From positions 66,163 through 130,162 of the forward strand of contig JBFLWU010000007.1 in assembly GCA_040757625.1 (NCBI GenBank): 64,000 bases of DNA, read 5' to 3'. Both the position numbers and the translations under genes were made by a program. Positions within the stretch are counted from its first letter, which is position 1. The number at the start of each line of letters is the position of its first letter. Positions 1 to 64,000 of this stretch are shown here, in pieces. Below the pieces are notes generated by a model. The model saw only the letters and a program-made list of their open reading frames with translations. It made no database searches and had not been told where the DNA came from. Source of the DNA: Thermodesulfobacteriota bacterium. GTDB lineage: Bacteria > Desulfobacterota > Desulfobacteria > Desulfobacterales > JARGFK01.

Positions 1-2
1 GA

Positions 3-1574
3 AACCCCCTGCCGCCGTTTACCACCAGCAAGCTTCAGCAGGAGGCCATCCGCAAACTCGGGTTTACCGCCAAAAAAACCATGGTCATTGCCCAGCAGCT
101 GTATGAGGGCATCGATCTGGGACCGGGCGAGCCCGTCGGCCTGATTACCTATATGCGTACGGACTCAACCCGCATCGCGATGGAAGCGGCCCAGGAAGCG
201 CTCAAGCTGATCCAGAAGCAGTTCGGCGCCGAATACGTGATGCCCAAGCCCAGATTTTTTAAAAATCGCAATAAAGTCCAGGACGCCCATGAAGCCATTC
301 GCCCGACATCGGTATCGCATACTCCCGACGACGTTTCCGCTTTTCTTTCCAAGGACCAGCTGGCATTATACCGGTTGATCTGGCAGCGTTTTATCGCCTC
401 CCAGATGAAGGAGGCCCTCATCGATCAAAACTCCATTTCCATAAAAGCCGGCGCCTACGTGTTCAATGCCAGCGGTTCGTCCATCAAATTTCCGGGATTT
501 ATGGTTCTGTACCTCTCCGCCGACGACGAGATGGAAAGTGAAAAGAAAAAGGAGATGCTCCCGCCGCTTACGCCCGGAACGGCGCTGAACCTGAACAAAT
601 TCGAACCCAGGCAGCATTTCACCCTGCCGCCGCCCAGATTTTCGGAAGCTTCCCTGGTCAAGGAGCTCGAGGAAAACGGCATCGGGCGGCCCAGCACCTA
701 CGCCGCCATTTTATCCACCATCAGGGAAAAGGGTTACGTGGAACTGCTGAAAGGGTACTTCAAACCGACGGAACTCGGCTATATCGTTACCGATTTGCTG
801 GTGGAAAGTTTTCCCGACCTGCTGGATGTGGAATTTACGGCGAAAATGGAGGAGGATCTCGACCGGGTCGAGGCCGCCGAAGCCGATGCCACAGACCTAC
901 TGAGCCGGTTCTACGACCATTTTAAGGAAAAAATCGATGCGGCGTCCACCGATATGCTCAGCGTCAAGGGCGTCGGTTTTTCCACCGGCCTGGCCTGCCC
1001 GCAATGCGGCCAGACACTTCATATCAAGGTCGGAAAAAACGGCCACTTCCTGGCCTGCAGCGGCTACCCGAAGTGCACCTATTCCAGCGACTATACCCGC
1101 GATGAAAAGGGGATCATCCAGCCCGCCGGTGCCGTGGAGGCTGAAGTAACGGACAAGATCTGTGAAAAGTGCGGCAAGCCCATGGTGATCAAACAGGGCA
1201 AATTCGGCCGCTTCCTGGCTTGCAGCGGCTATCCGGACTGCAAAAATACCCAATCCCTGAATTCAAACGGAAACGGCCAGGATACCGGCGTCGCCTGCCC
1301 CCGGGAAGGCTGCGACGGCCATCTGCTGGAAAAAAAATCGAAGCGGGGCAAAATCTTTTACGGCTGCAACCGTTTTCCCGCCTGCAGTTTTGCGATCTGG
1401 GACAAGCCGGTCGCGCGCGACTGCCCCCGCTGCGGCGCCGGACTGCTGGTGGAAAAATCGAACAAGAAACAGGGAAGCTTCTATCTCTGCCTGACGGAAG
1501 GCTGCGATTATAAACAGAAACAGGGATCAGAAGTCGGGGATCAGGGATCAGAAAGAAAGGCTGAAGGGAGATAG
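3..1574 (+). CDS. topA: DNA topoisomerase I, C-terminal ~520 aa (5' end lies outside the window)
   Basis: The frame is open from nt 3 (NPLPPFTTSKLQQEAIRKLGF... then MVIAQQLYEG, a conserved TopA core). The C-terminal part carries repeated Cys4 zinc ribbons (CPQCG, CEKCG, CPREGCDG, CPRCG). The last ~17 codons run into heptamer-repeat DNA. Confidence 0.95.
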   Translation, partial: NPLPPFTTSKLQQEAIRKLGFTAKKTMVIAQQLYEGIDLGPGEPVGLITYMRTDSTRIAMEAAQEALKLIQKQFGAEYVMPKPRFFKNRNKVQDAHEAIRPTSVSHTPDDVSAFLSKDQLALYRLIWQRFIASQMKEALIDQNSISIKAGAYVFNASGSSIKFPGFMVLYLSADDEMESEKKKEMLPPLTPGTALNLNKFEPRQHFTLPPPRFSEASLVKELEENGIGRPSTYAAILSTIREKGYVELLKGYFKPTELGYIVTDLLVESFPDLLDVEFTAKMEEDLDRVEAAEADATDLLSRFYDHFKEKIDAASTDMLSVKGVGFSTGLACPQCGQTLHIKVGKNGHFLACSGYPKCTYSSDYTRDEKGIIQPAGAVEAEVTDKICEKCGKPMVIKQGKFGRFLACSGYPDCKNTQSLNSNGNGQDTGVACPREGCDGHLLEKKSKRGKIFYGCNRFPACSFAIWDKPVARDCPRCGAGLLVEKSNKKQGSFYLCLTEGCDYKQKQGSEVGDQGSERKAEGR

Positions 1575-1741
1575 GCAGAAGGTAAAAAAAATTGTGAGCT
1601 ATAAGCTTTTAACTGGAAATACAGACGGAAAAGTAGGAAGTAGGTAAATTAAACCGTCGCAGTGAGCAGAGGTCAAGTAACGTTAACCTTCAGCCTTCGG
1701 CCTTCAGACTATTTTCCTGTTTTTCAGATTACAAAAAAACC

Positions 1742-1770
1742 TTGACAAAGACATTAAATTCATTTATTAA
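1742..1770 (+). promoter_or_regulatory. sigma70-like promoter of the ilv leader (TTGACA, 17 nt spacer, TATTAA)
   Basis: TTGACA lies at 1742-1747 and TATTAA at 1765-1770, about 30 nt upstream of the leader ATG at 1801. Confidence 0.5.
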
Positions 1771-1800
1771 AATTTATTCTAAAATATTATTGGATACAAA

Positions 1801-1890
1801 ATGAAAAACGGATTGGCCCTTATCAACCTTATTAGCCTAATTATTATCCTCGTAGTCGGTGTACTTCCCTTCTACGAGGCACGGGGTTGA
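1801..1890 (+). CDS. 29-codon Ile/Leu/Val-rich leader peptide (MKNGLALINLISLIIILVVGVLPFYEARG)
   Basis: ATG at 1801 and TGA at 1888-1890. The peptide has 15 I/L/V residues out of 29, including the run LIIILVV. It sits between a promoter and a terminator directly upstream of ilvD. It is too short for the ORF track. Confidence 0.7.
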   Translation: MKNGLALINLISLIIILVVGVLPFYEARG

Positions 1891-1896
1891 TAATGG
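1886..1896 (+). promoter_or_regulatory. putative antiterminator segment of the ilv attenuator
   Basis: GTTGATAATGG (1886-1896) overlaps the leader stop codon. It can pair with the terminator 5' arm CCGTTATCAGC (1930-1940) over 11 positions, two of them G-U. It mimics the terminator 3' arm GCTGATAACGG. Confidence 0.55.
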
Positions 1897-1922
1897 CCTA
1901 AAACCAAATCATATCTTAACTT

Positions 1923-1965
1923 AAAAAAACCGTTATCAGCCCTAAGCTGATAACGGTTTTTTTTT
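1923..1965 (+). terminator. rho-independent terminator of the ilv attenuator
   Basis: The 11-bp perfect stem CCGTTATCAGC / GCTGATAACGG (1930-1940 and 1946-1956) has the loop CCTAA. It is followed by T9 (1957-1965) and preceded by A7. The RBS GGAGG (1967-1971) and the ilvD ATG (1981) follow. Confidence 0.85.
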
Positions 1966-1980
1966 CGGAGGATTAAAAAA

Positions 1981-3651
1981 ATGAAAAGCGACAGTGTCAA
2001 AAAAGGCGTTGAAAGAGCACCCCATCGTTCCCTCTTCAAGGCGATCGGTTATACCGACGCAGAAATCAAGCGCCCGCTGATCGGCATCGCCAATTCAGCC
2101 AATCAGATCATTCCGGGTCACTCTCATCTGGATCAAATCGTAGAGGCCGTCAAAGCCGGTATTTACATGGCGGGAGGCACGCCCATCGAATTCGGCACCA
2201 TCGGCATCTGCGACGGCATCGCCATGAATCATGTCGGCATGAAATACGTGCTCGGCAGCCGCGAACTGATCGCCGATTCCATCGAAGTCATGGCGGTGGC
2301 GCACGCCTTTGACGCCCTGGTGCTGGTGCCCAACTGCGACAAGATCGTCCCCGGAATGCTGATGGCGGCCGCCCGGCTGGACCTGCCCAGCATTGTCATC
2401 AGCGGCGGCCCCATGCTGGCCGGCAAAGAACCGGGGAAGGCGGACGGCAAGAAGATCGACCTGATAACGGTGTTTGAATGCGTCGGCGCCGTTCGCTCCG
2501 GCCGGATGACCGAAGCGGAACTGGCCGCTTATGAGGACGCCGCCTGTCCCACCTGCGGCTCCTGCGCCGGGATGTTTACCGCCAATTCCATGAACTGTCT
2601 GTCCGAGGCCATCGGCATGGCCCTGCCCGGCAACGGCACCATCCCGGCGGTCATGTCCGCACGGCTGCGCCTGGCCAAAGAAACCGGCATGCGGATTGTG
2701 GACCTGTTCAACCGGCAAATCACCCCCTCGAAGATCCTGACGGACAAAGCCTTTAAAAACGCGCTGCGCGTGGACATGGCCCTGGGGTGCTCCACCAACA
2801 CGGTCCTGCACCTGACGGCGCTGGCCAACGAGGCGCAGTTTAATATGGACTTGAACCTGATCAACACGGTCAGCCGGGAAACGCCGCACCTGTGTTCCAT
2901 GAGCCCGGGCGGACGGCACCATCTGGAAGATTTAAACCGGGCCGGCGGCATCCCTGCCGTCATCAAGGTGCTTTCCGACGCCGGATTGATCCACAACGAC
3001 TGTTTGACGGTGACCGGCGCCAGCGTCGCCGAAAATATTAAACATGCCCGGGTGCTGGATGCCGATATCATTCATCCCCTGGACAACCCCTACCATGCCG
3101 AAGGAGGCTTGGCGATTCTTTTCGGCAACCTGGCCCCGGAAGGCTGCGTGGTGAAGCAATCCGCGGTTCTGCCCGAAATGCTGCGGCACGAAGGCCCGGC
3201 GCGCGTGTTTGATTCCGAGGAAGCGGTCAGTCAGGCCATTATGGCGGGTAAAATTAAAAAAGGAGACGTGCTGGTGGTCCGGTACGAAGGACCCATGGGC
3301 GGGCCGGGGATGCAGGAGATGCTGACCCCCACGGCGGCCATTGCCGGCATGGGGCTGGACGCCCATGTGGCCCTGATTACCGACGGGCGTTTTTCCGGCG
3401 GATCCCGCGGCGCTTCCATCGGCCATATCTCGCCGGAAGCCATGCAGGGAGGCCCCATCGCCATCGTACAGGAGGGAGACCGGATCGCCATCGATATCCC
3501 CGCAAAAAAAATAACCCTGAAGCTATCCGATCAGGAAATCAGGGATCGGCTGGCCAAGTGGTCGCCGCCGAAACCTAAAATCACCCATGGATACATGGCC
3601 CGATATGCCCGGATGGTATCTTCCGGCAGCAACGGGGCGGTGTTGAAATGA
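1981..3651 (+). CDS. ilvD: dihydroxy-acid dehydratase
   Basis: 556 aa with the IlvD/Edd family signature ([31 protein letters not shown]) and a good RBS. Confidence 0.97.
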
Positions 3652-3806
3652 GTGAAAGGCTGAAGGCGGACAGTCTGAAGGTCAAAGGGATAGTAACGAG
3701 TATATAGTGACTAGGGACGAATGGCTCGCGGGCAGACAACAGACAGAAGGAAGAAGGCCCTGACCTTGACCTTATCCTTCAGTCTTCAGCCTTCAGCCTA
3801 TTTACC
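3652..3806. repeat. intergenic heptad-word palindromic element (exemplar)
   Basis: About 16 consecutive words ending in AG, mostly 7 nt (gtgaaag gctgaag ... acaacag acagaag gaagaag), are followed by complementary CT-initial words (cttcagt cttcagc cttcagc) and the end motif ctatttacc. Confidence 0.7.
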
Positions 3807-3889
3807 TGAACACTGGGAAGCCAAGAATTAAAAATCAGTTTCAGGCTCATGATGGTGAATAAAAAATAGATGAATGAAGGAAACAGATT

Positions 3890-5575
3890 ATGAAACTCAC
3901 AGGTGCACAGATTTTACTGAAAACGCTGAAAGACGAGGGTGTTGATACCATCTTCGGTTATCCCGGAGGTTGCGTTATCGATATTTACGACGAACTGCTC
4001 CGGAGCGATTTGCGGCATATTTTTGTCCGCCACGAGCAGGGGGCCATTCATGCCGCCGACGGCTATGCCCGCGCCAGCGGCCGGGTTGGCGTGTGCCTGG
4101 TGACGTCCGGCCCCGGCGCCACCAATACCATCACCGGCATCGCCAATGCCTTCATGGACTCCATTCCGGTGGTAATCATCACCGGGCAGGTCCCCAGTCA
4201 TCTCATCGGAAACGATGCCTTTCAGGAGGTGGACATCGTCGGCATCACCCGTCCGTGCACCAAGCACAATTATCTGGTCAATTCCACTGAAGAACTGGCG
4301 CAAACCATCAAAGAGGCTTTTTTTATCGCCAGTTCCGGGCGTCCGGGACCGGTTTTGGTCGATATTCCCAAAAACGTCATCCAGGAAACCATTGAATACA
4401 AACCGCCCAAAACGGTCAAGCTGCGCTCCTACAACCCCACTTACAATCCCAATATGAAGCAGCTCCATAAGGTGGTGGGACTGATCCGGGAAGCCAAACG
4501 GCCCGTTATTTTTGCCGGCGGCGGCGTCCTGCTCTCCAAGGCCGCCAGGGAGTTGACGGAACTGGCCCATAAGGCCCGGATCCCGGTGACGACTTCGCTG
4601 ATGGGCATGGGCGCCTTCCCCGGTTCGGATCCCCTATGCCTGGGAATGATCGGCATGCACGGAACTTACCGGGCCAACACCTCCTCGGGCACGTGCGACC
4701 TGATGATTGCCGTGGGCGTCCGCTTCGACGACCGCGTAACCGGCAAGACCGATACGTTTGCGCCCCAGGCCAAAATCGTCCATATCGACATCGATCCGAC
4801 ATCCATCCGCAAAAACATACCGGTTGCCGTTCCGGTTGTGGGGGACTGTAAGATCACCCTGATCCATTTGAACAAGCTCTTGGATGAAACCGATCTGGGC
4901 GACCTTCACAAAAAACGCAAACCCTGGCTGGATCAGATCGAAGAGTGGAAAAGCACCCGTCCCCTCGCCTACCAGCAGGGAAACGTGATCAAGCCCCAAT
5001 ACGTGGTTGAAAAACTGTATGAAATGACCCGGGGGGAAGCGATCGTCTCCACCGAAGTCGGCCAGAACCAGATGTGGGCCGCCCAGTACTATCACTTCGA
5101 CAAGCCCCAGCACTTTCTGACTTCCGGCGGACTCGGCGCCATGGGTTTCGGGCTCCCCGCAGCCATCGGCGCTCAAATCGCCTGCCCGGACAAGCTGGTG
5201 GTGGACATCGCCGGGGACGCCAGCATCCAGATGAATATCCAGGAGATGGCCACCGCCGTTCAATATTGTCTGCCGGTAAAAATCGTGATTCTCAATAATG
5301 GGTTTCTCGGCATGGTGAGACAGTGGCAGGAATTTTTTTACGAAAAACGCTACGCCTGCACCCTGGTGGAGCACGCCCCCGATTTTGTAAAACTGGCCGA
5401 GGCATACGGTGCCGTGGGGCTGCGGGCCCAAAAGCCCGAAGAGGTGGAAGCGGTCCTCAGGGAAGGCCTCTTTTCACCCAAGACCGTCATCATGGATTTT
5501 ATTGTTGAAAAGGAAGAGTGCGTCTATCCGATGGTTCCCGCCGGAGCGCCGATTACGGAAATGCTGCTGGTATAA
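3890..5575 (+). CDS. ilvB: acetolactate synthase large (catalytic) subunit
   Basis: 561 aa ThDP enzyme (GYPGG, HEQGA.HAADGYAR, GGLGAMGFGLPAAIGA), followed by the small subunit. Confidence 0.95.
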   Translation: MKLTGAQILLKTLKDEGVDTIFGYPGGCVIDIYDELLRSDLRHIFVRHEQGAIHAADGYARASGRVGVCLVTSGPGATNTITGIANAFMDSIPVVIITGQVPSHLIGNDAFQEVDIVGITRPCTKHNYLVNSTEELAQTIKEAFFIASSGRPGPVLVDIPKNVIQETIEYKPPKTVKLRSYNPTYNPNMKQLHKVVGLIREAKRPVIFAGGGVLLSKAARELTELAHKARIPVTTSLMGMGAFPGSDPLCLGMIGMHGTYRANTSSGTCDLMIAVGVRFDDRVTGKTDTFAPQAKIVHIDIDPTSIRKNIPVAVPVVGDCKITLIHLNKLLDETDLGDLHKKRKPWLDQIEEWKSTRPLAYQQGNVIKPQYVVEKLYEMTRGEAIVSTEVGQNQMWAAQYYHFDKPQHFLTSGGLGAMGFGLPAAIGAQIACPDKLVVDIAGDASIQMNIQEMATAVQYCLPVKIVILNNGFLGMVRQWQEFFYEKRYACTLVEHAPDFVKLAEAYGAVGLRAQKPEEVEAVLREGLFSPKTVIMDFIVEKEECVYPMVPAGAPITEMLLV

Positions 5576-5576
5576 A

Positions 5577-5718
5577 ATAGACTAAAGGCCGAAGGTGGTG
5601 GATAGGTGGAAGGTTGAAAGGATAGCGACGAGGAACAAATGGCGAGTAGGCAGAAAGCAGCCGGCTGTCGTAACGAGCGGTAATATAAGTCTTCAGTCTT
5701 CAGCCTTCGGTCTAAATG
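5577..5718. repeat. intergenic heptad-word palindromic element
   Basis: Left part: aaaatag actaaag gccgaag ... gtggaag. Right part: tcttcag tcttcag ccttcgg tctaaat. It shares the core GAAGG..GGATAG(Y)RACGAG with element 3652-3806. Confidence 0.65.
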
Positions 5719-5796
5719 CCTGACCCCCCTCCTGCCAACGGGAAATGGGAATATGAATTTAAGGATTTAAACGAACACAGCAGAAGGAATATCATC

Positions 5797-6285
5797 ATGA
5801 CAGAAGATAAACACGTGCTTTCAATTCTTGTGGACAATAAGCCCGGAGTGCTTTCCAGAATCGCAGGGCTTTTCAGCGGCAGAGGTTACAATATCGAAAG
5901 CCTCTGCGTCGCCGAAACCACTGAGCCCCTGGTGTCCAGGATCACGATCGTCACCAAGGCCAACACTCTGGGAATTGAGCAGATCAACAAACAGCTCAAC
6001 AAACTGATCAACGTCATCAAGGTGCACGAACTCACCGGCACCGAGTATGTTGAAAGAGAAATGGCCCTGATCAAGGTCAAGGCCAAACCCGAACACCGCG
6101 CAGAGATATTAAGGATCGTGGACATATTTCGGTGCAAGGTGGTGGATGTGGGGCTGGAGCACTACACCATCGAAATCACCGGTGATGAAGGCAAATTGTC
6201 GGCGATCATCAGCCTGCTCAAGCCCATTGGAATAAAGGAAATTGCCAAAACGGGGATCATCGCCCTTTACCGGGAACCCAAGTAG
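5797..6285 (+). CDS. ilvN: acetolactate synthase small (regulatory) subunit
   Basis: ACT-domain start MTEDKHVLSILVDNKPGVLSRIAGLFSGRGYNIESL. The ATG at 5797 has the RBS AGAAGGA. The track ORF start at 5716 would read out of repeat DNA. Confidence 0.9.
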   Translation: MTEDKHVLSILVDNKPGVLSRIAGLFSGRGYNIESLCVAETTEPLVSRITIVTKANTLGIEQINKQLNKLINVIKVHELTGTEYVEREMALIKVKAKPEHRAEILRIVDIFRCKVVDVGLEHYTIEITGDEGKLSAIISLLKPIGIKEIAKTGIIALYREPK

Positions 6286-6332
6286 AAATTGAGAATTGAA
6301 GATTGAAGACTGAAAATTGTGAATGGAGAATT
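6284..6332. repeat. 7-bp periodic purine-rich tandem array (GARAWTT x7)
   Basis: agaaatt gagaatt gaagatt gaagact gaaaatt gtgaatg gagaatt, immediately after the ilvN stop. Confidence 0.8.
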
Positions 6333-6492
6333 GAGGGCCGGAGGGACAGGAAGAAGGACTTATTTTTTTCCGCGCGCCGTGTGCCGTCTGCCTTGCGCCG
6401 GACCTTATGGGGAAACCCGCTGTTTAAGAAAATGAAACTCGCTACATCAACCGTTTTCAAATAAAATATATTTTAACGACAAGGAGGACAAA

Positions 6493-7545
6493 ATGGCAAC
6501 AATCGATTTTGGCGGCGTACTGGAAGAAGTCATCACGGCAGAGGAATTTCCTCTGGAACATGCCCGGGAAGTATTGAAAAAAGAAACCGTGGCGGTGCTG
6601 GGATATGGGGTCCAGGGTCCCGGCCAGTCTCAGAACCTGAGAGACAACGGCATCAACGTTATCGTCGGGCAGCGTGAAAACAGCAAATCCTGGGACCGGG
6701 CCGTGGCCGACGGTTTTGTCCCGGGCGAAACGCTTTTTCCGGTCGAAGAGGCCGCAAAGAGAGGAACGGTCATCCAAAACCTGTTGTCGGATGCCGGCCA
6801 GGTGGCCACCTGGCCGCAGATCAAAAAATGCCTGAACGAAGGGGATGCGCTGTATTTTTCCCATGGATTTTCAATCACGTATAAAGACCAGACCGGTGTC
6901 ATCCCGCCGGATTTCGTTGACGTCATTCTGGTGGCGCCCAAAGGTTCCGGGACTACCCTGCGTACAAACTTTTTGGAAGGCAGCGGCCTGAACTCCAGCT
7001 TCGCCATCCACCAGAATTATACCGGACGGGCCAAGGAACGCACCCTTGCCCTGGGTATTGCCATCGGTTCGGGGTATCTCTTCCCGACGACATTTGAAAA
7101 AGAAGTCTTCAGCGACCTGACCGGAGAACGCGGTGTCCTGATGGGCTGCCTGGCCGGTGTAATGGAGGCCCAGTACGAACTGCTGCGCAAACACGGCCAT
7201 ACCCCCAGCGAAGCGTTTAACGAAACCGTTGAAGAGCTGACCCAGAGCCTGATCCTGCTGGTCGCTGAAAACGGCATGGACTGGATGTATGCCAACTGCA
7301 GCGCCACCGCCCAGCGCGGAGCGCTGGACTGGGCCCCGAAATTTCGGGACGCGGTGGCACCGGTGTTCGATGCCCTGTATGAACGGGTCGCTTCAGGGGC
7401 CGAAACCAAACGCGTCCTGGAAGCAAACAGCGCGTCCGATTACCGTGAAAAGCTGCAAAAGGAACTGAACATCTTAAAGAATTCCGAAATGTGGCGGGCC
7501 GGCGCCGCCGTGCGGGCGCTGCGGCCGGAAAATCGCAGGCGCTAA
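6493..7545 (+). CDS. ilvC: ketol-acid reductoisomerase
   Basis: 350 aa with a class I KARI N-terminus (VAVLGYGVQGPGQSQNLRDNGINVIVG). Confidence 0.95.
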   Translation: MATIDFGGVLEEVITAEEFPLEHAREVLKKETVAVLGYGVQGPGQSQNLRDNGINVIVGQRENSKSWDRAVADGFVPGETLFPVEEAAKRGTVIQNLLSDAGQVATWPQIKKCLNEGDALYFSHGFSITYKDQTGVIPPDFVDVILVAPKGSGTTLRTNFLEGSGLNSSFAIHQNYTGRAKERTLALGIAIGSGYLFPTTFEKEVFSDLTGERGVLMGCLAGVMEAQYELLRKHGHTPSEAFNETVEELTQSLILLVAENGMDWMYANCSATAQRGALDWAPKFRDAVAPVFDALYERVASGAETKRVLEANSASDYREKLQKELNILKNSEMWRAGAAVRALRPENRRR

Positions 7546-7910
7546 CCGCCCGTTTATTTTTGACGGGATCGACAGGATTTTCAGGATAATTCTTATCGTT
7601 ATTCACGGCTTCCAGAAGAAACCGTGAACATATAATCCGCCGGGGGCTGAAAGAAGTTTTTCGAGAATGACGAACAAATGATCTGTTCAGCCCAAAAACA
7701 AATACCGGCGGGGAAAACCAGGGACGGCCTGCTCCGATCAGCGGTCGAATCTTTCTGCCTGCCTTCAGGGCAGGCAGAAAATCCCTGTTCATCCTGTCAA
7801 TCCTGTCAAAACAATTTATTGCAATGGCGGCATATTTAAACAGCTGGCGGTTTGAATGCGCCGGGTGAATGGGCGATTTTAAAAATTTACTATTTGGAGA
7901 CAACGACAAG

Positions 7911-9512
7911 ATGGAACCGATACTGCTTTACGACACCACCTTAAGAGACGGCACCCAGGGTGAAAACATCAATTTCAGCGCGGAAGAAAAAATCAGGATC
8001 GCGCAGCGGTTGGATGACCTGGGGATCCATTACATAGAAGGTGGCTGGCCGGGATCCAACCCCCGGGACAAGCAGTTTTTCAAACTGGCGAAAAAGGCCG
8101 AACTGAAAACCGCCCGGCTGGCGGCCTTCGGGGCCACCCGCAAGCCCGGCATTCATCCGGAAGACGATCAAAACCTGACGGAGCTGATCAAAAGCGATAC
8201 CCCGGTAATCACCATATTCGGTAAAAGCTGGGACCTGCACGTCGAGCAGATCATGTACAATACGCTGGAGGAAAACCTGGCCATGATCCAGGAGACGGTC
8301 GCATATTTAAAGCAGCAGGACCGCGAGGTCATCTACGATGCCGAACATTTTTTCGACGGGTATAAAGGCAACCGGGATTACGCCGCGCAAACCGTCCTTG
8401 CCGCTTTAAAAGGCGGCGCCGATGCCGTCGTACTGTGTGATACCAACGGCGGGACGCTCCCGTTTGAAATTGAAACGATTATCGCGGAGGTCGAAAGCGC
8501 TTTGCGCGGCTATTTCCGCCTGGAGCCCCAGCGCCCGCTGCCGGTCAGAATAGGCATCCACGCTCATAATGACTGCGGGCTGGCGGTGGCCAATTCAGTT
8601 ACCGCCGTCCGGGCCGGCGCCTCCATGGTCCATGGAACCATCAACGGCTACGGCGAAAGGTGCGGCAATGCCGATCTGACGTCGATTGTGCCGATTCTGT
8701 GTTTAAAAATGAACCGGTCCTGTGTATCACCGGGAAATCTGGCCAAGCTGAAAAAAATTTCCAGGTTTGTCAGCGAGACCGCCAATATGATCCCGCTGAC
8801 CACGCGGCCGTTTGTGGGTAACAGCGCGTTTGCCCATAAAGGCGGCATCCATGTCAATGCCATCATGAAGATCCCGAAAGCATACGAGCACATCGCCCCT
8901 GAAGATGTCGGCAATGAGCGCCGGGTATTGATTTCAGACCTTTCCGGCAAAAGCAACATCGAATATAAGGCCAAGGAACTGGGGGTTGAACTCGGCGCCA
9001 ATGGATTTGACAGCGGCCGCATTGTCTCGGAAATAAAAAAACTGGAGCAGCAGGGTTTCCAGTTTGACGTGGCTGACGGATCGTTCAAGATTCTGATCGA
9101 AAAGTTTACGGAGCAGTTTCAGCCCCTCTTTGAGCTGGAGTCTTTCAGGGTCACCATTGAAAAGGATAAGGATCAGCCCTGTTCGGCCCATGCCACCATC
9201 AAGATTTCGGTGGGAGGGCAGAAGGAGATCACCGCCGCCGAAGGCCACGGACCGGTCAGCGCGCTGGACAACGCCCTCCGCAAGGCCCTGGATAAATTCT
9301 ATCCCCATCTCGACAGCATGCAGCTGGTGGATTTCAAGGTTCGCGTCATTGACGGGAGGGAGGGAACCGCCGCAAAAGTCCGGGTGATTATCGCTTCCCG
9401 GGATGAAAACAATATCTGGAGCACCATCGGTGTTTCTGAAGACATTATCGAAGCGAGCTGGCAGGCGCTGGCAGACAGCTTCCATTATAAACTGTCGGCG
9501 GGTAAAGCATGA
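7911..9512 (+). CDS. cimA: (R)-citramalate synthase-type member of the 2-isopropylmalate synthase family
   Basis: LYDTTLRDGTQ, HAHND and a LeuA-type C-terminal dimerisation/regulatory domain. The ~530 aa LeuA-related architecture resembles characterised CimA enzymes. The start is ambiguous (7869 or 7911). Confidence 0.75.
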   Translation: MEPILLYDTTLRDGTQGENINFSAEEKIRIAQRLDDLGIHYIEGGWPGSNPRDKQFFKLAKKAELKTARLAAFGATRKPGIHPEDDQNLTELIKSDTPVITIFGKSWDLHVEQIMYNTLEENLAMIQETVAYLKQQDREVIYDAEHFFDGYKGNRDYAAQTVLAALKGGADAVVLCDTNGGTLPFEIETIIAEVESALRGYFRLEPQRPLPVRIGIHAHNDCGLAVANSVTAVRAGASMVHGTINGYGERCGNADLTSIVPILCLKMNRSCVSPGNLAKLKKISRFVSETANMIPLTTRPFVGNSAFAHKGGIHVNAIMKIPKAYEHIAPEDVGNERRVLISDLSGKSNIEYKAKELGVELGANGFDSGRIVSEIKKLEQQGFQFDVADGSFKILIEKFTEQFQPLFELESFRVTIEKDKDQPCSAHATIKISVGGQKEITAAEGHGPVSALDNALRKALDKFYPHLDSMQLVDFKVRVIDGREGTAAKVRVIIASRDENNIWSTIGVSEDIIEASWQALADSFHYKLSAGKA

Positions 9513-9635
9513 TCGCAACACAAACCCGTCGGCAACGTAACGACAATTTACACCCAAAGGACCTGTCCATGAAGATGAGAAATGGAATAAATGCCGCAGG
9601 ATCGAAGCGCCGCGCCGTCCTGCGGCCCATGCTTC

Positions 9636-9775
9636 GAGACCTTTGAAAAACGCCCCCTTTCGCCCAATTTCGGCGTCAGGCTCAAATGTTAATCCTCGAA
9701 ATACTCAATGTATTCCTGTGGTTAAAATTATAGCCTTCCTTGAATTTGAACGAAATTGGATATTTTTCAAAAGTC
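9636..9775. repeat. dispersed repeat, copy A (partner at 53739-53892)
   Basis: Roughly 75-80% identical by eye to copy B, with a perfect 22-mer GCGTCAGGCTCAAATGTTAATC at 9673-9694 (copy B: 53775-53796). Confidence 0.8.
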
Positions 9776-10099
9776 TCGCTTCGCAAGGGGCGGCCGGTTG
9801 AGGAATTCATCAACAGGCTGAGATCTGCGCCTGAGGCCGCCATGGTAATCCGATTCGGAGCGTGTAACTGGTCTGAGCGCATTAGGGAGCGTTGGATGGA
9901 ACCGCCAAGAGATCTGGCTGCATATCAACGGCATTCGATTTATCTTTGAAGGCATATCGCGGGGCTTGATCCGGTTCCATGCCATGCACCCTTATGCGTG
10001 AGTTTCACACGCGTAGAATCAAATTATTATGGCGGCAAAGGCGGTTGGATTTATTGGAAAACCATAATTTATAAAAATTTCTCTAAAGGAGCAAAACAT

Positions 10100-11638
10100 A
10101 TGAGCGACAGAGTAATTATATTCGACACCACCCTGCGGGACGGCGAACAGTCTCCGGGCGCCAGCATGAACACGGCCGAAAAACTGCGGCTGGCAACCCA
10201 GATGGTAAAGTTGGGAGTGGATGTGCTGGAGGCCGGTTTTCCGGCCGCATCCGAAGGAGATTTTGACGCGGTTTCATCCATCGCCGCTAAAATAAAAGGA
10301 ATCGAAATCGCCGGTCTGGCGCGCACATCGAAAGAAGACATCGATCGGGCCTGGGAAGCCATTCGCAGCGCGGCCAAGCCGCGCATCCACACCTTTATCG
10401 CCACCTCGGATATTCACATGACCTACAAGCTGAAAATGTCCAGGGATGCAGTGGTCAAGAAGGCGGTCGAGGCCGTCAGGTACGCCAAATCCCTCACGGA
10501 TAATGTGGAGTTTTCAGCCGAAGACGGTTCCCGCAGCGATCGGGACTTTCTGTGCAAGGTTTTTGAAGCGGCCATTGAAGCCGGCGCCAGAACCCTCAAC
10601 CTGCCCGATACCGTCGGGTATGCCATCCCCGAGGAATTCGGGAGCCTGGTTAAATATGTCATGACCCATACGCCCAACATCCATAAAGCAGTTTTAAGCG
10701 TTCACTGCCACAATGATCTGGGTCTGGCCACGGCCAACACGATCGCGGCCATCGCTGCCGGAGCCCGCCAGGCCGAAGTCACCATCAACGGCATCGGTGA
10801 AAGGGCCGGCAATACCTCTCTGGAAGAAGTGGTCATGGCGCTGCATACCCGGCCGAATTTTATTCCGGTAACCACCGGCATCCGGACGGACCAGATTTAT
10901 CCCACCAGCCGCCTGGTAAGCATGATCACCGGCATCATCGTGCAGCCTAACAAGGCCATCGTCGGCGCCAACGCCTTTGCCCACGAGGCTGGAATCCACC
11001 AGGACGGCATACTGAAAAATCCCATGACCTATGAAATCATGAAGCCGGAAACCATCGGGCTCAGCAAGAACACGCTGATCCTCGGCAAGCATTCCGGTCG
11101 CCACGCCCTGCGCGAACACCTCAAAGGGCTGGGATACGATCTTTCCGACGAAGAGATTCAGCTGGTTTTTGTCAAATTCAAGGAACTGGCGGACAAGAAA
11201 AAGCATGTGGTGGATGAAGATCTGGAAGTCCTTGTCACGGAAGGAATCCTGCGGACCACCGATATCTTCCGTCTGGAATATCTGCATGTCACCAGCGGAA
11301 CGACGGTTCTGCCCATGGCAAGCGTCAAACTCCTGATCAAAGACCGCTCCGTTAAGGGCGCCGGGTACGGCAACGGCCCCATCGACGCGGTTTACAACAC
11401 CATCGCCAAGCTGACCGATACGGGATCGGAACTCTTGCGATTCTCGGTCAGCGCGCTGACCGGCGGCACCGATGCCATGGGAGAGGTCACGGTACGCCTG
11501 AGGGAAAACGGTTTGATCGCTCTCGGCAAAGGCGCGGACCCGGACATCATCACAGCCAGTGCCAAGGCTTACGTCAATGGGTTGAACCGGCTCGAATACC
11601 TTAAATCGCACCCGGTGGTTGCGGATGAAAGCCTGTAG
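10100..11638 (+). CDS. leuA: 2-isopropylmalate synthase
   Basis: MSDRVIIFDTTLRDGEQSPG, HCHNDLGLATAN and a C-terminal LeuA allosteric domain. RBS AAAGGAG lies 7 nt upstream. The track ORF start at 9998 is an upstream extension. Confidence 0.93.
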   Translation: MSDRVIIFDTTLRDGEQSPGASMNTAEKLRLATQMVKLGVDVLEAGFPAASEGDFDAVSSIAAKIKGIEIAGLARTSKEDIDRAWEAIRSAAKPRIHTFIATSDIHMTYKLKMSRDAVVKKAVEAVRYAKSLTDNVEFSAEDGSRSDRDFLCKVFEAAIEAGARTLNLPDTVGYAIPEEFGSLVKYVMTHTPNIHKAVLSVHCHNDLGLATANTIAAIAAGARQAEVTINGIGERAGNTSLEEVVMALHTRPNFIPVTTGIRTDQIYPTSRLVSMITGIIVQPNKAIVGANAFAHEAGIHQDGILKNPMTYEIMKPETIGLSKNTLILGKHSGRHALREHLKGLGYDLSDEEIQLVFVKFKELADKKKHVVDEDLEVLVTEGILRTTDIFRLEYLHVTSGTTVLPMASVKLLIKDRSVKGAGYGNGPIDAVYNTIAKLTDTGSELLRFSVSALTGGTDAMGEVTVRLRENGLIALGKGADPDIITASAKAYVNGLNRLEYLKSHPVVADESL

Positions 11639-11848
11639 GCAGGGAAAATAGGCTGAAGACTGAAGGTAGATAGGCTGAAGGATAGTTGTCCGTAGTCCGC
11701 GGATAGAATTTCACCGGACAATGAACGACCTTTCGGTTGTATGCTCAAGGAAGGGCGGTAAACAATGGACAACAGAAGGCTGAAAGCCGCAAATGGTTAG
11801 TCCCGTCGCGCGGGATTGAACCTTCAGCCTTCAGCCTTCAGTCTGATC
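11639..11848. repeat. intergenic heptad-word palindromic element between convergent genes
   Basis: Left part: aaaatag gctgaag actgaag gtagatag gctgaag gatag. Right part: ccttcag ccttcag ccttcag tctgatc. Confidence 0.7.
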
Positions 11849-11857
11849 ACCAACCGG

Positions 11858-12382
11858 CTACTGCAGATCCATGACCAGTTTTACCAGCTTGTCCACCAGA
11901 TCGTCCGGCACACGCCCCTTGACGACGGCGCGGCAGACCCGGTTTTTGTCCACAACGACCACATTGGCCGTATCTTTCGCCAGCCCCCAAGCATTGCGCA
12001 GGGTGGCGTCGTAGTCAAACAGAATAACGGTATTATACTTCTTGGCCTTGCGCCCGGCAATGGCCCGAATGGCAAAGTCCGGCTTCCAGGTCGCAGCGCA
12101 GTCGGCAATGCCGATCCCCTTATAGGTCTCCTCTTTCAGCCGGCCGTCGTCTTTAGCCTTTTTAAGCGCTTCGGTAAAGTGTTCGTTCAAATCGGATTCG
12201 TCCGGGTCCACATAATTGACCACCAGCACCTTGCCGGCCCAGGAGTCCATGGTAAACGCTTTGCCGTCCGCATCCGGAAACGACCAGTTTGAAGCCGGCA
12301 TATCCGCCTTGAGTTCATCTGCCCAGGCCGGCGCCCCAAACACCAATAAGACGGCAGTCAGCACGAAAAACATTTTTTTCAT
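11858..12382 (-). CDS. periplasmic thioredoxin-fold protein, YtfJ-like
   Basis: Signal peptide MKKMFFVLTAVLLVFGAPAWA, and the length and GKVLVVNYVD...NAWGL layout resemble the YtfJ family. Confidence 0.55.
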   Translation of the reverse strand: MKKMFFVLTAVLLVFGAPAWADELKADMPASNWSFPDADGKAFTMDSWAGKVLVVNYVDPDESDLNEHFTEALKKAKDDGRLKEETYKGIGIADCAATWKPDFAIRAIAGRKAKKYNTVILFDYDATLRNAWGLAKDTANVVVVDKNRVCRAVVKGRVPDDLVDKLVKLVMDLQ

Positions 12383-12484
12383 GATCTACCTCCCCCTTCG
12401 TGAACGTTTGGAAGCCGTTGTATCCGATGACAAGATAGCGGCTTTTAAAATATGTACCTGCTGGTCGCCCTCAGGCACAGTTTG

Positions 12485-12952
12485 TCAGTCACCCATCCGG
12501 GCCATATAGTCGTCATACATCGTTTCAAGAGACAGCTTGTGCTTGGCCTCCTCCTGGCAGAGGATCTTGAAAAGTTTTTTGCCTTCGGCGGTGTCGGCCT
12601 TGGCCAGCATCTCATTATAGAGGGCCAGGGCCTTTTCTTCGCGTTTCATGGCCAGCATCAGAAGTTCATTGTAAGCCATTCCCTTGCGGTACGCCATGTC
12701 CACAACATAGTTGCTGCGTTTGATGTCGGTGATCCACTTGAATTTATATTCGGAAATGCCCGAGGCAAATCCTTTTTTCTTGAATTCTTCAAGCAGGGTT
12801 TGGTGTTTGCGCTCTTCCTGAGCGAATTCTTTCAACATGTCTTTCGCCCCGGACATGGATTCTTCCTTGGCGGCATCGGTATAAAAAGCGGCCGCTTCCT
12901 TCTCTTTGCTGATGGCAAAATCAAGAATGTCTTTAATGCTTTGAAACTCCAT
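12485..12952 (-). CDS. ferritin-like / rubrerythrin diiron-domain protein
   Basis: Two E...ExxH helices (EKEAAAFY...EERKH and EEKALALY...EEAKH). Confidence 0.7.
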   Translation of the reverse strand: MEFQSIKDILDFAISKEKEAAAFYTDAAKEESMSGAKDMLKEFAQEERKHQTLLEEFKKKGFASGISEYKFKWITDIKRSNYVVDMAYRKGMAYNELLMLAMKREEKALALYNEMLAKADTAEGKKLFKILCQEEAKHKLSLETMYDDYMARMGD

Positions 12953-13366
12953 AAGCTGTTCTCCTTTCGATGATTCGGTAGCACCTGTAACACACAGGAA
13001 AATTCAATAATTCAGGGATCGGGGAGTTTTTCAAACGTTGTCCTGTCAGCCCGGGGATAGGCCCCGGCACCTCAGTTAATTATGCCATCCTTACCATACT
13101 TGCAACCGCTTCGTCGATAAAAATTTAAATCGGGGATCAGGGGTCGGTTTCCGGGGAGCAGAAGTCTGGATTCAGCCGGGTAGAATACGTTATCATTATC
13201 TTCCGGTGGCCTTGTTTTCGGATTCTTATCTCCTGTGATGAAATCTTTCAGCTTTTCTCATCCCTGATCCCTGACACCCGGTTCCTTCTCAAGCGATTGG
13301 ATAAAATTTTCAGGTTGTGATAGTAAAATGAAACACTCAAGTGAATAAACAGAAAACGGAGGCGCC

Positions 13367-14266
13367 ATGAAAAGAATTCTGGGAATAATCGCTTCCCCGC
13401 GCAAGCTGGGGAACTGCGAAATTATGGTTAAGGAAGTCGGCCGTCAAATCACGACGCCGCATGAATTGCGTCTGCTGCGCCTTTCGGAATTCAATCTGCT
13501 GCCCTGTCGCGGATGCTACGCCTGCCTGTTCAAGGAGGAAAAATGCATCCAGAATGACGATTTCCAGCAGGTGCTCGACGCCATCCTGGAAGCCGATGCC
13601 CTGATTGTGGCCGCCCCCACCTATTTTCTGGGCGCCAATGCAACTTTAAAGCGGCTTCTTGACAGGGGACTCGCCTTTTATGCCCATATCGATAGGTTGT
13701 GGGGAAAACCGGCTGTTGGGATCGCCATTGCCGGTATTGCCGGTAAAGAGGGGCATGCCCTCCTGGGAGTTCAAAATTTTTTAAAGATGTCCCTTACGGA
13801 TATCAAACAAACCCGAATCTGTTACGGGGCCCTTCCCGGCGAGGTCTTTTTAAACGGCCCGAACCGGGCGGCCGCCGCCGACCTGGCCGCGGCCCTCTTT
13901 GCGCCGGCACCGCGCAAAACAGGACCCGTCTGCCCCCTGTGCGGCGGCGATACCTTTCGTTTTTTGGGAAAGGATCGGGTTCACTGCCAGCTCTGCAGCA
14001 ACCCGGGAATCCTCCGCCTGGAGGCGGACGGGCCGGTGTTTGATATTCAAAAAAGCGGGCATGAACTTTTTTTAAGCAAAGAAGAGGCCCTGCATCACAA
14101 GGAGTGGCTGCTGCAGATGAAGGCTCGTTACCTGGACCAGAAGGAAAAGCTCAAGGAAATCACGCTGGCGTACCGCAAGCCCGAAGACTGGATCAGACCG
14201 GCTGAAGTACAGGTGTCAGGGGCCGGGGATCAGAAAAAAACTGAAGGTGAACGACTGGAGGTTTAG
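13367..14266 (+). CDS. iron-sulfur flavoprotein (Isf / NADPH-dependent FMN reductase-like) with a C-terminal zinc-ribbon extension
   Basis: Flavodoxin-like N-terminus (ILGIIASPRKLGNCE), the compact Cys motif CRGCYACLFKEEKC (CX2CX2CX7C) and the extra CPLCGG...CQLCS. The tail codons derive from repeat words. Confidence 0.65.
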   Translation: MKRILGIIASPRKLGNCEIMVKEVGRQITTPHELRLLRLSEFNLLPCRGCYACLFKEEKCIQNDDFQQVLDAILEADALIVAAPTYFLGANATLKRLLDRGLAFYAHIDRLWGKPAVGIAIAGIAGKEGHALLGVQNFLKMSLTDIKQTRICYGALPGEVFLNGPNRAAAADLAAALFAPAPRKTGPVCPLCGGDTFRFLGKDRVHCQLCSNPGILRLEADGPVFDIQKSGHELFLSKEEALHHKEWLLQMKARYLDQKEKLKEITLAYRKPEDWIRPAEVQVSGAGDQKKTEGERLEV

Positions 14267-14307
14267 GTTGAGGTTGAGGTTGAGGTTGAGGCTAAGGTTG
14301 AGCTTCA
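14260..14307. repeat. hexanucleotide tandem repeat (GGTTGA)n, 8 units, 4 of them perfect
   Basis: ggttta ggttga x4 ggctaa ggttga gcttca. It overlaps the TAG stop of the flavoprotein gene (14264-14266). Confidence 0.9.
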
Positions 14308-14485
14308 GCTCCCGATCCAACCCCGGCTTCAACCTTTTACTTCCCGGCTTCCCCGCCTTAAACCGACAGCCGTCGGCCTTGCGCCGTGCGCCTTGAGTCT
14401 TTTTCTTCTTACTGCTTCCTGCCTGCCGTATACTCCCTCCTGTCTTTCTCACCCGCAACTCGCAACACGCCTCTCACCGACCGCT

Positions 14486-16075
14486 CTAATCAACTACCGG
14501 ATATTTTAAGGAAAAACTGTCGGTTTCCGGATCATAGCGCAAACATGAATTCCGGCGCCAGCGGGCATCGTCAGTACGGGGATATTCGCTGCGGATAAAA
14601 GCACCCCGGGTTTCTTCGCGGTCGAGGCCGGCGGTTAAGACGGCTTTCAAGACGAAGGCCGCGCTTTGCAAATCGACCTTAAGTTTTGTTTCACTGATGT
14701 TCCGTGGTGTGTTTTGCCGGATGTGTTTCCCGACCGTTTCAAGTTCGGCCAGCCCGGTTTGCATTCCCTCCTTATCCCTGATAACCCCTGCGTATGCCCA
14801 GGCAATCTCCCTTAGCTGCCGGCGCAAATCACCAAGCATGACGGTTGCCGGCCCGGCCGGCGTCGCCGGCGGCCGCTTTCCACAAACAGGTGCGTCAAGG
14901 GGCCGGTGCTCTTTGAGCGCACTGGCCGCGGCATTGCGGCCGGCGATTCTCCCGAAGACAATACATTCCGTCAAGGCATTGCCGCTCATGCGATTGGCGC
15001 CGTGAAGACCCCAGACCGCTTCGCCGCAGGCAAAGAGGCCGGGTCTATCGGTGCGTCCGTCCGGGGCGATGCGCACACCGCCCATGAAGAAATGGGCGCC
15101 CGGCAAAACGGTAACCGGTTTGTTTATAAAATCAAACTTTATTTTCTGAAGCAGGGACAAAGGGTAATCGTTCCAAAATTTTGCCGGCACCTGGCGGCAG
15201 TCCAATTTAACCGGCCCGGCAACACTTTCCCTCAAAATAATTTCTGAGAACCGGTCCCTTTTTTTGCGCATGGCTTCGTTCAGACTGCTGTCTCCGTATT
15301 TTTCGATGATATCTTCCCCGGCCGCATTGAGCAACCGGAATTCCTGCGGATAAGGAGGATAAACCATCATGGCGGCTATTCGCGGTTCCGCCAGAACAAT
15401 GGGGTAAAATTGAACAAACTCCATGTCCCACAAGTCAAGACCGGCCCTGGCCGCCAGATAATAGCCCTGCCCCATCATGCTTTTCTGGTTGTCATTGCGA
15501 AGGTAGACGGCCCCGCCGCCGCCGGTGGCCAGAACAACAGCCGGGGCGGCTATGGACAGGAGCCGGCCGGTTCCATCAAAAGCGCTCACCCCGCAGACGC
15601 CGCTTTCAGACTGAACGATATCGGTGACATAACATCCGGTGACCCGTCGAAGCCGCGGAAGAGAACCGATTATTTGCGCCATTATTCTGGTCAGGCTCGT
15701 CCCCCGCATCACATCCGAACGGGTGCTTTTATAAAAATAGTGATCGCGAAAAATTTCCAGATCGATTCCGATGGATTGCAGAAATTCAAAAGCGGCCGGC
15801 GCTTCCTCGGCCACCTGAAGCACCATCTGCTCCGAATTGATGCCCCTGCCGGTATGGAAGGTGTCCCGGATGAACTGTTCCCTGGTGTAACCGGGGGTCG
15901 GCCCCGCAAAACGTCCGTTCGACATGGCGGAATTGGTGCCGGTGCCGATGGCGCCCCGGTCCGCCAGGACAACCCGGGCCCCCTCGGCATGGGCGCTGTA
16001 GGCCGCCGTCATTCCGGCCAGCCCCCCTCCGATGATGATAACATCGGTGTTTAACACATGACTTGCGTTTAACAT
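14486..16075 (-). CDS. FAD-dependent oxidoreductase of the fumarate reductase / succinate dehydrogenase / L-aspartate oxidase flavoprotein family
   Basis: DVIIIGGGLAGMTAA dinucleotide fold, GLFACGEAV.GLHGANRMSGNAL, and C-terminal ETRGAFIRSEYP. Confidence 0.8.
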   Translation of the reverse strand: MLNASHVLNTDVIIIGGGLAGMTAAYSAHAEGARVVLADRGAIGTGTNSAMSNGRFAGPTPGYTREQFIRDTFHTGRGINSEQMVLQVAEEAPAAFEFLQSIGIDLEIFRDHYFYKSTRSDVMRGTSLTRIMAQIIGSLPRLRRVTGCYVTDIVQSESGVCGVSAFDGTGRLLSIAAPAVVLATGGGGAVYLRNDNQKSMMGQGYYLAARAGLDLWDMEFVQFYPIVLAEPRIAAMMVYPPYPQEFRLLNAAGEDIIEKYGDSSLNEAMRKKRDRFSEIILRESVAGPVKLDCRQVPAKFWNDYPLSLLQKIKFDFINKPVTVLPGAHFFMGGVRIAPDGRTDRPGLFACGEAVWGLHGANRMSGNALTECIVFGRIAGRNAAASALKEHRPLDAPVCGKRPPATPAGPATVMLGDLRRQLREIAWAYAGVIRDKEGMQTGLAELETVGKHIRQNTPRNISETKLKVDLQSAAFVLKAVLTAGLDREETRGAFIRSEYPRTDDARWRRNSCLRYDPETDSFSLKYPVVD

Positions 16076-16306
16076 GGCGTAAAATATTGATACCCGTAGG
16101 TTGTTGCCCGTTGTTCGTTGAAGCGCTATCCACGTACGACCGGATTGCTGCTTACTGCTTACAGCCGACCCCCGGCTTGCCCCTGACTTCTGTATCCTGA
16201 CACCGATCCCGCACCGCTACCGGTAACCCGTAACGCGCAGCCGGCCATTTGCCGCTTTCACCCGTTACGATTTCCCTTCAGCCTTCAGTCTATCCGCCTC
16301 CAGCCT

Positions 16307-18106
16307 TTAATAGTAGTACCAGATCGACCGGTAGTCGGCCAAATTTTCGCCCCGGCCTTTCAATCTTTTTAAATAATCATAGATCGGGACATCCGTGTAT
16401 ACATAGGTATCGGCCAGCGACAATTGCTTTTCCCAGGGGTGAAACTCATAGACCCTGCTGCCGTCGGGCAGAATGGAAATGACATCATGGTGCTGGGTGG
16501 CACGCAGGTAGTTTTTTCCCAGACCGGGGACGTTGAAGACGATTTCATCGGTCCGGTCGGTCCCCGGCAGGAGGCGGGCTTCCTCCTTCTGCTCCTGCAG
16601 CAGACGTGCAATCGGCACCCGGTAATCGTCTGTTTCCTCCTTGCCTTTGGTGTTAAAGGTATAGTAGGGCGTCACACCGATTAAACGCAGCCGGTGGCGC
16701 AGGGCAGCAGCTTCGAATTTTCTGGAATTGTAGAAGGTATAAACGAGCTGGTTGTATACCTCGATGCCGTAGCGGCGAAATTTTTGAACCGCCGCCATTG
16801 CCTGGGGCGTAATTTCGTATGGATGCTCGAAATGGGTCACGATGATGATTTCACGCTTGCCGGGATGATGGAAATGATTGATGTCCCGCACCAGGGAATC
16901 GGTAATGCGCTGGGGCAGCGTCACCGGGGTGCGGGTGCCGATCCGAATCCGGTCGATGTGTTTAATGCGCGACAGCCGGTATAACAGGTTTTCTATTCTG
17001 GCATTTGACAGTAGCATGGGATCGCCGCCGGTGATAAGGACCTCGCTGATCTCCGGCGTTGCAGCGATCCATTCAATCGCTTTTTTCAGCTTTTCCTTGG
17101 GCAGGGTTGCGGCCGGCGAATATACGTCTTCGATTTCCCAGTTGCGCTGGCAATACACGCAGATTTGCGGACAGGTCAGCATGGGCTTGAGAATCACAAT
17201 CCGGGGATAGCGCCGGGTAATGCCCTCGATGGGTGAAGTGTTCCGCTCCAGCATGAAATCCATCGAGCACTCGGAAGCATCTCTGAGTTGTTTCAACGTT
17301 TGAACATAATGAAGGGTTGGAATCACCTGGGCCCGCAGAGCCGCATCGTTGCCGTTAACGGATTGATGGTCGAGCAGCGACAGGTAATACGGCGTGATGC
17401 CGAAGGCGATTTTATATTCACGCGCCAGTTTAACGGCCTGATACTCCTCATCCGATAGTTTGACGAGCGCATTCAGGGTTTCAGCGTCTCTGACAATGTG
17501 CCGGGTCTGCCACTGCCACTGATCCCATTCAAGTTCGGTGGCGCCGAAATGCTTCAATATCCGGGCCTTGTGGCTGATTCTGTAGCGAATCACATCGTGA
17601 TCCAGCCCATGGGGATACCGTTTCAGGAATGCATCGGCCGAAGCGGCCATGCGCGAGAGATCGGCGGATCGTAAGATTGCGGCCCTGCGCCCCTCGTATC
17701 TTGTAAACGCCGGAATCTTATCGGGATAAATTCCGGCCCTGCCCACAACGCCCTTGATCAGGTGCTCCACTTCGGCCAGAAAACCGGGCCCGGGATCAGG
17801 CTGATCCTTTAGATCGAACCCGTTTAGAAGGGCGTCGATATACCTCAGGAAACTGAATCCGGCCAGCTGTTCACTGCGAACCGACAAGATATTGCGAAAC
17901 ACGCCGATGGCATCGCGGGTTAAAACCCATTCCAGCGGTGGAAGAGCGGGGTTGTCTTCAAATGTCGCCATCAGCATATCCGATAAAAGCATTTTGATTT
18001 TTTTTCTTTTGGCTTTGACGGGCTCCCTTGAAATAAAGATGGATGCAAGGGCGGGTACCTGATGTACCAGTTGAACCAGTTTTTTTCTGGTACTTTCAAT
18101 TTTCAT
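16307..18106 (-). CDS. KamA-family (lysine 2,3-aminomutase-like) radical SAM protein with a ~250 aa N-terminal extension
   Basis: CPQICVYCQR (CX3CX2C) followed by the KamA-like EVLITGGDP and RIGTRTPV. The length is 599 aa. Confidence 0.85.
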   Translation of the reverse strand: MKIESTRKKLVQLVHQVPALASIFISREPVKAKRKKIKMLLSDMLMATFEDNPALPPLEWVLTRDAIGVFRNILSVRSEQLAGFSFLRYIDALLNGFDLKDQPDPGPGFLAEVEHLIKGVVGRAGIYPDKIPAFTRYEGRRAAILRSADLSRMAASADAFLKRYPHGLDHDVIRYRISHKARILKHFGATELEWDQWQWQTRHIVRDAETLNALVKLSDEEYQAVKLAREYKIAFGITPYYLSLLDHQSVNGNDAALRAQVIPTLHYVQTLKQLRDASECSMDFMLERNTSPIEGITRRYPRIVILKPMLTCPQICVYCQRNWEIEDVYSPAATLPKEKLKKAIEWIAATPEISEVLITGGDPMLLSNARIENLLYRLSRIKHIDRIRIGTRTPVTLPQRITDSLVRDINHFHHPGKREIIIVTHFEHPYEITPQAMAAVQKFRRYGIEVYNQLVYTFYNSRKFEAAALRHRLRLIGVTPYYTFNTKGKEETDDYRVPIARLLQEQKEEARLLPGTDRTDEIVFNVPGLGKNYLRATQHHDVISILPDGSRVYEFHPWEKQLSLADTYVYTDVPIYDYLKRLKGRGENLADYRSIWYYY

Positions 18107-18172
18107 GCATTAAACTCCTTAATAGTACTTAACTATCAATTATAATTATATTTTTTATTTATATACCAACTT

Positions 18173-19609
18173 TTATCCGGATTGTAAAGGTTCGGTCTGG
18201 AGAGATTCCTGCCACCATCCGATGATGGAGCCGTAGCGCCGGAACCGAACCCTTTCTCTTTTCTCCACCTCGCGAATCCAGTCGGCCAGTCCTGAGGCGT
18301 GATGAATGATCAGTGGGGTGCTGTGCTCGGGAAGGATGTCCGGGGCCAGCGCGTAGCGATCGATAATTTCCCTGATGTTTAGGGATGTTTGTTCGCTGTC
18401 CCAGGGGGTCGGATGGATAAACCCATGGTTGGCGCCATCGGCCCGGCTATATCCCCAAACGTTCGGAAATTCATCCTTGAGGCGGCGCATCCGGGATACA
18501 GCCTTCAGGATCGTTTGGACTGTCAGGCCCTTATTCAGGTTCCGCAAAATCGTATCATCGAAGGATTCGAACCCCACCGAGGCCAGAACGATCCGGATGC
18601 CCATTTCGCCTGCCAGCGACAGGGCTTCCCGCAGATTTTCGAATCCCCTGACAAACCAGTCTGCCCGCATGATCAGGTTTATGCGCGACAGCGGAATTTT
18701 TCTCTTTTCAGCCCCATAGAGCATCGGCAAGAGTCCTGCAAGCGGATTTTCATTGATCAGTTCAAATGGGATTTTGCGGCCGTCCGGGCCCACCGGCAAG
18801 GCGCCAATCTGGTCCAGAACAGCATCCGGGCTGACGACTCCCCGGAACCCCTTGTCTACCGCAACGTCGCAAAAGCTGCATCCCTTTATATCCGAGGCGA
18901 CTGTCAGCCCTTTCCGGTTATAGAAAAATGCCGGATAATCGATCTCAACTTTTCTCCTGCGGGCGGCATGCGGGCATCCGATCTGCTGCAGTACCTGGGC
19001 GCTGTCGACCCGATGGGGAGTTATCCGCGACTTTTCCAGCCGACAAATATTATCCCAGCGCACGGACCCAAAGTATCTCTCATTCCAGGGCAGGCGGTTT
19101 CTCTGAACAACCTTGCCGCCGGGCCCGATAAAAAGAAGACCGGGAACATCGCGCCGACGGTCGACATCCATCGCCGCCAGCAGCCCAAAAGATTGTTCGG
19201 CCGGCCCCTGCAACGCGCAGGAAAAATGCCCGGAAAGCCCCTGAAAACGATGCGGGAAATCCCCGCAGCCGACTTCTCCCCTGAAGTCCACATCCGCCTG
19301 AGGGCCGGCCAGAAGGGTAAAACAGCCTTCCTCTTTAAGTTCTTTGGCGAAGTTGAAGAGATCCTCGCGGCCGCTGAGGCTGGAAAATCCGATGATGGGG
19401 CGTTCAGATCCAAAATAGTCGAACAAGGCTTCTTTGAGCTGGGATTTATCATCCTCGCGGCTGATCGCGATGACGATACACGCGTAAGGTGTGTGGGCTT
19501 CAATCAATGTCGCCGCCAACTGGGGCCCCAGCAGCCCATAGGTTCCACCGGCAAAATAGCTGGTGATGACGACCATTTTCTTTTTTGATTTGGATGGATA
19601 CGTATCCAT
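18173..19609 (-). CDS. radical-SAM-like protein with a B12-binding-like N-terminal domain and a non-canonical Cys motif
   Basis: GFESFDDTILRNLNKGLTVQTILKAV is a typical radical-SAM barrel motif, but only GCSFC is present where RGCPxxCxFC is expected. The start is uncertain (TTG 19633, ATG 19609 or ATG 19576). Confidence 0.45.
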   Translation of the reverse strand: MDTYPSKSKKKMVVITSYFAGGTYGLLGPQLAATLIEAHTPYACIVIAISREDDKSQLKEALFDYFGSERPIIGFSSLSGREDLFNFAKELKEEGCFTLLAGPQADVDFRGEVGCGDFPHRFQGLSGHFSCALQGPAEQSFGLLAAMDVDRRRDVPGLLFIGPGGKVVQRNRLPWNERYFGSVRWDNICRLEKSRITPHRVDSAQVLQQIGCPHAARRRKVEIDYPAFFYNRKGLTVASDIKGCSFCDVAVDKGFRGVVSPDAVLDQIGALPVGPDGRKIPFELINENPLAGLLPMLYGAEKRKIPLSRINLIMRADWFVRGFENLREALSLAGEMGIRIVLASVGFESFDDTILRNLNKGLTVQTILKAVSRMRRLKDEFPNVWGYSRADGANHGFIHPTPWDSEQTSLNIREIIDRYALAPDILPEHSTPLIIHHASGLADWIREVEKRERVRFRRYGSIIGWWQESLQTEPLQSG

Positions 19610-20162
19610 TCTTCCTTGTCCCGGTTGAAACAATAATAGCTTTCGAACCGATACGACGTTTCGGCTCTTTTTCCCGCTTATTTCATGAAAAATTTTTTTC
19701 AGCCAGCTGAAAAAATTATGATAAGGGCCGTTTAGACACGAATACGGGGCAAATATAAAGGGTACAAAATGTTACTTCATTTGGAACAAGAAAAACAACT
19801 GAAAATTTTCACCCATCGGACGCAGCGCATTCGCCCATTTGCTGCGTTATCCGGGGCGTGCAAATGAACGAATGCACTTCGTGAAATAACCGGATTAATC
19901 CATGATCATATTTAAGCGCTTGGGGGTGCGGATTTTCGTTGGCTGCGCCTGATGAGATGGCGGCTGAAATGGATTGAAAAAGGATGGCTCAAAAAAAGGA
20001 AAATGCGCAAAACTGCCGAAACCTGTATATGATTGGAAAATAAGGTTTCCACGGGCTTGCGCCCGTGGTTATTTGCTGATGATCATGCTTATCAATGCGT
20101 GATAAAACGAGTCGCAAAATCACCGTCGTTCTCGGCCGTGCCGGCAACAGCGGCAGTCGGTC

Positions 20163-20444
20163 TTAAAATCGTCTCGGTTTAAACGGTTTTTTTGCGCGTT
20201 TGCCCCCCGGGTTCGCCGGGTTTACCTTGATATTCTTCCCTTCGATGAGTTTCCCGTTTAAGGCCTTGATCGCCTGGTCCGCTTCCGAATTGTTCGGCAT
20301 TTCCACGAAACCGAAACCTTTCGATCTGCCGGAAAACCGGTCCATGATGATTTTGGCGCTTTCAATTTCGCCGAACTCGGCAAACAGTGCTTTTAATCCG
20401 TCCTCGTTAAGGCTGTAAGCTAAATTGCCCACATAAATATTCAT
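20163..20444 (-). CDS. RRM-type RNA-binding protein
   Basis: RNP2 IYVGNL, RNP1 KGFGFVEM, and a basic tail. Confidence 0.88.
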   Translation of the reverse strand: MNIYVGNLAYSLNEDGLKALFAEFGEIESAKIIMDRFSGRSKGFGFVEMPNNSEADQAIKALNGKLIEGKNIKVNPANPGGKRAKKPFKPRRF

Positions 20445-20509
20445 TTAAACATCCTTTCCCTTGTTATGTTACATTGGTTCATCATTAAATTGCGGCATCA
20501 CCCGATTGA

Positions 20510-20553
20510 TTGAAAAAACAAAGGGCACTCCTCCCCTTTCGAAGGAATGCCCT
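20510..20553 (-). terminator. rho-independent terminator downstream of the cold-shock gene
   Basis: The minus-strand stem AAGGGCATTCC / GGAGTGCCCTT has one G-U pair and is followed by TTGTTTTTTC. Confidence 0.65.
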
Positions 20554-20572
20554 TTTGAATCAGAAGCCGGAA

Positions 20573-20773
20573 TTAGATCACCGTGACATTCACAGCTGCA
20601 GGACCTTTTTGTCCTTTTTCAATGTCGAATGTAACCCGGTCGCCTTCTTTAAGGGATTTAAAGCCTTCCGCCTTGATTCCGGAATGGTGCACAAACACAT
20701 CCGGACCGCCTTCCTGCTCAATAAATCCGAATCCTTTTCGATCATTAAACCATTTTACAATTCCCTCTGCCAT
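20573..20773 (-). CDS. cold-shock protein (CspA family)
   Basis: [18 protein letters not shown] and VFVHHS. The RBS AGGAGG lies 8 nt before the ATG at 20773. Confidence 0.92.
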
Positions 20774-20948
20774 AATCACATCCTCCTTTCTTGAATTTTC
20801 AATGTCTCAAACTGGAGGATGCCGCACCGGCAAACGAAAAGTTCCTTCAGAAGGAAACGTTCCTGCCCTCTTTGAAGCAGGCTTGAATAGTGATTGATAT
20901 TATCCGCTCTTATAACAGAATGCAAGCTAATTATTTATTTTTTTAAAA

Positions 20949-20980
20949 AAGAAGGGGCAAATCGCCCCCTCTTTTTTTTC
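20949..20980. terminator. bidirectional hairpin terminator downstream of the aor-ferredoxin operon
   Basis: The GAAGGGGC aaat(c) GCCCCCTC hairpin is flanked by A6/T6 on one side and T8 on the other. Confidence 0.55.
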
Positions 20981-21008
20981 GCCGCTTTCAGGCCGGCTTT
21001 GAACTCCT

Positions 21009-21503
21009 TTACTCCTGATGAAGGGCGGCAGCCTCCTTCTGGGCGGTTGAAAGCCTTTTGGCGGCATCCTTCTTCTTGGACTGGCTCAAACGGTCCGCAT
21101 CGATAAAAGCGACCGCCTTGACCTCGCAGAATCGCGCACACTGGGGGTCTCCGCCGCACAGGTCGCATTTCAGAACGGCCTTATCGATGGTGCTGTAATT
21201 CCTGGCGCCGAAGGGACAGACCGTCACGCAGGAGCGGCAGCCGATGCACTTTTCATAATCAATCACCACAAACCCGTCGCGCTCGTCGCGGGACGTTGCC
21301 TTAACCGGGCAGACGCTGATGCAGGGCGCGTCCTCGCACTGCTGGCAGGTCATGGGAACATACAGGCCTTCGGCTTCCCACTTCACCACCTTGATGCGGC
21401 TGCGGGCAGGGTTTGAAACCCCGTGGTGGGATACCGAACAGACCAGCTCGCACAGCCGGCAGCCGGTACATTTCTGATAATCTATCTTTAGGACTTTCTC
21501 CAT
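21009..21503 (-). CDS. 4x[4Fe-4S]-type ferredoxin subunit (AorA / DmsB-like electron-transfer subunit of AOR)
   Basis: Four Cys clusters (CTGCRLCELVC, CQQCEDAPC..C, CIGCRSCVTVC, CDLCGG..C..C). It lies immediately downstream of aor. Confidence 0.85.
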   Translation of the reverse strand: MEKVLKIDYQKCTGCRLCELVCSVSHHGVSNPARSRIKVVKWEAEGLYVPMTCQQCEDAPCISVCPVKATSRDERDGFVVIDYEKCIGCRSCVTVCPFGARNYSTIDKAVLKCDLCGGDPQCARFCEVKAVAFIDADRLSQSKKKDAAKRLSTAQKEAAALHQE

Positions 21504-21522
21504 TGTTTTCCTCCTTTACAAC

Positions 21523-23463
21523 TTATAAGAGATGGGACGGTTCCTTGTCCAGACCCAGGCGTTTTAATGTCTCCGGAGTGGGCACGCCGTTTTTGTCCCA
21601 GCCGTGATGGGCATAAAATTCGTCGATCATTTTTGCGAATTTTTTACGGTCGATTTTGGCTCCGATGACATCAGGCGCCCCCCGCAGACACGGCTCGTCA
21701 AAGTAACGATGGTTGAGCATATCGCCTTTTTTCAAGTCGTTGCGCGTCAACCCCTCCCGCAGATTGAACAACCGTTCGATATTGTTGCATCGTTCGGCGA
21801 TGTCCCATATGTCCTTGGGAGTCAGCTCCAGACCGGTATTGTAATACAGCACCTTGGGCCAATCCTCGAAATTCGGCAAAGTCGCCCCTAAAAAGGTTGT
21901 GTGATATTTGCAGATTCCCAGGCAGTCGACCGCCATGTAGCAATTCTCCTGCCAGAAAACCTGCCAGGGCTTGCCGATATATTCGGTATGCTCCGAACTT
22001 AAAGGACCGTCGTAGGGGACGGGGTTGCTGTATATCTTGCGCAAGACCTCTTCGGGGAGATGATACAGATCGATGGCCGGCCGGCTTCTCAGGTGATCGG
22101 ATCCCCGGGATGCGGTGGCGATATTCAGGGCCAGCCCGGGGGTGGCTCTTTCGTCTGAATGCAGGTTGTTCATGCCTTTGACCTGGATAAGGTAGTCAAA
22201 GGAATTCTTTCCGATCTTTTCCGACGCCGGGATGCCGCCGTCGGCCAGCGTATCCCCCAGCCAGCCGTCCCGGAAGCAGATGCGCCGAACCATCTCCAGC
22301 AGGGCTTCGTCATTGCCGAAGCGCAGTTCCAGACCGTCCGTCTCCTTGGTTGTGAGAATGCCCAGTTCGAAAAGTTCCATGGCCCAGGCAATCATGCTGC
22401 CGATCTCCAGATTGTCCACGCCCCACTGGTTCACCAGATGGTTGCCGGTCAGGACCGTCACGGCGCTTTTGCAATCAGGCTCACCGCCGAAGGCCCCCTG
22501 GGAGGTGTACTCCGGGCCTTCGTCATATTTCCCGGCATAAGGCCCCGTGGGAATTTTATACTTGGCGCGGCAGTGTACTTGGCAGGCGAAACAGCCGGTC
22601 ATATGGTGCGGCCCCATGGTTTCGGTGCAGATCTCGTCAATGCGCTCGGGCTCGATATCGTCGGCGTATTCGCACTGATTGTATTGGAAATTGCGGGTCC
22701 TGACGCCGCCCCAGGAATTGGTGGCGCCCCAGATAAACGGCGTCCCCAGGGTTCCCTGGGTTTGATTGACCTTGGCGCTGGTGATCTGGTCGATGAAGCG
22801 CTTGTTGTACTCCAGGGCATCGATGGGATGGGCGATTTTGATGTCCATGGTTCCCCGGGCGGCAATCGCCTTGAGATTTTTTGACCCCATCACCGCTCCC
22901 ATGCCGGTTCTGCCGCCGGAATTCTTGATGCCCGTCATGACGTTGGCAAACCGGACCAGATTCTCGCCGGCCGGACCGATCACCAGGCTTTTGATATCCT
23001 CGTCATCCAGTTCCTTGCGGATGGCCCACTGGGTTTCCGTGGTGGTCAGCCCCCAAAGATTGGCGGCGTCTCTAATTTCGATTGCGCCGTTATGGATCCA
23101 GAGATATACGGGCTTCTTGGCTTTTCCCTTGATGACCAGGTGATGAAATCCCGCCCAGGCCATTTCCGGCGCAAAGAAACCGCCCATATTGCAGCTTCCC
23201 AGCAGGTTGGTCAGGGGAGATTTTGCCATGACATGGGTCCGGGCGGTTGCCGATGCACAGGTCGCCGTCAGAATGCCGCCGCTGACCATTATGACGTTTT
23301 TGGGACCCAGGGGGTCCACGCCCTTCTTGGTGTGGTTATACAGCAGGTAGGCGTCCAGTCCCCGGCCGCCGAGAAATTTTCTGCGAATTTCCACCGGGAT
23401 CGGTTTGATTTCAATCTCTCCGCTGGTCAGATCGATATATGCAATCTTTCTATTTAAGGCCAT
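21523..23463 (-). CDS. aor: tungsten-type aldehyde:ferredoxin oxidoreductase family protein
   Basis: AOR N-terminus (IAYIDLTSGEI...FLGGRGL), and GMGAVMGSKNLKAI and RGSDHL motifs. The ATG at 23463 has RBS AAGGAGG. The track ORF start at 23613 is a 50-codon upstream extension. Confidence 0.9.
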   Translation of the reverse strand: MALNRKIAYIDLTSGEIEIKPIPVEIRRKFLGGRGLDAYLLYNHTKKGVDPLGPKNVIMVSGGILTATCASATARTHVMAKSPLTNLLGSCNMGGFFAPEMAWAGFHHLVIKGKAKKPVYLWIHNGAIEIRDAANLWGLTTTETQWAIRKELDDEDIKSLVIGPAGENLVRFANVMTGIKNSGGRTGMGAVMGSKNLKAIAARGTMDIKIAHPIDALEYNKRFIDQITSAKVNQTQGTLGTPFIWGATNSWGGVRTRNFQYNQCEYADDIEPERIDEICTETMGPHHMTGCFACQVHCRAKYKIPTGPYAGKYDEGPEYTSQGAFGGEPDCKSAVTVLTGNHLVNQWGVDNLEIGSMIAWAMELFELGILTTKETDGLELRFGNDEALLEMVRRICFRDGWLGDTLADGGIPASEKIGKNSFDYLIQVKGMNNLHSDERATPGLALNIATASRGSDHLRSRPAIDLYHLPEEVLRKIYSNPVPYDGPLSSEHTEYIGKPWQVFWQENCYMAVDCLGICKYHTTFLGATLPNFEDWPKVLYYNTGLELTPKDIWDIAERCNNIERLFNLREGLTRNDLKKGDMLNHRYFDEPCLRGAPDVIGAKIDRKKFAKMIDEFYAHHGWDKNGVPTPETLKRLGLDKEPSHLL

Positions 23464-23464
23464 T

Positions 23465-23737
23465 TTAACGTTCCTCCTTTGAAGCCAATTTTTCTGCGGC
23501 TGCTTTTTGCGCGATCTTGCGGTTGACGTCCCAGACCGGCCCGCGGATCCGCGGAAAATCGGGCCGGATCCATGCCACCCGAAATTCCAGGCCGCAGACC
23601 GGGCACTTGACATGATCGGATCCGGCCGTCGGCTCCAAACGCCCCATGCAGCTGGGATTGTGGCATCGGAACTTGCCGTAGGTCCGCGTCTTTCGCAGAC
23701 TCTCAGCCGCCGAAACTTTATCTTTCTCGATTGCCAT
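23465..23737 (-). CDS. small zinc-ribbon protein, translationally coupled to aor
   Basis: CHNPSC...CPVCG motif. Its stop TAA (23465-23467) is 1 nt from the aor ATG, and the aor RBS lies inside its 3' end. Confidence 0.5.
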   Translation of the reverse strand: MAIEKDKVSAAESLRKTRTYGKFRCHNPSCMGRLEPTAGSDHVKCPVCGLEFRVAWIRPDFPRIRGPVWDVNRKIAQKAAAEKLASKEER

Positions 23738-24029
23738 GATTGTCTCCTTTCAATATTGATTCAAAACATTAACATTCGTATTGCCATAAAGACTTTCTGA
23801 CTTTAGCAGGATGATTGATAGACTGGGCGAAAGGCACAAGGCGCACGGCGTACGGAAAAAGCGCATCCCCTCTTTCCTTGAACCGTGGGTCCCTATCCGT
23901 TAGCCATATTTGCCCACTGCTTACTGCCTGTTATTCACTTCTCCCCAATCCCTCTAACCCGCGACCTGCAACCCGTAACGCGTCATTATTATTTACTCGT
24001 TGCTGTTCCCCCTGTACCCAGATCCCTTC

Positions 24030-24560
24030 CTACGGGGCCATCCGCTTAATCGCCTCCATATACTTCTTTTTCTTGCAGCGCGGGCAGGTGGACAAGAGCG
24101 CCGCGATCTCTTTGCGACTTTCCAGGTTCACCAGATATTCCAATTCTTTTTTCGGCATCAGATACCCGCCGCAATCCGGGCACGTGACCGCATAGCGGGT
24201 ATGCCCGCGCTGCAGCATATACGCTCTAAGGTCCGTCATAAAACTTTGAAACAACACCCCGCTAGGGCAGTAAAACGTGCATTCTTCGCAGGTCAGGCAG
24301 AACCAGAAGGCCTCGTCGCCGACTTTGTCGGGTTCAAACAGGATCCGCTCCACAATCGCCCGGGACGACCGGCCGTAATCGTATCGACCGTAAAGATTTA
24401 CCATCGGACAAACGGCAGAGCATTTGCCGCACTCTAAACACAGGTTGAGGCGATAGTCGCTTTTGAATTTCTCGATGCTGCCCCGCTCAAATACCGGTAT
24501 CTGTTTTTTAGCTTGCGATTTCATAATCTTTAGGTGTTTAGCCTGAAGACTGCAGGCCAT
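24030..24560 (-). CDS. HdrC-like 2x[4Fe-4S] protein with a C-terminal zinc ribbon
   Basis: CLECGKCSAVCP and CLTCEECTFYCP, plus CPDCGG...CPRC. An alternative start exists at 24524. Confidence 0.7.
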   Translation of the reverse strand: MACSLQAKHLKIMKSQAKKQIPVFERGSIEKFKSDYRLNLCLECGKCSAVCPMVNLYGRYDYGRSSRAIVERILFEPDKVGDEAFWFCLTCEECTFYCPSGVLFQSFMTDLRAYMLQRGHTRYAVTCPDCGGYLMPKKELEYLVNLESRKEIAALLSTCPRCKKKKYMEAIKRMAP

Positions 24561-24694
24561 TGTTATTGCCTTGTCTTTCGGTTCACATTACCACGATGTC
24601 CGTTGTTTGCTGTCAGTTGTTCGTTGAAACCCTGCTTCGGACAACTGACTTTCAGCCAATCTCTTTCAGCCTTCAGTCTATTTACCTCCAGCCT
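24561..24694. repeat. intergenic heptad-word palindromic element between hdrA-like and hdrC-like genes
   Basis: The left end tttagcctgaagactgcagg (reaching into the 5' end of the longer hdrC-like ORF) matches the right end ctttcagccttcagtctatttacc. There is an internal 12-bp stem gtcagttgttcg / cggacaactgac. Confidence 0.6.
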
Positions 24695-26401
24695 TTATGT
24701 CCGATGCCCCTCCATGCCGGCGCCCACCATGGCCAGGATCTGCTCGTCCGTGAACCCTTTTAACTGCAATGCGCCGCTGAGGCACGATGCTGCGCATAAG
24801 CCGCACCCCTTGCATTCGGTCGAGTTTACCCGGGCGATCCGCACGGTTCCGCCCTCGGAATTTCTGGATTCAATCCAGCCTACCGCGCCGAAGGGGCATA
24901 TTTCAACGCACCGGCCGCAGGCTGAACACCGCAGGGGATTGACCTCGGACGTAAAGGCTTCGGTGACCACCTGCCGCCGGGCCATGGGAACCGCGGCCTT
25001 GGCCGCCGCCGCATACCCCTGGGCAACGCATTCCGAAATATCGGTGGGATACCGGGCGCAGCCCGCGATAAAAATCCCGTCGGCAGGAAACTCCACCGGT
25101 CGGAGCTTTTGATGGGCCTCCATAAAAAAGCCTTCATTGCCCAGCGGAATCTTCAGCATCCGGGACAGCTGCCGGTTATCCTTTGCCGGCACCAGCGGCG
25201 CCGTCAAAACCACCAAGTCGGTCTCCAGGGCAGCCTTTTTGCCCGTCAGTTCATGGATAACCGTTACCTTGCCGGCTTTATTTTGGGCGCCGGTTATCCG
25301 AGGCGGCTGCTCCCGGTTGAAGCGGATGAATTGCACCCCCAGGGAAAGCGCTTTCTGGTAATATTCCTCAAAGATCTTCCCGCAGGCCATCACATCCCGG
25401 TGCAGCACCCTGACTGAGGTTTCGGGCCGCCTTGACTTTATCAGGCTCGCGTTCTTCATGGCCGTTACGCAGCAGAAGCGGCCGCAATAGGTCCGATCCT
25501 GGCTGCGGGCACCCACGCAGTTGATCATGACGACCTGAGTAAAACCGTCATATTTATTTTTAAGACGCTCTTCCAGTTCAAGCTGGGTAATCACATTTGA
25601 GAAACGGCCATATCCCATCAGCCCGTGAGGTTTGAGTTCCTCTGCGCCCACCGCCACAATGATGGTGCCGATATTGAATTCTTCGTCCTGTCCATTCAAC
25701 CGCACAAGCGCCGTAAAGTTTCCGATAAATCCTTTGACGGCCGCCACCTCAGCCTGGAGGTGCACGCGAATGTTGTCATGCCGAGAGACCGCCTCGACCA
25801 GCGGCGTCAGCAACGCGGCGGCGGACTGATCGGACGGAAAAAGGATGTTGACGTTCTGCAAAAGCCCGCCCAGGCGGTTTTGCTTTTCAACGAGCTCCAC
25901 CCGGTAGCCCTGATTGGCCAGGGTCAGGGCGGCTGAAAGACCTGAAACGCCCCCACCGATAACCAGAGTAGCCGGTGTTACCGCCGTGGACTGGTCCTGC
26001 TGGGAGGTCAGCAGGCTGACCTTGGCCACCCCCATTCGAACCAGGTCCTTGGCCTTGGCGGTGGCTTCCACCGGCCGCCCCAGGTGAACCCAGGAGCAAT
26101 GCTCCCTGAGATTGACAAATTCAAAGAGATATTTATTCAGACCTGCCCGTTCGCAATTCTTTTTAAAAAGGGGTTCATGGGTCCGCGGGGTGCAGGAGGC
26201 CACCACCACCCGGTTGAGGTTCCGCTCTTTGATCTTATTGCGAATGGCGGAAAGACCGTCCTCTGAACAGGTATATAGATTCCCCATGGCGCAAACGACG
26301 TTGGGCAACGTTTCGGCATACCTTACCACCTCGGGCACGTTGACCGTACCCCCGATATTGGTTCCGCAGTTGCAGACAAAGACGCCGATTCTAAGAGACA
26401 T
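24695..26401 (-). CDS. hdrA: HdrA-like FAD/FeS protein (heterodisulfide reductase subunit A family)
   Basis: N-terminal IGVFVCNCGTNI, GGGVSGLSAAL FAD fold, and C-terminal ferredoxin CSACGRCVEICP / CKGCGLCAASC. The ATG at 26401 has a GGAG RBS. Confidence 0.85.
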   Translation of the reverse strand: MSLRIGVFVCNCGTNIGGTVNVPEVVRYAETLPNVVCAMGNLYTCSEDGLSAIRNKIKERNLNRVVVASCTPRTHEPLFKKNCERAGLNKYLFEFVNLREHCSWVHLGRPVEATAKAKDLVRMGVAKVSLLTSQQDQSTAVTPATLVIGGGVSGLSAALTLANQGYRVELVEKQNRLGGLLQNVNILFPSDQSAAALLTPLVEAVSRHDNIRVHLQAEVAAVKGFIGNFTALVRLNGQDEEFNIGTIIVAVGAEELKPHGLMGYGRFSNVITQLELEERLKNKYDGFTQVVMINCVGARSQDRTYCGRFCCVTAMKNASLIKSRRPETSVRVLHRDVMACGKIFEEYYQKALSLGVQFIRFNREQPPRITGAQNKAGKVTVIHELTGKKAALETDLVVLTAPLVPAKDNRQLSRMLKIPLGNEGFFMEAHQKLRPVEFPADGIFIAGCARYPTDISECVAQGYAAAAKAAVPMARRQVVTEAFTSEVNPLRCSACGRCVEICPFGAVGWIESRNSEGGTVRIARVNSTECKGCGLCAASCLSGALQLKGFTDEQILAMVGAGMEGHRT

Positions 26402-26692
26402 AATGCTCCGCCGTCCGAAAACCAAACTTTGGCTACCCCCGGAGGGGTTGTGCCCGGTTGGAATTTCATTTGATCATAAAATTCCAAACATCAAATTTTA
26501 AATATCAAAAAAATTCCAATGGCCAAACTCAGAAAAACGGCAGATGCTTTGCCTTTGAAAAGTTTTGGTCATTGAACATTACATTTTGAGATTTGTTTGT
26601 AATTTGTTTTTTGGAATTTGAAATTTTAAACTCCAAAATCCATAAACCGGGGTTTTTCTGCCGGTATAAATCTCCTGCAGAGCAAACCTCGA

Positions 26693-29392
26693 TCACTCCC
26701 TTGCCAGCAGTTCCGCCGCCCGGGCGGCCGCGGCCGATGCCCGGACCACCGAATCGGGCACGTCCATGGGCGACTGGCAGAACCCGCAGCTAAACACGCC
26801 CTCCCGGGTGGTGCCGAAAGGGCTGGTCAATCCCTGCGGGCTGACGATAAAACCGTAATCGTCGATTTCAATGCCCAGCTTTTGGGCAAGCGCAGCATTG
26901 CCGACACTCGGCATAAGCGCCTGGGCCAGAATGACCATGTCAAACTCCCGGGCCTCCAATTTCCGGTTGACGGTATCCTCGAAATGGACGACCGGATTAT
27001 GATTATCGCCGTTTTCCGTTATCCGGCCCGGCCGGGCGCGAATGTATTCAACCTTGTACTGGCTTTTGGCTCTCTGGATGTATTCCTGAAAGCCCTTGCC
27101 CACCGCCCGCATATCCATATAAAAGATGGTGGAAGACAGCTGCGGATAATGCTCCCGTGCCAGGACGGCCTCCTTGGTGGCGTGCATGCAGCAGACCGCG
27201 GAACAGTATTTTTGATGGCGGACATCCCGCGACCCCACACACTGGATAAAAGCCAGTTCTTTAGGCTCCCTTGCGTCCGACGGGCGTTTCAGATGTCCAT
27301 GGGTCGGTCCGGACGCGCAGATCATTCGTTCAAACTGCATGGCCGTAATCACGTTCGATAGTTTCCCCCAACCATATTCGGTCAGAGCGGAGATGTCGTA
27401 AAGATCAAAGCCGGTGGCCAGAATCACGGCGCCCACATCCAGCTCTACCGCCCGGTTCGCCTGCCGGAAGTTGACCGCCTGGGCCTTGCAGACTTTCATG
27501 CACTGATAACACTCTGAACAAATCCCGCAGGAGATGCAGCGTGCGGCCTCCGCCAGAACCTGCGCCTGGGTAAACCCCAGTTGGACTTCGGAAAAGTTTT
27601 TGCGCCGGCGGGCCGGTTTCAGCCGCGGCATCCGGTTGCGGGGTATGCGGTCATACCCGCCGGCGGGTATGTTCGGCGCCGCGTTCCACTGAATGTCGCG
27701 GTTTTCACGAAGGTCTGCACCGCGGATAAACCGATCGATGGAAATCGCCGCCTGTTTGCCGGCCTCGATGGCCTCGATGACCGTTTTCGGCCCGCTGACG
27801 GCATCGCCGCCGGCAAAGATATCGGGCTCATCGGTCTGCAGCGTAACGGGATCCACATTCATGGTGCCCCAGTCCGAAAGCGTGCAGGCGCATTCCGGAC
27901 CCAGGCAGGACCAATCGGATTCCTGACCGATGGCGGGGATGACCCCGTCCACTTTGAGGACAAATTCCGATCCTTCCAGCGCCACCGGGCGTCTGCGGCC
28001 GCCGGCATCCGGATCACCCAGTTTCATTTTGCGGCACGCGATGGCCCTGACCTTTCCGCCTTCCCCGATGATCCGGATTGGGCTCGTCAGGGTCAGAATT
28101 TCAATTCCCTCTTCGCGGCATTCCTCGATCTCCTCCGCATTGGCCGGCATCTCCTGAAGACTGCGGCGGTATATGATAAAAGGCTTTTTGGCACCGAGAC
28201 GCAGGGCCGTGCGGACAGTATCCATGGCGACGTTTCCGCCGCCGATCACCGCAATGCGCTTTCCGGCAAGGGAAATCGGTTTGCCGAGATTGACGTCCCT
28301 TAAAAAATCAACACCGGGAAACACCCCTTCCAGGTCTTCGCCCTCGATCTCCATCTTCTTGCATTCCTGGGCGCCGATGCCCAGAAAGACGGCGCGATAG
28401 CCCTGTCTGCGGATCTGTTCGATGGTAATGTCCCTGCCGACTTCCACCCCGGTCCGAATGTCGACGCCCATGTCCCGGAGGACCTGGATCTCGGCGGCAA
28501 TGACCTCTCTGGGCAGGCGATAGTCCGGGATGCCCACCGAAAGCATGCCGCCGGCAACCGGCAGTTTTTCCAAAACAGTCACCCCATACCCTTCCCGGGC
28601 CAGATAATAGGCGCAGGACAGTCCGGCCGGTCCCGAACCGATAACGGCGATCTTTTCGTCTTTAGCGGCTTTGATTTCAGGAACGTATCTTTTTTCTGCG
28701 TGAAGCTCCCTGTCCGCGACAAAACGCTTGATGGAATCGATGGCCACCGGCTCATCCAGCTCTCCGCGTGTGCAGGCCGATTCGCAGGGATGGTGACACA
28801 CCCGGCCGCAAACCGCCGGGAGCGGATTTTCTTCCTTGATCAGTTTCAGCGCTTCATCGAAACGGCCCTGGGCCGCCAGAGCGACATACCCCTGAACACT
28901 GATATGGGCCGGGCAAGCGGCCTTGCAGGGGGCTGTCCCCCTGCGGGTGACGGTAAAAGTAGACGGAACGGCCTGGGGAAAGAATTTATGGATGGCCTTG
29001 CGCCGACCCAGGCCCGCGTTGAAATGGTCACTGATCGTGACCGGGCATCCATCGATACAGTCGCCGCAGCCCACGCACTTGTCTTCGTCGATGTAGCGGG
29101 CCTTGCGAATAATGCGGGCCCTGAATTTTCCGGCCCGGCCGGTCAGGCCGTCGAGTTCCGAGTATGTCAGCAGCTTGATATTCTCATGGTTGGCGCATTC
29201 GATCATCTTGGGGGCCAGAATACACATGGCGCAGTCGTTGGTGGGAAAGGTTTTGTCCAGCTGCGCCATACGACCGCCGATGCTGGGGTTCTGCTCCACC
29301 AGGTAGACCTGTTTCCCCATGCCGGCCAGGTCGATGGAGGCCTGCATCCCTGCGATTCCGCCGCCGATGACCAGAACTGCATTGTGATTCAC
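26693..29392 (-). CDS. HdrA-like protein with an inserted GltD/NfnB-type NAD(P)H:FAD module (HdrL-type fusion)
   Basis: HdrA N-terminus (VLVIGGGIAGMQAS...NDCAMCILAPK) and C-terminus (FIQCVGSRD...YCSAVCCMHATKEA) flank NPLPAVCGRVCHHPCESAC, VIGSGPAGLSCAYYL, GIPDYRLP and FAGGD. Confidence 0.85.
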   Translation of the reverse strand: MNHNAVLVIGGGIAGMQASIDLAGMGKQVYLVEQNPSIGGRMAQLDKTFPTNDCAMCILAPKMIECANHENIKLLTYSELDGLTGRAGKFRARIIRKARYIDEDKCVGCGDCIDGCPVTISDHFNAGLGRRKAIHKFFPQAVPSTFTVTRRGTAPCKAACPAHISVQGYVALAAQGRFDEALKLIKEENPLPAVCGRVCHHPCESACTRGELDEPVAIDSIKRFVADRELHAEKRYVPEIKAAKDEKIAVIGSGPAGLSCAYYLAREGYGVTVLEKLPVAGGMLSVGIPDYRLPREVIAAEIQVLRDMGVDIRTGVEVGRDITIEQIRRQGYRAVFLGIGAQECKKMEIEGEDLEGVFPGVDFLRDVNLGKPISLAGKRIAVIGGGNVAMDTVRTALRLGAKKPFIIYRRSLQEMPANAEEIEECREEGIEILTLTSPIRIIGEGGKVRAIACRKMKLGDPDAGGRRRPVALEGSEFVLKVDGVIPAIGQESDWSCLGPECACTLSDWGTMNVDPVTLQTDEPDIFAGGDAVSGPKTVIEAIEAGKQAAISIDRFIRGADLRENRDIQWNAAPNIPAGGYDRIPRNRMPRLKPARRRKNFSEVQLGFTQAQVLAEAARCISCGICSECYQCMKVCKAQAVNFRQANRAVELDVGAVILATGFDLYDISALTEYGWGKLSNVITAMQFERMICASGPTHGHLKRPSDAREPKELAFIQCVGSRDVRHQKYCSAVCCMHATKEAVLAREHYPQLSSTIFYMDMRAVGKGFQEYIQRAKSQYKVEYIRARPGRITENGDNHNPVVHFEDTVNRKLEAREFDMVILAQALMPSVGNAALAQKLGIEIDDYGFIVSPQGLTSPFGTTREGVFSCGFCQSPMDVPDSVVRASAAAARAAELLARE

Positions 29393-29453
29393 GCCGGGAA
29401 TCCTTTTTGGGTTTAACGCCGAGAGCTATTGCCGACTGTTAAAAAAATATTCA

Positions 29454-29469
29454 GTTCATTATCGTGAAC
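29454..29469. promoter_or_regulatory. operator-like inverted repeat GTTCATTATCGTGAAC
   Basis: GTTCA-N6-TGAAC lies just downstream of a minus-strand TTGACA-16nt-TATTAT promoter candidate facing the hdr fusion gene. Confidence 0.55.
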
Positions 29470-29577
29470 AATATTTTCTTGAATAATATCAGTTTCCGCT
29501 GACCTGTCAAGAGAAAACTTATCATATAAAACCTTTTGAATCATGGTAAAATACGGCTTGCCCCGCTAAAAATAGTA

Positions 29578-29606
29578 TTGACAAAGAAATAAAACAATTG
29601 TAATAG
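29578..29606 (+). promoter_or_regulatory. sigma70-like promoter of iclR (TTGACA, 17 nt spacer, TAATAG)
   Basis: TTGACA lies at 29578-29583 and TAATAG at 29601-29606. Confidence 0.45.
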
Positions 29607-29617
29607 TTATAAAAAAA

Positions 29618-29633
29618 ATTCATCATGGTGAAC
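29618..29633. promoter_or_regulatory. operator-like inverted repeat ATTCATCATGGTGAAC
   Basis: This is the same (G/A)TTCA-N6-TGAAC motif. It lies between the -10 box and the iclR ATG (29635). Confidence 0.55.
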
Positions 29634-29634
29634 A

Positions 29635-30405
29635 ATGCCGCCGAAATATCTTGCACCGTCCGTAACCAAAGCGTTTCAGATTTTAAAACTGGTGACCAAA
29701 TCAGACCGGGGATTGAAAATCACCGACCTGTCCAAAGCGCTGGGAATCGGCAAAAGCACCGTTCATGGCATCACCGCCGCCCTTGAAGAGCTGGGCGCCA
29801 TCCTGCGCGACCCTGTCAGCAAACGGTATCGCCCGGGACTTACCCTTCTGGAACTGGGCAAATCGGCCCATTCCCAGTTCGATTTGAAAGATCTGGCCCG
29901 GCCGGTAATGGAAGACCTGATGGAAAACGCCCAGGAGTCTGTCTTCCTGGGGGTGCTCAACGGGGAGCACATCACGATCCTGGATATCGTCGAATCCCGC
30001 AACGACCTGAAAATCACTTCCCCGGTGGGTACCGCCCTTCCGCTGATGGCCGGCGCAGCCGGAAAAGTTTTTCTGTCGGAAATGAACGCGGCGCAACGAT
30101 CCAGAATTATTGAATCCAGGGGGATTCCCCGATATACGGATAATACCGTCACCGATCCTCAGCAGTATCTTTCAGAAATTGAAAACGTTCGAAAGACGGG
30201 GTGGGCCACTGATTATGAAGAATATATACCCGGGGTCCGGGCCGTGGCCGCGCCGATCCGTTCAAGCCGTCATTTCAGCGCCGCCATCTGGGTGGTGGGG
30301 TTTAAAATGACCCTGGATGATGATAAAATGAAAATGCTGGCAGCGGCCACCACGGATGCGGCTGAACGCATCAGCCGCAAGTTCGAGGAACAGCAGCTTT
30401 TATGA
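29635..30405 (+). CDS. IclR-family transcriptional regulator
   Basis: N-terminal wHTH (SVTKAFQILKLV...LSKALGIGKSTVHGI) and a C-terminal IclR effector domain. Confidence 0.9.
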   Translation: MPPKYLAPSVTKAFQILKLVTKSDRGLKITDLSKALGIGKSTVHGITAALEELGAILRDPVSKRYRPGLTLLELGKSAHSQFDLKDLARPVMEDLMENAQESVFLGVLNGEHITILDIVESRNDLKITSPVGTALPLMAGAAGKVFLSEMNAAQRSRIIESRGIPRYTDNTVTDPQQYLSEIENVRKTGWATDYEEYIPGVRAVAAPIRSSRHFSAAIWVVGFKMTLDDDKMKMLAAATTDAAERISRKFEEQQLL

Positions 30406-30689
30406 AAATAAAAATCGAATCATTGGGTCTGCCGCTTCTTTCCAGACTGATCGGGAAAAAGACCGAAATCGATTTTCCCGGCAAAACGGTCGCGGACCTT
30501 GTCGCCCATCTGGTGAAACGCCATGGCCAAGAGATGCAAAAGGCGCTCCTGGATAAAGACGGCAGGCTGGATCTGACCATTCAGGTCATGATGAATGATG
30601 AGGGAATTCTACACCGGGAACAGTATCCAAAGCGGATTCTGAAAGACGGCGACAAGGTGATATTCATGATTTTGGTCGGCGGGGGCTAA
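30402..30689 (+). CDS. MoaD/ThiS-family ubiquitin-like sulfur-carrier protein
   Basis: 95 aa ending in ...ILVGGG (C-terminal Gly-Gly). Its start overlaps the iclR stop (ATGA). Confidence 0.72.
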   Translation: MKIKIESLGLPLLSRLIGKKTEIDFPGKTVADLVAHLVKRHGQEMQKALLDKDGRLDLTIQVMMNDEGILHREQYPKRILKDGDKVIFMILVGGG

Positions 30690-31495
30690 TCCCCATAGGG
30701 AATGCTGGAACGCGTGTGTACCTTTAAATCCCTGACCCCCTGAATCCCTTTCACCGTTGCAAGGATCTTCCGCACCAGGGTTTCCTCCTGAGATTCCGGA
30801 ACCGTGGTTGCGATATGAACAATGCCGTCTTTAGCAGCCACTTCTATATCGGGCTTCAGGTCTACCAGCAACGCCTTGACCTCGGCGGACAAGACCAGAT
30901 CATCCATCCCTTTCTGCGATTCAGGGGTTGTTTGAAAATCTTTCAGGCCGACGGTATTGCAGATGATTTCCGCTGCATCGTCAACGGAAATTTTCTTGAT
31001 ATGAATGACCAGGTCATACAGGCGCGGATCCCCGGTATCAATCCCGTAAAGGTGTAGGCTCCACCTCCTTCTTTCCTCGTCGTCAAGTTCAAGCATCCGC
31101 CGGGCCTCTTTTTCGGAAATGCCGTGACGCTCCTTTTCGAGTTTGACGCGATCTTCCATTTCAGCAAGGATTCTCACCTTAAGAACGTGAGAAACGCCCT
31201 TGAGAAAAAAATGCCCGGCAAGACCGTGATAGACGACACGATCCTTTTGGAATTGTTGCAGCAGGGCCTTCTGGATATATGCCACATATTTTTCTTTCCG
31301 GTATCCGAAGCGATCTAAAATCGACGGCGCATCGTGAATGGCCCGCACCAGCTTGATCTCCGGTATATTAAAGTCTTTGGAGGCTTCCACCAGTATGTCA
31401 CGGGCAATGCACGCGTAGCCCAGTCTTTTGGCAACCTTTTCAGCCACTTCTTTTCCGCGGCTGTACGACCCCCTGGAGATGGTAACAATCGACAT
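30686..31495 (-). CDS. cytidylate-kinase-like family protein with a BON-like C-terminal domain (paralog 1)
   Basis: MSIVTISRGSYSRGKEVAEKVAKRLGY. It is roughly half identical by eye to the product of 37628-38428. Confidence 0.65.
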   Translation of the reverse strand: MSIVTISRGSYSRGKEVAEKVAKRLGYACIARDILVEASKDFNIPEIKLVRAIHDAPSILDRFGYRKEKYVAYIQKALLQQFQKDRVVYHGLAGHFFLKGVSHVLKVRILAEMEDRVKLEKERHGISEKEARRMLELDDEERRRWSLHLYGIDTGDPRLYDLVIHIKKISVDDAAEIICNTVGLKDFQTTPESQKGMDDLVLSAEVKALLVDLKPDIEVAAKDGIVHIATTVPESQEETLVRKILATVKGIQGVRDLKVHTRSSIPYGD

Positions 31496-31773
31496 GGTGT
31501 CCCCCTGTAATAATTTTAGTCCCTTTACCCCAATCGAGCGAAAGCCCTGGGTGCCCAGCTTCAAGGCGTCCGAGGGCGAAGCCGTAGTATACTACTGCGA
31601 GTCCTCGGCAACGCAGAAGATGGGCGCCCAGGACTTTCCCAAAGGGTAAACAAAATGGAGACTTTTCTTAAAATTATATCGCTTTGAAAATAGCATGATG
31701 AGATCCGTTCAAATAGCCTAATAATATTTATTTGTTAAAAAGGTCCTCTATTTTGTTTACGCTCATTTGGGGT

Positions 31774-32457
31774 TTACAAATTGACCGGCAATGCTTCGGC
31801 AGCACCGCCCGTCAGCTTTTTCGCAAGAACGATATGGCATTTTCCGGCAGAGGTGTCGGAAGAAATTTCGGCACCGACGGCTTTGGCAAGCAGCGCCACC
31901 TGTCGTGACGGGAAAGATTCAAAACCGCCCGGCGCTATTCCGGAAATTTCGATCTCGATCCCGTCATCGACCGCAAGCAGGGCGACGCTGATAAGTTTAT
32001 CATGGTCGGCAGCAGACAGGGCATAGTGGAATGTATGATAAAGGAGGTTTTCAAGAATAAAAGGGCTGGTAAAAATCACATGAGAATCGTTTTCCGAAAA
32101 TTCAATCTTTACCGCCTTGCTGAACGGATCCAGCCTGACCAGCTGAATCGCAAGAGAGATGGCCGCCCCCAGGTCGATATCACGGACCCATTCATCCACG
32201 CTATGGGCAAAGGTATTCATGCATCGAATAACGGCATTGGCGCGTTCAACCTCTTCAACAATGCTGTCGCTCATAGAGCGGAGCCTTGCGGGCGTCAATT
32301 CCATGCCGCTTTCGGACAGCTCCACCAGTTCATCCAGCAAGCCCATGGTCTCAGAAATAATGGCAAGGATATTTTTCAATTCATGGGATATTAACCGATT
32401 GGTTTTGCCGAAGAAGGCAAGTCCTTCAGCATAAATTTTTCCAGCCTCTTTTTCCAT
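31774..32457 (-). CDS. soluble histidine-kinase-like protein (H-box present, ATPase domain degenerate)
   Basis: H-box ISHELKNILAIIS, with no TM segments. The start at 32457 avoids overlap with the upstream receiver gene. Confidence 0.5.
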   Translation of the reverse strand: MEKEAGKIYAEGLAFFGKTNRLISHELKNILAIISETMGLLDELVELSESGMELTPARLRSMSDSIVEEVERANAVIRCMNTFAHSVDEWVRDIDLGAAISLAIQLVRLDPFSKAVKIEFSENDSHVIFTSPFILENLLYHTFHYALSAADHDKLISVALLAVDDGIEIEISGIAPGGFESFPSRQVALLAKAVGAEISSDTSAGKCHIVLAKKLTGGAAEALPVNL

Positions 32458-32479
32458 AGATTCCCCTGGGATGGGCGTG

Positions 32480-32833
32480 CTAGGTATTGAGGGCCTGCTC
32501 AATTATTTCAACCAGCGCTTCAATCTTAAAGGGCTTGATAATGCAGCAAACCGCTTCCCTGCATACGGTATCATAGTCCTGCTCAGACCCGTGACCGGTA
32601 ATAAAAATAAACTTGATGCCCGGCGTAATTTGCGCAATCCTGTTTTTAAGGTCGATACCGCTCATGGAAGGCATCTTGACATCCAGCACGGCAATATCAT
32701 ATTTTTCGGCGCCGACTTTGGCGAGGGCCTCATCAGCGGTCGTGGCCCAGGCGGCATCAAAGCCTCTGAGCGCCAGCCTTTCCGCCAGGCGCGAAACAAA
32801 TTTTTCCTCGTCGTCAACCAGCAAGAGTTTCAT
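32480..32833 (-). CDS. single-domain response regulator (REC only)
   Basis: MKLLLVDDE...DIAVLDVKMP...IKP, with RBS GGAGGAG upstream. Confidence 0.85.
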   Translation of the reverse strand: MKLLLVDDEEKFVSRLAERLALRGFDAAWATTADEALAKVGAEKYDIAVLDVKMPSMSGIDLKNRIAQITPGIKFIFITGHGSEQDYDTVCREAVCCIIKPFKIEALVEIIEQALNT

Positions 32834-34580
32834 CTTTAACATCTCCTCCATGCTTGATCGGCAAAGTAACGGTAAAAGTCGTTCCCGTACCGACCCGGCT
32901 CTGCACGGAAATCTCGCCTCTAAGTTTTCTTACCAGGCCGTAGGTTATGGAGAGGCCCAGGCCCGTCCCTCCTTTCAATCCCTTTGTCGTAAAGAAAGGC
33001 TCGAAAATCTTCTGCCGATCTTCTTCTGAAATCCCGCAGCCGTTATCGGCTATGCTGATGCTGACGGATCCCTTGGCATGCTTCTCCGCCCGGATTTCCA
33101 GGCGGCCGCCTTTGTCCATCGCCTGGAAAGCGTTGTTGATCAGGTTGAGAAAAATCTGCTGCAGACTGCCGTGGTCGGAGTCGACAACCGGAAAATCATC
33201 GGGAATGTCAATATGAATCTGGATATTGCGATAGGCGGCTTCCTTTCCGAGAAAGGATAAAACGCTCGAAATGATTTTTCCGATTTGAAGCGGCTGAATC
33301 TTGGGCTCGAAGTGCCGGGCAAATTCCAAAAGTTGCCGGGTTATTTCACCGCAGCGTTCAACAGACTCCAGCACAGCGGAAATCAGTTCTTTAAGCTGGT
33401 GATCGTCCTTATATTCTTTTTTCAGATTGAACATATCATCGATCAGGCCGGCATTCTCACCGATGACCGCCAGCGGATTATTGATTTCATGCGCCACCCC
33501 CGCGGCAAGGCGCCCGATGGAAATAAGCCGGCTGGAGCCTTCGAGACGCTCCATGGCCTTAAGCCTGGTCTGGTCGGCATCATATATTTTATTCACCATA
33601 AATGTTGATATACCCAACACAACGATAAGGGTAACAAATACGCTGATACCGAAAATCCAGTTGATTTCTTTGCGCAGCGTATACCACCCCTGCATGATCA
33701 CTTCGTTTCGTTTAACCAGCATCAGAATATACGGAGAATTCTCAATATAGGCATACCCGATCAGAACCGGATTGCCGCTCCTGTCGACAGCCTCCAGGAC
33801 CTGCGTGTGTTTGGAATATTCAGGGACCGGCCAGTCGATTTTATTAAGAAGCCCCCCGTAATATTTTGAAGGGGTTTGAAGCAGGCCTTCACGGTTGCAT
33901 AGAAACGCTTCGCTTTTTTCACTGAGCTCCAGAGATGAAAGAATCTGGACGAACTTCTTGATATCCAGCGTTGCGCGCAAAATATAGAAAGATCCCTTGG
34001 GAGTCGCCCGCTTCAGGGCGATAATCATATGCGGCATATTGCGATAACCCAAAAACACATCGCTGAGATAGGACCCGTTTCGGGCGCAGCCGATAAACCA
34101 TTTCTGATTACGGTAATCTTTATTTTTTAAATCGAACGGGCCTGCATAATTGGTCTGGATGCCTGAAGCGTTGATAACGCCCAGATCGATAATGCCGCCG
34201 AATCCCCGCTGCAGATTTCGCAGAATATACGAAAGTGACTCATGGTTGTTGAGAGATTCGAACTTTTCTTCTTGAACAATGAACTTCAGTGCATCCAGGC
34301 GCTCTTCAAAAAAATATGTCAGCGCCCGTCTGGTGTTGGATGTCAATCGGATCGTGTGAAGATGGTTTTCATTCCGGATGGCCTTGTTTTCCAGCACATA
34401 GGTGAACATGAAAAGGATCGCTATGGGAACCAGAGATACCAGCGACCGCAGCGTGATGGAAGAGAACCAGAACTTGCGGTAATTGAACAGGATTTGCCCC
34501 TGCGTCTCCGAAGTGCCGGCGTTCCAGAACCGCGGTTTGAAATGATCGGCGATAGAGGTCAGGCGATTGATGAGTATCAT
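32814..34580 (-). CDS. membrane sensor histidine kinase with a periplasmic Cache-like domain
   Basis: Two TM segments flank a ~270 aa sensor domain. H-box [12 protein letters not shown]. HATPase N, G1 and G2 boxes (NLINNA, DNGCGI, GTGLGL). Confidence 0.9.
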
Positions 34581-34936
34581 GCTTGTTTTTGAAAATCAGT
34601 AAGCGCTTTTGCGAGTTCCGTGATCTTTGCCGGCTTATGAAAGCAGGCGGCGGCCCCAAGCTGTCTGCACGTCTTGAAATCATGCTCCGTCGCATGCCCC
34701 GACAGGATCACAATTTTTACGTCCGGCATTTTCTCCCGGATCTGTTGCATAACCTGAATTCCATCCATATCGGGCAGGCGCAGGTCTAATACCACACCGT
34801 CAAAGTGCTCCCCGTGCAACCGCGCAAGGGCTGACGCACCGTCAAAAACAGGGGTGACATCAAACCCCCTTAACTTCAATCTTTCCGCAAGAACTCTGGC
34901 AAGCTTCTGTTCGTCGTCAACAACGAGAATTTTCAT
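34577..34936 (-). CDS. single-domain response regulator (REC only)
   Basis: MKILVVDDE...VVLDLRLPDMDG...HKP. There is a 4-nt overlap with the kinase start. Confidence 0.9.
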   Translation of the reverse strand: MKILVVDDEQKLARVLAERLKLRGFDVTPVFDGASALARLHGEHFDGVVLDLRLPDMDGIQVMQQIREKMPDVKIVILSGHATEHDFKTCRQLGAAACFHKPAKITELAKALTDFQKQA

Positions 34937-35157
34937 GTGTTTAAGGGGATCAAAAATGATTTGACTTTGAAATTTTCATCTATTAAAAACCAATTAATCA
35001 TAATTGTAAATAATTTTCCACCTGAAACCTGCATGAAAGTTGATGTGCGGCTGTTTTATAATTCCATACAAAAGGATTACGTAAATATTTTAAATTACAT
35101 CATCCATACCCAATCCCGTTGAAACTGAACCGCACCGACAATGACCCGGGAGTCTCT

Positions 35158-36132
35158 ATGTTGCCGAAATTCCGTATGAAATGGTTTTGCTCCGTTGCGC
35201 TAATGACCCTATTCCTGCTACCCCTGATCGCAACAGCAGCCGAGGGAACCGGTATCAGTGGAGACTCCAACTGGCCCTGGTGGGTTTGGCCGATCATCTT
35301 ATTTGTATTTTGTTTTGCACTCGGCATCGTTGCCGTCCTTGCGGGGGTCGGCGGCGGCGTGCTCTATGTTCCCCTGGTCAGCGGCTTTTTTCCTTTCCAC
35401 ATCGACTTTGTGCGGGGCGCAGGCCTGATGGTTGCTTTGGCCGGTGCCCTTGCCGCCGGCCCCGGCTTGCTGCGCCGGAATCTGGCGAGTCTTCGCCTTG
35501 CCCTTCCGGTGGCCCTGATCGCTTCCACTTTTTCGATTATCGGCGCCATGCTGGGACTCTATCTGTCCAAAGTTAATCCGAATATCGTGCAGGTCTGCCT
35601 GGGGGTAACGATAGTCGGGATTGCCATCCTCATCTTTCTTTCAAAAAACACCGAAAAACCTGTCGTCACATGTCAGGACGCCGTCGGTCTGGCGCTGGGT
35701 ATCAGCGGTTCCTGTCTGGATGAAGCAACCAAAGAAGAGATTCACTGGAAAACCCACCGCACCCTGCTGGGGTTGGTGATGTTTGTTTTTATTGGAATTC
35801 TGGCAGGCATGTTCGGCCTGGGAGCGGGCTGGGCAAATGTCCCGGTGCTTAACCTCCTGCTCGGCGTGCCGTTGAAAATATCCGTGGCCACCAGCAAGTT
35901 TCTCCTCTCCATCACCGACACATCTGCCGCCTGGATCTACATGAATAAAGGCTGCGTGATTCCCCTGATTGCGATTCCATCCATTATCGGTTTAATGTTC
36001 GGTTCCTTTGTCGGCGTCAGATTGCTCAGCATTGCCAAACCCAAGTTTATCCGCCTGATGGTGATTTTTGTCTTGCTGTTTGCCGGCTTAAAGGCCATCG
36101 ACAAGGGACTGGGAATAGGATTCCTTGGTTAA
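35158..36132 (+). CDS. TauE/SafE (TSUP) family anion exporter
   Basis: Polytopic membrane protein with GVGGG.L.VP and GLGAGW motifs. The ATG at 35158 has a GGGAG RBS. Confidence 0.82.
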   Translation: MLPKFRMKWFCSVALMTLFLLPLIATAAEGTGISGDSNWPWWVWPIILFVFCFALGIVAVLAGVGGGVLYVPLVSGFFPFHIDFVRGAGLMVALAGALAAGPGLLRRNLASLRLALPVALIASTFSIIGAMLGLYLSKVNPNIVQVCLGVTIVGIAILIFLSKNTEKPVVTCQDAVGLALGISGSCLDEATKEEIHWKTHRTLLGLVMFVFIGILAGMFGLGAGWANVPVLNLLLGVPLKISVATSKFLLSITDTSAAWIYMNKGCVIPLIAIPSIIGLMFGSFVGVRLLSIAKPKFIRLMVIFVLLFAGLKAIDKGLGIGFLG

Positions 36133-36149
36133 TAATAAGGAGATTGTTC

Positions 36150-36578
36150 ATGACCGAACAACTGAATAAAAACCTCAAGCCGATGTCCGAACAAATCACC
36201 TATGCCAATCTCTTGTTCATCGGCGCCTGGGCCGGCATTCTGCTGATGCTGATCACATATTTTATTTATATCACCGGAATCATTTCCCCCCACGTGGATA
36301 TCGCCGTGATCATCCAGAACTGGGACAAAGGGGTCGACGAATATCTTAAAATTACGAATTCTCCACATGGATGGGGATGGCTGAGCCTATTGAACACGGG
36401 GGATTTTCTTAACTTCGTCGGGCTTGTCCTGATCGCGGTGCTGACGATCATCTGCTATTTATTCCTTGTCGCCGGATATCAAAAGAGAAAAGATTGGATA
36501 TATTTTTTCATCTGCGTGTTCGAGATTGCGGTTTTGGTCTTAGCCGCTTCGGGGGTTCTGGGAACCGGCGGTCATTGA
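36150..36578 (+). CDS. small membrane protein, DUF1634-like TauE partner
   Basis: Three to four TM segments immediately downstream of TauE, with RBS AAGGAG 7 nt upstream. Confidence 0.55.
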   Translation: MTEQLNKNLKPMSEQITYANLLFIGAWAGILLMLITYFIYITGIISPHVDIAVIIQNWDKGVDEYLKITNSPHGWGWLSLLNTGDFLNFVGLVLIAVLTIICYLFLVAGYQKRKDWIYFFICVFEIAVLVLAASGVLGTGGH

Positions 36579-36672
36579 GATCTGTGCAAAACGATTCTAT
36601 TGGTCCGATTGACTATATGTTAAAGACCTCATCATTAGCAATCGGTCGTACTTTTTAAACAAAGGATTCGCC

Positions 36673-37473
36673 ATGACGGAAGATACTCCTCTTATCCTAT
36701 TAGTGGATGATGAGAAAAAATTTCTGGATACGATTTCGGACAGGATCCGACTCAAGGGGTATGAGCCGCTGCTGGCCACGAGCGGCGCCGAAGCCCTGGA
36801 ACTTGCCCGCCGGCACAGGATCTATGCCGCCGTGGTGGATCTCAAGATGCCGGACATGGACGGCCTGGAAACCATTACACGGCTTAAAGAAATCCATCCC
36901 TCCATCAAAACGGTGCTCCTGACCGGATTCGGTGATGAGAAAGCCCGAGAGGCTGCAACAGCCCTTGATACCTCCTATTTTGAAAAAGACGACATGGGCA
37001 GTTTTTGGGATTTCATCAAACTCCCTGTTAAAAAGAAAGTGAATATCCTTCTGGTGGATGATGAGAAAAAGTTTCTGGATACCCTTTCCGGCAGAATACG
37101 CCTGAAAGGTTTCGAGCCGCTGCTGGCCACGAGCGGCGCCGAAGCCCTGGAACTTGCCCGCCGGCACGAAATCTATGCCGCCGTGGTGGATCTCAAGATG
37201 CCGGACATGGACGGCCTGGAAACCATTACCCGTTTAAAGGAAATCCATCCCTCCGTCAAAACGGTGCTCCTCACCGGGTTCGGTGATGAAAAAGTCCGGG
37301 AGGCCGCGGAAGCCATCGCTTCCGACTATTTCGAAAAAGACCGCATGAGCGGGTTCTGGCAGTTCATCAAAAAACTACAGAAAACGCTTGAAGACAGTAT
37401 GGCTGCCGCCGGAATGTCCGACGGCGATACGGAAGGCGCCGCCAAAATTTCTAAAAAGAATAAAGGGGCATGA
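36673..37473 (+). CDS. tandem double-receiver (REC-REC) response regulator with no output domain
   Basis: Two complete REC domains (LLVDDEKKFLDT...VVDLKMPDMDG...) form a 117-codon internal duplication. Confidence 0.85.
   Translation: MTEDTPLILLVDDEKKFLDTISDRIRLKGYEPLLATSGAEALELARRHRIYAAVVDLKMPDMDGLETITRLKEIHPSIKTVLLTGFGDEKAREAATALDTSYFEKDDMGSFWDFIKLPVKKKVNILLVDDEKKFLDTLSGRIRLKGFEPLLATSGAEALELARRHEIYAAVVDLKMPDMDGLETITRLKEIHPSVKTVLLTGFGDEKVREAAEAIASDYFEKDRMSGFWQFIKKLQKTLEDSMAAAGMSDGDTEGAAKISKKNKGA
36694..37395 (+). repeat. 351-bp intragenic tandem duplication (2 units)
   Basis: The offset is exactly 351 nt (GTGGATGATGAGAAAAA at 36703 and 37054). A ~116-nt stretch from 36763 / 37114 is identical except for 3 mismatches within a single 4-nt block. 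Confidence 0.9.
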
Positions 37474-37627
37474 TCATCCCCTCGAAACGTTAAACAAATA
37501 TCCGGAAGTATCTATTTTTGTTCTTGAAAGCCTCCCTGTTTCCCGGCTCAATAGCCTGTTCGCATTTCGCTTGAACCCCGGAATCCTTGAACCCTTTACC
37601 CTATCATGTTTTTTGCAGCTGCGGGTG

Positions 37628-38428
37628 TTACGTCTCAAAAGGAACCACACTCACCCTCACCTCTCTTATTCCATCAACAGCTTTCAAGGCTTGTTTGATC
37701 TCGGCCCCGGCCTTCTCTTCCAGAGAGAGAGCCGTTTCAATTCTCACGAGAACAACCGCGTTCTGGCAACTGACCTGCGATGAAGGGTACCGTTCAATGA
37801 TGGCTGCCTTGGCAGAGGCCGCCACACTGAGGTCTTCCATTTTCTGCTGCGATTCGGGTGTCGTCTGAAAACGTTTCAGGCTGACCTTGTGACAAATAAT
37901 ATCTACGGCATCCTCCAGGGTCAGCTGGCCGATGTTGATGACCATGTCGTAGAGGCTGGGATCGGATGTTTCGATTCCGTAGAGCTGCTGGCTCCACTTT
38001 CGGCGCTGCTCATCTATCTTGTGAATATATTTTGCCGCTTCATCCCTTGAAAACTTGTTCCGTTTCATGACGATCTTGATGCGCTCCGCCAGGGACGCTA
38101 TGATCCTTACTTTGAGGACATGGGAAACATCCTGAACGAAAAAATGCCCGGCAAATCCATGATAGACGACATTGTCTTTCTTTAAATTTTTTAAAACGGC
38201 CGCCTGGATGTACGCGATATATTTTTCTTTTCTAAAAAGGATGTTGTCCAGAAAAGTGGGAGAGTCATAGATGGCATGAAACAGCTTTATTTCAGGAATA
38301 TTGAAATCTTTGGATGCTTCAATCAGAATCTCCCTGGAGATGCAATCATAGCCAAGTCTCTCGGCTACGTTTTCAGCGATTTCTTTTCCATGGCTATATG
38401 AACCGCGTGATATCGTAATGACCGCCAT
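37628..38428 (-). CDS. cytidylate-kinase-like family protein with a BON-like C-terminal domain (paralog 2)
   Basis: MAVITISRGSYSHGKEIAENVAERLGY, collinear with 30686-31495. Confidence 0.65.
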   Translation of the reverse strand: MAVITISRGSYSHGKEIAENVAERLGYDCISREILIEASKDFNIPEIKLFHAIYDSPTFLDNILFRKEKYIAYIQAAVLKNLKKDNVVYHGFAGHFFVQDVSHVLKVRIIASLAERIKIVMKRNKFSRDEAAKYIHKIDEQRRKWSQQLYGIETSDPSLYDMVINIGQLTLEDAVDIICHKVSLKRFQTTPESQQKMEDLSVAASAKAAIIERYPSSQVSCQNAVVLVRIETALSLEEKAGAEIKQALKAVDGIREVRVSVVPFET

Positions 38429-38589
38429 AATTCGGAGCCCTCACCGGAAGTTGGATGGACGCTTGTTGCAACTGTGGTTATTTCAATTAATTCGACGTGT
38501 TGGTGTGATTTCCGTCAAGAAATACAGACAATGGCATTCAAAGTCAAGATAAACTTGAAACCAAGAAGGTACCACAATTTACTCATAAC

Positions 38590-38635
38590 AAAAGCCCGCT
38601 GATTTTTTATCAAACGAACGCATCAACGGGCTTTT
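38590..38635 (-). terminator. hairpin terminator downstream of the thiolase gene
   Basis: The minus-strand 14-bp stem AAAAGCCCGTTGAT / ATCAGCGGGCTTTT has one G-U pair and is followed by GTTATGAG. Its U-tract is weak. Confidence 0.5.
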
Positions 38636-38661
38636 GTGAAAGATTGTTTTGGCCTTTTATA

Positions 38662-39852
38662 CTAACCGATTTTCAATACCAGTCCGGCGGCCGTATCGCC
38701 GGCCGCACAACCGCCCAAGAGCAGGTAGCCGCCCCCGGCCATGGCGGTCTCTTCAATCCCCTCGATCAGCAGGCGCCCGGCTGTCGGCGCCTGGGGATGC
38801 CCAAAAATCAGGGAGCTGCCGTAATTGTTGAAGCCGTTGACATCGATGGCCATCTGCTTGGCCATGTAGATGTCATTGGCCGCAAAGGGGTTGTGGGTTT
38901 TGATGGTCTTAACATCCTTTACGGTGATGCCGGCCTTGTCCAGCGCCATCTGCGCCGCCGGAACCACCGCCATGGCCATGAACCCTTTTTTGGTGCGGGC
39001 ATATCCGAAAGATATGATCTGAACCTCAATCTTGGGATCGGTGCTCAGCTCCCGGGCTTTTTCCCGGGTGGTGACCACCATGCCGCAGTTGCCGTCGGCC
39101 GGATGGGTCTGTGAACCGAAGGTATGGACACCCTCAGGCAGGACGGGCCTTAGCCCGGCCAGGCCTTCGGCGGTAGTAGGCATAACACCTTCGTCATCTT
39201 CCACCAGTTTGACTTCCTTTTTGGAAATCCTGACCTCCGCCGGAAACAGATAGCGTTTCTTGAAGGCCTTGTCGTCGGCGAAAGCGTCCATGTACTGCTC
39301 ATAGCGTCGGAGTGTAACGGCGTCGCATTCCTGCCGGGTGATTCCCGACTCTTTGGCCACGTTTTCCGCGGTTTGAATCATTGCGTTTTTAGCCCAGGGG
39401 TCCTGGTTGAAGTTGTCCATGAGCCAGTTTTCGGAAATGACTTCGCCCCCCGGTCCGTTGGGATTGGGCCATATCGCGTGGGGACCGTTGGAGCAGCGGT
39501 CGGTCATCAGGCAGAAGGCCTTCCCGTAAAGACCGGTCTCGACACCCATCGCCGCCTGGAAAATACCGGTGGTGGAAGTGGTGCAGGCCTGGCTCAGGAG
39601 TACCCCGGGTATGCCTGTCGCGCCCATTAGGGCCGCCGCCCAGGGACCGCCGTAAAATCCATGCTTCTGGTGTATCGTGATTCCCAGAATGAGATAATCG
39701 AACATCTTGGGATCCCACTTCTTGTGCGCAAACCATCGCTTGGAGGTGTTTGCACCCAGCTCGATAGAGTTTTCGTTTGCCATGGTCCCCTGCCATCTGG
39801 AAAAGGGAGTGCTGTAATAGCCCCGGTACGGTATGAACGCTTTTGTCAACAT
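38662..39852 (-). CDS. thiolase-family protein (acetyl-CoA acyltransferase-like)
   Basis: Active-site contexts LSQACTTSTTG, GHPQAPTG and GGCAAGD. The ATG at 39852 begins MLTKAFIPYRG. Confidence 0.8.
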   Translation of the reverse strand: MLTKAFIPYRGYYSTPFSRWQGTMANENSIELGANTSKRWFAHKKWDPKMFDYLILGITIHQKHGFYGGPWAAALMGATGIPGVLLSQACTTSTTGIFQAAMGVETGLYGKAFCLMTDRCSNGPHAIWPNPNGPGGEVISENWLMDNFNQDPWAKNAMIQTAENVAKESGITRQECDAVTLRRYEQYMDAFADDKAFKKRYLFPAEVRISKKEVKLVEDDEGVMPTTAEGLAGLRPVLPEGVHTFGSQTHPADGNCGMVVTTREKARELSTDPKIEVQIISFGYARTKKGFMAMAVVPAAQMALDKAGITVKDVKTIKTHNPFAANDIYMAKQMAIDVNGFNNYGSSLIFGHPQAPTAGRLLIEGIEETAMAGGGYLLLGGCAAGDTAAGLVLKIG

Positions 39853-40013
39853 GATGTTCTCCTCTCTCCGAAATAGAATCAAGTCATTCAGTGCTTCTCG
39901 CAAATATTTCGAAAATAGAATCCAAGGATTCGGGGGGCAAGGGTTCGGCTACCCCAATTTTCATTATTACACTTACCCCCTTAAACCCCGGACCCTTTGA
40001 ATCCTATTGGCTA

Positions 40014-41597
40014 TCAACAGGCATCGCTCCAGCGGCCGTACTTATCCCGCAGGATGCGGTGCAGAATTTTCCCGGTGGGGGTCCGGGGCATATCCGCATC
40101 TTTGATAAACTCTATGGATTTAGGCCGTTTGAAACCGGCCAGTTCGCCCTTGCAGAAAATCATGATCTCATTTTTCAGATCTTCAGTGGGCTCAAATCCC
40201 TCGTGCAGCACCACAACCGCTTTAATGGATTCCCCCCACTTCTCATCCGGAACGCCGATCACGGCGATATCCTTGATGGCCCTGTGGCAGCCGATGGAGC
40301 ATTCGACTTCCGAGGGATAGACGTTTTCGCCGCCGGTGATGATCATGTTGGCCTTTCGGTCCACCAGCACGTAATACCCGTCCGCATCCCGCCGGGCCAT
40401 ATCGCCCGCCGAGGACCAGCCCCCCTCAAAGGCGGCCTTTGTTTTTTCCGGTTCTTTCAGATATTCCTTGAACAGCATGGGCGTCCGGTAGAAAAGTTCG
40501 CCCACCTCGCCGTCCGGGACCTCTTGCCGGTTTTCATCCAGGAGTTTGATCCGGTCGGTGCCGAAAATTTCTCGGCCGATGGAACCCAGTTTCTTAAACT
40601 GGTCCTCGGGCCTGAGCAGGGTCACCAGTCCGCCTTCTGTGCTGCCGTAAGCTTCCCAGAGCTCGGCGTTTTTAAAGTACGCCATGATGGCCAGCTTTAA
40701 ATCTTTGCGGGCCGGGGCGGAAGAAATCAGCAGTTGGCGGATGGAAGAAACATCGATGTTTTTTTTAACCTTATCCGGCAGGGCCAGCAGCATGATATAA
40801 TGGGTCGGAACCAGGGAGGTAAAGGTGATCTTGTATCGATCAATGGTCCGCAGCAGGTCTTCGGGATCGAAACTCACCATGTTGTAAACAAACACCGGGG
40901 CTGTTACCAGGGTGTAGGGAAACGAATAGAAAATGGAGTTGACGTGGCACATGGGCATCACCAGCATGACCTTGTCCGTGGGCCGGACCCCCATGTTGAT
41001 GTTGTTGAGAACGTACTCGGCGTGATAGCTTTCATGGGTGCGCACCACCCCCTTGGGCCGGCCGGTTGTCCCTGACGTGTACATGATCGTCCAGCTGTCG
41101 CCGCCGTCGACCATGGTATCCGGTTCCTCCGGCGATGATTTTTTCAGCCACTCTTCATACCCCACATAGCCTTCCGGTACCGGGCCGTCTCCCAGATAGA
41201 TGTAGCTGCCCCGGGAAACTGGAAGTTTTTCTCTGATGCCATCGACCAGTTCCACGAAAGGTTTTTCTACGATAAAGGCCTTGCACTCTGAATGGTTGAG
41301 AATATATTGAATATCCGGTCCGGTCAGCCGGAACATGACGGGAACGACAATCTGGCCGCCCTTGGCGCAGCCGGCATAGATGTCCATCCACTCGCCCCGG
41401 TTATAGGCGATGACCGCAACCGGATCCCGGTAGCCGGCACCCAGATTCCTGAGTCCGTTGGCTAGGCGGCAGGCTCTTTCGTTCCACTCCCGAAAGGTAT
41501 ACTCCCTGAACTTGTCCTGCCACCCCAGTTTGTCGGGGTAGTTCAACGCATTCATCTTGAGGACTGTTCCCGCATGCATCCATCTGCTCAGCGCCAT
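40014..41597 (-). CDS. AMP-forming acyl-CoA synthetase/ligase
   Basis: AMP-binding motif YTSGTTGRPKGV, and the GDMARRDADGYYVLVDRK and PRTPTGKI motifs. Confidence 0.9.
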   Translation of the reverse strand: MALSRWMHAGTVLKMNALNYPDKLGWQDKFREYTFREWNERACRLANGLRNLGAGYRDPVAVIAYNRGEWMDIYAGCAKGGQIVVPVMFRLTGPDIQYILNHSECKAFIVEKPFVELVDGIREKLPVSRGSYIYLGDGPVPEGYVGYEEWLKKSSPEEPDTMVDGGDSWTIMYTSGTTGRPKGVVRTHESYHAEYVLNNINMGVRPTDKVMLVMPMCHVNSIFYSFPYTLVTAPVFVYNMVSFDPEDLLRTIDRYKITFTSLVPTHYIMLLALPDKVKKNIDVSSIRQLLISSAPARKDLKLAIMAYFKNAELWEAYGSTEGGLVTLLRPEDQFKKLGSIGREIFGTDRIKLLDENRQEVPDGEVGELFYRTPMLFKEYLKEPEKTKAAFEGGWSSAGDMARRDADGYYVLVDRKANMIITGGENVYPSEVECSIGCHRAIKDIAVIGVPDEKWGESIKAVVVLHEGFEPTEDLKNEIMIFCKGELAGFKRPKSIEFIKDADMPRTPTGKILHRILRDKYGRWSDAC

Positions 41598-41705
41598 TGC
41601 ATTGCTCCTTTAAATTCCTGAATCCTGCATAAAATTGTCGAGAATCGGATCACCATGGCGGCCCTGTTGATATTAACTTATCCCTTGTTGTCAACCCAAA
41701 AAGGG

Positions 41706-42485
41706 TTAGGCGCCCATCGCAAAAAGAGCCGCGCCCACAGCACCGGTGAACTGGGGATATTCCGGCACTTGTACCGTGCGGTTTAAGGCCTCTTCGAGCA
41801 TGGTTACCATATACGGATTGTGGGCAACCACGCCGCCGGTCATAACCACGTGACCGGCCAGTGTGTCCATTTCCATGATTCGCTTGATGACCGAAGCGAA
41901 AAGGCCTTTGACAATATCCGGCACTTTTTTCCCCAGCCTGATTTTTTCCAGCACCTCGGTTGCGGTGAAAACCGTACAGTAGCTCCCCAGTTCGACCATC
42001 CGGGTGGATTCCCTGGCCAGGACGTCCATATCCTCCAGGGGGATATCCAGCCGCAGGGACATCTCCTCCAAAAAGGCGCCGGTGCCGGCGGCACACTTGC
42101 GATTCATCTTGAAATTCAGGCGGCGTCCCCTATCGTCAAGCCGGATGATCTTGTTATCCTGTCCACCGATATCGATGATGGTGATGTCCATGGGAAAATA
42201 GTGAAAACACCCTTTGGCATGGCAGCTGATTTCAGTCTTGGTATCCCGCGTGAGGTCGACATTCCTGCGGCCGTATCCGGTGGCGACCGCGGCGCCGATA
42301 TCCCCGACCGCATGCCCTGCCATCTCCAAAGCCTCCCGCAGACAGTACTGGGCCGTTGCCGCAAAATCCGTACCGGATCTTGCCACGCTGCGGCCAATGA
42401 TGTTTCTGCCGGCATCCAGAACGGTCACCTTGGTGCGCGAAGCCCCCACGTCAATTCCAGCAAAAACTTGCTGCCGGCTCGTCAT
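41706..42485 (-). CDS. BcrAD/BadFG/HgdC-type ATPase (activase of 2-hydroxyacyl-CoA dehydratase-family enzymes)
   Basis: GIDVGASRTKV, DIGGQDNK and a Cys-containing helix region. The ATG directly abuts the stop of the upstream HGD-family gene. Confidence 0.9.
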   Translation of the reverse strand: MTSRQQVFAGIDVGASRTKVTVLDAGRNIIGRSVARSGTDFAATAQYCLREALEMAGHAVGDIGAAVATGYGRRNVDLTRDTKTEISCHAKGCFHYFPMDITIIDIGGQDNKIIRLDDRGRRLNFKMNRKCAAGTGAFLEEMSLRLDIPLEDMDVLARESTRMVELGSYCTVFTATEVLEKIRLGKKVPDIVKGLFASVIKRIMEMDTLAGHVVMTGGVVAHNPYMVTMLEEALNRTVQVPEYPQFTGAVGAALFAMGA

Positions 42486-43730
42486 TTATTTCAAATCCTC
42501 CAGCTGCTCAATGAACGCTTCAATATTGGTGCGAGTCTGTTCCTCCGAATAGCAGCGCAGATCATTCAGATCGCCGTTGATGGTCAGTGTCGGAATGTTC
42601 AGCTCCCGGCCGAGTCTGTCCGGCATCCCGTAGCGGTTGTTGGAGTTGTTGGGGCAGGTCTTGGCGTCATGAAAAACGATGCCGTCAAAGCGATACAACT
42701 CGAAGCACTTGCGAATGTACGCTTCTTTATAGGTTTCATCCCGAACGATAAAAAGTTCGGTGTAAGCCGATGCCATGCTTTCAAAGGGCGTCTCCGGGTC
42801 GAGTTGATCAAAGATCCAGCTGTTGCAATAGGTCGATGCCACCACGCTGGTATTCAGGGCTGCAAACTGATCGGACAGCGATCTTAATTTCCCCCAGATC
42901 GGCATCCCTTCCCAATAGAGCCGGTGCCTTTCCCCTTCAACCGCGGCAATTTTATGTTTAACCCGGTCATTGAGTTCGCTTAAAAGGGTTTCATAATAAT
43001 CGACGCCTGCGGTTGTTCCCCGGGCAACGACCGCAGGTCCCATGTGAATGGTTGCATCAAAGAACGTCCAGGGCGTTGGCACCGCCGCGGCAGATTCCAA
43101 ACAGGAGCGCCACAACTGGGATGTCCGGCGTGAAAGACGGATGCTTTCACGAAAACGTTCCCTGTCAAATTTCTGCCCGCTGATTTTTTCCAGCACCGGC
43201 ACCATGTCCTGTATCTGCCGGGCGATATCTCTGACCTGATATTCGCGGATCGCCTGAATGCCCCGATGGGTATGAATGCCGATGACCGGAGCCCTGAACT
43301 CCCGGGCATACCAGGAGAACCAGTCCTGCACATCCCGGCATTGATTGGTGTTGAATACCAGTACATCCGGCCGGGGGACCGTATCAATGCCGTAGGCCTT
43401 GGTCAGCGGTGTTTTCTTTTGAAGGAAGGCGCCGATATCGCTGGTAAGATAGGAACAAATATCCGGCGAATAACCGGCGGCATTGGCGTAAGGAATCAGG
43501 TCGGCGGCCATCCGGCTGGCCCCCAGCATGGCGCCGTGATTTTCGGGGAAATATACCAGAAACCCCATTCCCCGCAAAAGTTCGGCAGGCCCCACGCTGG
43601 TGCACCAGGCGATCTTTCGAGATCCGGTCTTGGAGGCTTGGTCGAGTTCGTAAAAATGATCGGCCATCACTTTTTTTAAAACCGGTGCGGCTTTAAATTC
43701 CTTACGGACATTCTCCGTTTGCAATGACAT
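42486..43730 (-). CDS. 2-hydroxyacyl-CoA dehydratase (HGD-D) family protein, single subunit
   Basis: About 414 aa with family-typical Cys contexts (IAWCTS, PDICSY, DAKTCPNN). No second HGD-type subunit is present in the operon. The start is uncertain (43730 or 43832). Confidence 0.75.
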   Translation of the reverse strand: MSLQTENVRKEFKAAPVLKKVMADHFYELDQASKTGSRKIAWCTSVGPAELLRGMGFLVYFPENHGAMLGASRMAADLIPYANAAGYSPDICSYLTSDIGAFLQKKTPLTKAYGIDTVPRPDVLVFNTNQCRDVQDWFSWYAREFRAPVIGIHTHRGIQAIREYQVRDIARQIQDMVPVLEKISGQKFDRERFRESIRLSRRTSQLWRSCLESAAAVPTPWTFFDATIHMGPAVVARGTTAGVDYYETLLSELNDRVKHKIAAVEGERHRLYWEGMPIWGKLRSLSDQFAALNTSVVASTYCNSWIFDQLDPETPFESMASAYTELFIVRDETYKEAYIRKCFELYRFDGIVFHDAKTCPNNSNNRYGMPDRLGRELNIPTLTINGDLNDLRCYSEEQTRTNIEAFIEQLEDLK

Positions 43731-43882
43731 CAGCACCTGTCCTGTTCTGTCTTTTAGCCCGTTGGTGAAACAAACATGTATCCGATTGCCAGCCCCGCCA
43801 ACGGCTGGATGCGAAAGTACGTTGGCAGGCACCGGGAAAGCCGCAGGCGGGGCGGCTTTAGACGCAGTTTTACAATAACCTG

Positions 43883-44827
43883 TTAGGGCTCAAGGGCCTT
43901 CACAAGGGCCTTGAAGGTATTATTGTAAGGGGTGTCGATTCCGGCCTGTGCGCCGTATTCAACAAATTTCCCGTTAATGAAATCGATTTCGGTGCGGCGC
44001 TTGTTTTCAATATCCATCAGCATGGAAGGCTTATGATTGCCCGCGCTCTTCATGTACCCCATGCAGTAGGGATAAAAATCCCATCCCAGATTGATTTCAT
44101 TGGCCCGGGCCACTTTCACGCATTCCTTGACAAGGGCGTCGATAATTCCGAATACGATCGGATCTCCCATGGCCTGGGCCATCGTCATGCCTGTAACCGC
44201 ACAGACCGGATTCATGCAGGCGTTCATGATGGACTTGCGCCAGACCATTGATACGATTTGATCGGTATGTTGTGTCGCCAAGCCGCACCGGGTAAGGGCC
44301 CCGGCAATGGCAACGGCGGCGTCGGAAGTTTCCGGATCCAGCTCCTGGATATAATGGGGAGGATGATGAAACGGCATGTGCACATGCCCCGGCGCTGTCA
44401 GTCCGCATCCATAATTGACGACGGCGCGTAGAACCGGTTTTTTACCGAGAGTCTGAGCGACGGCAAGTTCCGTATCGATCCCGTTCTGCCAGCTGACGAC
44501 ATACATGCCCTCACGGTAGAAACCCTCTATGGCTGAAGCGATCAACGGAATAGCGTTTGCCTTAACCGTCAGGAAGATGACATCCGGCGGGTCGTCGCCG
44601 AGGTCGTCCACGGCGTGACGTGTTTTTGCAACCGGTTGTCGGATATTTTCAGCACCGTCAATAATGATCCCCGGATTCACCGCCGGGGCGATCAATTCCG
44701 GTATCACGTCACAGAGGGTAACCTCATACCCCCCCTTCGACAGAAAGGCTGCAACGATACACCCCACCGGCCCCGCCCCCACAACCGCAATTTTCCGGGG
44801 ACAAAATTCAGATTGACTTGCCATCAA
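43883..44827 (-). CDS. ketopantoate reductase (PanE/ApbA) family 2-oxoacid reductase
   Basis: KIAVVGAGPVGCIVAAFL Rossmann N-terminus and a PanE-like C-terminal domain. Confidence 0.82.
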   Translation of the reverse strand: MMASQSEFCPRKIAVVGAGPVGCIVAAFLSKGGYEVTLCDVIPELIAPAVNPGIIIDGAENIRQPVAKTRHAVDDLGDDPPDVIFLTVKANAIPLIASAIEGFYREGMYVVSWQNGIDTELAVAQTLGKKPVLRAVVNYGCGLTAPGHVHMPFHHPPHYIQELDPETSDAAVAIAGALTRCGLATQHTDQIVSMVWRKSIMNACMNPVCAVTGMTMAQAMGDPIVFGIIDALVKECVKVARANEINLGWDFYPYCMGYMKSAGNHKPSMLMDIENKRRTEIDFINGKFVEYGAQAGIDTPYNNTFKALVKALEP

Positions 44828-44919
44828 GACCCCCTTGTTGTTTAGGTATATGATCTATTGAAACCGTTGAGCTGTATTTATTGTAAGGCACGATCAAACC
44901 GGCGACTGACGCCGCTTTT

Positions 44920-45363
44920 TCAGCCGTTCGTTTCTAAAATGCCAAAAGCATTGGCGTCCAGAAGCTTGATGCCGTTTTTCTGCAATATCTTGATGGCCTT
45001 GTCGTTGTCGCTGAAGCGAAATATCATGACGGCCTTTCCGGCTGAAAACCCGACGAACGCATAGGTGTAAAGAACATTGACATGGGCATCCCGCAGCGGT
45101 TTGAGCATTGCCGCCAGGCTGCCGGGCTTATCTTCGACCTCGGCCGCGACCACTTCAGTAACCATCGCCGGCATCTGCATCTCCATGAGAATCCGCCGGC
45201 TGGTGGTAATGTCGGAGACCAGAAGCCGCAGCTGTCCGAATGCACCGGTGTCCACCAGGTTTAAAGCCCGCAGGTTGATACCGGCATCGCCCAGCGCCTT
45301 GGTAACTTCGTAAAGGCGTCCCGGTGAATTCTCAATTGAAATGGTAATCTGTTTTAATTTCAT
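44920..45363 (-). CDS. tandem ACT-domain protein
   Basis: Two ACT-like repeats (ITISIENSPGRLYEVTKALGDAGINL and AAEVEDKPGSLAAMLKPLRDAHVNV). Confidence 0.72.
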   Translation of the reverse strand: MKLKQITISIENSPGRLYEVTKALGDAGINLRALNLVDTGAFGQLRLLVSDITTSRRILMEMQMPAMVTEVVAAEVEDKPGSLAAMLKPLRDAHVNVLYTYAFVGFSAGKAVMIFRFSDNDKAIKILQKNGIKLLDANAFGILETNG

Positions 45364-45608
45364 GAACCCTCCACGCAGATCTGCTTAAATAAAATTCATC
45401 GTAATAATTGCAACACAAGTTTTTTCGAAATACGCTGTAAGATACTATAACAAGGGCCTGCCGGCATGATGTGCAATAGTTGTGATAAGTACATTAAATT
45501 AATGAAAAAATATAGTAAATCCCTGGCGATCCGTCAAGCAAAAAGGACAAAAGAAAAACCGCCCTCGGGGATACTCCCCGACCGGACCGGCGATTTTCGG
45601 CAAGGAAA

Positions 45609-46079
45609 TTAAAGCGGATTTTTTTCCTGCTGCGGCGGCACACGGATAGACAGGACCGGGCAGTTTGCATAGCGGATCACCTTTTCGGTCACGGAACCGA
45701 ACATAAACTTCCGCCAGCCGGTAAAACCATGAGTCGCGATGATGATCATGTCCATATTTTCAGAATCTGCCAGGCCGACAATCTGGCTGGAGGGATCGCC
45801 CTGAATGACCACCGTGCGGGATCGGATACTTGGAGAAACCTTTTCCTGCTGCATTTTTCTCAGCGCTTTCAAGGCGGACTGTTCCATCTCCTTTTCATAG
45901 AGCGGCAGATTAAAACTGGTGGGATCGTCGTGAATCGGAATAACAGGAATAGGCGTTACGACATGAACCAGAATCAGTTCGGCTGAAAAATGCGTGGCCA
46001 CTTCACAGGCCACTTTAAGGGCTTCCTGGGATGGCTCACTGAAATCTGTCGGGCAACATATTTTTGTAATGGGCAACAT
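45609..46079 (-). CDS. universal stress protein (UspA family)
   Basis: KICCPTDFSE...IIIATHG..G...GSVTEKVIRYANCPVL. RBS AAGGAGA lies 6 nt before the ATG at 46079. Confidence 0.85.
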   Translation of the reverse strand: MLPITKICCPTDFSEPSQEALKVACEVATHFSAELILVHVVTPIPVIPIHDDPTSFNLPLYEKEMEQSALKALRKMQQEKVSPSIRSRTVVIQGDPSSQIVGLADSENMDMIIIATHGFTGWRKFMFGSVTEKVIRYANCPVLSIRVPPQQEKNPL

Positions 46080-46224
46080 GTCGCGTCTCCTTTTCAATAA
46101 CTGGTTTGATTCGGCTTCATACCTTTTCCGGGTGACAATGCGCCGGCTTTCGTGAAGATCATTTTTGCTTGCAGAAAGATCGGCGATATTCGAGGGCCGC
46201 CGGCAAACATCCGGATGCAGAATG

Positions 46225-46722
46225 TTAGAACGGCCAGAATTGATTATCGTTCCAGATTTTTTCCTTGAGAGCCTGATCGATTCCGGCCAGATACTTCAGA
46301 TGCGAACGTTCCCAGTCCGCCAGCCAATTGTATAGCCCCTTTTCATCTGAATCGGTTGAGGCATCGGCTCTGTCCGCATACAGCTTGACGGCGCGCTCCT
46401 CCATGAGCATGGCGGCGGATATGGCGGCGGCTTCAAATCCAGCCGCGGAAATCCGCTGCTGCAATGGGGTTGACAGGATCAGGTCGGCAATCTCGCTACT
46501 GCCCGCACCGTCGTAACGATTCGGCGTAAATTTTTTCCGGGACTGATAGTTTTTCAACTGATCGGTCAACAGCTGAATGTGGTTTTTCTCTTCTTCCGCC
46601 ATCAGCTCGAAAAAACGCCGGGTCGCCTTGTCCTGGACATACCCGGAAACCTTATTATAAAATGCATAGCCTCTTTTCTCCAGCAAAAGGGCCTCCTTCA
46701 AAACATCGGCCGGGTCCGTCAT
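46225..46722 (-). CDS. ferritin-like / rubrerythrin-domain protein
   Basis: EKRGYAFY...EEEKNH and EERAVKLY...ERSH diiron-type helices. RBS AAGGAGG lies before the ATG at 46722. Confidence 0.65.
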   Translation of the reverse strand: MTDPADVLKEALLLEKRGYAFYNKVSGYVQDKATRRFFELMAEEEKNHIQLLTDQLKNYQSRKKFTPNRYDGAGSSEIADLILSTPLQQRISAAGFEAAAISAAMLMEERAVKLYADRADASTDSDEKGLYNWLADWERSHLKYLAGIDQALKEKIWNDNQFWPF

Positions 46723-46953
46723 AATATTTTGCCTCCTTATGTATACCCCATTATTGCACAATTAAAATACCAGAGGGGATGCCTTTTTCAATAATTAGTC
46801 ATTTTGAAAAAAAAAGCAATACTCGGATTTATTTATAAAACAAAGGCCGCCTCACAAGCCGGCGACATATTCCCTGAAAGTTGGATATTGACAATCTGAT
46901 CGCAAACCATGTTATCATTGCCTGCAACCTGCCCCGACAATAAGGAATTCTTT

Positions 46954-47388
46954 ATGAATGCCGACCGTATCGAGTTTTTGAAAAGCGATTATGTCAACGG
47001 GTTTCCGGGCTACTGCGGGTTTACAGTCGACCGGGTGGCCGAAGGACTGTTTGAAACCCGCCTTGACGTCCGTCCGGAGCACAGCCAGCAGGACGGGTTT
47101 GTGCATGCAGGCGTGATTGCGACCATGGCGGACCATACCGCCGGATACGCCGCCTTTACCACCGTGCCCGAGAACGTCCGGATCCTGACCGTTGAATTCA
47201 AGATCAATTACCTCAAACCGGCCCGCGGCAAAATCATTCTTTGCCGCTCAACAGTCATCAGCGGTGGCAAAAAAATCATCGTATCCGAATCGGAAGTCTT
47301 TTCGTGGGAGTCCCGGGAGGAGAAGCTGGTATCCAAGGCCATGGTCACGCTCATGGCCGTACCGAAATCCGAATTGAAACGACCTTAG
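46954..47388 (+). CDS. PaaI/YbgC-type hotdog-fold thioesterase
   Basis: GFVHAGVIATMADHTAG motif. The ATG at 46954 has a TAAGGAA RBS. Confidence 0.8.
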   Translation: MNADRIEFLKSDYVNGFPGYCGFTVDRVAEGLFETRLDVRPEHSQQDGFVHAGVIATMADHTAGYAAFTTVPENVRILTVEFKINYLKPARGKIILCRSTVISGGKKIIVSESEVFSWESREEKLVSKAMVTLMAVPKSELKRP

Positions 47389-47402
47389 AAATGGAGTCAT
47401 CG

Positions 47403-47891
47403 ATGATACTGAAATGGTCCGGGTATTATCCCGGTGTAATCGGTAAATTGACGGAGCTTCACGCCGTTTATTATAACCGGAACTGGAACTTTGACATATC
47501 CTTTGAGAGCCAGGTTGCCAGGGAACTCTCCGCATTTTTTACCAACTTTCGAGAAAAGCGGGATGGATTCTGGGCTGTGCGCACGGATGGCGCTTTTACC
47601 GGTGCGGTTGCCATTGACGGCCAACTGGCCGATACGCTGGGCGCCCGCCTGCGCTGGTTTATCGTGGAACCGGAACGCCAGGGCTTTGGTATTGGAAAAC
47701 TGCTGGTGGAAAAAGCCGTTGCATTTTGCAGGAAAAGCGGGCATCGCAACATTTTTCTGTGGACTTTCCAGGGACTGGACGCGGCCCGCAAACTCTATGA
47801 ATCCTCTGGATTCAAACTGGTTGAGGAACACCCGGTGGATCAGTGGGGACGGAAGATCAACGAACAGAAGTTTGAATTGATTGGGTTATAG
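47403..47891 (+). CDS. GNAT-family N-acetyltransferase
   Basis: RLRWFIVEPERQGFGIGKLLVEKAVAF (acetyl-CoA binding motif A). The track ORF start at 47241 overlaps the upstream gene. Confidence 0.75.
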   Translation: MILKWSGYYPGVIGKLTELHAVYYNRNWNFDISFESQVARELSAFFTNFREKRDGFWAVRTDGAFTGAVAIDGQLADTLGARLRWFIVEPERQGFGIGKLLVEKAVAFCRKSGHRNIFLWTFQGLDAARKLYESSGFKLVEEHPVDQWGRKINEQKFELIGL

Positions 47892-48007
47892 AAAGACACG
47901 GAGTGTTCGCTGGACCGGCCGCCGGCAGGAGGAACAAGTTCTGATTGAACCGGCAGACAACACGCGACGGCGGACATTAGAAACGGAGTCTAATCGCTTT
48001 ATCAGCA

Positions 48008-48679
48008 TCAGCCCGTATGAACCAGCGTGCGGGGACCGGCTGCGGTTTCGGCGCTCCAGTCCTTGGGCTGCCTGATCTTGTGGTACTCGTCAAGCTTGCC
48101 GAGTCTGGAGAGCCGCTCGATAATCAGATACCAGGCGCAGTCCACTTCCCTTCCGATCACCGCGCTGATTTCGCATTTTCCGTTCAGGGTTCCGCCGCAG
48201 GGCCCGTTAAAAAGCCGCTTGGCACAGAGGGCCACCGGGCAGATTCCGCCGGTGTGCGTCAGGATGCAGTCCCCGCATCCTACGCACTTTTCATTCCATT
48301 CCCCCGGCCGGTCCAGTGCCCCCAGAAAGGTGGTATTCAAGGCCGGGATGACGGGCAGATCCTTATAAACAGCCGCCAGGGTCTGAACGCCGGCACCGCA
48401 GGCCAGCGACAAAATCGCGTCAGTATCGTTGGGTATCTCGAGAAAACTGGCAATCCAGTCCCGTTCGCACTGCCTTTCAATGGTAAGGACATCAAATGAT
48501 GGCGGGTTTTCCTTCCGGCTGAATTCCTGGTCCAGTGCTGCTGCAAGTCTGCGCGCTTCCTTATCGCCCCCGGTCAGACAAACGGTAACACAGGTGCCGC
48601 AGCCCACGACCAGAACCTTATGATATTCCGATACGGATGAGACGATTTCCTGCAATGGTTTTTGAGTGCCGACTATCAT
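48008..48679 (-). CDS. MetV-like Cys-rich protein (methylene-THF reductase C-terminal-domain family)
   Basis: VVGCGTCVTVC, CVGCGDCIL..TGGICP and NGPCGG motifs. No metF is adjacent. Confidence 0.65.
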   Translation of the reverse strand: MIVGTQKPLQEIVSSVSEYHKVLVVGCGTCVTVCLTGGDKEARRLAAALDQEFSRKENPPSFDVLTIERQCERDWIASFLEIPNDTDAILSLACGAGVQTLAAVYKDLPVIPALNTTFLGALDRPGEWNEKCVGCGDCILTHTGGICPVALCAKRLFNGPCGGTLNGKCEISAVIGREVDCAWYLIIERLSRLGKLDEYHKIRQPKDWSAETAAGPRTLVHTG

Positions 48680-49080
48680 TTTCCGTTACCCGTATGAAGT
48701 CCGCGCCCCTGGGCGATCCGCTTCCAGGTGTTTAAAGGAAATGACTTTTTATGTTCAGGGCATAAGGCCGCAACTTCCCTCTCCAGTTTCTCCGAAAGCG
48801 TTTTACCCACGCCGGTGGTATAAACCGGTTCGCCGCAGACCATGCAGTGAATGAGTTCCATCTCTATGACTTCATCCCAGCCGCCCCTTAAAAGCTGCTG
48901 AAAATCAATAGCCGCCTGAGGACAGATGCGCCAGCAGTTGCCGCAGCGGGCGCAAAGCGACAGGTTGTGGTAAATTTTACGGCTGGCGTCCTTGTCCATG
49001 TAATTGAGCGCGCCGGCCGGACAGTTCTGCACACAGGCCAGACAGCCGTTGCATTTTTCGTTTACCTTAAAAAAAGACAT
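48676..49080 (-). CDS. 2x[4Fe-4S] ferredoxin-domain protein with an extra Cys pair
   Basis: CNGCLACVQNCP and CARCGNCWRICP. There is a 4-nt overlap with the downstream gene. Confidence 0.7.
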   Translation of the reverse strand: MSFFKVNEKCNGCLACVQNCPAGALNYMDKDASRKIYHNLSLCARCGNCWRICPQAAIDFQQLLRGGWDEVIEMELIHCMVCGEPVYTTGVGKTLSEKLEREVAALCPEHKKSFPLNTWKRIAQGRGLHTGNGK

Positions 49081-49110
49081 ATTTTCAATCCTTTGAGGAT
49101 AATCCCTTTA

Positions 49111-49602
49111 TCAGAATACCATCAACCGCATGACGCTGGCTATTTTGGCGGCTGACTGAACCATCTGCGGCTTCTGGAGCATATGCGGCCCGTCAAACAC
49201 CAGCGCCCCGGCTTTACATACCCGTACGCATTCGGGCGAACCGCCGCACAGATCGCATTTAAACGATTTTCCCCGATCTTCGTCAAATCCCATCGCACCA
49301 AAGGGGCAGGCCGAGACGCACATGCGACATCCGACGCATTTCTGATGGGTGATCAGAACCCGTCCCAATTCATCATCCCGAAAAATCGCATTATTCGGGC
49401 ATGCCGCCAAACAGGGCGGATCATCACACTGCTGGCAGGTCATCGGCAGGAAAAAGGAGTCGTCGTTCGACTCTTTTATAACCCGGATACAGGACCGACC
49501 AGGGTTATTCAAGCCGGTTTGCTTCTTGGAGCAGGCGCTTTCACAGTCGCCGCAGCCATTACACTTTTCAGGGTGGATTACTAGGGTATTCGAACTTATC
49601 AT
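49111..49602 (-). CDS. 4x[4Fe-4S]-type ferredoxin, paralog of the AOR-linked subunit at 21009-21503
   Basis: PMTCQQCDDPPC and KCDLCGGSPECVRVC mirror PMTCQQCEDAPC and KCDLCGGDPQCARFC in the aor partner. Confidence 0.8.
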   Translation of the reverse strand: MISSNTLVIHPEKCNGCGDCESACSKKQTGLNNPGRSCIRVIKESNDDSFFLPMTCQQCDDPPCLAACPNNAIFRDDELGRVLITHQKCVGCRMCVSACPFGAMGFDEDRGKSFKCDLCGGSPECVRVCKAGALVFDGPHMLQKPQMVQSAAKIASVMRLMVF

Positions 49603-49790
49603 CCAGTCAACTCCAAATAATTTAAGGCATGGAATATTGTTCATAATAGAGAACTTTTTTTAAATTACTATAAATATTAAAACGCCATCCGTCAATAATT
49701 TTCTTTAAAATATAATAAAATTATTTATATTATTCTGATATAATAATATTTATTTAAGGCGCCCCGATGCATTTCTAATTTTTTAGTAAT

Positions 49791-49806
49791 GTTCACCATG
49801 GTGAAC
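49791..49806. promoter_or_regulatory. perfect 16-bp palindrome GTTCACCATGGTGAAC (third copy of the GTTCA-N6-TGAAC operator)
   Basis: It lies about 190 nt upstream of the ferredoxin operon start (49602) in an AT-rich promoter region. Confidence 0.55.
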
Positions 49807-49921
49807 TTTATTAAGCTGATCTATACCTCACAGTATGATCCCCGCTGATGTTTCCCACTGGCGGATCTTCTATTTCCGTTCGCCGGAAATACTGCGAAGC
49901 AGTCGCGTTTCAGTCCTGCGC

Positions 49922-49976
49922 AATTGCACATTTGTGCACATTTTTTTGTGCATTGTGCACAAATTTATGTGCAATT
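49922..49976. promoter_or_regulatory. array of TGCAC/GTGCA half-sites with two perfect TGTGCACA palindromes
   Basis: TGTGCACA occurs at 49933-49940 and 49954-49961, 21 bp apart. The outer inverted repeat is AATTGCACAT (49922-49931) / ATGTGCAATT (49967-49976). Confidence 0.5.
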
Positions 49977-50091
49977 CCAGCCAATCCGCAGGGCAGTCCG
50001 ATTTTTTCAGGACAGCCCAGTTATGAATTTGCTAAATGATTTCTAATGCTTAATTTAATTATAAAACGGAAGATGGCGCCCGATCCGATAA

Positions 50092-50107
50092 TGGCACGCT
50101 TTTTGTA
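50092..50107 (+). promoter_or_regulatory. candidate sigma54 (-24/-12) promoter TGGCACGCTTTTTGTA
   Basis: It matches TGGCACG-N4-TTGCW except that the -12 GC is GT. It lies 65 nt upstream of the ATG at 50172 and 130-170 nt downstream of the TGCAC/GTGCA array. Confidence 0.35.
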
Positions 50108-50171
50108 GATTGATTCTTACTGGCATTTCAATTATAAATGAACCGGATCGAAGCTGATATAACAGCATATT

Positions 50172-50828
50172 ATGGTGAAAAACATGAACCCAATGGTCAG
50201 GCTTTCCATATTTATCGTGGTTTTTTCCGTCTGTCTGTTTTCCTATCTGCTGCTGCCCTATCTGTTCCCGATGATAAACTTGGCCCGCTGGCTGGAAATA
50301 TTTGAAAGCCCTGCTGCCAATTTTATCTTTTTCCTGACTCTATCTCTGACCGTTTCGTACGTATTTACCAAGGCCATCAACACCATTGTCACCTTGATAG
50401 AGTATCGCAAAACGTCTCAACCCAAAATCGGTGAAATCCTGATGTCGCTGGATCTTTTATCCAAGGCGGATCTTGAAAAGGCGCTCCGCCTGCAAAGACT
50501 CAGGCTCGGCGAAATCCTAGTTGAATTCGGCCGAATCACGCCCGAACAGCGCGATTACGCCCTCATGATCCAAAAGACCCAAAAAAACCGCAGGATCGGA
50601 GAGATTCTCAAGGGGCTGGGGTATTCCACGGAGGAAGATATCCGCTGGGCATTGAATCGGGCGCACCGGAAGCTCGGAAAGACCTTAAATAAATTGAAAA
50701 TGGTCAACGATTACGATATTACCTGCGCCTTGTCGCTGAAAAATAGCTGTCTGATCGACAGCGACGGTAGGATTGTTGAAAAAAATCCCGAACCGATCAT
50801 CAAGCTTCCAAAAATCACCAAAAAATAA
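50172..50828 (+). CDS. membrane-anchored protein with four tandem MshEN-like (GspE-N type) 24-residue motifs
   Basis: Two N-terminal TM segments are followed by KIGEILMSLDLLSKADLEKALRLQ, RLGEILVEFGRITPEQRDYALMIQ, RIGEILKGLGYSTEEDIRWALNRA and KLGKTLNKLKMVNDYDITCALSLK. Confidence 0.5.
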   Translation: MVKNMNPMVRLSIFIVVFSVCLFSYLLLPYLFPMINLARWLEIFESPAANFIFFLTLSLTVSYVFTKAINTIVTLIEYRKTSQPKIGEILMSLDLLSKADLEKALRLQRLRLGEILVEFGRITPEQRDYALMIQKTQKNRRIGEILKGLGYSTEEDIRWALNRAHRKLGKTLNKLKMVNDYDITCALSLKNSCLIDSDGRIVEKNPEPIIKLPKITKK

Positions 50829-51009
50829 ACCGATCGACTTTCTGTTCGGTTTTCCAGCTTAACCAAGGCAATCGAGCTGCTCATTTATTATACACAGACA
50901 TACATTCGTATTGACAACCTCAGGAAAAAACAGAATAAAAGGCAATCTATAAATTTATGAATGTTACAAGCTAAACCGATGTTTTGATAACGCTGTTCGA
51001 CGGAGTCTC

Positions 51010-51669
51010 ATGCTGCCCCTGAATGCGCTGAATCTAGTCCTGACAGGTTCCGAACGCCGCTTCATCACCAAGTTCGATACACCTTCCAGGATCCAGGATT
51101 TTCTCGACAAACTCACCTACAGCGCCGACAAGGCTTACCGCTGCCCGCTGCGCGTTCTGCGTGAACGAACCGGCCATTGCTTTGACGGCGCAGTATTTGC
51201 CGCAGCAATGCTTTCCCTTCTGGGAGATCCCCCGTTAATCCTTGAATTGCTGCCCAATGATCGGGATGATGATCACATGCTGGCGGTATTTAAAAGGAAC
51301 GGTTATTGGGGGGCGCTGGCCAGTTCCAACTTTGCAGGTCTGCGTTTTCGGGAACCGGTTTATCGCAATTTAAGGGAATTGGCGATGTCATATTTCGAAC
51401 AGTTTTACAATGTGGCTCGCGAAAAAACCCTACGGGGCTATACCCGGCCCTTGAATTTAAAAGCGTTCGACAAACACCTTTGGATGACCCGCGATAAGCC
51501 ACTTAACCAGATCGCCCATCGCTTGGATCATATCGCCAGGGTAACGCTACTGTCGGAAGAAATGACCAATAACCTCTCCCTAGTCGACAGGCGCTCCTAT
51601 CAGGCAGGGTTGCTGGGTGCAAAGACGACGGGGCTTTATCGGCCCGGCCGAAATAAACGGCCGCTTTAA
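51010..51669 (+). CDS. transglutaminase-like (Cys protease fold) superfamily protein
   Basis: TGHCFDGAVFAAAML with downstream His and Asp candidates. The assignment is weak. Confidence 0.45.
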   Translation: MLPLNALNLVLTGSERRFITKFDTPSRIQDFLDKLTYSADKAYRCPLRVLRERTGHCFDGAVFAAAMLSLLGDPPLILELLPNDRDDDHMLAVFKRNGYWGALASSNFAGLRFREPVYRNLRELAMSYFEQFYNVAREKTLRGYTRPLNLKAFDKHLWMTRDKPLNQIAHRLDHIARVTLLSEEMTNNLSLVDRRSYQAGLLGAKTTGLYRPGRNKRPL

Positions 51670-51715
51670 CTTTTCGAATCCGGTACAAATCGGCATCCAG
51701 TCTGAAAAGGCTTTT

Positions 51716-52321
51716 ATGGTAAAACATCAATCTTCCATAGAAAAAAAATCATGGAAACCCGGAAACATCCTTTCGCCGCTCCCGGCCGTGCTGGTAACCT
51801 GCGGCGCAGCCCCACGGTGGAAGCCGAACATCATTACGATCGCCTGGACCGGAAACGTATGCAGCGAGCCTCCCATGCTGTCGATATCCGTGCGGCCGGA
51901 ACGCTATTCCTATGAAATCATCCGAACCAGCAAAGAGTTCGTCGTAAACGTTCCTTCTTTGAGTGAAGCCCGGGCAACTGACTGGTGCGGCATGGTTTCC
52001 GGCCGCAAGGTGGATAAGTTCGCTCAAACCGGCCTGACCGCAGCCCCGGCCCTGAAGGTACAGTGCCCGATCATTCTGGAATGCCCGCTCAACATCGAGT
52101 GCCGGATCCGACAGTCATTAAAGCTGGGATCCCACACCCTGTTTATCGCTGAAGTGGTCGCCGTACAGGTGTCCGCGACCTTGATGGACAGCAAGGGTCG
52201 CCTGCGTCTTGAAAAAGGCGGTCTGCTGGCATTTGCCCACGGCCAGTATTTCGCTCTGGGGCGCAGCTTGGGACGCTTCGGTTTTTCGGTACGCAAAAAA
52301 AAGCAAAAAAGACAGAAATGA
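51716..52321 (+). CDS. flavin reductase-like FMN-binding (split-barrel) protein
   Basis: PLPAVLVTCG...NIITIAWTG...SISVRP...EFVVNV is the typical flavin reductase-like domain. The ATG at 51716 is chosen over the overlapping 51617 start. Confidence 0.78.
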   Translation: MVKHQSSIEKKSWKPGNILSPLPAVLVTCGAAPRWKPNIITIAWTGNVCSEPPMLSISVRPERYSYEIIRTSKEFVVNVPSLSEARATDWCGMVSGRKVDKFAQTGLTAAPALKVQCPIILECPLNIECRIRQSLKLGSHTLFIAEVVAVQVSATLMDSKGRLRLEKGGLLAFAHGQYFALGRSLGRFGFSVRKKKQKRQK

Positions 52322-52423
52322 AACAACCTTCCACCCTTACGGGTTAATGCCCCTGCCGACAGTCTACCGCAGGCCGATAGTCAAGTACATTTTGAATCGT
52401 CAGACAATACAAGCCACCGAACG

Positions 52424-53722
52424 TTAGCTACGTGTTTTCGAGTTTTTCGCCAGCGTCTCCTTCAAACGCAGACTGGACAGAAACGTGATGACGCCGCAGG
52501 CAAACAAGACCAGGAAGGCCTGGCGGTAGCCAGCCGGGGTAAAGGCATCGCCGGCGCGCCCCTGGCTTTCCAGCACATATCCCAAAACCGGTTGAAACAC
52601 CGCGCCGCCTGCAAAGGGGAAGAGGTTGACCAGACCGGTGGCGGTCCCGGCGATCTGCACCGGAAATAGCTCCTTGGAAATGGTGAAGGCCACCACCACA
52701 ACGGCGCTGGTGAAACATCCCATGACCAGGCACAGCACATATAAGCCCGCCAGAGGTATTTTATCGGTATAAAATGCCAGTACGGCCGAAATCATGAGCG
52801 TGATCACACCGGAAAGCACCATGACCGGTTTTCTGGCGTGAAAGATATGGTTGGAGAGGTGGCTTAAGATCGGACTTCCCACAATCATGCCGATTGCCAG
52901 CATGGAAAGAACCTGGCCGGCCTGGCTCTTGCTGAGCCCGTATATCTGCATCAGATACGGCCCTCCCCAAAGGCCCCCGAAGGAGAAAAAAATGGCGCAG
53001 TCAAAGAAAAACCAGCAAGCCACCGGCCAGAAAGACGGGGTGCTCAATACCTTGCGAACGCCCTCGATAGGGCCGATGGGAGCGGATGGGGCCCCTTGTT
53101 TTTCGGCGGCCGGCGAAAGCCAGCCGAAATCGGAGGGACGGTCCCGCACAAACATCCACACAAGAATCATTATCAGGAAGGTAAAACCACCCACCACCAG
53201 GAAAGACTTGCGCCAGCCGATAGCTGCGCTCATCATTGCCAGAGGTGTTGCGGCCGTTAAAGAACCGATGCCGCCCATGGCGATAAGGATGCCGGTCATG
53301 GTGGCAAATTCACGCACGCGAAACCATTCCGCCAGGACTTTCATGGTGGGGACAAACAACATGGCCACACCCAGCCCCACCAGCGCACGGCCGAAAATGG
53401 CCCAAGACACAGACGGAGCCAGCCCCAGAATGATTGACCCGACAAAGGCCACCCCGAAGAAAAGGGTGATGGTGTTACGCGGCCCCCATGAATCCGACAG
53501 CAGACCGGCCGGAAGCTGCATGACGGCGTAGGGATAGAAATAGGCTGCGGCCAGCAGGCCTGTCAGGGCCCCGCCGGCCTTCAGGTCCTGCATCATGTCC
53601 ACCGCAACCACCGCCGGGCAGAGCCGGTGAAAGTAAACCAGTATGTACCCCAATGCCAGTATCCAGAAGATAATCCAGCGGTAACGCAGCGCTTTATCCA
53701 TCGTGTCTGCGGAAGTCGTCAT
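52424..53722 (-). CDS. MFS transporter
   Basis: 12 predicted TM segments with an MFS loop motif (GLLSDSWGPRN). Confidence 0.9.
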   Translation of the reverse strand: MTTSADTMDKALRYRWIIFWILALGYILVYFHRLCPAVVAVDMMQDLKAGGALTGLLAAAYFYPYAVMQLPAGLLSDSWGPRNTITLFFGVAFVGSIILGLAPSVSWAIFGRALVGLGVAMLFVPTMKVLAEWFRVREFATMTGILIAMGGIGSLTAATPLAMMSAAIGWRKSFLVVGGFTFLIMILVWMFVRDRPSDFGWLSPAAEKQGAPSAPIGPIEGVRKVLSTPSFWPVACWFFFDCAIFFSFGGLWGGPYLMQIYGLSKSQAGQVLSMLAIGMIVGSPILSHLSNHIFHARKPVMVLSGVITLMISAVLAFYTDKIPLAGLYVLCLVMGCFTSAVVVVAFTISKELFPVQIAGTATGLVNLFPFAGGAVFQPVLGYVLESQGRAGDAFTPAGYRQAFLVLFACGVITFLSSLRLKETLAKNSKTRS

Positions 53723-53738
53723 CTGCGCTTTCTCCTCT

Positions 53739-53892
53739 GAGATCTTTGCAAAATATCCCTTTCATCCAATTTCTGCGTCAGGCTCAAATGTTAATCATCG
53801 ATTCCCCAGTGTATCTCCTGTGATTAATCCCGCCCAGGCGAGATCGCTGCTCTTAAACTTGAATGAAACTGGCGTTTTTGAAAGGTTTCAGC
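53739..53892. repeat. dispersed repeat, copy B (upstream leader region of the MFS gene)
   Basis: See copy A at 9636-9775. The identical 22-mer lies at 53775-53796. Confidence 0.8.
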
Positions 53893-53935
53893 TTGGGGGG
53901 GGAAAAAGAGCTTTCCGTAATTTTCGGTGTAGCGC

Positions 53936-53955
53936 TGAAAAAAGCGTTGAACGCT
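53936..53955 (-). terminator. rho-independent terminator of the TRAP operon
   Basis: The minus-strand stem AGCGT tca ACGCT is followed by TTTTTT, 12 nt after the permease stop. Confidence 0.55.
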
Positions 53956-53966
53956 GATATGACGGA

Positions 53967-55262
53967 CTATTTCACAAATCCCATGACGCGCGGCAGCCAC
54001 AGGACCGCATCCGGCATGTAGGTCATAAAGAAGAGGACCGCCAGTTGAATAACCAGAAATGGAATAACGGATTTGGTGACGTAAATGAGATCCTTGTTGG
54101 CGATAGCGCCGGTTATGTAGAGACTGACCCCCATGGGCGGCGTGCAGTATCCAATCGCCAGATTGACCGTCAGAATCAATCCGAAATGAAGCCAGTTGAC
54201 GCCAAAGGCGTCCAGCATCGGCAAAAACACCGGTCCCAGGATCATGGTGGCGGAAATAATATCCATGAACATCCCTACAATCAGGAGCAGGATGTTGATG
54301 GCCAGCAGGAATACGACCGGAGACTGAATCGCCGAAAGGACCGTTTCGGTGATTTTGCCGGGAATATTTTCCAGGGTCAACAACCGGCCGAAGCACGTGG
54401 CGCCCGCCACGATGACAAGAAGGGTTGCGGAGGTAACCGCTGAGCTCACGGTGATCCGCTTCACCTGGCTCAGTTTCATGGACTTGTGAATAAAAAGCTC
54501 AACGATAAAAGCATAAACGCAGGCAACCACCGCAGCCTCGTTGGCGGTAAATGCGCCGGTAAAAATCCCGCCGAAAATAATCGCAGGGAGCATCAGGGAC
54601 CAGAAGCCTTCTTTGAAAACCGCCACGATCTCATTGATTTTCGGAATCGGCTTGCGGACGAGTTTCTCGTTGGTGCGGAAAACGAAATAAGTATAAATGC
54701 AAGTCCCGATGATAATGAGAATACCGGGCAAGAAACCCGTCAGAAACAACCCCTCCAGCGATACATTGCTGATCATGCTGTAAAGGATCATGCCGATACT
54801 GGGGGGGATAATCACCCCGAGGTTGGGCGACGTGGTCATCAGGCCGATGGTGTATTTCTGGGGATAACCGTTCTCGATCAGGGCCGGTATCATGAAGCCG
54901 CCCAAGGCCACCACCGTTGCCACCGTGGAGCCCGAAATGGCCCCGAACAGACCGCACGCCAAGACACCGGCCATGCCGAGCCCGCCCGGCAGCCAGCTTA
55001 CCAGCACATTGGCCACTTTGATCAGTTTTTCAACAATTGATCCGGCCGTCATGATATTGCCGCACAAGATAAAAAAGAGAACCACCACCAGTGCGAAATT
55101 ATCCATGCTGCGAAACAGGCTCTGGGCCAGCAGGAGCAGCGGCAGGTCGGTAAAAAAGATGAACCCCAGAACGGCCGTAAAAAACAGGCACATGAAGACG
55201 GGAACATAGCTTGCCATGCATCCCAGCAAAATCAGCATGATAATAATATGGCTTGTTTCCAA
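53967..55262 (-). CDS. TRAP transporter large permease (DctM family)
   Basis: 431 aa polytopic protein downstream of DctQ-like and DctP-like genes. Confidence 0.9.
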   Translation of the reverse strand: METSHIIIMLILLGCMASYVPVFMCLFFTAVLGFIFFTDLPLLLLAQSLFRSMDNFALVVVLFFILCGNIMTAGSIVEKLIKVANVLVSWLPGGLGMAGVLACGLFGAISGSTVATVVALGGFMIPALIENGYPQKYTIGLMTTSPNLGVIIPPSIGMILYSMISNVSLEGLFLTGFLPGILIIIGTCIYTYFVFRTNEKLVRKPIPKINEIVAVFKEGFWSLMLPAIIFGGIFTGAFTANEAAVVACVYAFIVELFIHKSMKLSQVKRITVSSAVTSATLLVIVAGATCFGRLLTLENIPGKITETVLSAIQSPVVFLLAINILLLIVGMFMDIISATMILGPVFLPMLDAFGVNWLHFGLILTVNLAIGYCTPPMGVSLYITGAIANKDLIYVTKSVIPFLVIQLAVLFFMTYMPDAVLWLPRVMGFVK

Positions 55263-55304
55263 AATCGAATCTCTTTTAAGAACTCAGCAGGAGCATCAAC
55301 GGGT

Positions 55305-55826
55305 TTATTTCTGATCGTTCGCGCCGTGCGCCTTGGTGAAATCTTCGTAAATAACCTGAATAGTCCGAATGAACATCATCACCCCCATCAGGGGCAGAAT
55401 GGCATAAAGATAGACCAGTGGAATTTGCATGATGATGGTCTTTTGATAGGTTCGAACCTGCAGCAGCGCCATCAGCCAGCCGTAGTAGATCATCATTGCT
55501 GAAAAAATCAGCGTCACCATGTTGCTGAAATAGTTGAGAGGAACCTTTATTCGGGGTACCAGCTGCACCAGGGCGTCGATTTTGATCATGGAGCGATTTT
55601 TGACGGCGGCACTGCACCCGATAAATGTGGTGTAGATGATAACTTCCCGGACCAGTTCCTCCGACCATGCCAGCGAGTAATTGAAGCCATAGCGCAAAAC
55701 CACGTTAAAAAACAGTGATATCAGCGCAATCAGCACGGAGATGAACAGGGTCCATTCTTCAAAAAACGTCAGGACCTTATCAAAAAAATTCAGAATTTTA
55801 CGAAACATGAACTGCCTCGGCGGCAT
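55305..55826 (-). CDS. TRAP transporter small permease (DctQ family)
   Basis: 173 aa with 4 TM segments, between the DctP-like and DctM-like genes. Confidence 0.85.
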   Translation of the reverse strand: MPPRQFMFRKILNFFDKVLTFFEEWTLFISVLIALISLFFNVVLRYGFNYSLAWSEELVREVIIYTTFIGCSAAVKNRSMIKIDALVQLVPRIKVPLNYFSNMVTLIFSAMMIYYGWLMALLQVRTYQKTIIMQIPLVYLYAILPLMGVMMFIRTIQVIYEDFTKAHGANDQK

Positions 55827-55880
55827 AAGGTATAAGCAAAGGGGGTTTGCCGAACCCCCCTTTGCTTATAATAGCAGAAT

Positions 55881-56963
55881 TTACGGTTTATAACCGATAA
55901 AATCCTCGACTTCCTTCAGGAAATCTTTGGGCCGGTATGTGTCACCCTTATAGAGCTTGTTGATTTCGCCGGCATATTTTTTATGGACCGCATCGCCTTT
56001 GCGTCTCAGCAGGTCCATGGCGGAATCCGACAGCTTAAAGAATTGAATCCCGTCGGCCTTGGCCTTGGCGATTTCATCAATTTCCTGCTGCTTGACTTCT
56101 TCACGAATCTTGGCGCAGACATCATGGACCGTTTCCACAAAGGTTTTCTGCAGATCAGGCGGCAGGCTTTTAAACCAAGCCTTATTGAAAATCCAGATAA
56201 ACAGGCCCTGAGCGTAGTTTATCTGGGTAAAATATTTGGCGACTTCGAATTTTTTGGTGATATTGCAAACCGACGGAGTGTGGTCCAGGCCGGTGATGAC
56301 TCCCTGTTTAAGCGCCACCGGCACATCCGGCCACGGCATCACCACCGGATTAAAGCCCCACTCCTTGTAGAGCAGCTGATTGACGGCCGCCTCGGCGATG
56401 CGGAACTTGACTTTGTTGGCATCTGCCAGGCTTTTGACAGGGGTAGTGGTTGCCCAGCCGTAGTTTCCATACCCGGTAATATCGAGTCCGATAATTCCCT
56501 GATGGTCCATTGCCATCATAAAATGATCGAACAATTTCTTATTGGCGACAAATTTATCCAGTTTTTCAAAAGAGTCGATCAGGAACGGCAGGTTGACCAC
56601 CCCGAATCGGGGCCCGAGATTCGTTGCTGCAACCGAGCTGGTTCCCATCCCCTGGATGGCGCCCATCTGAAGCTGGTTGAGAACTTCCACTTCGCCGCCG
56701 AGCATGGAAAAGGGCTTGTAATCGAGATACATCTGGCCTTTGGTTCGTTTCCACAACTCGTCGCGGATCGCAAAGCCGGTGTATACCCCCCTGAGCACCG
56801 GATGAGACACATTGGAAACGATGAATTTGTATTTGGCGCCGGCAGGATCGAAATTGGGTTTCCAGGCGTCCAGTGATGGCCCTCCGGCCAGAACCGGACT
56901 GATAAAAAGTCCGAGGCAGAACATACAAATTACTGTTAGAAAAACGCTTTTTCTAAAGATCAT
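55881..56963 (-). CDS. TRAP transporter substrate-binding protein (DctP family)
   Basis: Signal peptide plus a ~330 aa periplasmic domain. It is the first gene of the TRAP operon. Confidence 0.88.
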   Translation of the reverse strand: MIFRKSVFLTVICMFCLGLFISPVLAGGPSLDAWKPNFDPAGAKYKFIVSNVSHPVLRGVYTGFAIRDELWKRTKGQMYLDYKPFSMLGGEVEVLNQLQMGAIQGMGTSSVAATNLGPRFGVVNLPFLIDSFEKLDKFVANKKLFDHFMMAMDHQGIIGLDITGYGNYGWATTTPVKSLADANKVKFRIAEAAVNQLLYKEWGFNPVVMPWPDVPVALKQGVITGLDHTPSVCNITKKFEVAKYFTQINYAQGLFIWIFNKAWFKSLPPDLQKTFVETVHDVCAKIREEVKQQEIDEIAKAKADGIQFFKLSDSAMDLLRRKGDAVHKKYAGEINKLYKGDTYRPKDFLKEVEDFIGYKP

Positions 56964-57197
56964 CTGTACCTCCTTTTGCTGTTAGGGGATAAGCTGTTTC
57001 CGGACATTTCTAATGAATTTTATTTTATTATAAAAATCAAATTTTTTTATTAATGTCAAGCCGTTTCATCAATTACAAAAAATATAACCAAAGAATTTGA
57101 TAAATGAATAAAGTGTATAAAATCCGCAAACGATCCGGCAGCCGGAATGCCCTCTCCGCGAAACGACCGGCAGCTTAATCCTCTGAAATCTTTTCAA

Positions 57198-57980
57198 TCA
57201 GCCCGCATCGCCCGTCCAAAAGCCCCCGGGATCAAAGCGTTTAAGTTGTTCTAATTCCTCGGAAGTCGGCGATGGGGTCTGTTTCAAGTCCGCCGCGACC
57301 CTCAGGGGCCAGCCGGTATTTGCCTTGACCTCCGCAACGCTCACACCGGGATGAACGGCGGTCAGGACCATCTCCCGAGTCCCGGAGTCAAAAGACATAA
57401 CCCCGAGCGTCGTGATGACCCGGGACGGTCCGCCCCCAGGCAAGCCCATCCGTCTGCGCCAGTCGCCCCCGTCGCCATAGCCGGGCGAGGTGATATAATC
57501 CACCCGGGGAACAAAACGCCGTTTTTCATGGGACAATAGAATGATATGCCGCCTCGCCAGGCTTGCCAGGTCACAGGCCCCCCCGCTGCCCGGCAGACGG
57601 GTTTTGACCGCATGCGTTCCGCCGATATAACTGGTGTTTAAATTGCCGTATCGGTCTATCTGAGCACCGCCGATGAAACTGACGTCCACAAAACCATGCT
57701 GAAGCAGTCCCATTACATCGGCGGTATCGGCAAGCCACTGGGCCCGGAACAGGTTGGGCAGATCCCCCATGGTTAAAATCGGCTCCGGTGCAAGTGAATC
57801 CCGAACGATCCCCAGCTCATACACCCCCACGGCATCCGGGGCATGGGTGCTCTTGGCAAGAAAAAAACCGAGTAGCGGCAGCCGCATCCCCACAAAGACT
57901 ACGTCGCCGTTGACGATTTCGCGGGCGGCTGCTGTTACCATGATCTGCGCCGCGGTGTAATTGAGATTTTCAATAGCCAT
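57198..57980 (-). CDS. CoA-transferase subunit B (glutaconate / 3-oxoacid CoA-transferase family)
   Basis: Family I CoA-transferase beta pattern (GGAQIDRYGNLN, LPGSGGA). The ATG at 57980 overlaps the subunit A stop. Confidence 0.82.
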   Translation of the reverse strand: MAIENLNYTAAQIMVTAAAREIVNGDVVFVGMRLPLLGFFLAKSTHAPDAVGVYELGIVRDSLAPEPILTMGDLPNLFRAQWLADTADVMGLLQHGFVDVSFIGGAQIDRYGNLNTSYIGGTHAVKTRLPGSGGACDLASLARRHIILLSHEKRRFVPRVDYITSPGYGDGGDWRRRMGLPGGGPSRVITTLGVMSFDSGTREMVLTAVHPGVSVAEVKANTGWPLRVAADLKQTPSPTSEELEQLKRFDPGGFWTGDAG

Positions 57981-58881
57981 AATCAACCGGTTCCGGACGT
58001 ACGGAATGCGTGATGGCAAGTTTTTCCAGGCGTTCACCTCCCAGCAGGTTTAAATAGTCTTCACTGCTGCGGACGGAGATTACCCAGCGGGACTTCCACG
58101 TTGCAAAACGCCGGGGCGTCGTGCTGGCGCTGCGATAATCAATGAATGTCTGATGGTCGCGGTTGTAATATCCCGGCACCGGCGAGGGGTGAGCGCCCCA
58201 GGGCGCATGAACCACGGCGTTTACCCGAAATCCCGGGAGCAGAACGCGATTGGGATCGCTGCTGATTTTTTCCGGCGTTACAATCTCTTCGGCCGTCAGA
58301 ATGATCCTTCGGCTGGCCATGGCGGCTTCCCGGGCGATTCCCAGGTTTCCCCACAGGTGTGCGTTGCCAAAACGGTCCGCCCGTTGGACATGTATAATGG
58401 CAACATCCGGATGAATGGCCCTGACCGCAACCAGCTTTTCCCCGCTGAAGGGGCACATCGAGGGCAGGAGAGATGGATTGGTTTTGAACAAATCACTGCC
58501 CAGCGCGGTGCGGGTCGGCATAAAGGGAACCCCCAGTGCGCCTGCCAGCAGTGCCGTCATCAGGGTTAAATTGGAATGATCTTCCATTTCGATGGCGCCG
58601 GATTCCACCGCCCGCCGAAAATTATAACCGGACCCGGTGATGACATTTCCCACCCAGGCGGCGCGAATTCTACGGACGCAGCCCCCGCCGATCATCTGGT
58701 CGAACAGGATGTCGGAAATCGGGCCGATCAACGTCAAATCGCGTTTCTGCTGCCGCATGATCTCATGCCCGGCGGCAAAGGGGATCAACGTCTCCTGCGA
58801 AACGCCCAGCGCGACCTCGCTGCCGTCCGCAACAAAGCGGGCGACGGCATCCGTGAGGGAATATAACTTGTTTTCCGGCAT
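57970..58881 (-). CDS. CoA-transferase subunit A (glutaconate CoA-transferase GctA-like)
   Basis: MPENKLYSLTDAVARFV.DG... family I alpha subunit layout. Confidence 0.82.
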   Translation of the reverse strand: MPENKLYSLTDAVARFVADGSEVALGVSQETLIPFAAGHEIMRQQKRDLTLIGPISDILFDQMIGGGCVRRIRAAWVGNVITGSGYNFRRAVESGAIEMEDHSNLTLMTALLAGALGVPFMPTRTALGSDLFKTNPSLLPSMCPFSGEKLVAVRAIHPDVAIIHVQRADRFGNAHLWGNLGIAREAAMASRRIILTAEEIVTPEKISSDPNRVLLPGFRVNAVVHAPWGAHPSPVPGYYNRDHQTFIDYRSASTTPRRFATWKSRWVISVRSSEDYLNLLGGERLEKLAITHSVRPEPVDYGY

Positions 58882-59177
58882 TATTTTTGGAACCCTTCTG
58901 ATCGGGACATGTCTCCGGGGTGCAGCTGTACTTCGCGTACCGCAAACCCCGGATAACGCAGCAGATGGGCAAATGCATTTCGCCTCCAGGGTGAAAATTT
59001 TTCAAGCATTTGTCTTTCTCAATAGAGGGAACAATGTGCAACTCTGGATTTTACATCAAATTTGAATCGAACCGACTGTTATCTTAATCTTTGTAAAACT
59101 TGCTTAAAAATTTTCATGAAATAATCGGGCTGAGTTTCACATCCGCAGATTTGGACAACTGAGGCGGCCGCAAACCG

Positions 59178-59218
59178 CCAAAAATGTGAAAGGCCCTGCG
59201 ATATCTTCAGGGCCTTTC
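59178..59218 (-). terminator. rho-independent terminator downstream of rplQ
   Basis: The 11-bp stem GAAAGGCCCTG / CAGGGCCTTTC is followed on the minus strand by ACATTTTT. Confidence 0.7.
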
Positions 59219-59256
59219 ATAAAATTCAAAAGAGCTTTGTCAAAAATAAAAATTGC

Positions 59257-59784
59257 TCAGGCATTCTTTGAAGGATCTTCCGTTTTTTCGGATGCTTCGG
59301 ATTTGGATTTTTCGTCTTGCACCGCTGAAGCCGTCTCGGCTGCCACTTCTTTTTCCTTGCGGGTTTTGGGCTTGGCGGTCTTGGTGCCCTTTTTCTTTTT
59401 GGGCTTTTTGTCTTTGGTTTTGGTTTTTTCAGCCGCAATCAGTTCGATGATGGAGACCGGTGCCGCATCTCCGCTGCGCCTGCCGATCTTGACAACGCGC
59501 GTATAACCGCCCGCCCTGGATCCAAAGCGTTCGGCCGCCTCAGCAAAAAGCTTGTTGACCACATCCTTTTCCCGCACAATCGACAATGCCTGACGCCGAG
59601 CATGCAGGTCGCCGCGTTTTGCAAGCGTTATGATATTGTCCGCCCAGCGTTTCAATTCTTTGGCTTTGGTATCCGTAGTCTGGATACGTTGATATTTTAA
59701 AAGCGACGTCACCATGTTTCGAAACAAGGCGGTCCGATGGCTGGCGGTTCTGCCTAATTTTAAACCCGCTTTTCGATGTTTCAT
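59257..59784 (-). CDS. rplQ: 50S ribosomal protein L17 with a Lys-rich C-terminal extension
   Basis: [23 protein letters not shown], plus a ~55 aa K/E-rich tail. Confidence 0.95.
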
Positions 59785-60812
59785 TGAATTGTAGCCTCTC
59801 CTTCCTCGATCTCTTCTTCAGGGGCTTCAAAGCCGTCAAGCTTCATCCCCAGCGAAAGCCCCATCTCGCTTAACACTTCTTTGATCTCGTTGAGGGACTT
59901 GCGGCCGAAGTTTTTGGTCTTGAGCATCTCAGCTTCGGTTTTATTCACCAGTTGATAAATTTTGATGATATTCGCATTTTTCAGACAATTGGCGCTGCGA
60001 ACCGACAGCTCAAGCTCTTCCACATTGCGATAAAGATTTTCGTTAAATTTTGGTTTACGGGTTTTGTCCTGCTTTATCTCCGGTTCGGGTTCAAGCTGTT
60101 CGTCAAAGTTGATAAAGATCGTCATCTGTTCTTTCAGAATTTTGGCGGCATAGGCCACGGCATCTTCCGGCCGGAGGCTCCCGTCCGTCCATACCTCCAG
60201 CGTCAGTTTGTCATAATCGGTCCGCTGCCCCACCCGAGCATTGCCCACTACATAGTTTACCCGCCTGATCGGCGAATAAACCGCGTCAATCGGTATCGTT
60301 CCGACCGGCGCTTCCTCATCTTTATTGGATTCAGCCAGGGCATACCCTTTGCCGACATTCACGGTCATGGTCATCTTCAGTTCGGCGTCGCCATTCAACG
60401 TGGCAATATGATGTTCGGGATTAAGCACCTCGCACTTTCCGTCATCGCTGATAATATCACCGGCGGTAACCACTTTTTTCCCCTTGGCCTGAATACGAAC
60501 GGTTCGAGGTTTTGCGTCGGAAAGCTTTAAGCGCACCTCCTTGAGGTTGAGAATCAGCTCGGTCACATCTTCAAGAACGCCCGGAATCACGCTGAATTCA
60601 TGCATGACGGTATCAAACTTTACCGATACAATGGCCGCGCCATACAGGGACGACAGGATGATGCGTCTTAATGAATTGCCGATGGTAATACCGAATCCTC
60701 TTTCCAGCGGTTCGCAGACAAACTTGCCGTAATTCGCTTTGCTGGTTACATCAACCTTGTCCGGCCGTATGATTTCTTGCCAGTTCATGTACATAATTTC
60801 ATTCGATGACAT
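59781..60812 (-). CDS. rpoA: DNA-directed RNA polymerase alpha subunit
   Basis: [23 protein letters not shown] and the C-terminal alpha-CTD ([14 protein letters not shown]). Confidence 0.97.
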
Positions 60813-60922
60813 TTTATGTCTCCAGATTGTATTTAATTAAAAGGGTGTATGCGGGGAGAACCTGTTTAGGGTAACGAAACCAGGAGCGGCAAGGCTCGCA
60901 TTTCGATACCGGAAACATCCGC

Positions 60923-61552
60923 TTACTTGGAATAGAGTTCTACAACCAACTGCTCCTGGATCGGCATTGTAAGATCTTCACGAACAGGCAGGGCCTTGAC
61001 CACACCCTTCAGGTTTTCTTTTTCCAATTCCAGCCACTGCGGCACACCCCGTCGCACAGCGGCCTCAAGGGATTCAGCAATCACATTCAGATTTTTGCTT
61101 TTCTCTTTAACCTCGACAACGTCACCGATTTTTATAAGAAAGGACGGAATGTTCGCCTTTTTTCCGTTTACTATAAAATGATTATGCTTCGCAAACTGTC
61201 GTCCCTGTGCACGTGAATTCACAAAGCCGAGCCGGTAAACCACATTGTCCAGCCGGCGCTCGAGCAGAACCAGCAGATTGGTTCCTGTGATCCCCTTTTG
61301 TCGGTCGGCTCTTTCAAAGAACAGGTGAAACTGTTTTTCTGAAAGGCCGTACATTCGTTTAATCTTCTGTTTTTCGCGAAGCTGTATACCGTAGTTCGAA
61401 TATTTTCCCCTGCGGTTTTGTCCATGCTGACCCGGAGGATAACTGCGCCGGTCAAACGCGCATTTATCCGAATAACAACGGTCTCCCTTTAAAAATAATT
61501 TTAAATTTTCGCGACGGCAAAGCCGGCAAACAGAACCTGTATATCGTGCCAA
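60923..61552 (-). CDS. rpsD: 30S ribosomal protein S4
   Basis: [23 protein letters not shown]. Confidence 0.97.
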
Positions 61553-61611
61553 GTTTCCTCCTTATAAACCCAATTGCTGCTTAACAATCAAAAATAATGA
61601 ATAATAAATCG

Positions 61612-61998
61612 CTAGACTCTCCGTCTTTTCGGCGGTCGACACCCGTTATGGGGAATTGGCGTGACGTCCTTTATCATGATCACGTTAAATCCCGCGGCCT
61701 GAAGCGATCTTAAAGCCGATTCGCGTCCGGCGCCGGGACCCTTGACATAAACCTCCACATTTTTCATGCCGTGTTCCATTGCTTTTTTTACGGCGTCCTC
61801 TGCCGCAATCTGAGCAGCAAAAGGGGTGCTTTTCCGGGAGCCCTTAAAACCCTGAACGCCCGAACTCGACCAGGCGACCACATTGCCCACCGGATCGGTT
61901 ATGGTGATGATGGTATTGTTGAATGTGGATTGGATATGGACCACACCGTTTAAAATATTTTTCTTTTCTTTTTTCTTGGTACGGGTTCTCGTCGCCAT
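61612..61998 (-). CDS. rpsK: 30S ribosomal protein S11
   Basis: [24 protein letters not shown] and ...[13 protein letters not shown]. Confidence 0.97.
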
Positions 61999-62144
61999 GA
62001 ATAATTATCCTCTTGTTTTTTTCCTTCCGATACGGAGTCTGTACGCTATTTACGATACCTTCCGGACATTCCCCCCTCATCCCGTCGCCGAATGGATTTT
62101 CAGAAGTCGTAAACGGCTTAAAAAGCGATACGGCTCGAAACAGG

Positions 62145-62528
62145 TTACTTCTTTTTCGCAGCGCCCTTCTTCTTGATCGCTGAACGCCGGGGGCCCTTGC
62201 GGGTCCGTGCGTTGGTTTTGGTCCGCTGTCCCCTCACAGGAAGCGATTTGCGGTGGCGCAGGCCTCGATAGGAGCCCAGGTCCATCAACCGCTTGATGTT
62301 CATGGAAACATCGGTGCGAAGTTCGCCTTCCACCTTGTTTTCGCTGTCGATCATTTTTCGGATATTGTTGATCTCTGCTTCCGACAATTGATCCGTTTTG
62401 GTATTGGGATCAATATTCAACTTGGAAAGTATCTTTTTTGAAGTGGTCCTGCCGATGCCGTAAATATATGTCAGCCCGATTTCTATCCGCTTTCCTCTCG
62501 GTAAATCGACGCCTGCAATTCTAGTCAA
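62145..62528 (-). CDS. rpsM: 30S ribosomal protein S13
   Basis: [25 protein letters not shown]. Confidence 0.97.
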
Positions 62529-62541
62529 GGCCTATCCTCCT

Positions 62542-62655
62542 CTATCCCTGTTTCTGTTTATGCCGTTTATTTACACAAATGACCCTTACAACCCGTTTTC
62601 TCCGGATTATTTTGCATTTGCTACACATTTTTTTTGCTGAAGCCCTAACTTTCAT
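62542..62655 (-). CDS. rpmJ: 50S ribosomal protein L36
   Basis: Hand translation of the minus strand gives [37 protein letters not shown] (37 aa). It is absent from the ORF track because it is shorter than 60 aa. Confidence 0.93.
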
Positions 62656-62726
62656 TAGTTTTTCTCCGTTTTACGAATGATTTCTGCATCAGTTCGGTTA
62701 TATTGTATTATCGGATTCGCGCCCCT

Positions 62727-62945
62727 TTATTTCGACCGATAGGTAATCCTGCCCCGGGTCAGATCATAGGGTGAGAGTTCAACCGTTACCGTATCGCCCG
62801 GCAATATTTTAATAAAATGCATCCGCATTTTTCCGGAAATATGCGCCAGAATTTTATGTTTGTTCTCCAACTCGACCCGGAACATGGCATTGGGCAGGGT
62901 TTCAATCACCTTGCCCTCAACGGTAATGGGTTCTTCTTTTGGCAT
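62727..62945 (-). CDS. infA: translation initiation factor IF-1
   Basis: [39 protein letters not shown]...I. Confidence 0.97.
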
Positions 62946-63025
62946 ATGCGACCCTTTCTCGCTTAATAAATCTGCCCGTCAACTTCTCCGGAGCTCAGAA
63001 TCAGCCGGCACCGGAAGATCGCCTG

Positions 63026-64000
63026 TTACGACCGGCCCTTGATACGGATGCCGCCTTTTTTTAAAAACCCCTCGTAATGACGCGTCAGCATGTGAGATTC
63101 GATCTGTGAGATCGTATCGATCGCCACTCCGACCACGATCAGCAGTGCGGTTCCGCCGAAATAAAAAGGCACGTTAAACCGGGATATCAAAATCGAGGGA
63201 AGCACACATACCGCCGACACATAGATCGCACCGCCGAGGGTGATGCGCGTCAAAACCCTGTCGATATAATCCGCTGTGCGTTTGCCCGGCCGGATCCCGG
63301 GAATATACCCCCCGTGTTTTTTCATGTTGTCGGCAACATCGACCGGGTTGAAGGTCACAGCGGTATAAAAATAACAGAAAAAGAAAATGAATCCAACATA
63401 CAACAGCTCATAGACCAGATTTCCGGGGGTAATTGCCGCGGCCACCCGCTGCATCCAGGGAATCGTGATAAAGCTTGCCAAAGTGGCCGGAAACATAATG
63501 ATGGACGAAGCAAAAATCGGCGGTATAACCCCCGATGTGTTGATCTTCAGGGGCAGATGCGTGCTCTGACCGCCGTACATCCTTCGGCCCACGATCCGCT
63601 TTGCATATTGAACCGGAATTCGGCGCTGGCCCTGCTCCACAAAAATGATAACGGCGACCACCAGAATCATTAGAACGATCAGAATCAGAACGGGAAAAAT
63701 CCCCATTTCACCGGTGGACAGCAACCGGAAGGTATTCCCGATGGCGTTGGGCATGCGCGCGACAATCCCGGCGAATATGATCAACGAAATCCCGTTGCCG
63801 ATGCCGCGTTCGGTAATCTGTTCGCCCAGCCACATGATAAATGCGGTTCCCGCCGTCAGCGTAATGACTGTCATCAGTCTGAATCCCCAGCCCGGCATAA
63901 TGACCACCGGCGCGCCGCCGGGTGCCGTCATGTTTTCAAGTCCGACGCTGATGCCGAATCCCTGGATGATGCTGAGGATGACCGTACCGTAACGGGTGTA
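63026..64000 (-). CDS. secY: preprotein translocase SecY, C-terminal ~325 aa (5' end outside the window)
   Basis: The frame stays open to the window edge ([17 protein letters not shown]...). [17 protein letters not shown] and the C-terminal YEGFLKKG are present. Confidence 0.95.

Follow-up and report, generated by a model that had tools for sequence, protein, structure and literature searches.

Six co-directional genes on the minus strand, at 21009-29392 of a 64-kb stretch of DNA (the window: the whole stretch that was analysed), combine a WOR/AOR core with an Hdr-type module that lacks its usual catalytic subunit. This subunit combination has not yet been described: the published WOR classification contains no such set, and the original prediction, too, had found the pairing of Hdr and AOR subunits unfamiliar. 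The genes may encode a multisubunit tungsten oxidoreductase with an Hdr-type electron plug, expressed from a single IclR-repressed operon and working by bifurcation or confurcation, a reading to which, taken as a whole, we give roughly even credence.

Domain and profile searches found the order and domain content of the six genes to be as first described, and the regulator and MoaD/ThiS-like genes to diverge from them on the plus strand. The features are:

20952-20971, minus: terminator-like hairpin, then a T-run, directly 3' of the ferredoxin gene
21009-21503, minus: WorS/AorA-type polyferredoxin, 164 aa, 16 Cys, four [4Fe-4S] sites
21523-23463, minus: WOR/AOR-family pyranopterin enzyme, 646 aa
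23465-23737, minus: zinc-ribbon protein (ZnR), 90 aa, 4 Cys, C-terminal helix
23738-24029: spacer between the hdrC-like and zinc-ribbon genes, 292 bp
24030-24560, minus: HdrC-like 2x[4Fe-4S] protein, 176 aa
24695-26401, minus: HdrA-like flavoprotein, 568 aa
26693-29392, minus: HdrL (HdrA::NfnB/GltD), 899 aa
29454-29469: IclR-type operator, palindrome GTTCACGATAATGAAC
29483-29510, minus: sigma-70-like promoter, 5' of hdrL
29618-29633: second, weaker operator copy, 3 mismatches, adjoining the iclR start codon
29635-30405, plus: IclR-family regulator, divergent, by domain match
30402-30689, plus: MoaD/ThiS-like (WorX-like) protein, C-terminal GG, overlapping the iclR stop codon

The ZnR-AOR-ferredoxin core

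The AOR gene starts with the ATG at 23463, 1 nt beyond the stop codon of the zinc-ribbon gene and behind a AAAGGAGG ribosome-binding site. The 646-aa product is identical to the database protein; a mechanical open reading frame of 696 aa was rejected, since the ATG at 23463 gives the database length. Pfam matches to AFOR_N (E = 4e-75) and AFOR_C (E = 1.5e-100) place the enzyme in the WOR/AOR superfamily, an assignment by sequence that does not discriminate tungsten from molybdenum, and it is homologous to WorL (E = 1e-89). The best matches of the ferredoxin subunit are WorS of the nanowire enzyme 9mqx (chain E, E = 2e-43), with which it aligns over nearly its full length, and AorA (8c0z_C, E = 3e-40).

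The trio of ZnR, AOR and ferredoxin is invariant across 80 genomes, with ZnR present in 77/77 loci and AorA in 72/72, and the AORs of the clade, all of 646 aa, are at least 83% identical. What lies upstream of the trio is not invariant. The synteny proposed for the hdr-like and aor genes was found in 11 of the 61 genome loci whose upstream sequence was long enough (about 20%), where an Hdr module stands directly upstream in the same orientation, in the recurring order HdrL/HdrA'-HdrA-HdrC-ZnR-AOR-ferredoxin. Loci with HdrL are called type A, and those with an insert-free 432-aa HdrA' type B. The module is found also in two metagenome loci (L081 and L082) and, rearranged, in a further locus, L088, whose AOR is 65% identical, as AOR-AorA-HdrA'-...-HdrA-MvhD-...-HdrC-MoaD. 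Elsewhere, other electron-transfer modules stand upstream of the trio. Hdr and AOR are not a fixed association: the Hdr module is one option among at least four that occur on an invariant core, and about 80% of the loci, though otherwise nearly identical, lack it, which implies that the core works without it.

The active site of the AOR is unusual. Its CxxCxxxC...C motif aligns with the cluster cysteines of PfAOR, and besides these [4Fe-4S] ligands the enzyme keeps the equivalents of Thr243, Glu311, Tyr312 and His448 (PfAOR numbering). The second-shell residues Thr243, Glu313, Tyr427 and His448 are described as "universally conserved" in AORs (PMC12096430), and among the characterised AOR sequences that were aligned, Glu is found at the first of the two variant positions in 5/5 and Tyr at the second in all three AOR-type sequences that align there. 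Here, however, the Thr and His are kept while Thr320 stands in the position of Glu313 and Ser436 in that of Tyr427, in 80/80 clade members and in L088. Judged by these residues, the enzyme is not a canonical AOR. The two replacements leave the substrate uncertain and make the aldehyde/acid chemistry originally assumed a weaker assignment.

One might instead think of a class II benzoyl-CoA reductase (BamB-type), because a WOR-family enzyme, an Fe-S subunit and an HdrA-like protein also occur together in BamBCE, and aromatic acids are often sensed by IclR regulators. This identity is effectively refuted. BamB (4z3w) ranks sixth of nine PDB matches (217 bits, against 306 bits for PfAOR), and the best stretch of its alignment stops at query residue 425. 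BamC is only the ninth-ranked match for the ferredoxin, whose 16 Cys form four cluster motifs, not the three of BamC. In BamB, Cys322 is a cysteine ligand to W, common to YdhV. When the AOR was aligned with E. coli YdhV, standing in for BamB, no Cys was found in DEGPEYTSQGAFGG, and BamB identity was rejected, as the cysteine-bearing insertion of 7 residues that precedes the Y/H-T motif in YdhV/BamB-type enzymes is absent. Homologues of BamD (CCG), BamF and BamGHI were not found in the window by motif scan or among the scanned open reading frames. The refuting outcome named in the original prediction, an AOR grouping with BamB and the remaining Bam subunits nearby, is not what these comparisons show. 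BamBCDEFGHI is instructive all the same as a precedent for a WOR-family enzyme driven by HdrA-like and other bifurcating modules, and so for the powering of a very low-potential reduction.

The Hdr-type module

The 899-aa protein predicted to be an HdrA::GltD fusion is one. Residues 153-558 match NfnB (4ylf_B, E = 6e-101) and residues 625-898 match HdrA (5odc_A). It consists of an HdrA-type FAD domain (thioredoxin-reductase-like) and an inserted ferredoxin domain, and nested within the latter is an NfnB/GltD-type NAD(P)H/FAD/2x[4Fe-4S] module (residues ~150-600). The nesting of such a module in an HdrA FAD protein is what marks the HdrL family. The flanks of the insert are 78% and 69% identical to the HdrA' of type-B loci. 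Neither domain searches nor structure-chain alignment found the N-terminal or the C-terminal domain of HdrA in this protein. The HdrA-like protein (568 aa, as in the database copy; the mechanical reading frame of 576 aa begins at a TTG farther upstream) has an N-terminal Fe-S domain, an FAD domain and a C-terminal 2x[4Fe-4S] ferredoxin domain. Its residues 12-240 align with 5-233 of 5odc_A and a second stretch with 309-647 of the related chain 9sfi_A. It has no inserted ferredoxin domain, so its domain set is complementary to that of HdrL. Natural single-chain HdrL::HdrA fusions of about 1476 aa exist elsewhere, and HdrL and HdrA of the window together correspond to these fused proteins at 54-62% identity. 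The pair is widespread, usually in the company of CCG proteins, MetF or MvhD; it is a general-purpose unit, not one specific to AOR.

The third protein of the module carries two CxxCxxCxxxCP motifs and matches HdrC (5odc_C, E = 8e-7), and the domain search detected no membrane domain in it. Where an HdrB or CCG partner would be expected, its C-terminus is a CxxC...CxxC zinc ribbon followed by a predicted short helix. This tail is present in 14/14 AOR-linked HdrC-like proteins and in none of the copies beside AOR-free Hdr pairs; next to AOR-free HdrL/HdrA pairs, the HdrC-like matches are mostly HdrD-like proteins of 357-589 aa with CCG motifs. The prediction that HdrB and HdrD are missing held for the entire window, where neither a motif scan of long open reading frames nor Pfam searches of the scanned ones found a CCG domain.

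The dichotomy of tail and CCG domain bears on the possibility that the operon encodes two co-regulated but physically separate enzymes: a ferredoxin-dependent ZnR-AOR-AorA, and a soluble HdrL-HdrA-HdrC acting as an Nfn/Hdr-like ferredoxin:NAD(P)+ (or other) oxidoreductase that rebalances the carriers of the AOR. At most loci the core occurs without any Hdr genes, HdrL/HdrA pairs are common away from AORs, and long spacers separate the Hdr genes from the core. We nonetheless consider this rather unlikely, since the HdrC-like protein loses its CCG part and gains the zinc-ribbon tail exactly beside AOR, the linkage of Hdr and AOR persists through rearrangement of gene order (L088), and a stand-alone HdrL/HdrA/HdrC would be left with no terminal catalytic subunit and no obvious third substrate site.

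A close parallel for a complex of core and module is WorABCSL, the Class IV electron-bifurcating tungsten oxidoreductase of Acetomicrobium mobile (PDB 9mqx; PMC12318220, PMC13328260). In both, homologues of WorL and WorS share an operon with the genes for a plug that has several flavins, Fe-S clusters and a site for NAD(P); a WorX gene (ThiS/MoaD-like) lies close by; and one plug subunit ends in a zinc finger and helix, by which the plug of WorABCSL docks (PMC12318220). The zinc-ribbon tail has no detectable sequence similarity to the WorA zinc finger, so the parallel is one of analogy only. The plug of WorABCSL is BfuABC (NuoEFG-like, with FMN), whereas the plug here is HdrA-type (with FAD) and includes an NfnB insert as well as an HdrC-like wire; the present set also has the extra invariant 90-aa zinc-ribbon protein, and Thr and Ser for Glu313 and Tyr427 in the active site. 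A Class IV WOR comprises WorL, WorS and BfuABC, and the locus lacks Bfu/Nuo-like subunits: no NuoEFG-like gene, nor FlpD, appeared in the motif scan of the window or among the scanned reading frames. AorABC, the Class III or N-type WOR of Aromatoleum aromaticum (PDB 8c0z), has in common with the locus homologues of AorA and AorB, an additional flavoprotein that provides the link to NAD(P), and an accessory gene of MoaD type, but the locus has no AorC-type subunit and its flavoprotein module is of Hdr/Nfn type. The enzyme is also not BamB-like, and BamD, BamF and BamGHI have no counterparts here.

From the side of Hdr, HdrABC-MvhAGD (PDB 5odc) shares with the locus HdrA FAD domains with a four-Cys cluster motif and a two-cluster subunit of HdrC type. 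It differs in having HdrB (CCG) and MvhD, in holding in one chain the four HdrA domains that here are divided over two complementary proteins, and in lacking both an NfnB module inside the inserted ferredoxin domain and a zinc-ribbon tail on HdrC. HdrL of Desulfobacterium autotrophicum and other Desulfobacterales embodies the same HdrA::GltD idea (Strittmatter et al. 2009, PMC2702500). The fused HdrL proteins adjoin MvhD, MetF, GcvH-like or CCG proteins, while in this locus two separate genes, beside a W enzyme, encode its two parts. According to the legend to Fig. 4 of that paper, the numbered genes of the hdr loci shown there include an Aor5 and ferredoxins, with the locus unspecified and no function proposed (PMC2702500). 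The type-B set of HdrA' (432 aa), HdrA and HdrC may also resemble QmoABC. In sulfate reducers, QmoABC consists of two unequal HdrA-like flavoproteins and an HdrC-like Fe-S domain; a cytochrome b domain in the membrane belongs to QmoC and an MvhD-like domain to QmoB, and our locus apparently has neither.

Transcription and a shared operator

For a tightly packed operon, the intergenic gaps (292, 134 and 291 bp) are long. One of them had been described as a repeat-filled gap of 290 bp. The gap is real (23738-24029), but the repeats are not: a search for direct and inverted repeats, an operator, a promoter- or terminator-like site and an Rfam match found none of these in it, and compared with the closest relative it is conserved only around the ribosome-binding site and at the ends of the genes on either side. 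The spacer that is rich in repeats and in AT is the HdrL-HdrA gap (26402-26692), which also contains a weak promoter-like site. The site upstream of hdrL is strongly promoter-like (TTGACA-16-TATTAT, 11/12 matches, with a TG extension). A terminator-like site occurs only after aorA, and this hairpin likely marks the end of the operon.

The palindrome between the promoter and hdrL has the consensus GTTCAT-N4-ATGAAC, with 11 matches in the window against 1.4 expected by chance. Across loci it is conserved in two copies in the intergenic region next to iclR, and the 164-bp spacing of the two copies here matches that of other loci. In type A and B loci, the stretch upstream of the Hdr genes is the only place where the pair occurs, and the HdrC-ZnR gap is always free of it, which argues for co-transcription as one operon; in loci with a membrane-anchor module, a second pair precedes ZnR. 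The same palindrome is found between iclR and hdrL and upstream of aorA2 and may be the operator of an IclR regulon, to which a second operon (48008-49644, minus) likely belongs:

48008-48679, minus: MetV-like protein
48676-49080, minus: ferredoxin, 134 aa
49111-49644, minus: AorA paralogue (AorA2)
49639-49654 and 49791-49806: operator pair 5' of the AorA2 operon, 152 bp apart

The module of AorA paralogue, ferredoxin and MetV-like protein adjoins iclR in many loci.

Because the Hdr module is missing at most related loci, its adjacency to the AOR might be put down to chance, with no functional link. This is very improbable, given that the same order recurs in diverse MAGs spread over the AOR tree, that the placement of the operator is common to the loci and that, among the HdrC-like proteins, only the AOR-linked ones carry the tail.

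A proposed path for electrons

The complex would have two parts. The first, an invariant catalytic core, would comprise the WorL-like enzyme, the WorS/AorA-like chain of four [4Fe-4S] clusters and the clade-specific zinc-ribbon protein. The second would be an exchangeable electron "plug", a pseudo-heterodimer of complementary HdrA-like flavoproteins, in which HdrL would provide an FAD domain and the inserted ferredoxin domain with its nested NfnB-type NAD(P)H module, and HdrA the N-terminal, FAD and C-terminal ferredoxin domains. The HdrC-like two-cluster wire would complete the plug, its zinc ribbon and helix, in place of the part that binds HdrB, perhaps docking it onto the core in one physical complex. 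Electrons would then pass, in whichever direction, between the W centre and NAD(P)(H) by way of the AorA clusters, the HdrC-like clusters, the HdrA/HdrL flavin and the NfnB insert, and the C-terminal ferredoxin domain of HdrA would be the docking site of a third partner, most likely ferredoxin. The W enzyme would in effect take the place that HdrB has in HdrABC, and the plug would be the functional analogue of the Bfu-type plug of WorABCSL.

Bifurcation need not be invoked to connect the W enzyme to NAD(P). Aldehyde oxidation, at about -500 to -580 mV, is able to reduce ferredoxin or NAD(P)+ directly, HdrL has a complete NfnB/GltD-type NAD(P)H module, and in AorABC a WorSL core is NAD-linked with no bifurcation. 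The Hdr proteins could then do no more than AorC does, conducting electrons and reducing NAD(P)+ (substrate + NAD(P)+ -> product + NAD(P)H). We consider this quite unlikely. A simple diaphorase would need far less than two HdrA-type flavoproteins and an HdrC wire, and HdrA keeps the C-terminal ferredoxin domain, which is the electron entry point in Hdr complexes. Also, type-B loci keep HdrA', HdrA and HdrC with no NAD(P)H site at all; this counts against the main reading too, as NAD(P)H is then no inherent part of the partnership of Hdr and AOR.

The Hdr-type plug is probably of the flavin-based bifurcating kind, and bifurcation itself we infer. By bifurcation or confurcation, a very low-potential reaction at the W site would be coupled to the NAD(P)+/NAD(P)H pair and to one further carrier. 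If this is true, the products of the operon may pass electrons between NAD(P)H and a reaction of very low potential, either splitting or merging them.

Content of the predicted operon and identity of the tungsten-type enzyme

Six genes run in one direction on the minus strand between positions 21009 and 29392, and apart from small corrections their content is as given in the original prediction: an HdrA::GltD fusion (HdrL), HdrA, HdrC, a zinc-ribbon protein (ZnR), an AOR-family tungsten enzyme, and a ferredoxin. The IclR and MoaD-like genes were likewise found to be divergent from them.

Genes of the operon and the adjoining divergent genes
26693-29392, minus: HdrL, 899 aa, HdrA-type FAD domain with a nested NfnB/GltD module
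24695-26401, minus: HdrA-like protein, 568 aa in the database copy
24030-24560, minus: HdrC-like protein, 176 aa, two CxxCxxCxxxCP motifs (match to 5odc_C, E 8e-7)
23465-23737, minus: ZnR, 90 aa, four Cys
21523-23463, minus: AOR-family enzyme, 646 aa, AFOR_N and AFOR_C domains
21009-21503, minus: ferredoxin subunit, 16 Cys
29635-30405, divergent from the operon: IclR regulator
30402-30689, divergent from the operon: MoaD/ThiS-like gene, product ending in GG

Residues ~150-600 of HdrL make up a complete NfnB/GltD module (match to 4ylf_B, E 6e-101), and the last 275 residues revert to HdrA (matching residues 293-567 of 5odc_A). As predicted, there is no HdrB or HdrD subunit: neither a motif scan across the 64-kb window nor the Pfam-scanned ORFs revealed a CCG domain. 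The HdrC-ZnR spacer (23738-24029, 292 bp) had been described as filled with repeats, but a repeat search found none there. The AT-rich, repeat-laden spacer is instead the hdrL-hdrA gap, 26402-26692, which contains several direct and inverted TTGGAATTT/AAATTCCAA repeats and a weak promoter-like site, and which in L081, a metagenome locus and the closest relative, is only ~60 nt long.

The AOR gene begins with the ATG at 23463, preceded by AAAGGAGG, with the stop codon of ZnR 1 nt before. Its product is identical to an annotated protein of a Thermodesulfobacteriota MAG; the gene-position index has no record of that exact protein. ZnR matched no Pfam family, and Foldseek comparison of a ZnR model with the PDB returned only generic zinc ribbons (best E 0.46). 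AlphaFold2 single-sequence models had a pLDDT of 66 for ZnR and of 36, hence unusable, for the HdrC-like protein. The ZnR family is very small, with 77 clusters at E<=1e-3 in a set of 1.84 billion representatives. Its matches are nearly all short (~40-200 aa), with no recognisable fusion to a WOR subunit among them. The motif PRIRGPVWDVNR is highly conserved.

Among relatives of solved structure, the AOR-family enzyme best matched P. furiosus AOR (306 bits) and WorL of the bifurcating A. mobile enzyme 9mqx (305 bits), followed by AorB of A. aromaticum (264 bits). BamB ranked sixth (217 bits), its best stretch stopping at query residue 425. The ferredoxin subunit can be aligned over nearly its whole length with WorS of 9mqx (E 2e-43), and likewise with AorA (E 3e-40), BamC being its ninth-ranked match. 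The best matches of both proteins therefore identify a core of the WorSL/AorAB type, not a benzoyl-CoA reductase. Also missing is the cysteine-bearing insertion that provides the tungsten ligand in BamB and YdhV, as judged by alignment to E. coli YdhV, a proxy for the position of BamB Cys322 relative to Thr320 of the window enzyme. Although BamB and BamC do appear among the matches, their low rank, the lack of this insertion, and the lack of Bam partners nearby effectively exclude the Bam system that the original prediction had named as the alternative.

Glu313, Tyr427, and His448 (P. furiosus numbering) are called universally conserved in known AORs (2025 review, PMC12096430). In the window enzyme, however, the motif EGPEY-E has become EGPEY-T, putting Thr320 in place of Glu313, and PAY-DPR has become LHS-DER, putting Ser436 in place of Tyr427. 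His448, Thr243, Glu311, and Tyr312 are retained in the alignment. Every one of the 80 close homologues has both replacements, as has a homologue 65% identical; a canonical AOR paralogue at one of the related loci (L002) has Glu and Tyr. By its sequence, then, the window enzyme is not a textbook AOR, and since both residues are exchanged and the Cys insertion is absent, an aldehyde substrate should not be presumed. Of the aldehyde/acid module originally proposed, the AOR-family core stands, while the label "aldehyde" is doubtful.

An invariant core with exchangeable modules

A scan of a genome collection produced 413 relatives. The best 80 of these 413 are 83-88% identical, each exactly 646 aa long. 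ZnR precedes the enzyme in 77 of the 77 loci with enough sequence, and in 72 of 72 the next gene after the enzyme encodes the ferredoxin. The divergent IclR was found in most of the loci, and the interval between it and ZnR carries differing modules, often none.

Modules associated with the ZnR-AOR-ferredoxin core
Type A: HdrL-HdrA-HdrC
Type B: insert-free 432-aa HdrA (HdrA') with HdrA and HdrC
Type C: MetF-like protein, ferredoxin, and MetV-like protein
Type D: TmcC/HmcE-like membrane anchor fused to a 2x[4Fe-4S] domain
No module (often): AorA paralogue-ferredoxin-MetV-like operon on the far side of IclR

The window contains none of the MetF-like, EutA-like, or membrane-anchor modules of related loci. 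Type D points to a quinone-linked form of this tungsten enzyme, perhaps the 'U type' of PMC12318220. On the two sides of its insert, window HdrL shares 78% and 69% identity with HdrA', so type A amounts to type B plus an NfnB module.

HdrA and HdrC lie immediately upstream of the core in 11 of 61 loci, and types A and B make up 9 of the 39 loci with at least 6.5 kb of upstream sequence. Three metagenome loci add to these: L081, a near-copy of the whole window neighbourhood; L082, of type B; and L088, with the rearranged order AOR-AorA-HdrA'-...-HdrA-MvhD-...-HdrC-MoaD and an enzyme 65% identical. The proposed synteny of hdr and aor genes thus recurs elsewhere, yet the Hdr module is optional for the core and absent from most related loci. 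That the two sets of genes came to be neighbours by chance is nonetheless extremely improbable. A metagenome scan with an HdrA alignment, which registers generic HdrA motifs, found mostly distant HdrA genes (45-57% identity) and is a baseline rather than a targeted reverse-synteny test. Loci carrying Hdr genes are scattered over a neighbor joining tree of 82 AORs, a tree that at ~85% identity throughout is too flat for counting gains and losses.

All 82 of the 82 enzymes compared have 646 aa and are at least 83% identical, despite MAG labels (L001-L080) as divergent as Desulfobacterota, Aminicenantes, Fibrobacterota, Fischerbacteria, Clostridia, and Myxococcales. That is an unusual degree of conservation, combined with horizontal transfer, mis-binning, or both.

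Two radical-SAM genes lie downstream of the operon, one aminomutase-like and of the KamA family (16307-18106), the other a weaker paralogue (18173-19633). A gene for an RRM-type RNA-binding protein (region 20163-20861) sits between this pair and the operon terminator. Many loci (L001, L004, L007, L025, and others) also have the weaker paralogue downstream of their AOR core, often with a EutA-like (reactivase) gene, which the window lacks. On the other side, two cytidylate-kinase-like paralogues (30686-31564 and 37628-38428) are 51% identical, one adjoining the MoaD-like gene. A minus-strand cluster at 38662-44827 encodes a 2-hydroxyacyl-CoA-dehydratase-like protein, a BcrAD/BadFG-type activator ATPase, an AMP-forming CoA ligase, a thiolase-like protein, and a ketopantoate-reductase-like protein.

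Predicted operators, the HdrC tail, and fusions

In most loci, the iclR-proximal intergenic region contains a pair of 16-bp palindromes, GTTCAT-N4-ATGAAC, ~150-330 bp apart and most often ~150-165 bp. The window has 11 matches to the palindrome, where 1.4 are expected.

Predicted regulatory features and the second operon
29454-29469 and 29618-29633: predicted operator pair between iclR and hdrL, palindrome matches
29510-29483, minus: sigma-70-like promoter, strong, 11/12 matches
20971-20952, minus: terminator-like hairpin 3' of the ferredoxin gene
49639-49654 and 49791-49806: second predicted operator pair, upstream of the AorA paralogue operon
49111-49644: AorA paralogue
48676-49080: 134-aa ferredoxin
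48008-48679: MetV-like/DUF5981 protein

In type A and B loci with this IclR, the operator pair is confined to the region ahead of the first Hdr gene and is absent from the HdrC-ZnR gap in every case, a placement that argues for the co-regulation of hdr and aor genes on which the original prediction depended. Type D loci have a second pair ahead of ZnR; in L010, L012, L065, L068, L073, and L076 the anchor between iclR and ZnR has a pair of its own. Downstream of the window promoter, the only convincing terminator-like hairpin on the operon strand is the one that follows the ferredoxin gene. The HdrC-ZnR gap has no Rfam match, and its sequence is not conserved in the closest relative. A riboswitch (for Moco, say) or other RNA in the intergenic gaps was rejected, there being no Rfam match within 20000-31000 save one downstream of the operon, to a cspA-thermoregulator-like leader (RF01766, 60.9 bits, below the gathering score, E 1e-13) of a cold-shock protein gene in the region 20163-20861. 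The IclR regulon probably extends to the AorA paralogue operon (48008-49806), at a distance of 20 kb; in many other genomes this trio of genes adjoins iclR.

All 14 of the 14 AOR-linked HdrC-like proteins, that of L088 included, end in CxxCG-Y-MPK...CxxCKK and then a predicted short helix. HdrC-like hits beside HdrL/HdrA pairs without AOR are mostly HdrD-like proteins of 357-589 aa with CCG motifs. Thus the disulfide-reducing part is absent exactly where the tungsten enzyme is the neighbour. Many Desulfobacterota have HdrL and HdrA joined in one chain of ~1476 aa. HdrL, like HdrA', has an FAD domain and an inserted ferredoxin domain; HdrA has an N-terminal domain, an FAD domain, and a C-terminal ferredoxin domain. 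The fusions and the complementary domains point to HdrL and HdrA as a putative pseudo-heterodimer equivalent to the HdrA2 dimer. Elsewhere, fused HdrL proteins have MetF, a GcvH-like protein, MvhD, or CCG proteins as neighbours, and five metagenome loci (L098, L101, L103, L107, and L113) contain tandem arrays of up to five HdrA'(~430 aa)-HdrA(~560 aa) pairs with HdrD-like CCG proteins.

Operator placement, transcription signals, the HdrC tail, and the fusions together make it the best-supported reading that the Hdr genes would belong with the tungsten enzyme. The alternative of two enzymes that are co-regulated and physically separate appears, set beside the HdrC tail, unlikely.

A proposed Hdr-type plug for the tungsten enzyme

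Bifurcating multisubunit tungsten oxidoreductases with a "plug", an electron-transfer module attached to the WorSL core, have been described structurally only from 2025. In the structure 9mqx, WorS units form an Fe-S nanowire, and the Bfu plug joins through a C-terminal zinc finger and helix of WorA (PMC12318220). The HdrC-like tail and ZnR are the same kind of element by analogy only; homology of the tail to the WorA zinc finger was rejected, since sequence comparison showed no similarity of the tail or of ZnR to WorA. The 2026 WOR classification comprises Class I (L subunit only), Class II (LS), Class III (LS and an FAD subunit), Class IV (LS and BfuABC, also Bam), and Class V (membrane-associated), plus an uncharacterised quinone-linked type. 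Its plugs are of the Bfu type only, with benzoyl-CoA reductase as a special case, and it does not describe an aldehyde-type WorSL with an HdrA/HdrC module. The name HdrL comes from the D. autotrophicum genome paper (Strittmatter et al. 2009, PMC2702500), whose Fig. 4 legend places Aor5 and ferredoxins among numbered hdr-locus genes; the legend gives neither locus nor interpretation. Nothing on an AOR-Hdr complex was found in the literature beyond that legend.

We infer that the window system is a modular tungsten oxidoreductase with an Hdr-type plug or, equivalently, an Hdr-like complex with a tungsten enzyme as terminal catalytic subunit. In this best-supported model, the tungsten enzyme and its polyferredoxin would be plugged into the Hdr-type flavoprotein module, with the enzyme at the position of HdrB. 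Electrons would travel between the tungsten centre, AorA, the HdrC-like protein, and the FAD of HdrA/HdrL, where flavin-based bifurcation would take place. One branch would connect the flavin, by way of the inserted ferredoxin domain and the NfnB module nested in it, with NAD(P)(H) in either direction, and the other would lead through the C-terminal ferredoxin domain of HdrA to a second carrier, probably ferredoxin. An NAD(P)-linked enzyme that does not bifurcate would make use of the NfnB module as well, but beside the second, ferredoxin-bearing branch it seems rather unlikely.

If the plugged complex does bifurcate, substrate oxidation could go together with the reduction of both ferredoxin and NAD(P)+ at once, as in WorABCSL (PMC13328260). 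Because the active site is altered, the reverse may also apply, with bifurcation driving a very-low-potential reduction at the tungsten site, as in class II benzoyl-CoA reductase. Perhaps the enzyme is even no AOR but a third active-site type of WOR (Thr/Ser, no Cys ligand) that replaces HdrB and carries out very-low-potential reductions with electrons pushed below the potential of ferredoxin by the Hdr-type bifurcating module, the core being re-plugged elsewhere into membrane-anchor/quinone, MetFV-like, or polyferredoxin partners. This proposal is distinctly improbable.

If the model is correct, Hdr-type plugs join the Bfu-type plugs of tungsten oxidoreductases, and the HdrA/HdrC core can exchange its terminal catalytic subunit, CCG/HdrB giving way to a tungsten enzyme. 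Such a swap bears on module exchange in the evolution of flavin-based bifurcating complexes, and the system bears on what the HdrL proteins that abound in marine sulfate reducers do. The predicted IclR operator may offer a direct handle in the search for an inducer. In sediment Desulfobacterota the enzyme's clade is widespread, and its sequence is extremely conserved, yet it lacks two "universal" catalytic residues of AOR, and this makes its substrate a testable question.

Follow-up and report, generated by a model that had tools for sequence, protein, structure and literature searches.

Members of the IclR family of transcriptional regulators carry an N-terminal HTH_IclR winged helix and a C-terminal IclR_C effector domain, and are commonly tetramers. 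In E. coli, IclR binds palindromic operators at the aceBAK and iclR promoters; it is negatively autoregulated, and aceBAK has a proximal as well as a distal box (the latter at about -110), with the box itself being a TGGAAA-type palindrome of 7-1-7 geometry. Other members of the family, such as KdgR, PcaR, PcaU, PobR and BhcR, are encoded divergently from a catabolic operon, while both Thermotoga maritima TM0065 and TtgV form dimers and tetramers, with the TtgV tetramer occupying one 42-bp operator. On the enzyme side, multi-subunit tungsten oxidoreductases such as AorABC of Aromatoleum, the class IV bifurcating WORs and BamB-I join a WorL-type AOR to a WorS-type four-cluster ferredoxin and to flavoprotein electron modules, and have a ThiS/MoaD-like gene as well. 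Layouts comparable to the one analysed here have been described in a 2026 classification of tungsten oxidoreductases, which mentions no regulators (PMC13328260). In our searches of the literature, neither a characterised regulator nor an operator of AOR/BamB-type operons came up, nor did a description of the motif reported below, and the nearest item was a Geobacter metallireducens microarray table with the benzoate-induced IclR gene Gmet_2064 and the AOR gene Gmet_1802 (PMC1924859).

The window (the whole 64-kb stretch of DNA that was analysed) contains an IclR-family gene that is divergent from an operon encoding a tungsten AOR-family enzyme with HdrA-like partners, and a 16-bp palindrome with the consensus GTTCAYYATNRTGAAC, in which the arms read GTTCA/TGAAC and the central A-T is conserved, is present at four positions (O1 to O4, Table 1). 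The four sites are paired, with 164 bp from 29454 to 29618 and 152 bp from 49639 to 49791. We consider it probable that this palindrome is the operator of the adjoining IclR-family regulator, which would repress three transcription units; both the binding and the sign of the regulation are deduced from the sequence. The units controlled would be the HdrA-fusion/AOR operon, iclR together with the ThiS/MoaD-like gene behind it (negative autoregulation), and an operon encoding two ferredoxins and a MetV-like protein. The type of regulator and its logic are textbook, namely a negatively autoregulated repressor divergent from its target operon, and the enzyme system that it would control is poorly known.

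Table 1. Genes, predicted promoters and putative operators in the 64-kb window
Feature	Coordinates	Strand	Description
Target operon 1	21009-29392	-	Six genes, divergent from iclR
HdrA/GltD-like fusion	26693-29392	-	First gene of operon 1; 899 aa
HdrA-like FAD/Fe-S protein	24695-26425	-	Gene 2 of operon 1
HdrC-like Fe-S protein	24030-24560	-	Gene 3 of operon 1
Conserved ORF	23465-23737	-	Gene 4 of operon 1; 90 aa
Tungsten AOR-family enzyme (AOR646)	21523-23463	-	Gene 5 of operon 1; 646 aa; true start 23463
Four-cluster ferredoxin subunit	21009-21503	-	Last gene of operon 1
O1	29454-29469	.	GTTCATTATCGTGAAC; 23.5 bits; starts 13 nt past the P_hdr -10; covers about +7 to +22 on the minus-strand transcript
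P_hdr (predicted sigma-70)	29483-29510	-	-35 TTGACA 29510-29505, spacer 16, -10 TATTAT 29488-29483, extended TG; 11/12 matches
P_iclR (predicted sigma-70)	29578-29607	+	-35 TTGACA 29578-29583, spacer 18, -10 AATAGT 29602-29607; 10/12 matches
O2	29618-29633	.	ATTCATCATGGTGAAC; 21.6 bits; starts 10 nt past the iclR -10
iclR	29635-30405	+	256 aa, IclR family; candidate binder
ThiS/MoaD-like gene	30402-30689	+	Pfam ThiS; 4-nt overlap with the iclR stop codon
Target operon 2	48008-49602	-	Three genes
Fer4_11 four-cluster ferredoxin	49111-49602	-	Gene 1 of operon 2
Ferredoxin	48676-49080	-	Gene 2 of operon 2; 134 aa
DUF5981 (MetV-like) protein	48008-48679	-	Gene 3 of operon 2; domain 113 bits
O3	49639-49654	.	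GTTCATAATAGAGAAC, minus strand GTTCTCTATTATGAAC; 20.3 bits; starts 12 nt past the P_fd -10
P_fd (predicted sigma-70)	49667-49695	-	-35 TTGACG 49695-49690, spacer 17, -10 TATAGT 49672-49667; 10/12 matches
O4	49791-49806	.	GTTCACCATGGTGAAC; 23.9 bits; distal partner, 152 bp upstream of O3

Judged by its domain content, the predicted iclR product is a member of the IclR family, with matches to both PF09339 HTH_IclR (48.6 bits, cut-off 22) and PF01614 IclR_C (138.5 bits, cut-off 24). The nearest solved structure is that of TM0065 (1MKM, E=5.6e-27), and TtgV (2XRN/2XRO) was matched at E = 1.5e-20, both over nearly the full length, although phmmer scores of only 98 and 77 bits, respectively, show that these relatives are distant. 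As TM0065 and TtgV exist as dimers and tetramers, bridging of two operators would be allowed, but the arrangement in the window, with two 16-bp palindromes about 150-165 bp apart, is unlike the single operator of TtgV. The best profile matches share with the window gene the position of the regulator divergent from a catabolic operon, but the NCBIfam equivalogs BhcR (146.6 bits, cut-off 350), KdgR (125, cut-off 275), PcaR/PcaU (117.7, cut-off 285), IclR (115.4, cut-off 380) and AllR (77.6, cut-off 406) were all missed by a wide margin, and the protein is therefore not a member of any named equivalog. Many homologs with at least 60% identity are present in Desulfobacterota metagenome bins, and a protein scan of representative genomes returned relatives at 22-27% identity only. 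The recognition region of the helix-turn-helix (G37-E52) was nearly invariant among 10 IclR orthologs, which fits a DNA specificity shared by the lineages that share the motif. The ThiS/MoaD-like gene, for which a role in pterin-cofactor maturation may be proposed, is probably co-transcribed with iclR because of the 4-nt overlap, and the same gene pair was found in two related loci (L003 and L005).

The pattern RTTCA-N6-TGAAC, searched on both strands of the 64-kb window, gave 5 strand-matches where 0.23 were expected, and 0/100 dinucleotide-preserving shuffles reached this number, placing the motif above random frequency at the scope of the window. The preliminary description of this DNA had listed three sites, at 29454-29469, 29618-29633 and 49791-49806, all of which are present as described, including the perfect palindrome at 49791; the total is four, however, as 49639-49654 had been overlooked. 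This site, O3, first surfaced as a candidate in a mismatch-tolerant consensus scan of the window. When a 16-bp weight matrix (20.7 bits), trained on 21 sites from other genomes only and with the window left out, was run on the window, it returned exactly the four sites of Table 1, with the next best position at 13.2 bits and a maximum of 17.3 bits over 50 shuffles. Further matches to the consensus with 2 mismatches were rejected, being located in coding DNA or low-scoring, with none above 13.2 bits, and the region upstream of the ACT/HGD operon (45363-45608) was dismissed as an additional site on account of its low matrix score.

Three of the four sites lie directly downstream of promoters predicted by a consensus scan. 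With gaps of 10 to 13 nt to the respective -10 boxes, O1, O2 and O3 cover roughly +4 to +22 and are thus, relative to the predicted -10 boxes, in the classical repressor position, where a bound protein would block open-complex formation or promoter escape. The distance of 12-14 nt from the -10 box that had been given for the first two sites is approximately right, as it holds for O1 (13 nt) and is slightly too long for O2 (10 nt). We propose that one IclR dimer binds each palindrome, and that IclR at O1, O2 and O3 would prevent open-complex formation or promoter escape until a small-molecule effector, bound by the IclR_C domain, releases the repressor. At O2, which stops 1 nt short of the iclR ATG and extends over GGTGA Shine-Dalgarno-like bases, IclR would also cover the possible ribosome-binding bases of its own gene. 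O3 ends 37 nt upstream of ATG 49602. The layout resembles that of E. coli IclR in the domain pair of the regulator, the palindromic operator, the site at the regulator's own promoter and the combination of a proximal with a distal box, and differs from it in the GTTCA/TGAAC arms, in the location of the sites downstream of the -10 box rather than overlapping the -35, and in the targets, which are a tungsten oxidoreductase/HdrA system instead of the glyoxylate shunt.

The fourth site, O4, is located 189 nt upstream of ATG 49602 and some 125-140 nt upstream of the predicted P_fd, at about -138, and the consensus promoter scan found no convincing divergent promoter for it in the window. It had been correctly placed upstream of the 49602-48008 operon, but it is not promoter-proximal; the sequence supports O3 in that role, with O4 as an auxiliary site or the operator of an ancestral divergent promoter. 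An IclR tetramer could bridge O4 to O3, or O4 could be an operator, relict or still active, that belongs to a divergent promoter. The latter arrangement is seen in the related locus L010, where the distal site has a divergent promoter of its own (TTGACA, 16-nt spacer, TATGAT); given this promoter, O4 may simply descend from such an operator. The spacings of the site pairs (149, 151, 152, 152, 153, 163, 164 (four times), 167 and 168 bp) fall into the ranges 149-153 and 163-168 bp and do not support strict helical phasing; as they share no single helical phase, looping is not specifically supported by them.

The position of O4 also bears on the direction of the regulation. IclR might bind the motif and yet be chiefly an activator, or have a dual role, for instance by activating P_fd from O4 in its effector-bound form, as the family includes activators (PobR and PcaU, which bind upstream of their promoters) and O4 is far upstream of the predicted P_fd start without a convincing divergent promoter in the window. 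We regard this as unlikely, since 3/4 sites start 10-13 nt past strong -35/-10 pairs (10-11/12 matches), so that protein bound there should obstruct RNA polymerase, and since promoters with a near-consensus TTGACA -35 should need no activator.

We fetched the genomic context of nine IclR clusters (60-87% identity), and iclR adjoined an orthologous AOR646-ferredoxin operon in 9/9 clusters; the two were divergent in 8/9, with iclR being the last gene of the opposing operon in the remaining one (L010/L011). While the electron-transfer genes at the head of the AOR646 operon differ between loci, the motif was present in the iclR/AOR intergenic region of every locus, with the upstream site always perfect, and the flanks diverge around the paired sites in the nine IclR lineages. 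In 8/9 lineages the iclR-proximal site stops 1 nt short of the ATG (the exceptions named are L010 and L063), with the position of O2 relative to the ATG being the same in L003-L009, L013-L015, L061, L062, L065 and L066; this site is degenerate in L063 and L065. An alignment of the intergenic region from seven lineages (IclR identity 62-100%, mean column identity 63%) had 13/16 invariant columns in O1 and 10/16 in O2, compared with 35/214 outside the sites, and most of these 35 fall within either -35 hexamer, portions of the -10 regions or the ATG. Both the P_hdr -35 block TGTCAAG and the P_iclR -35 TTGACA were invariant in 7/7 lineages. In silico, a palindromic operator candidate is therefore present both at the promoter of iclR itself and at that of the adjoining divergent operon.

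A genuine transcription factor site could in principle be bound by another regulator, such as a dimer of the CRP/FNR type, with the vicinity of iclR being coincidental. CRP-type dimers use 5-N6-5 palindromes, a geometry which the motif has in common with them, and because the loci were retrieved through IclR, the co-occurrence of the motif with iclR is partly an ascertainment effect and true by construction; furthermore, three loci that carry the motif at the ferredoxin operon (L016, L018 and L020) lack an iclR gene within 6 kb of it. We nevertheless consider binding by another regulator quite improbable. The loci have no other regulator gene in common, with iclR being the only one present at all iclR/AOR loci and TetR, GntR and two-component genes found in single loci each. 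The fixed position of the site at the iclR start in 8/9 lineages is a signature of autoregulation, and the sites, at about +4 to +22 with one at about -138, do not match the class I and II positions of CRP/FNR (near -41.5 or -61.5). The suggestion in the preliminary description that the adjoining IclR-family protein is the candidate binder is thus supported on sequence grounds by its two Pfam domains, by the site in an autoregulator position and by the near-invariant recognition region.

For the second target operon, the start codon had to be corrected: ATG 49602 has a GGAG in front of it and lines up with the start of the L016 ortholog, whereas the ATG at 49644 chosen by the ORF finder falls inside O3 and was rejected. 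Its first ferredoxin is a paralog of the AOR ferredoxin subunit, although at 40% identity it is not the close paralog that had been claimed. The DUF5981 domain of its third gene is that of MetV from the MetFV-HdrABC-MvhD methylene-THF reductases, and homologs at 45-50% identity are located beside metF (L027 and L030). The window copy differs from true MetV in following two ferredoxins and in standing behind the IclR motif, which is absent from the MetV loci, and no MTHFR gene adjoins it in the window; as it has no metF beside it, we refer to the product as MetV-like.

Scanning metagenomes with the DUF5981 protein yielded 45 loci. The promoter region is included in three orthologous loci (L016, L018 and L020; 85-88% identity), and 3/3 kept the proximal site as well as the distal one, with a spacing of 151-153 bp and with the promoter and the start codon as far away as in the window. 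The proximal, O3-type site was perfect in L016 and L020 and had 1 mismatch in L018, and L016 and L018 also retain P_fd. Synteny with the window extends along all of L016, starting at the DctM gene and continuing past the ferredoxin operon to the HGD-D gene; a 256-aa ORF of this locus was discarded as a possible IclR, as its sequence is unrelated. The motif is thus kept upstream of orthologous loci on both sides, in nine iclR lineages and at the Fd-Fd-DUF5981 orthologs, which is the outcome that the preliminary description, in suggesting phylogenetic footprinting, had sought.

The two sides are connected in L010/L011, whose IclR is 62% identical to that of the window. Here AOR538-Fd-Fd-DUF5981-EutA-IclR form one gene string, which is divergent from an AOR646-Fd operon, and two perfect sites are located between them, 152 bp apart. 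The L010 trio is 48-55% identical to the Fd-Fd-DUF5981 trio of the window, and its AOR646 is 87% identical. In another lineage, modules that are 20 kb apart in the window are therefore physically linked to each other, with the same operators in front of them. The earlier proposal that both loci form one regulon gains support, at the level of sequence, from this shared operon of trio and iclR, as well as from the sites kept at the operons of L016, L018 and L020. A rationale for its co-regulation with the HdrA/AOR operon may be that canonical relatives of the MetV-like protein adjoin genes for HdrA-type flavoproteins.

Specificity was assessed over 554 kb, comprising the window and 66 loci. Every match of at least 17 bits belonged either to the intergenic DNA separating iclR from an AOR operon or to that preceding a Fd-Fd-DUF5981 operon, with one exception (L063:12554), an intergenic site of 17.5 bits upstream of a C_GCAxxG_C_C/DUF362/polyferredoxin operon, which may be a further member of the regulon. 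At the 13-bit reporting cut-off, no motif was found in the 39 weaker DUF5981 loci (L022-L060, about 220 kb), which consist of 33 full-length matches at 44-51% identity and 6 partial ones. Two of these 39 were sampled, L027 and L030, and both are true MetV genes located between HdrA-like/GltD-MvhD genes and metF.

As O1, O2 and O3 are inside predicted 5′ UTRs, the palindromes could also act as RNA, either as 5′ UTR hairpins or as a terminator, rather than as protein-binding DNA; O4 was indeed flagged as terminator-like, with a folding energy of -11.6 kcal/mol (z = -3.4) for its context. However, over 24 sites the departures in the arms were G to A at position 1 and changes at positions 5 and 12, such that 3/5 arm pairs never vary and the other two vary by mismatch only, with no compensatory change, and covariation of the arms was no better than in shuffles. 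The A and T in what would be the unpaired loop are conserved, the iclR leader does not fold into the hairpin (z = 0.17), the arms contain only 2 G-C pairs, and O4 is upstream of the promoter and has no gene before it on its strand. Conservation of the palindrome sequence without compensatory change in its pairing points to a protein-binding DNA site, and we consider a role as RNA very improbable. Chance palindromes, which might be expected as the intergenic regions here are AT-rich with many A/T runs, have a negligible probability and are effectively refuted by the shuffles, by the lack of comparable matches in other DNA totalling about 500 kb and by the conserved islands in otherwise diverged spacers.

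No convincing intergenic terminator was found within operon 1 (21009-29392), and a terminator-like hairpin is located directly past its last gene (20971-20952); the gene order of this operon is the same in L003, L005 and L065. The best PDB matches of AOR646 were 1AOR (306 bits), 9MQX and 8C0Z (264 bits), whereas its match to BamB (4Z3W) was partial and, at 217 bits, lower than those to the classical AORs. The operon resembles the multi-subunit tungsten oxidoreductases in its WorL-type AOR, WorS-type four-cluster ferredoxin and flavoprotein electron modules and in the nearby ThiS/MoaD-like gene, but differs from the WorABC/AorC systems in its electron module, which consists of the HdrA/GltD fusion with HdrA-like and HdrC-like proteins. 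It has HdrA-like partners and lacks NuoEFG-like and MvhD genes. Such combinations of an AOR-family enzyme with HdrA-type partners are uncharacterised and seem to occur commonly in metagenomes of Desulfobacterota. A more speculative reading, which we regard as doubtful, is that both loci of the regulon encode parts of one undescribed electron-bifurcating tungsten enzyme, in which a WorL/WorS-type AOR would be wired to the HdrA/GltD fusion via the MetF-less MetV paralog and the two extra ferredoxins, with an IclR tetramer bridging the site pairs about 150-165 bp apart. If true, HdrA/MetV-coupled tungsten oxidoreductases would form a new class that is served by a dedicated sensor and is widespread in sulfate-reducing Desulfobacterota.

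The value of the putative operator lies in what it would control, namely the HdrA-type proteins and the AOR, which is 87% identical between lineages in which IclR is only 62% identical. The operator offers a genome-wide handle for listing all genes of this system, the MetF-less MetV paralog included, and a testable functional link between the Fd-Fd-MetV-like module and the HdrA/AOR complex. Finally, IclR would be the sensor of the system, and its effector would reveal the physiological substrate.

Between the two loci carrying the 16-bp palindrome that is the putative IclR operator (the iclR/AOR intergenic region and the region upstream of the ferredoxin operon) lies an operon encoding an ACT-pair protein, an ApbA-type reductase, a 2-hydroxyacyl-CoA dehydratase-like HGD-D protein, a BcrAD/BadFG activator ATPase, an AMP-forming CoA ligase, a thiolase and a cytidylate-kinase-like protein, and no motif match was found upstream of it. 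In locus L003 from another genome its counterpart follows iclR and the ThiS/MoaD-like gene within about 1 kb, while in the window a second cytidylate-kinase-like gene and a two-component segment lie between iclR and the operon. Most of the operon is also present in L016, the locus syntenic with the window around the ferredoxin operon.

The DUF5981 protein of the ferredoxin operon is a MetV paralog without an adjacent metF; its homologs with 45–50% identity are flanked by HdrA-like or GltD-MvhD fusion genes on one side and by metF on the other. The motif was not found with these metF-adjacent homologs (L027 and L030).

Beyond the ferredoxin operon, clustered palindromic repeats of TGTGCACA/TGCACA are followed after ~120 bp by a sigma-54-like promoter (TGGCAC-N5-TTGTA), both upstream of two genes lacking a Pfam match. 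The two genes are missing from the otherwise syntenic L016, where the ferredoxin operon and the flavin-reductase gene are immediate divergent neighbours; together, the repeats, promoter and genes resemble an enhancer-dependent unit that has been inserted here. Conserved housekeeping genes (L17, RpoA, S4, S11, S13 and SecY-like ORFs) occupy the right end of the window, and the catabolic island thus adjoins a ribosomal-protein cluster.

Features in the window and in loci from other genomes
Feature	Locus	Position	Strand
AOR gene and preceding small ORF	window	21523-23737	
First gene of AOR operon	window	26693-29392	
First gene of AOR operon	L007	6440-7726	
First gene of AOR operon	L013	6441-7742	
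First gene of AOR operon	L061	3365-4378	
First gene of AOR operon	L063	4823-5848	
Second cytidylate-kinase-like gene	window	30686-31564	
HGD-D/CoA-ligase operon	window	37628-45363	-
DUF5981 gene	window	48008-48679	
Region with DUF5981 homolog beside metF	L027	5845-7630	
Region with DUF5981 homolog beside metF	L030	5974-7688	
Palindromic repeats	window	49917-49975	
Sigma-54-like promoter	window	50092-50107	
Genes without Pfam match	window	50172-50828; 51010-51669	
Housekeeping genes	window	59257-63931	-
Additional motif match	L063	12554-12569	
N run	L004	7596-7694	
Split FlpD/MvhD-like gene	L007	8824-9255	

An additional match, ATTCTTCATTATGAAC (weight-matrix score 17.5 bits), was detected in L063, about 6 kb from iclR. 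A C_GCAxxG_C_C/DUF362/polyferredoxin operon lies 73 nt downstream of this match and may be a further regulon member in that lineage.

L004 (CP070676.1), labelled Dehalococcoidia at odds with all other homologs, has an N run directly beside the truncated hdr-like gene adjoining iclR, with sugar-nucleotide and methyltransferase genes on its far side; the run may be a scaffolding gap or mis-join. The FlpD/MvhD-like gene downstream of iclR in L007 was called in two pieces (66 and 52 aa). A frameshift could account for this, or else a stop codon in frame that perhaps encodes selenocysteine, as in BamF-type proteins.

The AOR ORF of the window as listed (696 aa) is over-extended, with alignment to orthologs placing the start at 23463, giving 646 aa. 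Immediately before it, most loci with this enzyme that we examined contain a conserved ORF of 86–97 aa without a Pfam match (70% identical in L010, not called in L014). The first gene of the putatively IclR-controlled AOR operon differs between lineages, encoding either an HdrA/GltD fusion (884–899 aa), an FAD protein (428–433 aa) or an Fe-S protein (337–341 aa). Since the AOR and its ferredoxin are nevertheless highly conserved, the electron-transfer partners of the AOR appear to be swapped as modules.

Follow-up and report, generated by a model that had tools for sequence, protein, structure and literature searches.

What enzyme can be built from a single HGD-type gene and a single activase gene? 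To our knowledge, all studied relatives carry a second subunit, and every characterised HAD requires a beta subunit. The question was raised by a gene cluster in a window of 64,000 nucleotides from an anaerobic Thermodesulfobacteriota bacterium, the whole stretch of DNA that was analysed, and was followed into 81 orthologous loci spanning several phyla.

Organization of the gene cluster

ORF reading and Pfam searches revealed six genes that all run along the minus strand (45363..38662) and confirmed the domains of the preliminary description, which had reported one HGD-type gene and one activase gene clustered with PanE, ligase, thiolase and ACT protein genes. The first gene (44920..45363) encodes an ACT-domain tandem of 147 aa (ACT_8 6.5e-19, ACT 8.7e-12), which may be a small-molecule sensor. 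It is followed on the same strand by a PanE/ApbA-family NAD(P)H 2-oxo-acid reductase of 314 aa (43883..44827; ApbA and ApbA_C), the HGD-D protein of 414 aa from ATG (42486..43730; PF06050, 215.6 bits), an archerase-type ATPase, the activase, of 259 aa (41706..42485; BcrAD_BadFG PF01869, 166.6 bits), an AMP-forming acyl-CoA ligase of 527 aa (40014..41597; AMP-binding and AMP-binding_C) and a divergent thiolase of 397 aa from ATG (38662..39855; Thiolase_N/C). The intergenic gaps were 0-158 bp, and the junction sequence (...ttg aaa taa atg acg...) bore out that the HGD stop codon TAA abuts the activase ATG. An alternative GTG start at 43832 would give an HGD protein of 448 aa; 414 aa was taken as the right length because the orthologues are 413-417 aa long and start at ATG. 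For the thiolase, the ORF was called mechanically from TTG at 39903, but translation more probably begins with ATG at 39855. A consensus scan upstream of the ACT gene gave a promoter-like site, TTGACG-17-TATATT (45509..45537, minus strand), which was the best match in the region (10/12) and is a pattern match only. It is preceded by a terminator-like hairpin (45543-45566) located after the Usp gene.

Search for a second HGD subunit

When the HGD protein and the activase were searched by phmmer against every window ORF of 80 aa or longer, each matched only itself, and no paralogue of either was returned. For the orthologous loci, a Pfam spike-in set of 110 proteins was composed of 5 known HGD-D proteins as controls, including two genuine beta subunits, 14 other large window ORFs and 91 neighbour-ORF representatives drawn from the 81 loci. 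Exactly 5 PF06050 matches were obtained among the 110 proteins, all of them the controls. A second HGD-D gene was thus found neither in the 64-kb window nor beside the orthologues, with one HGD gene at each of the 81/81 loci, and the suspicion that orthologues might keep a subunit lost or missed here was not substantiated. The more distant members P0122, P0124, P0128, P0132 and P0136 (n = 5) were also lone, so that the second subunit is absent at all clade loci examined. Differently, an adjacent gene for an HGD-D protein of 366-382 aa (beta) was present in 4/4 sampled outgroup relatives, which were 33-37% identical.

In principle, this arrangement could also reflect a heterodimeric dehydratase of the canonical kind with its beta gene at another site of the genome, and further HGD-D paralogues, belonging to BCR-like enzymes, are certainly present in some host lineages. 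We consider it very improbable, since no beta gene lay within ~7 kb at the 81 loci in several phyla, while it is adjacent in the outgroup loci and in the characterised systems, and being lone goes hand in hand with the residue signature of the clade. In addition, locus L086 encodes a PanE-HGD fusion with the activase directly 3' and no beta gene.

Class, fold and conserved residues of the HGD-D protein

The best PDB matches of the HGD protein were HadB alpha (1.3e-45), MbdO (5e-32) and BzdO (7e-23), and an orthologue profile ranked them alike. HadB was also the top NCBIfam match (NF052455; 201 bits, cut-off 750). When an AF2 model of moderate confidence (pLDDT 67.7) was compared by Foldseek, the TM-scores were 0.71-0.74 for HadB, 0.62 for DCCP and 0.53-0.59 for beta subunits. 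By sequence and modelled fold, the 414-aa protein is assigned as a catalytic-type (alpha/BcrB-like) HGD-D subunit. Its identity to HadB and MbdO was 27-28%, and in the NJ tree it formed a separate group, outside the characterised heteromeric clades in which it might have been placed.

The protein contains Cys at positions 43, 92, 131, 210, 302, 342, 359 and 393. Among them, C92, C131 and C359 align with C95, C128 and C380, the ligands of the [4Fe-4S]-OH2 cluster in BzdO (PMC11971306), and are predicted to be [4Fe-4S] ligands; together with E63 they were conserved in 201/201 family members. C43, G47 and C302 were near-invariant clade markers, conserved like the cluster ligands (C302 in 201/201), and C393 and C210 were further clade-specific residues. 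At the position of G47, BzdO and HadB have a bulky Trp/Phe that occupies the site of the lost sub-cluster. Of the six double-cubane ligand positions of DCCP/BzdN, five are still Cys in the clade: C43, C92, C131 and C359 match their Cys counterparts in a BzdN-like beta subunit and C302 aligns with DCCP C309, whereas the sixth ligand position is L326/F327, with F327 invariant. Because of these five Cys, a non-canonical extra Fe-S site may be present.

These residues bear on the suggestion that the protein belongs to the double-cubane cluster proteins. DCCP/DCCP-R of Carboxydothermus hydrogenoformans (PDB 6ENO, 7YYL) and YjiM/YjiL of E. coli likewise pair one HGD-fold gene with one archerase gene, an arrangement that points to a homodimer. 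A DCCP-like homodimer would use a double cubane or another extra Fe-S site to pass ATP-energised electrons onto a small or unconventional molecule. The one-to-one gene pair, as in DCCP/DCCP-R (PMC7317905), the five Cys, the invariant C302 and the small residue at position 47 would all suit such an enzyme, but the 7-Cys motif CX19CX18-19CX29CX166-170CX32-34CX32C was absent, the sixth ligand position was occupied by Leu/Phe, NF040772 reached 53.5 bits (cut-off 350) over the C-terminal half only, and the PDB match to DCCP was likewise confined to the C-terminal half and weak (with the orthologue profile, E ~1e-3 versus 1e-57 for HadB). The conserved neighbours are, moreover, CoA-ester enzymes, a gene context different from that of DCCP. 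DCCP identity was rejected on the missing motif and the NF040772 score far under the cut-off, and a DCCP-like function in the wider sense is quite unlikely. The size pair of ~46/28 kDa, taken earlier as a hint of DCCP, is common to the whole family and not diagnostic.

Activase and conserved neighbours

The activase matched TIGR00241 with 207.5 bits (cut-off 125) and retained both cluster-binding motifs, KCAAGTG and SYCTVF. Its PDB matches were HadI (174 bits), MbdQ (173 bits), HgdC (162 bits) and DCCP-R (125 bits), so the nearest homodimeric activators of this single ATPase gene were HadI and HgdC. The proposed check of synteny gave these counts: the activase adjoined the HGD gene in 70/81 loci, the ligase followed the activase in 21/52 testable loci, the thiolase followed the ligase in 16/52, and PanE lay upstream of HGD in 9/62, together with ACT in 6/62.

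PanE matched TIGR00745 with 195 bits (cut-off 141), and every equivalog model remained below its cut-off. PanE also adjoined HGD relatives of 39% and 48% identity, and P0122, P0130 and P0143 are fusion proteins with a PanE-family domain N-terminal to HGD. In many orthologous loci PanE was replaced by a non-homologous GlcD/YdiJ-like 2-hydroxy-acid dehydrogenase of the FAD/Fe-S type (22/62 upstream of HGD), and neither PanE nor GlcD-FeS was adjacent in 31/62. The fusions and this replacement link the HGD protein to a 2-oxo/2-hydroxy acid pair and lend independent support to the route from a 2-oxo acid suggested previously. The normal direction of GlcD-type flavoenzymes is 2-hydroxy acid oxidation, so a flux from 2-oxo acid to enoyl-CoA may not hold in the GlcD loci.

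The ligase was nearest to medium/long-chain and aryl acid ligases and matched no equivalog; in a group of 63-66% identity its place was taken by an ADP-forming acyl-CoA synthetase. The ligase had been contrasted with the usual CoA-transferase, but it is no special trait of this system, as a canonical alpha+beta locus also has an AMP-forming ligase. The thiolase scored 165 bits with TIGR01930, below the cut-off of 240, and alignment with PDB 8jg2 brought out its GHP motif and C-terminal Cys motif; the catalytic Cys/Asn/His/Cys set is present. An acyl-CoA dehydrogenase gene adjoins P0124. Neither enoyl-CoA hydratase nor 3-hydroxyacyl-CoA dehydrogenase was encoded in the six-gene cluster.

Discussion

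The locus is best explained, with a probability of about 0.5, by an ATP-activated 2-hydroxyacyl-CoA dehydratase, presumably homodimeric, that feeds beta-oxidation and thiolysis. The PanE-type reductase would convert a 2-oxo acid to the (R)-2-hydroxy acid, the pair being interconverted in other genomes by the GlcD/YdiJ-like flavo-Fe-S dehydrogenase, and the acid would be thioesterified by the AMP-forming ligase, or by the ADP-forming synthetase in distant members. The activator of the HGD protein would be its own homodimeric [4Fe-4S] ATPase, which with ATP would deliver one low-potential electron into the putative C92/C131/C359 [4Fe-4S] cluster. The ligand-free Fe would then bind the thioester carbonyl to give a ketyl radical, the 2-hydroxyl would leave, C3 would be deprotonated and the electron recycled, yielding (E)-2-enoyl-CoA. 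Housekeeping hydratase and dehydrogenase, followed by the cluster thiolase, would produce acetyl-CoA and a shortened acyl-CoA. Substrates such as 2-hydroxyglutarate, aryl-lactates, 2-hydroxyisocaproate, 2-hydroxybutyrate or 2-hydroxyadipate may fit some of the contexts. Points against the dehydratase include the following: the near-invariant C43, G47 and C302 are left unexplained by the canonical mechanism, hydratase and 3-hydroxyacyl-CoA dehydrogenase genes are missing from the cluster, and half of the testable loci have neither PanE nor GlcD-FeS.

Among characterised systems, (R)-2-hydroxyisocaproyl-CoA dehydratase HadBC/HadI of Clostridioides difficile (PDB 3O3M, 4EHT) is the closest, HadB being the best match in sequence and fold with three Cys ligands and a conserved Glu in common, and HadI the nearest single-gene activator. 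The proposed start from a 2-oxo acid via the D-2-hydroxy acid is also shared. Unlike the Had system, the cluster has no HadC-type beta subunit, a ligase instead of the CoA-transferase HadA and a thiolase instead of acyl-CoA dehydrogenase/ETF, and the clade has the extra invariant C43 and C302 as well as G47 where HadB has Phe. The sequence from 2-oxo acid through 2-hydroxyacyl-CoA and enoyl-CoA to 3-oxoacyl-CoA and thiolysis resembles that of phenyllactate dehydratase FldABC/FldI, and a hypothetical route from phenylpyruvate to benzoyl-CoA with the same logic was discussed for Desulfobacteraceae strain BzS1 (PMC13416013). However, FldBC is heteromeric and bound to a CoA-transferase, and the enzyme of the window is without any tie to aromatic substrates.

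The class I BCRs BzdNOPQ and MbdONQP (PDB 8S02, 9G87, 9GAI) have homologous catalytic subunits, BzdO/MbdO, whose [4Fe-4S]-OH2 cluster is bound by Cys at the same three positions. They consume ATP stoichiometrically, and the [8Fe-9S] cluster of BzdN is thought to store two electrons (PMC11971306). By analogy, the lone subunit could be an ATP-consuming reductase that takes electrons stoichiometrically from the ATPase and acts on a CoA thioester made by the ligase, e.g. an aryl-, dienoyl- or other hard-to-reduce acyl-CoA. The strong MbdO and BzdO matches, the Cys that MbdO shares at the C43 position and an activase equally near MbdQ and HadI are consistent with this, as are the degradation of aromatics in many host lineages, including Desulfatiglans anilini and NaphS2, and a Fer2/FAD/Mo hydroxylase of 4-hydroxybenzoyl-CoA-reductase-type architecture at the PanE-HGD fusion locus. 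Such a reductase is nevertheless unlikely: class I BCRs have two different ATPases, whereas one ATPase gene and no BzdN/BcrC-type subunit occur here, TIGR02260 and TIGR03191 reached 131 and 82 bits against cut-offs of 487 and 449, His131 of BzdO is Val in this protein, and the recurrent 2-hydroxy-acid dehydrogenase partners, fusions included, fit a dehydratase rather than an aromatic substrate. We infer dehydratase chemistry, with the flux running towards the enoyl-CoA.

The lone-HGD clade is separate and widespread, with at least 580 species, mostly Desulfobacterota, and the 'singular' gene of strain BzS1, 30% identical to FldB (PMC13416013), is probably a member. In our best reading, the locus product would be an oxygen-sensitive Fe-S 'radical' enzyme belonging to the BCR-I/HAD family, most likely a homodimer, that works without the electron-storage beta subunit. 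Because every HAD characterised so far requires that subunit, an alpha-only enzyme of this kind would be unprecedented.

Gene cluster of the HGD protein

Six co-directional ORFs were found on the minus strand of the window between 45363 and 38662. According to Pfam, they encode an ACT-domain pair (147 aa; ACT_8, 6.5e-19), a PanE/ApbA reductase (314 aa; ApbA and ApbA_C), the HGD-D protein (43730..42486; PF06050, 215.6 bits), a BcrAD_BadFG ATPase (42485..41706; 259 aa, 166.6 bits), which is called the activase here, an AMP-forming ligase (527 aa) and, as the last gene of the cluster, a thiolase. The HGD ORF offers an alternative upstream start (GTG at 43832), but the orthologues are 413-417 aa long and begin at the position of the ATG at 43730, so the protein was taken as 414 aa, the length given in the preliminary description. 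The ATG of the activase gene follows directly on the TAA stop of the HGD gene, and the remaining intergenic gaps are 92-158 bp. A terminator-like hairpin lies 3' of the Usp gene upstream of the cluster, and by pattern matching the promoter-like site before the ACT gene is the best in the region (10/12 matches). The six genes plausibly form one transcription unit. No riboswitch or leader RNA was matched in the cluster by Rfam at E up to 1. When all ORFs of at least 80 aa in the window were searched by phmmer, neither the HGD protein nor the activase had a paralogue other than itself, and the activase gene is present in one copy. ORF, Pfam and phmmer results together confirmed that the cluster with one HGD gene, as first noticed, is real.

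Several other genes of the window were recorded. Two Cytidylate_kin2 (PF13189) paralogues (266 and 292 aa), separated by about 6 kb, are encoded on the minus strand (37628-38428 and 30686-31564), one of them directly 3' of the thiolase gene. Two adjoining large flavo-iron-sulfur oxidoreductases are encoded at 24695-29392 (minus strand), one of 899 aa with Pyr_redox_2 and Fer4_20 domains (GltD/NfnB type) and one of 576 aa that combines Pyr_redox_2 with a Fer4 dicluster domain, and the gene of an IclR regulator (29635-30405) stands beside them. The genes at 48008-49644 (minus strand) encode a DUF5981 protein (methylene-tetrahydrofolate reductase C-terminal domain) and, after it, two small proteins resembling 4Fe-4S ferredoxins; they may belong to an electron-transfer module related to the Wood-Ljungdahl pathway. 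A TRAP transporter (53967-56963, minus strand; DctM of 431 aa, a small ORF, DctP of 360 aa) and an MFS transporter (52424-53722) had no established link to the cluster. The window genes outside the cluster, including sensor kinases, response regulators, TauE, Usp, rubrerythrin-like, GNAT, ferredoxin and TRAP genes, did not bear on the pathway.

Search for a second HGD-D subunit

The 2-hydroxyacyl-CoA dehydratases (HADs) and benzoyl-CoA reductases (BCRs) contain a second, paralogous HGD-D subunit (beta), which was searched for in the window and beside the orthologues. The comparison by hhalign of 234 neighbour and 42 window ORFs with the orthologue profile was negative throughout, but true beta subunits reach only about 5% probability against this profile, so the test was discarded as insensitive. 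A Pfam run with spiked-in controls was adopted instead; a previous run without controls could not reveal single-member families. The set consisted of 110 proteins: five HGD-D controls (the query protein, two outgroup alpha and two true beta subunits), 14 other large ORFs of the window and 91 neighbour representatives. The latter stand for every unassigned ORF of 280-520 aa that lies up to about 7 kb from the HGD gene of an orthologous locus. PF06050 matched exactly five of the 110 proteins, and a second protein of this family came up neither in the window nor next to the orthologues; the detection of both beta controls was confirmed by precomputed annotations.

A single HGD gene was present in all 81 loci and in those of the numbered homologues P0122, P0124, P0128, P0132 and P0136 of the signature group described below. 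Differently, all four sampled outgroup relatives (P0140, P0148, P0142 and P0145; 33-37% identical) have a second HGD-D gene of 366-382 aa immediately upstream. The lone and paired gene contexts thus follow the clade boundary. A second HGD subunit beside orthologues had been named in the preliminary description as an observation that would speak against a lone subunit, and the 81 loci do not contain one.

Of the beta-type partners of outgroup alpha subunits, the one at L091:4863-5999 carries Cys 35, 74, 101, 241, 295 and 329, a BzdN-like pattern near that of the double-cubane proteins, and the one at L093:4904-6004 has four Cys only, so the type of beta cluster may differ among uncharacterised heteromeric relatives. 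The locus of P0142 (34% identical to the query; L095:1006-5867) shows the canonical order activase-beta-alpha followed by an AMP-forming ligase, and therefore activation by a ligase instead of a CoA-transferase is not limited to the lone type.

Identity of the HGD protein and its activase

Among solved structures, the query matched HadB best (2-hydroxyisocaproyl-CoA dehydratase alpha, 1.3e-45), followed by the catalytic subunits of class I BCRs, MbdO (5e-32) and BzdO (7e-23). The double-cubane cluster protein (DCCP) was not found with the single sequence at E up to 1, and with a profile of 25 orthologues it appeared at about 1e-3 over the C-terminal half only. The NCBIfam scores were 201.3 bits for HadB (NF052455, cut-off 750), 130.8 for BcrB (TIGR02260, 486.55), 81.8 for BzdO (TIGR03191, 448.6) and 53.5 for double_cubane (NF040772, 350; C-terminal half only). 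As all of them are below the cut-offs, the query belongs to no curated equivalog, HadB included. The AlphaFold2 monomer model was of moderate quality (pLDDT 67.7, pTM 0.72), with low-confidence cluster loops, and its TM-scores were 0.71-0.74 to HadB, 0.70-0.72 to MbdO, 0.66-0.67 to BzdO, 0.62 to DCCP and 0.53-0.59 to beta-type subunits.

The Cys residues of the query are 43, 92, 131, 210, 302, 342, 359 and 393. C92, C131 and C359 align with BzdO Cys95, Cys128 and Cys380, the ligands of the catalytic [4Fe-4S]-OH2 cluster, and the coordination in HadB is alike (PMC11971306). From alignment and model, an alpha subunit of HGD-D fold with a three-Cys [4Fe-4S] site and a free Fe is thus predicted, as in HADs. 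Position 134 of the query is Val, as in 200/201 family members, where BzdO has the proton-relay residue His131; this difference is weakly diagnostic, because MbdO lacks the His too.

The preliminary description had also raised the possibility of a DCCP, and the gene-level architecture of one HGD-fold gene and one reductase gene, known from genes alone, is indeed the same here. This identity was nevertheless rejected by motif, score and alignment: the Cys spacing of the query does not fit the 7-Cys motif CX19CX18-19CX29CX166-170CX32-34CX32C, which binds [8Fe-9S] in DCCP (PMC7317905), and 53.5 bits is far from the cut-off of 350. In the terms of that paper, the sequence places the query in 'cluster III' (catalytic subunits) and not in 'cluster IV' (DCCP).

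The activase stands beside the HGD gene in 70/81 loci. It matched HadI (174 bits, 2.3e-50), MbdQ (173), HgdC (162) and the DCCP reductase DCCP-R (125), scored 207.5 bits against TIGR00241 (cut-off 125) and keeps both Cys motifs for the bridging cluster in the alignment. A single-gene ASKHA ATPase activator is therefore present at gene level, with a predicted dimer and bridging [4Fe-4S]. HADs and DCCP likewise have one ATPase gene, whereas class I BCRs have two different ATPase subunits and two different HGD-D subunits, compared with one BcrAD_BadFG and one HGD-D gene here. A 2-oxo-acid reductase and CoA activation are found in the context, the latter via a ligase and not a classical CoA-transferase; the adjacent paralogous beta subunit of HADs is absent from the window and the orthologous loci. 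These results indicated that the system is a catalytic-type subunit of the HAD/BCR family that dispensed with its partner subunit. We know of no characterised member of this lone clade.

Extent and signature of the lone clade

Orthologues 73-90% identical to the query are abundant in Desulfobacterota, including Desulfatiglans anilini, and the relatives in the 80 kept loci are 63-79% identical. A pattern scan with one genome per species detected relatives in at least 580 species, most of them Desulfobacterales, Desulfatiglandales (including NaphS2), Desulfomonilaceae and Syntrophales, with further hosts in Aminicenantes, Zixibacteria, Spirochaetia, Elusimicrobia and Bacteroidia. When 1.84 billion cluster representatives were scanned in full with HMMER, 1662 relatives were found. 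The HGD and ATPase pair is conserved together across hundreds of anaerobes.

In an alignment of 102 full-length representatives with HadB and MbdO, E63, C92, C131 and C359 were almost universal, and C43, G47 and C302 occurred in combination only where the identity to the query was about 39% or more. In HadB and MbdO (27-28% identical) these three positions hold Ser/Phe/Pro and Cys/Gly/Leu, respectively. Among 201 family members, C92, C131, C302 and C359 were each present in 201/201, C43 in 198, C393 in 192 and C210 in 157, while G47, E63 and F327 were invariant. A neighbour-joining tree placed the signature sequences (groups of 13 and 9 tips) apart from the other 80 tips, including HadB and MbdO; the tree is crude, without bootstrap and with midpoint rooting disturbed by aberrant long branches, and was used solely for this bipartition. 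Together with the low identity, the split argues against a position inside a characterised heteromeric clade, the second observation named beforehand as contradicting a lone subunit.

Conserved neighbours and gene fusions

Upstream genes were counted in the 62 loci with at least 3 kb available and downstream genes in the 52 loci with at least 5.5 kb. PanE occurred upstream in 9/62 loci, six of which also have the ACT protein. In 22/62 loci its place is taken by a GlcD-like fusion protein of about 866 aa (FAD_binding_4, FAD-oxidase_C, Fer4 and CCG) whose domains are arranged as in the D-2-hydroxyglutarate dehydrogenase YdiJ, and 31/62 have neither gene. An AMP-forming ligase was found downstream in 21/52 loci, with thiolase as well in 16/52. 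In the group of 63-66% identity, an ADP-forming acyl-CoA synthetase and a sodium:solute symporter are encoded downstream instead, and PanE and thiolase often lie within 5 kb. In Desulfomonilaceae, the P5CR-like gene found upstream is a bona fide proC (TIGR00112, 251 bits; cut-off 197) and thus probably an unrelated neighbour.

The strongest functional link is provided by gene fusions: P0122 (728 aa; L086:8001-10187), P0130 and P0143 (L094:4477-6783) consist of PanE/ApbA as the N-terminal and the HGD domain as the C-terminal half. At the P0122 locus the activase gene follows directly 3' and there is no beta gene; P0122 keeps the cluster cysteines, and after the activase comes a Fer2/FAD_binding_5/Mo-hydroxylase operon with XdhC. 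P0130 and P0143 have Ser, Gly and Ser/Thr in place of C92, C131 and C359, so that they are unable to bind the cluster.

A malonyl-CoA decarboxylase gene (MCD_N and MCD) lies directly 5' of the GlcD/YdiJ-like gene in nine loci among those listed, three of the nine being the D. anilini locus; it was recorded at L001/L002:5352-6734, L007, L011, L013, L026 and L036 (Desulfatiglandales and Desulfobacterales), whereas the stretch of the window flanking the cluster lacks it. This neighbour would fit a thiolysis that yields malonyl-CoA, e.g. of 3-oxoglutaryl-CoA.

The 2-hydroxy-acid dehydrogenases that recur around the HGD and activase genes are of two non-homologous types, the acid-thiol ligases are of two kinds, and a thiolase recurs as well. 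Such a set fits a pathway in which a 2-oxo or 2-hydroxy acid is first turned into its CoA ester and this into an enoyl-CoA. The idea of a 2-oxo-acid pathway, proposed originally from the window, was strengthened by these comparative data, namely the PanE-HGD fusions, the GlcD/YdiJ-like replacement, the ligases and the thiolase.

Discussion

HADs eliminate water from an (R)-2-hydroxyacyl-CoA in a reversible syn reaction and need ATP for activation only. A HadB/HadI-type mechanism (PMC7317905; PMC11971306) is the most likely one here, in which the activase dimer would push one electron, driven by ATP, into the three-Cys [4Fe-4S] cluster. By analogy, the thioester carbonyl of the 2-hydroxyacyl-CoA would then displace water from the free Fe, and the ketyl radical would expel the 2-hydroxyl, followed by deprotonation at C3 and return of the electron. 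In heterodimeric HADs, the electron is thought to be stored by the cluster of the beta subunit. Here the second copy in a homodimer, or the clade-specific cysteines, would have to take over this storage. The window thiolase keeps the catalytic Cys, Asn, His and Cys positions and would come into play once enzymes with genes elsewhere had carried out hydration and oxidation.

Several substrates can be considered. 2-Hydroxyglutarate would explain both the YdiJ-like dehydrogenase and the malonyl-CoA decarboxylase, and would lead through glutaconyl-CoA and 3-oxoglutaryl-CoA to malonyl-CoA and acetyl-CoA. Aryl-lactates would give benzoyl-CoA, in agreement with a route that was put forward on independent grounds for a strain of Desulfobacteraceae (PMC13416013); the same paper mentions a 'singular' FldB-like gene. 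2-Hydroxy acids that are short or branched-chain are just as possible. The accessory enzymes were uninformative as substrate clues: the structures nearest to the ligase were FadD5, FadD13 and feruloyl- and anthranilate-CoA ligases, the thiolase matched generic acetoacetyl-CoA thiolases, and PanE matched generic ketopantoate reductases.

The clade-specific residues raise the question of a second Fe-S site. In the global profile alignment, Cys35, Cys74, Cys101 and Cys329 of the BzdN-like beta subunit pair with C43, C92, C131 and C359 of the query, and in the HMMER alignment C302 pairs with DCCP Cys309. By these two alignments, the clade has Cys at 5/6 of the double-cubane ([8Fe-9S]) ligand positions of DCCP and BzdN; the sixth (DCCP C341) aligns near L326/F327. 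Of the three distal-ligand positions, two hold C43 and C302, and the third has no Cys. G47 stands where Trp in BzdO and Phe in HadB fill the space of the lost sub-cluster, and frees this room. Judged from the sequence, C43, G47 and C302 might provide an extra Fe-S centre, a redox or proton-relay pair, or a larger pocket. At its boldest, the lone clade would be intermediate, in evolution as in mechanism, between DCCPs, which are homodimeric, and the heterodimeric HAD/BCR enzymes. Its members would be alpha2 radical enzymes sufficient in themselves, with part of the ancestral double-cubane site retained in each subunit. C43 and C302, joined by C393 in the core family, would then bind a second Fe-S centre or form a redox-active Cys pair, replacing the electron storage and recycling of beta, and the substrate would still be a CoA thioester. 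We regard this scenario as unlikely, giving it roughly one chance in seven.

To our knowledge, all mechanistic models of ketyl-radical dehydratases and ATP-dependent aryl-CoA reductases comprise a catalytic subunit and a paralogous electron-relay subunit. No paper on an alpha-only HAD-type enzyme was found in literature searches, the sole mention being the 'singular' FldB-like gene of strain BzS1. A widespread catalytic-type protein that works with its ATPase alone would test whether the activator can dock, and the electron be stored and recycled, without beta. With two genes, the system would also be a simpler object for structural studies and engineering, and such enzymes are of use in engineering for acrylate and other enoates. 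A gene pair that is highly conserved, and that at least 580 species carry, would gain a function; among the carriers are the sulfate reducers dominating the turnover of carbon in marine sediments. Once identified, the substrate would add a missing route of 2-oxo/2-hydroxy acid or amino-acid catabolism in these anaerobes.
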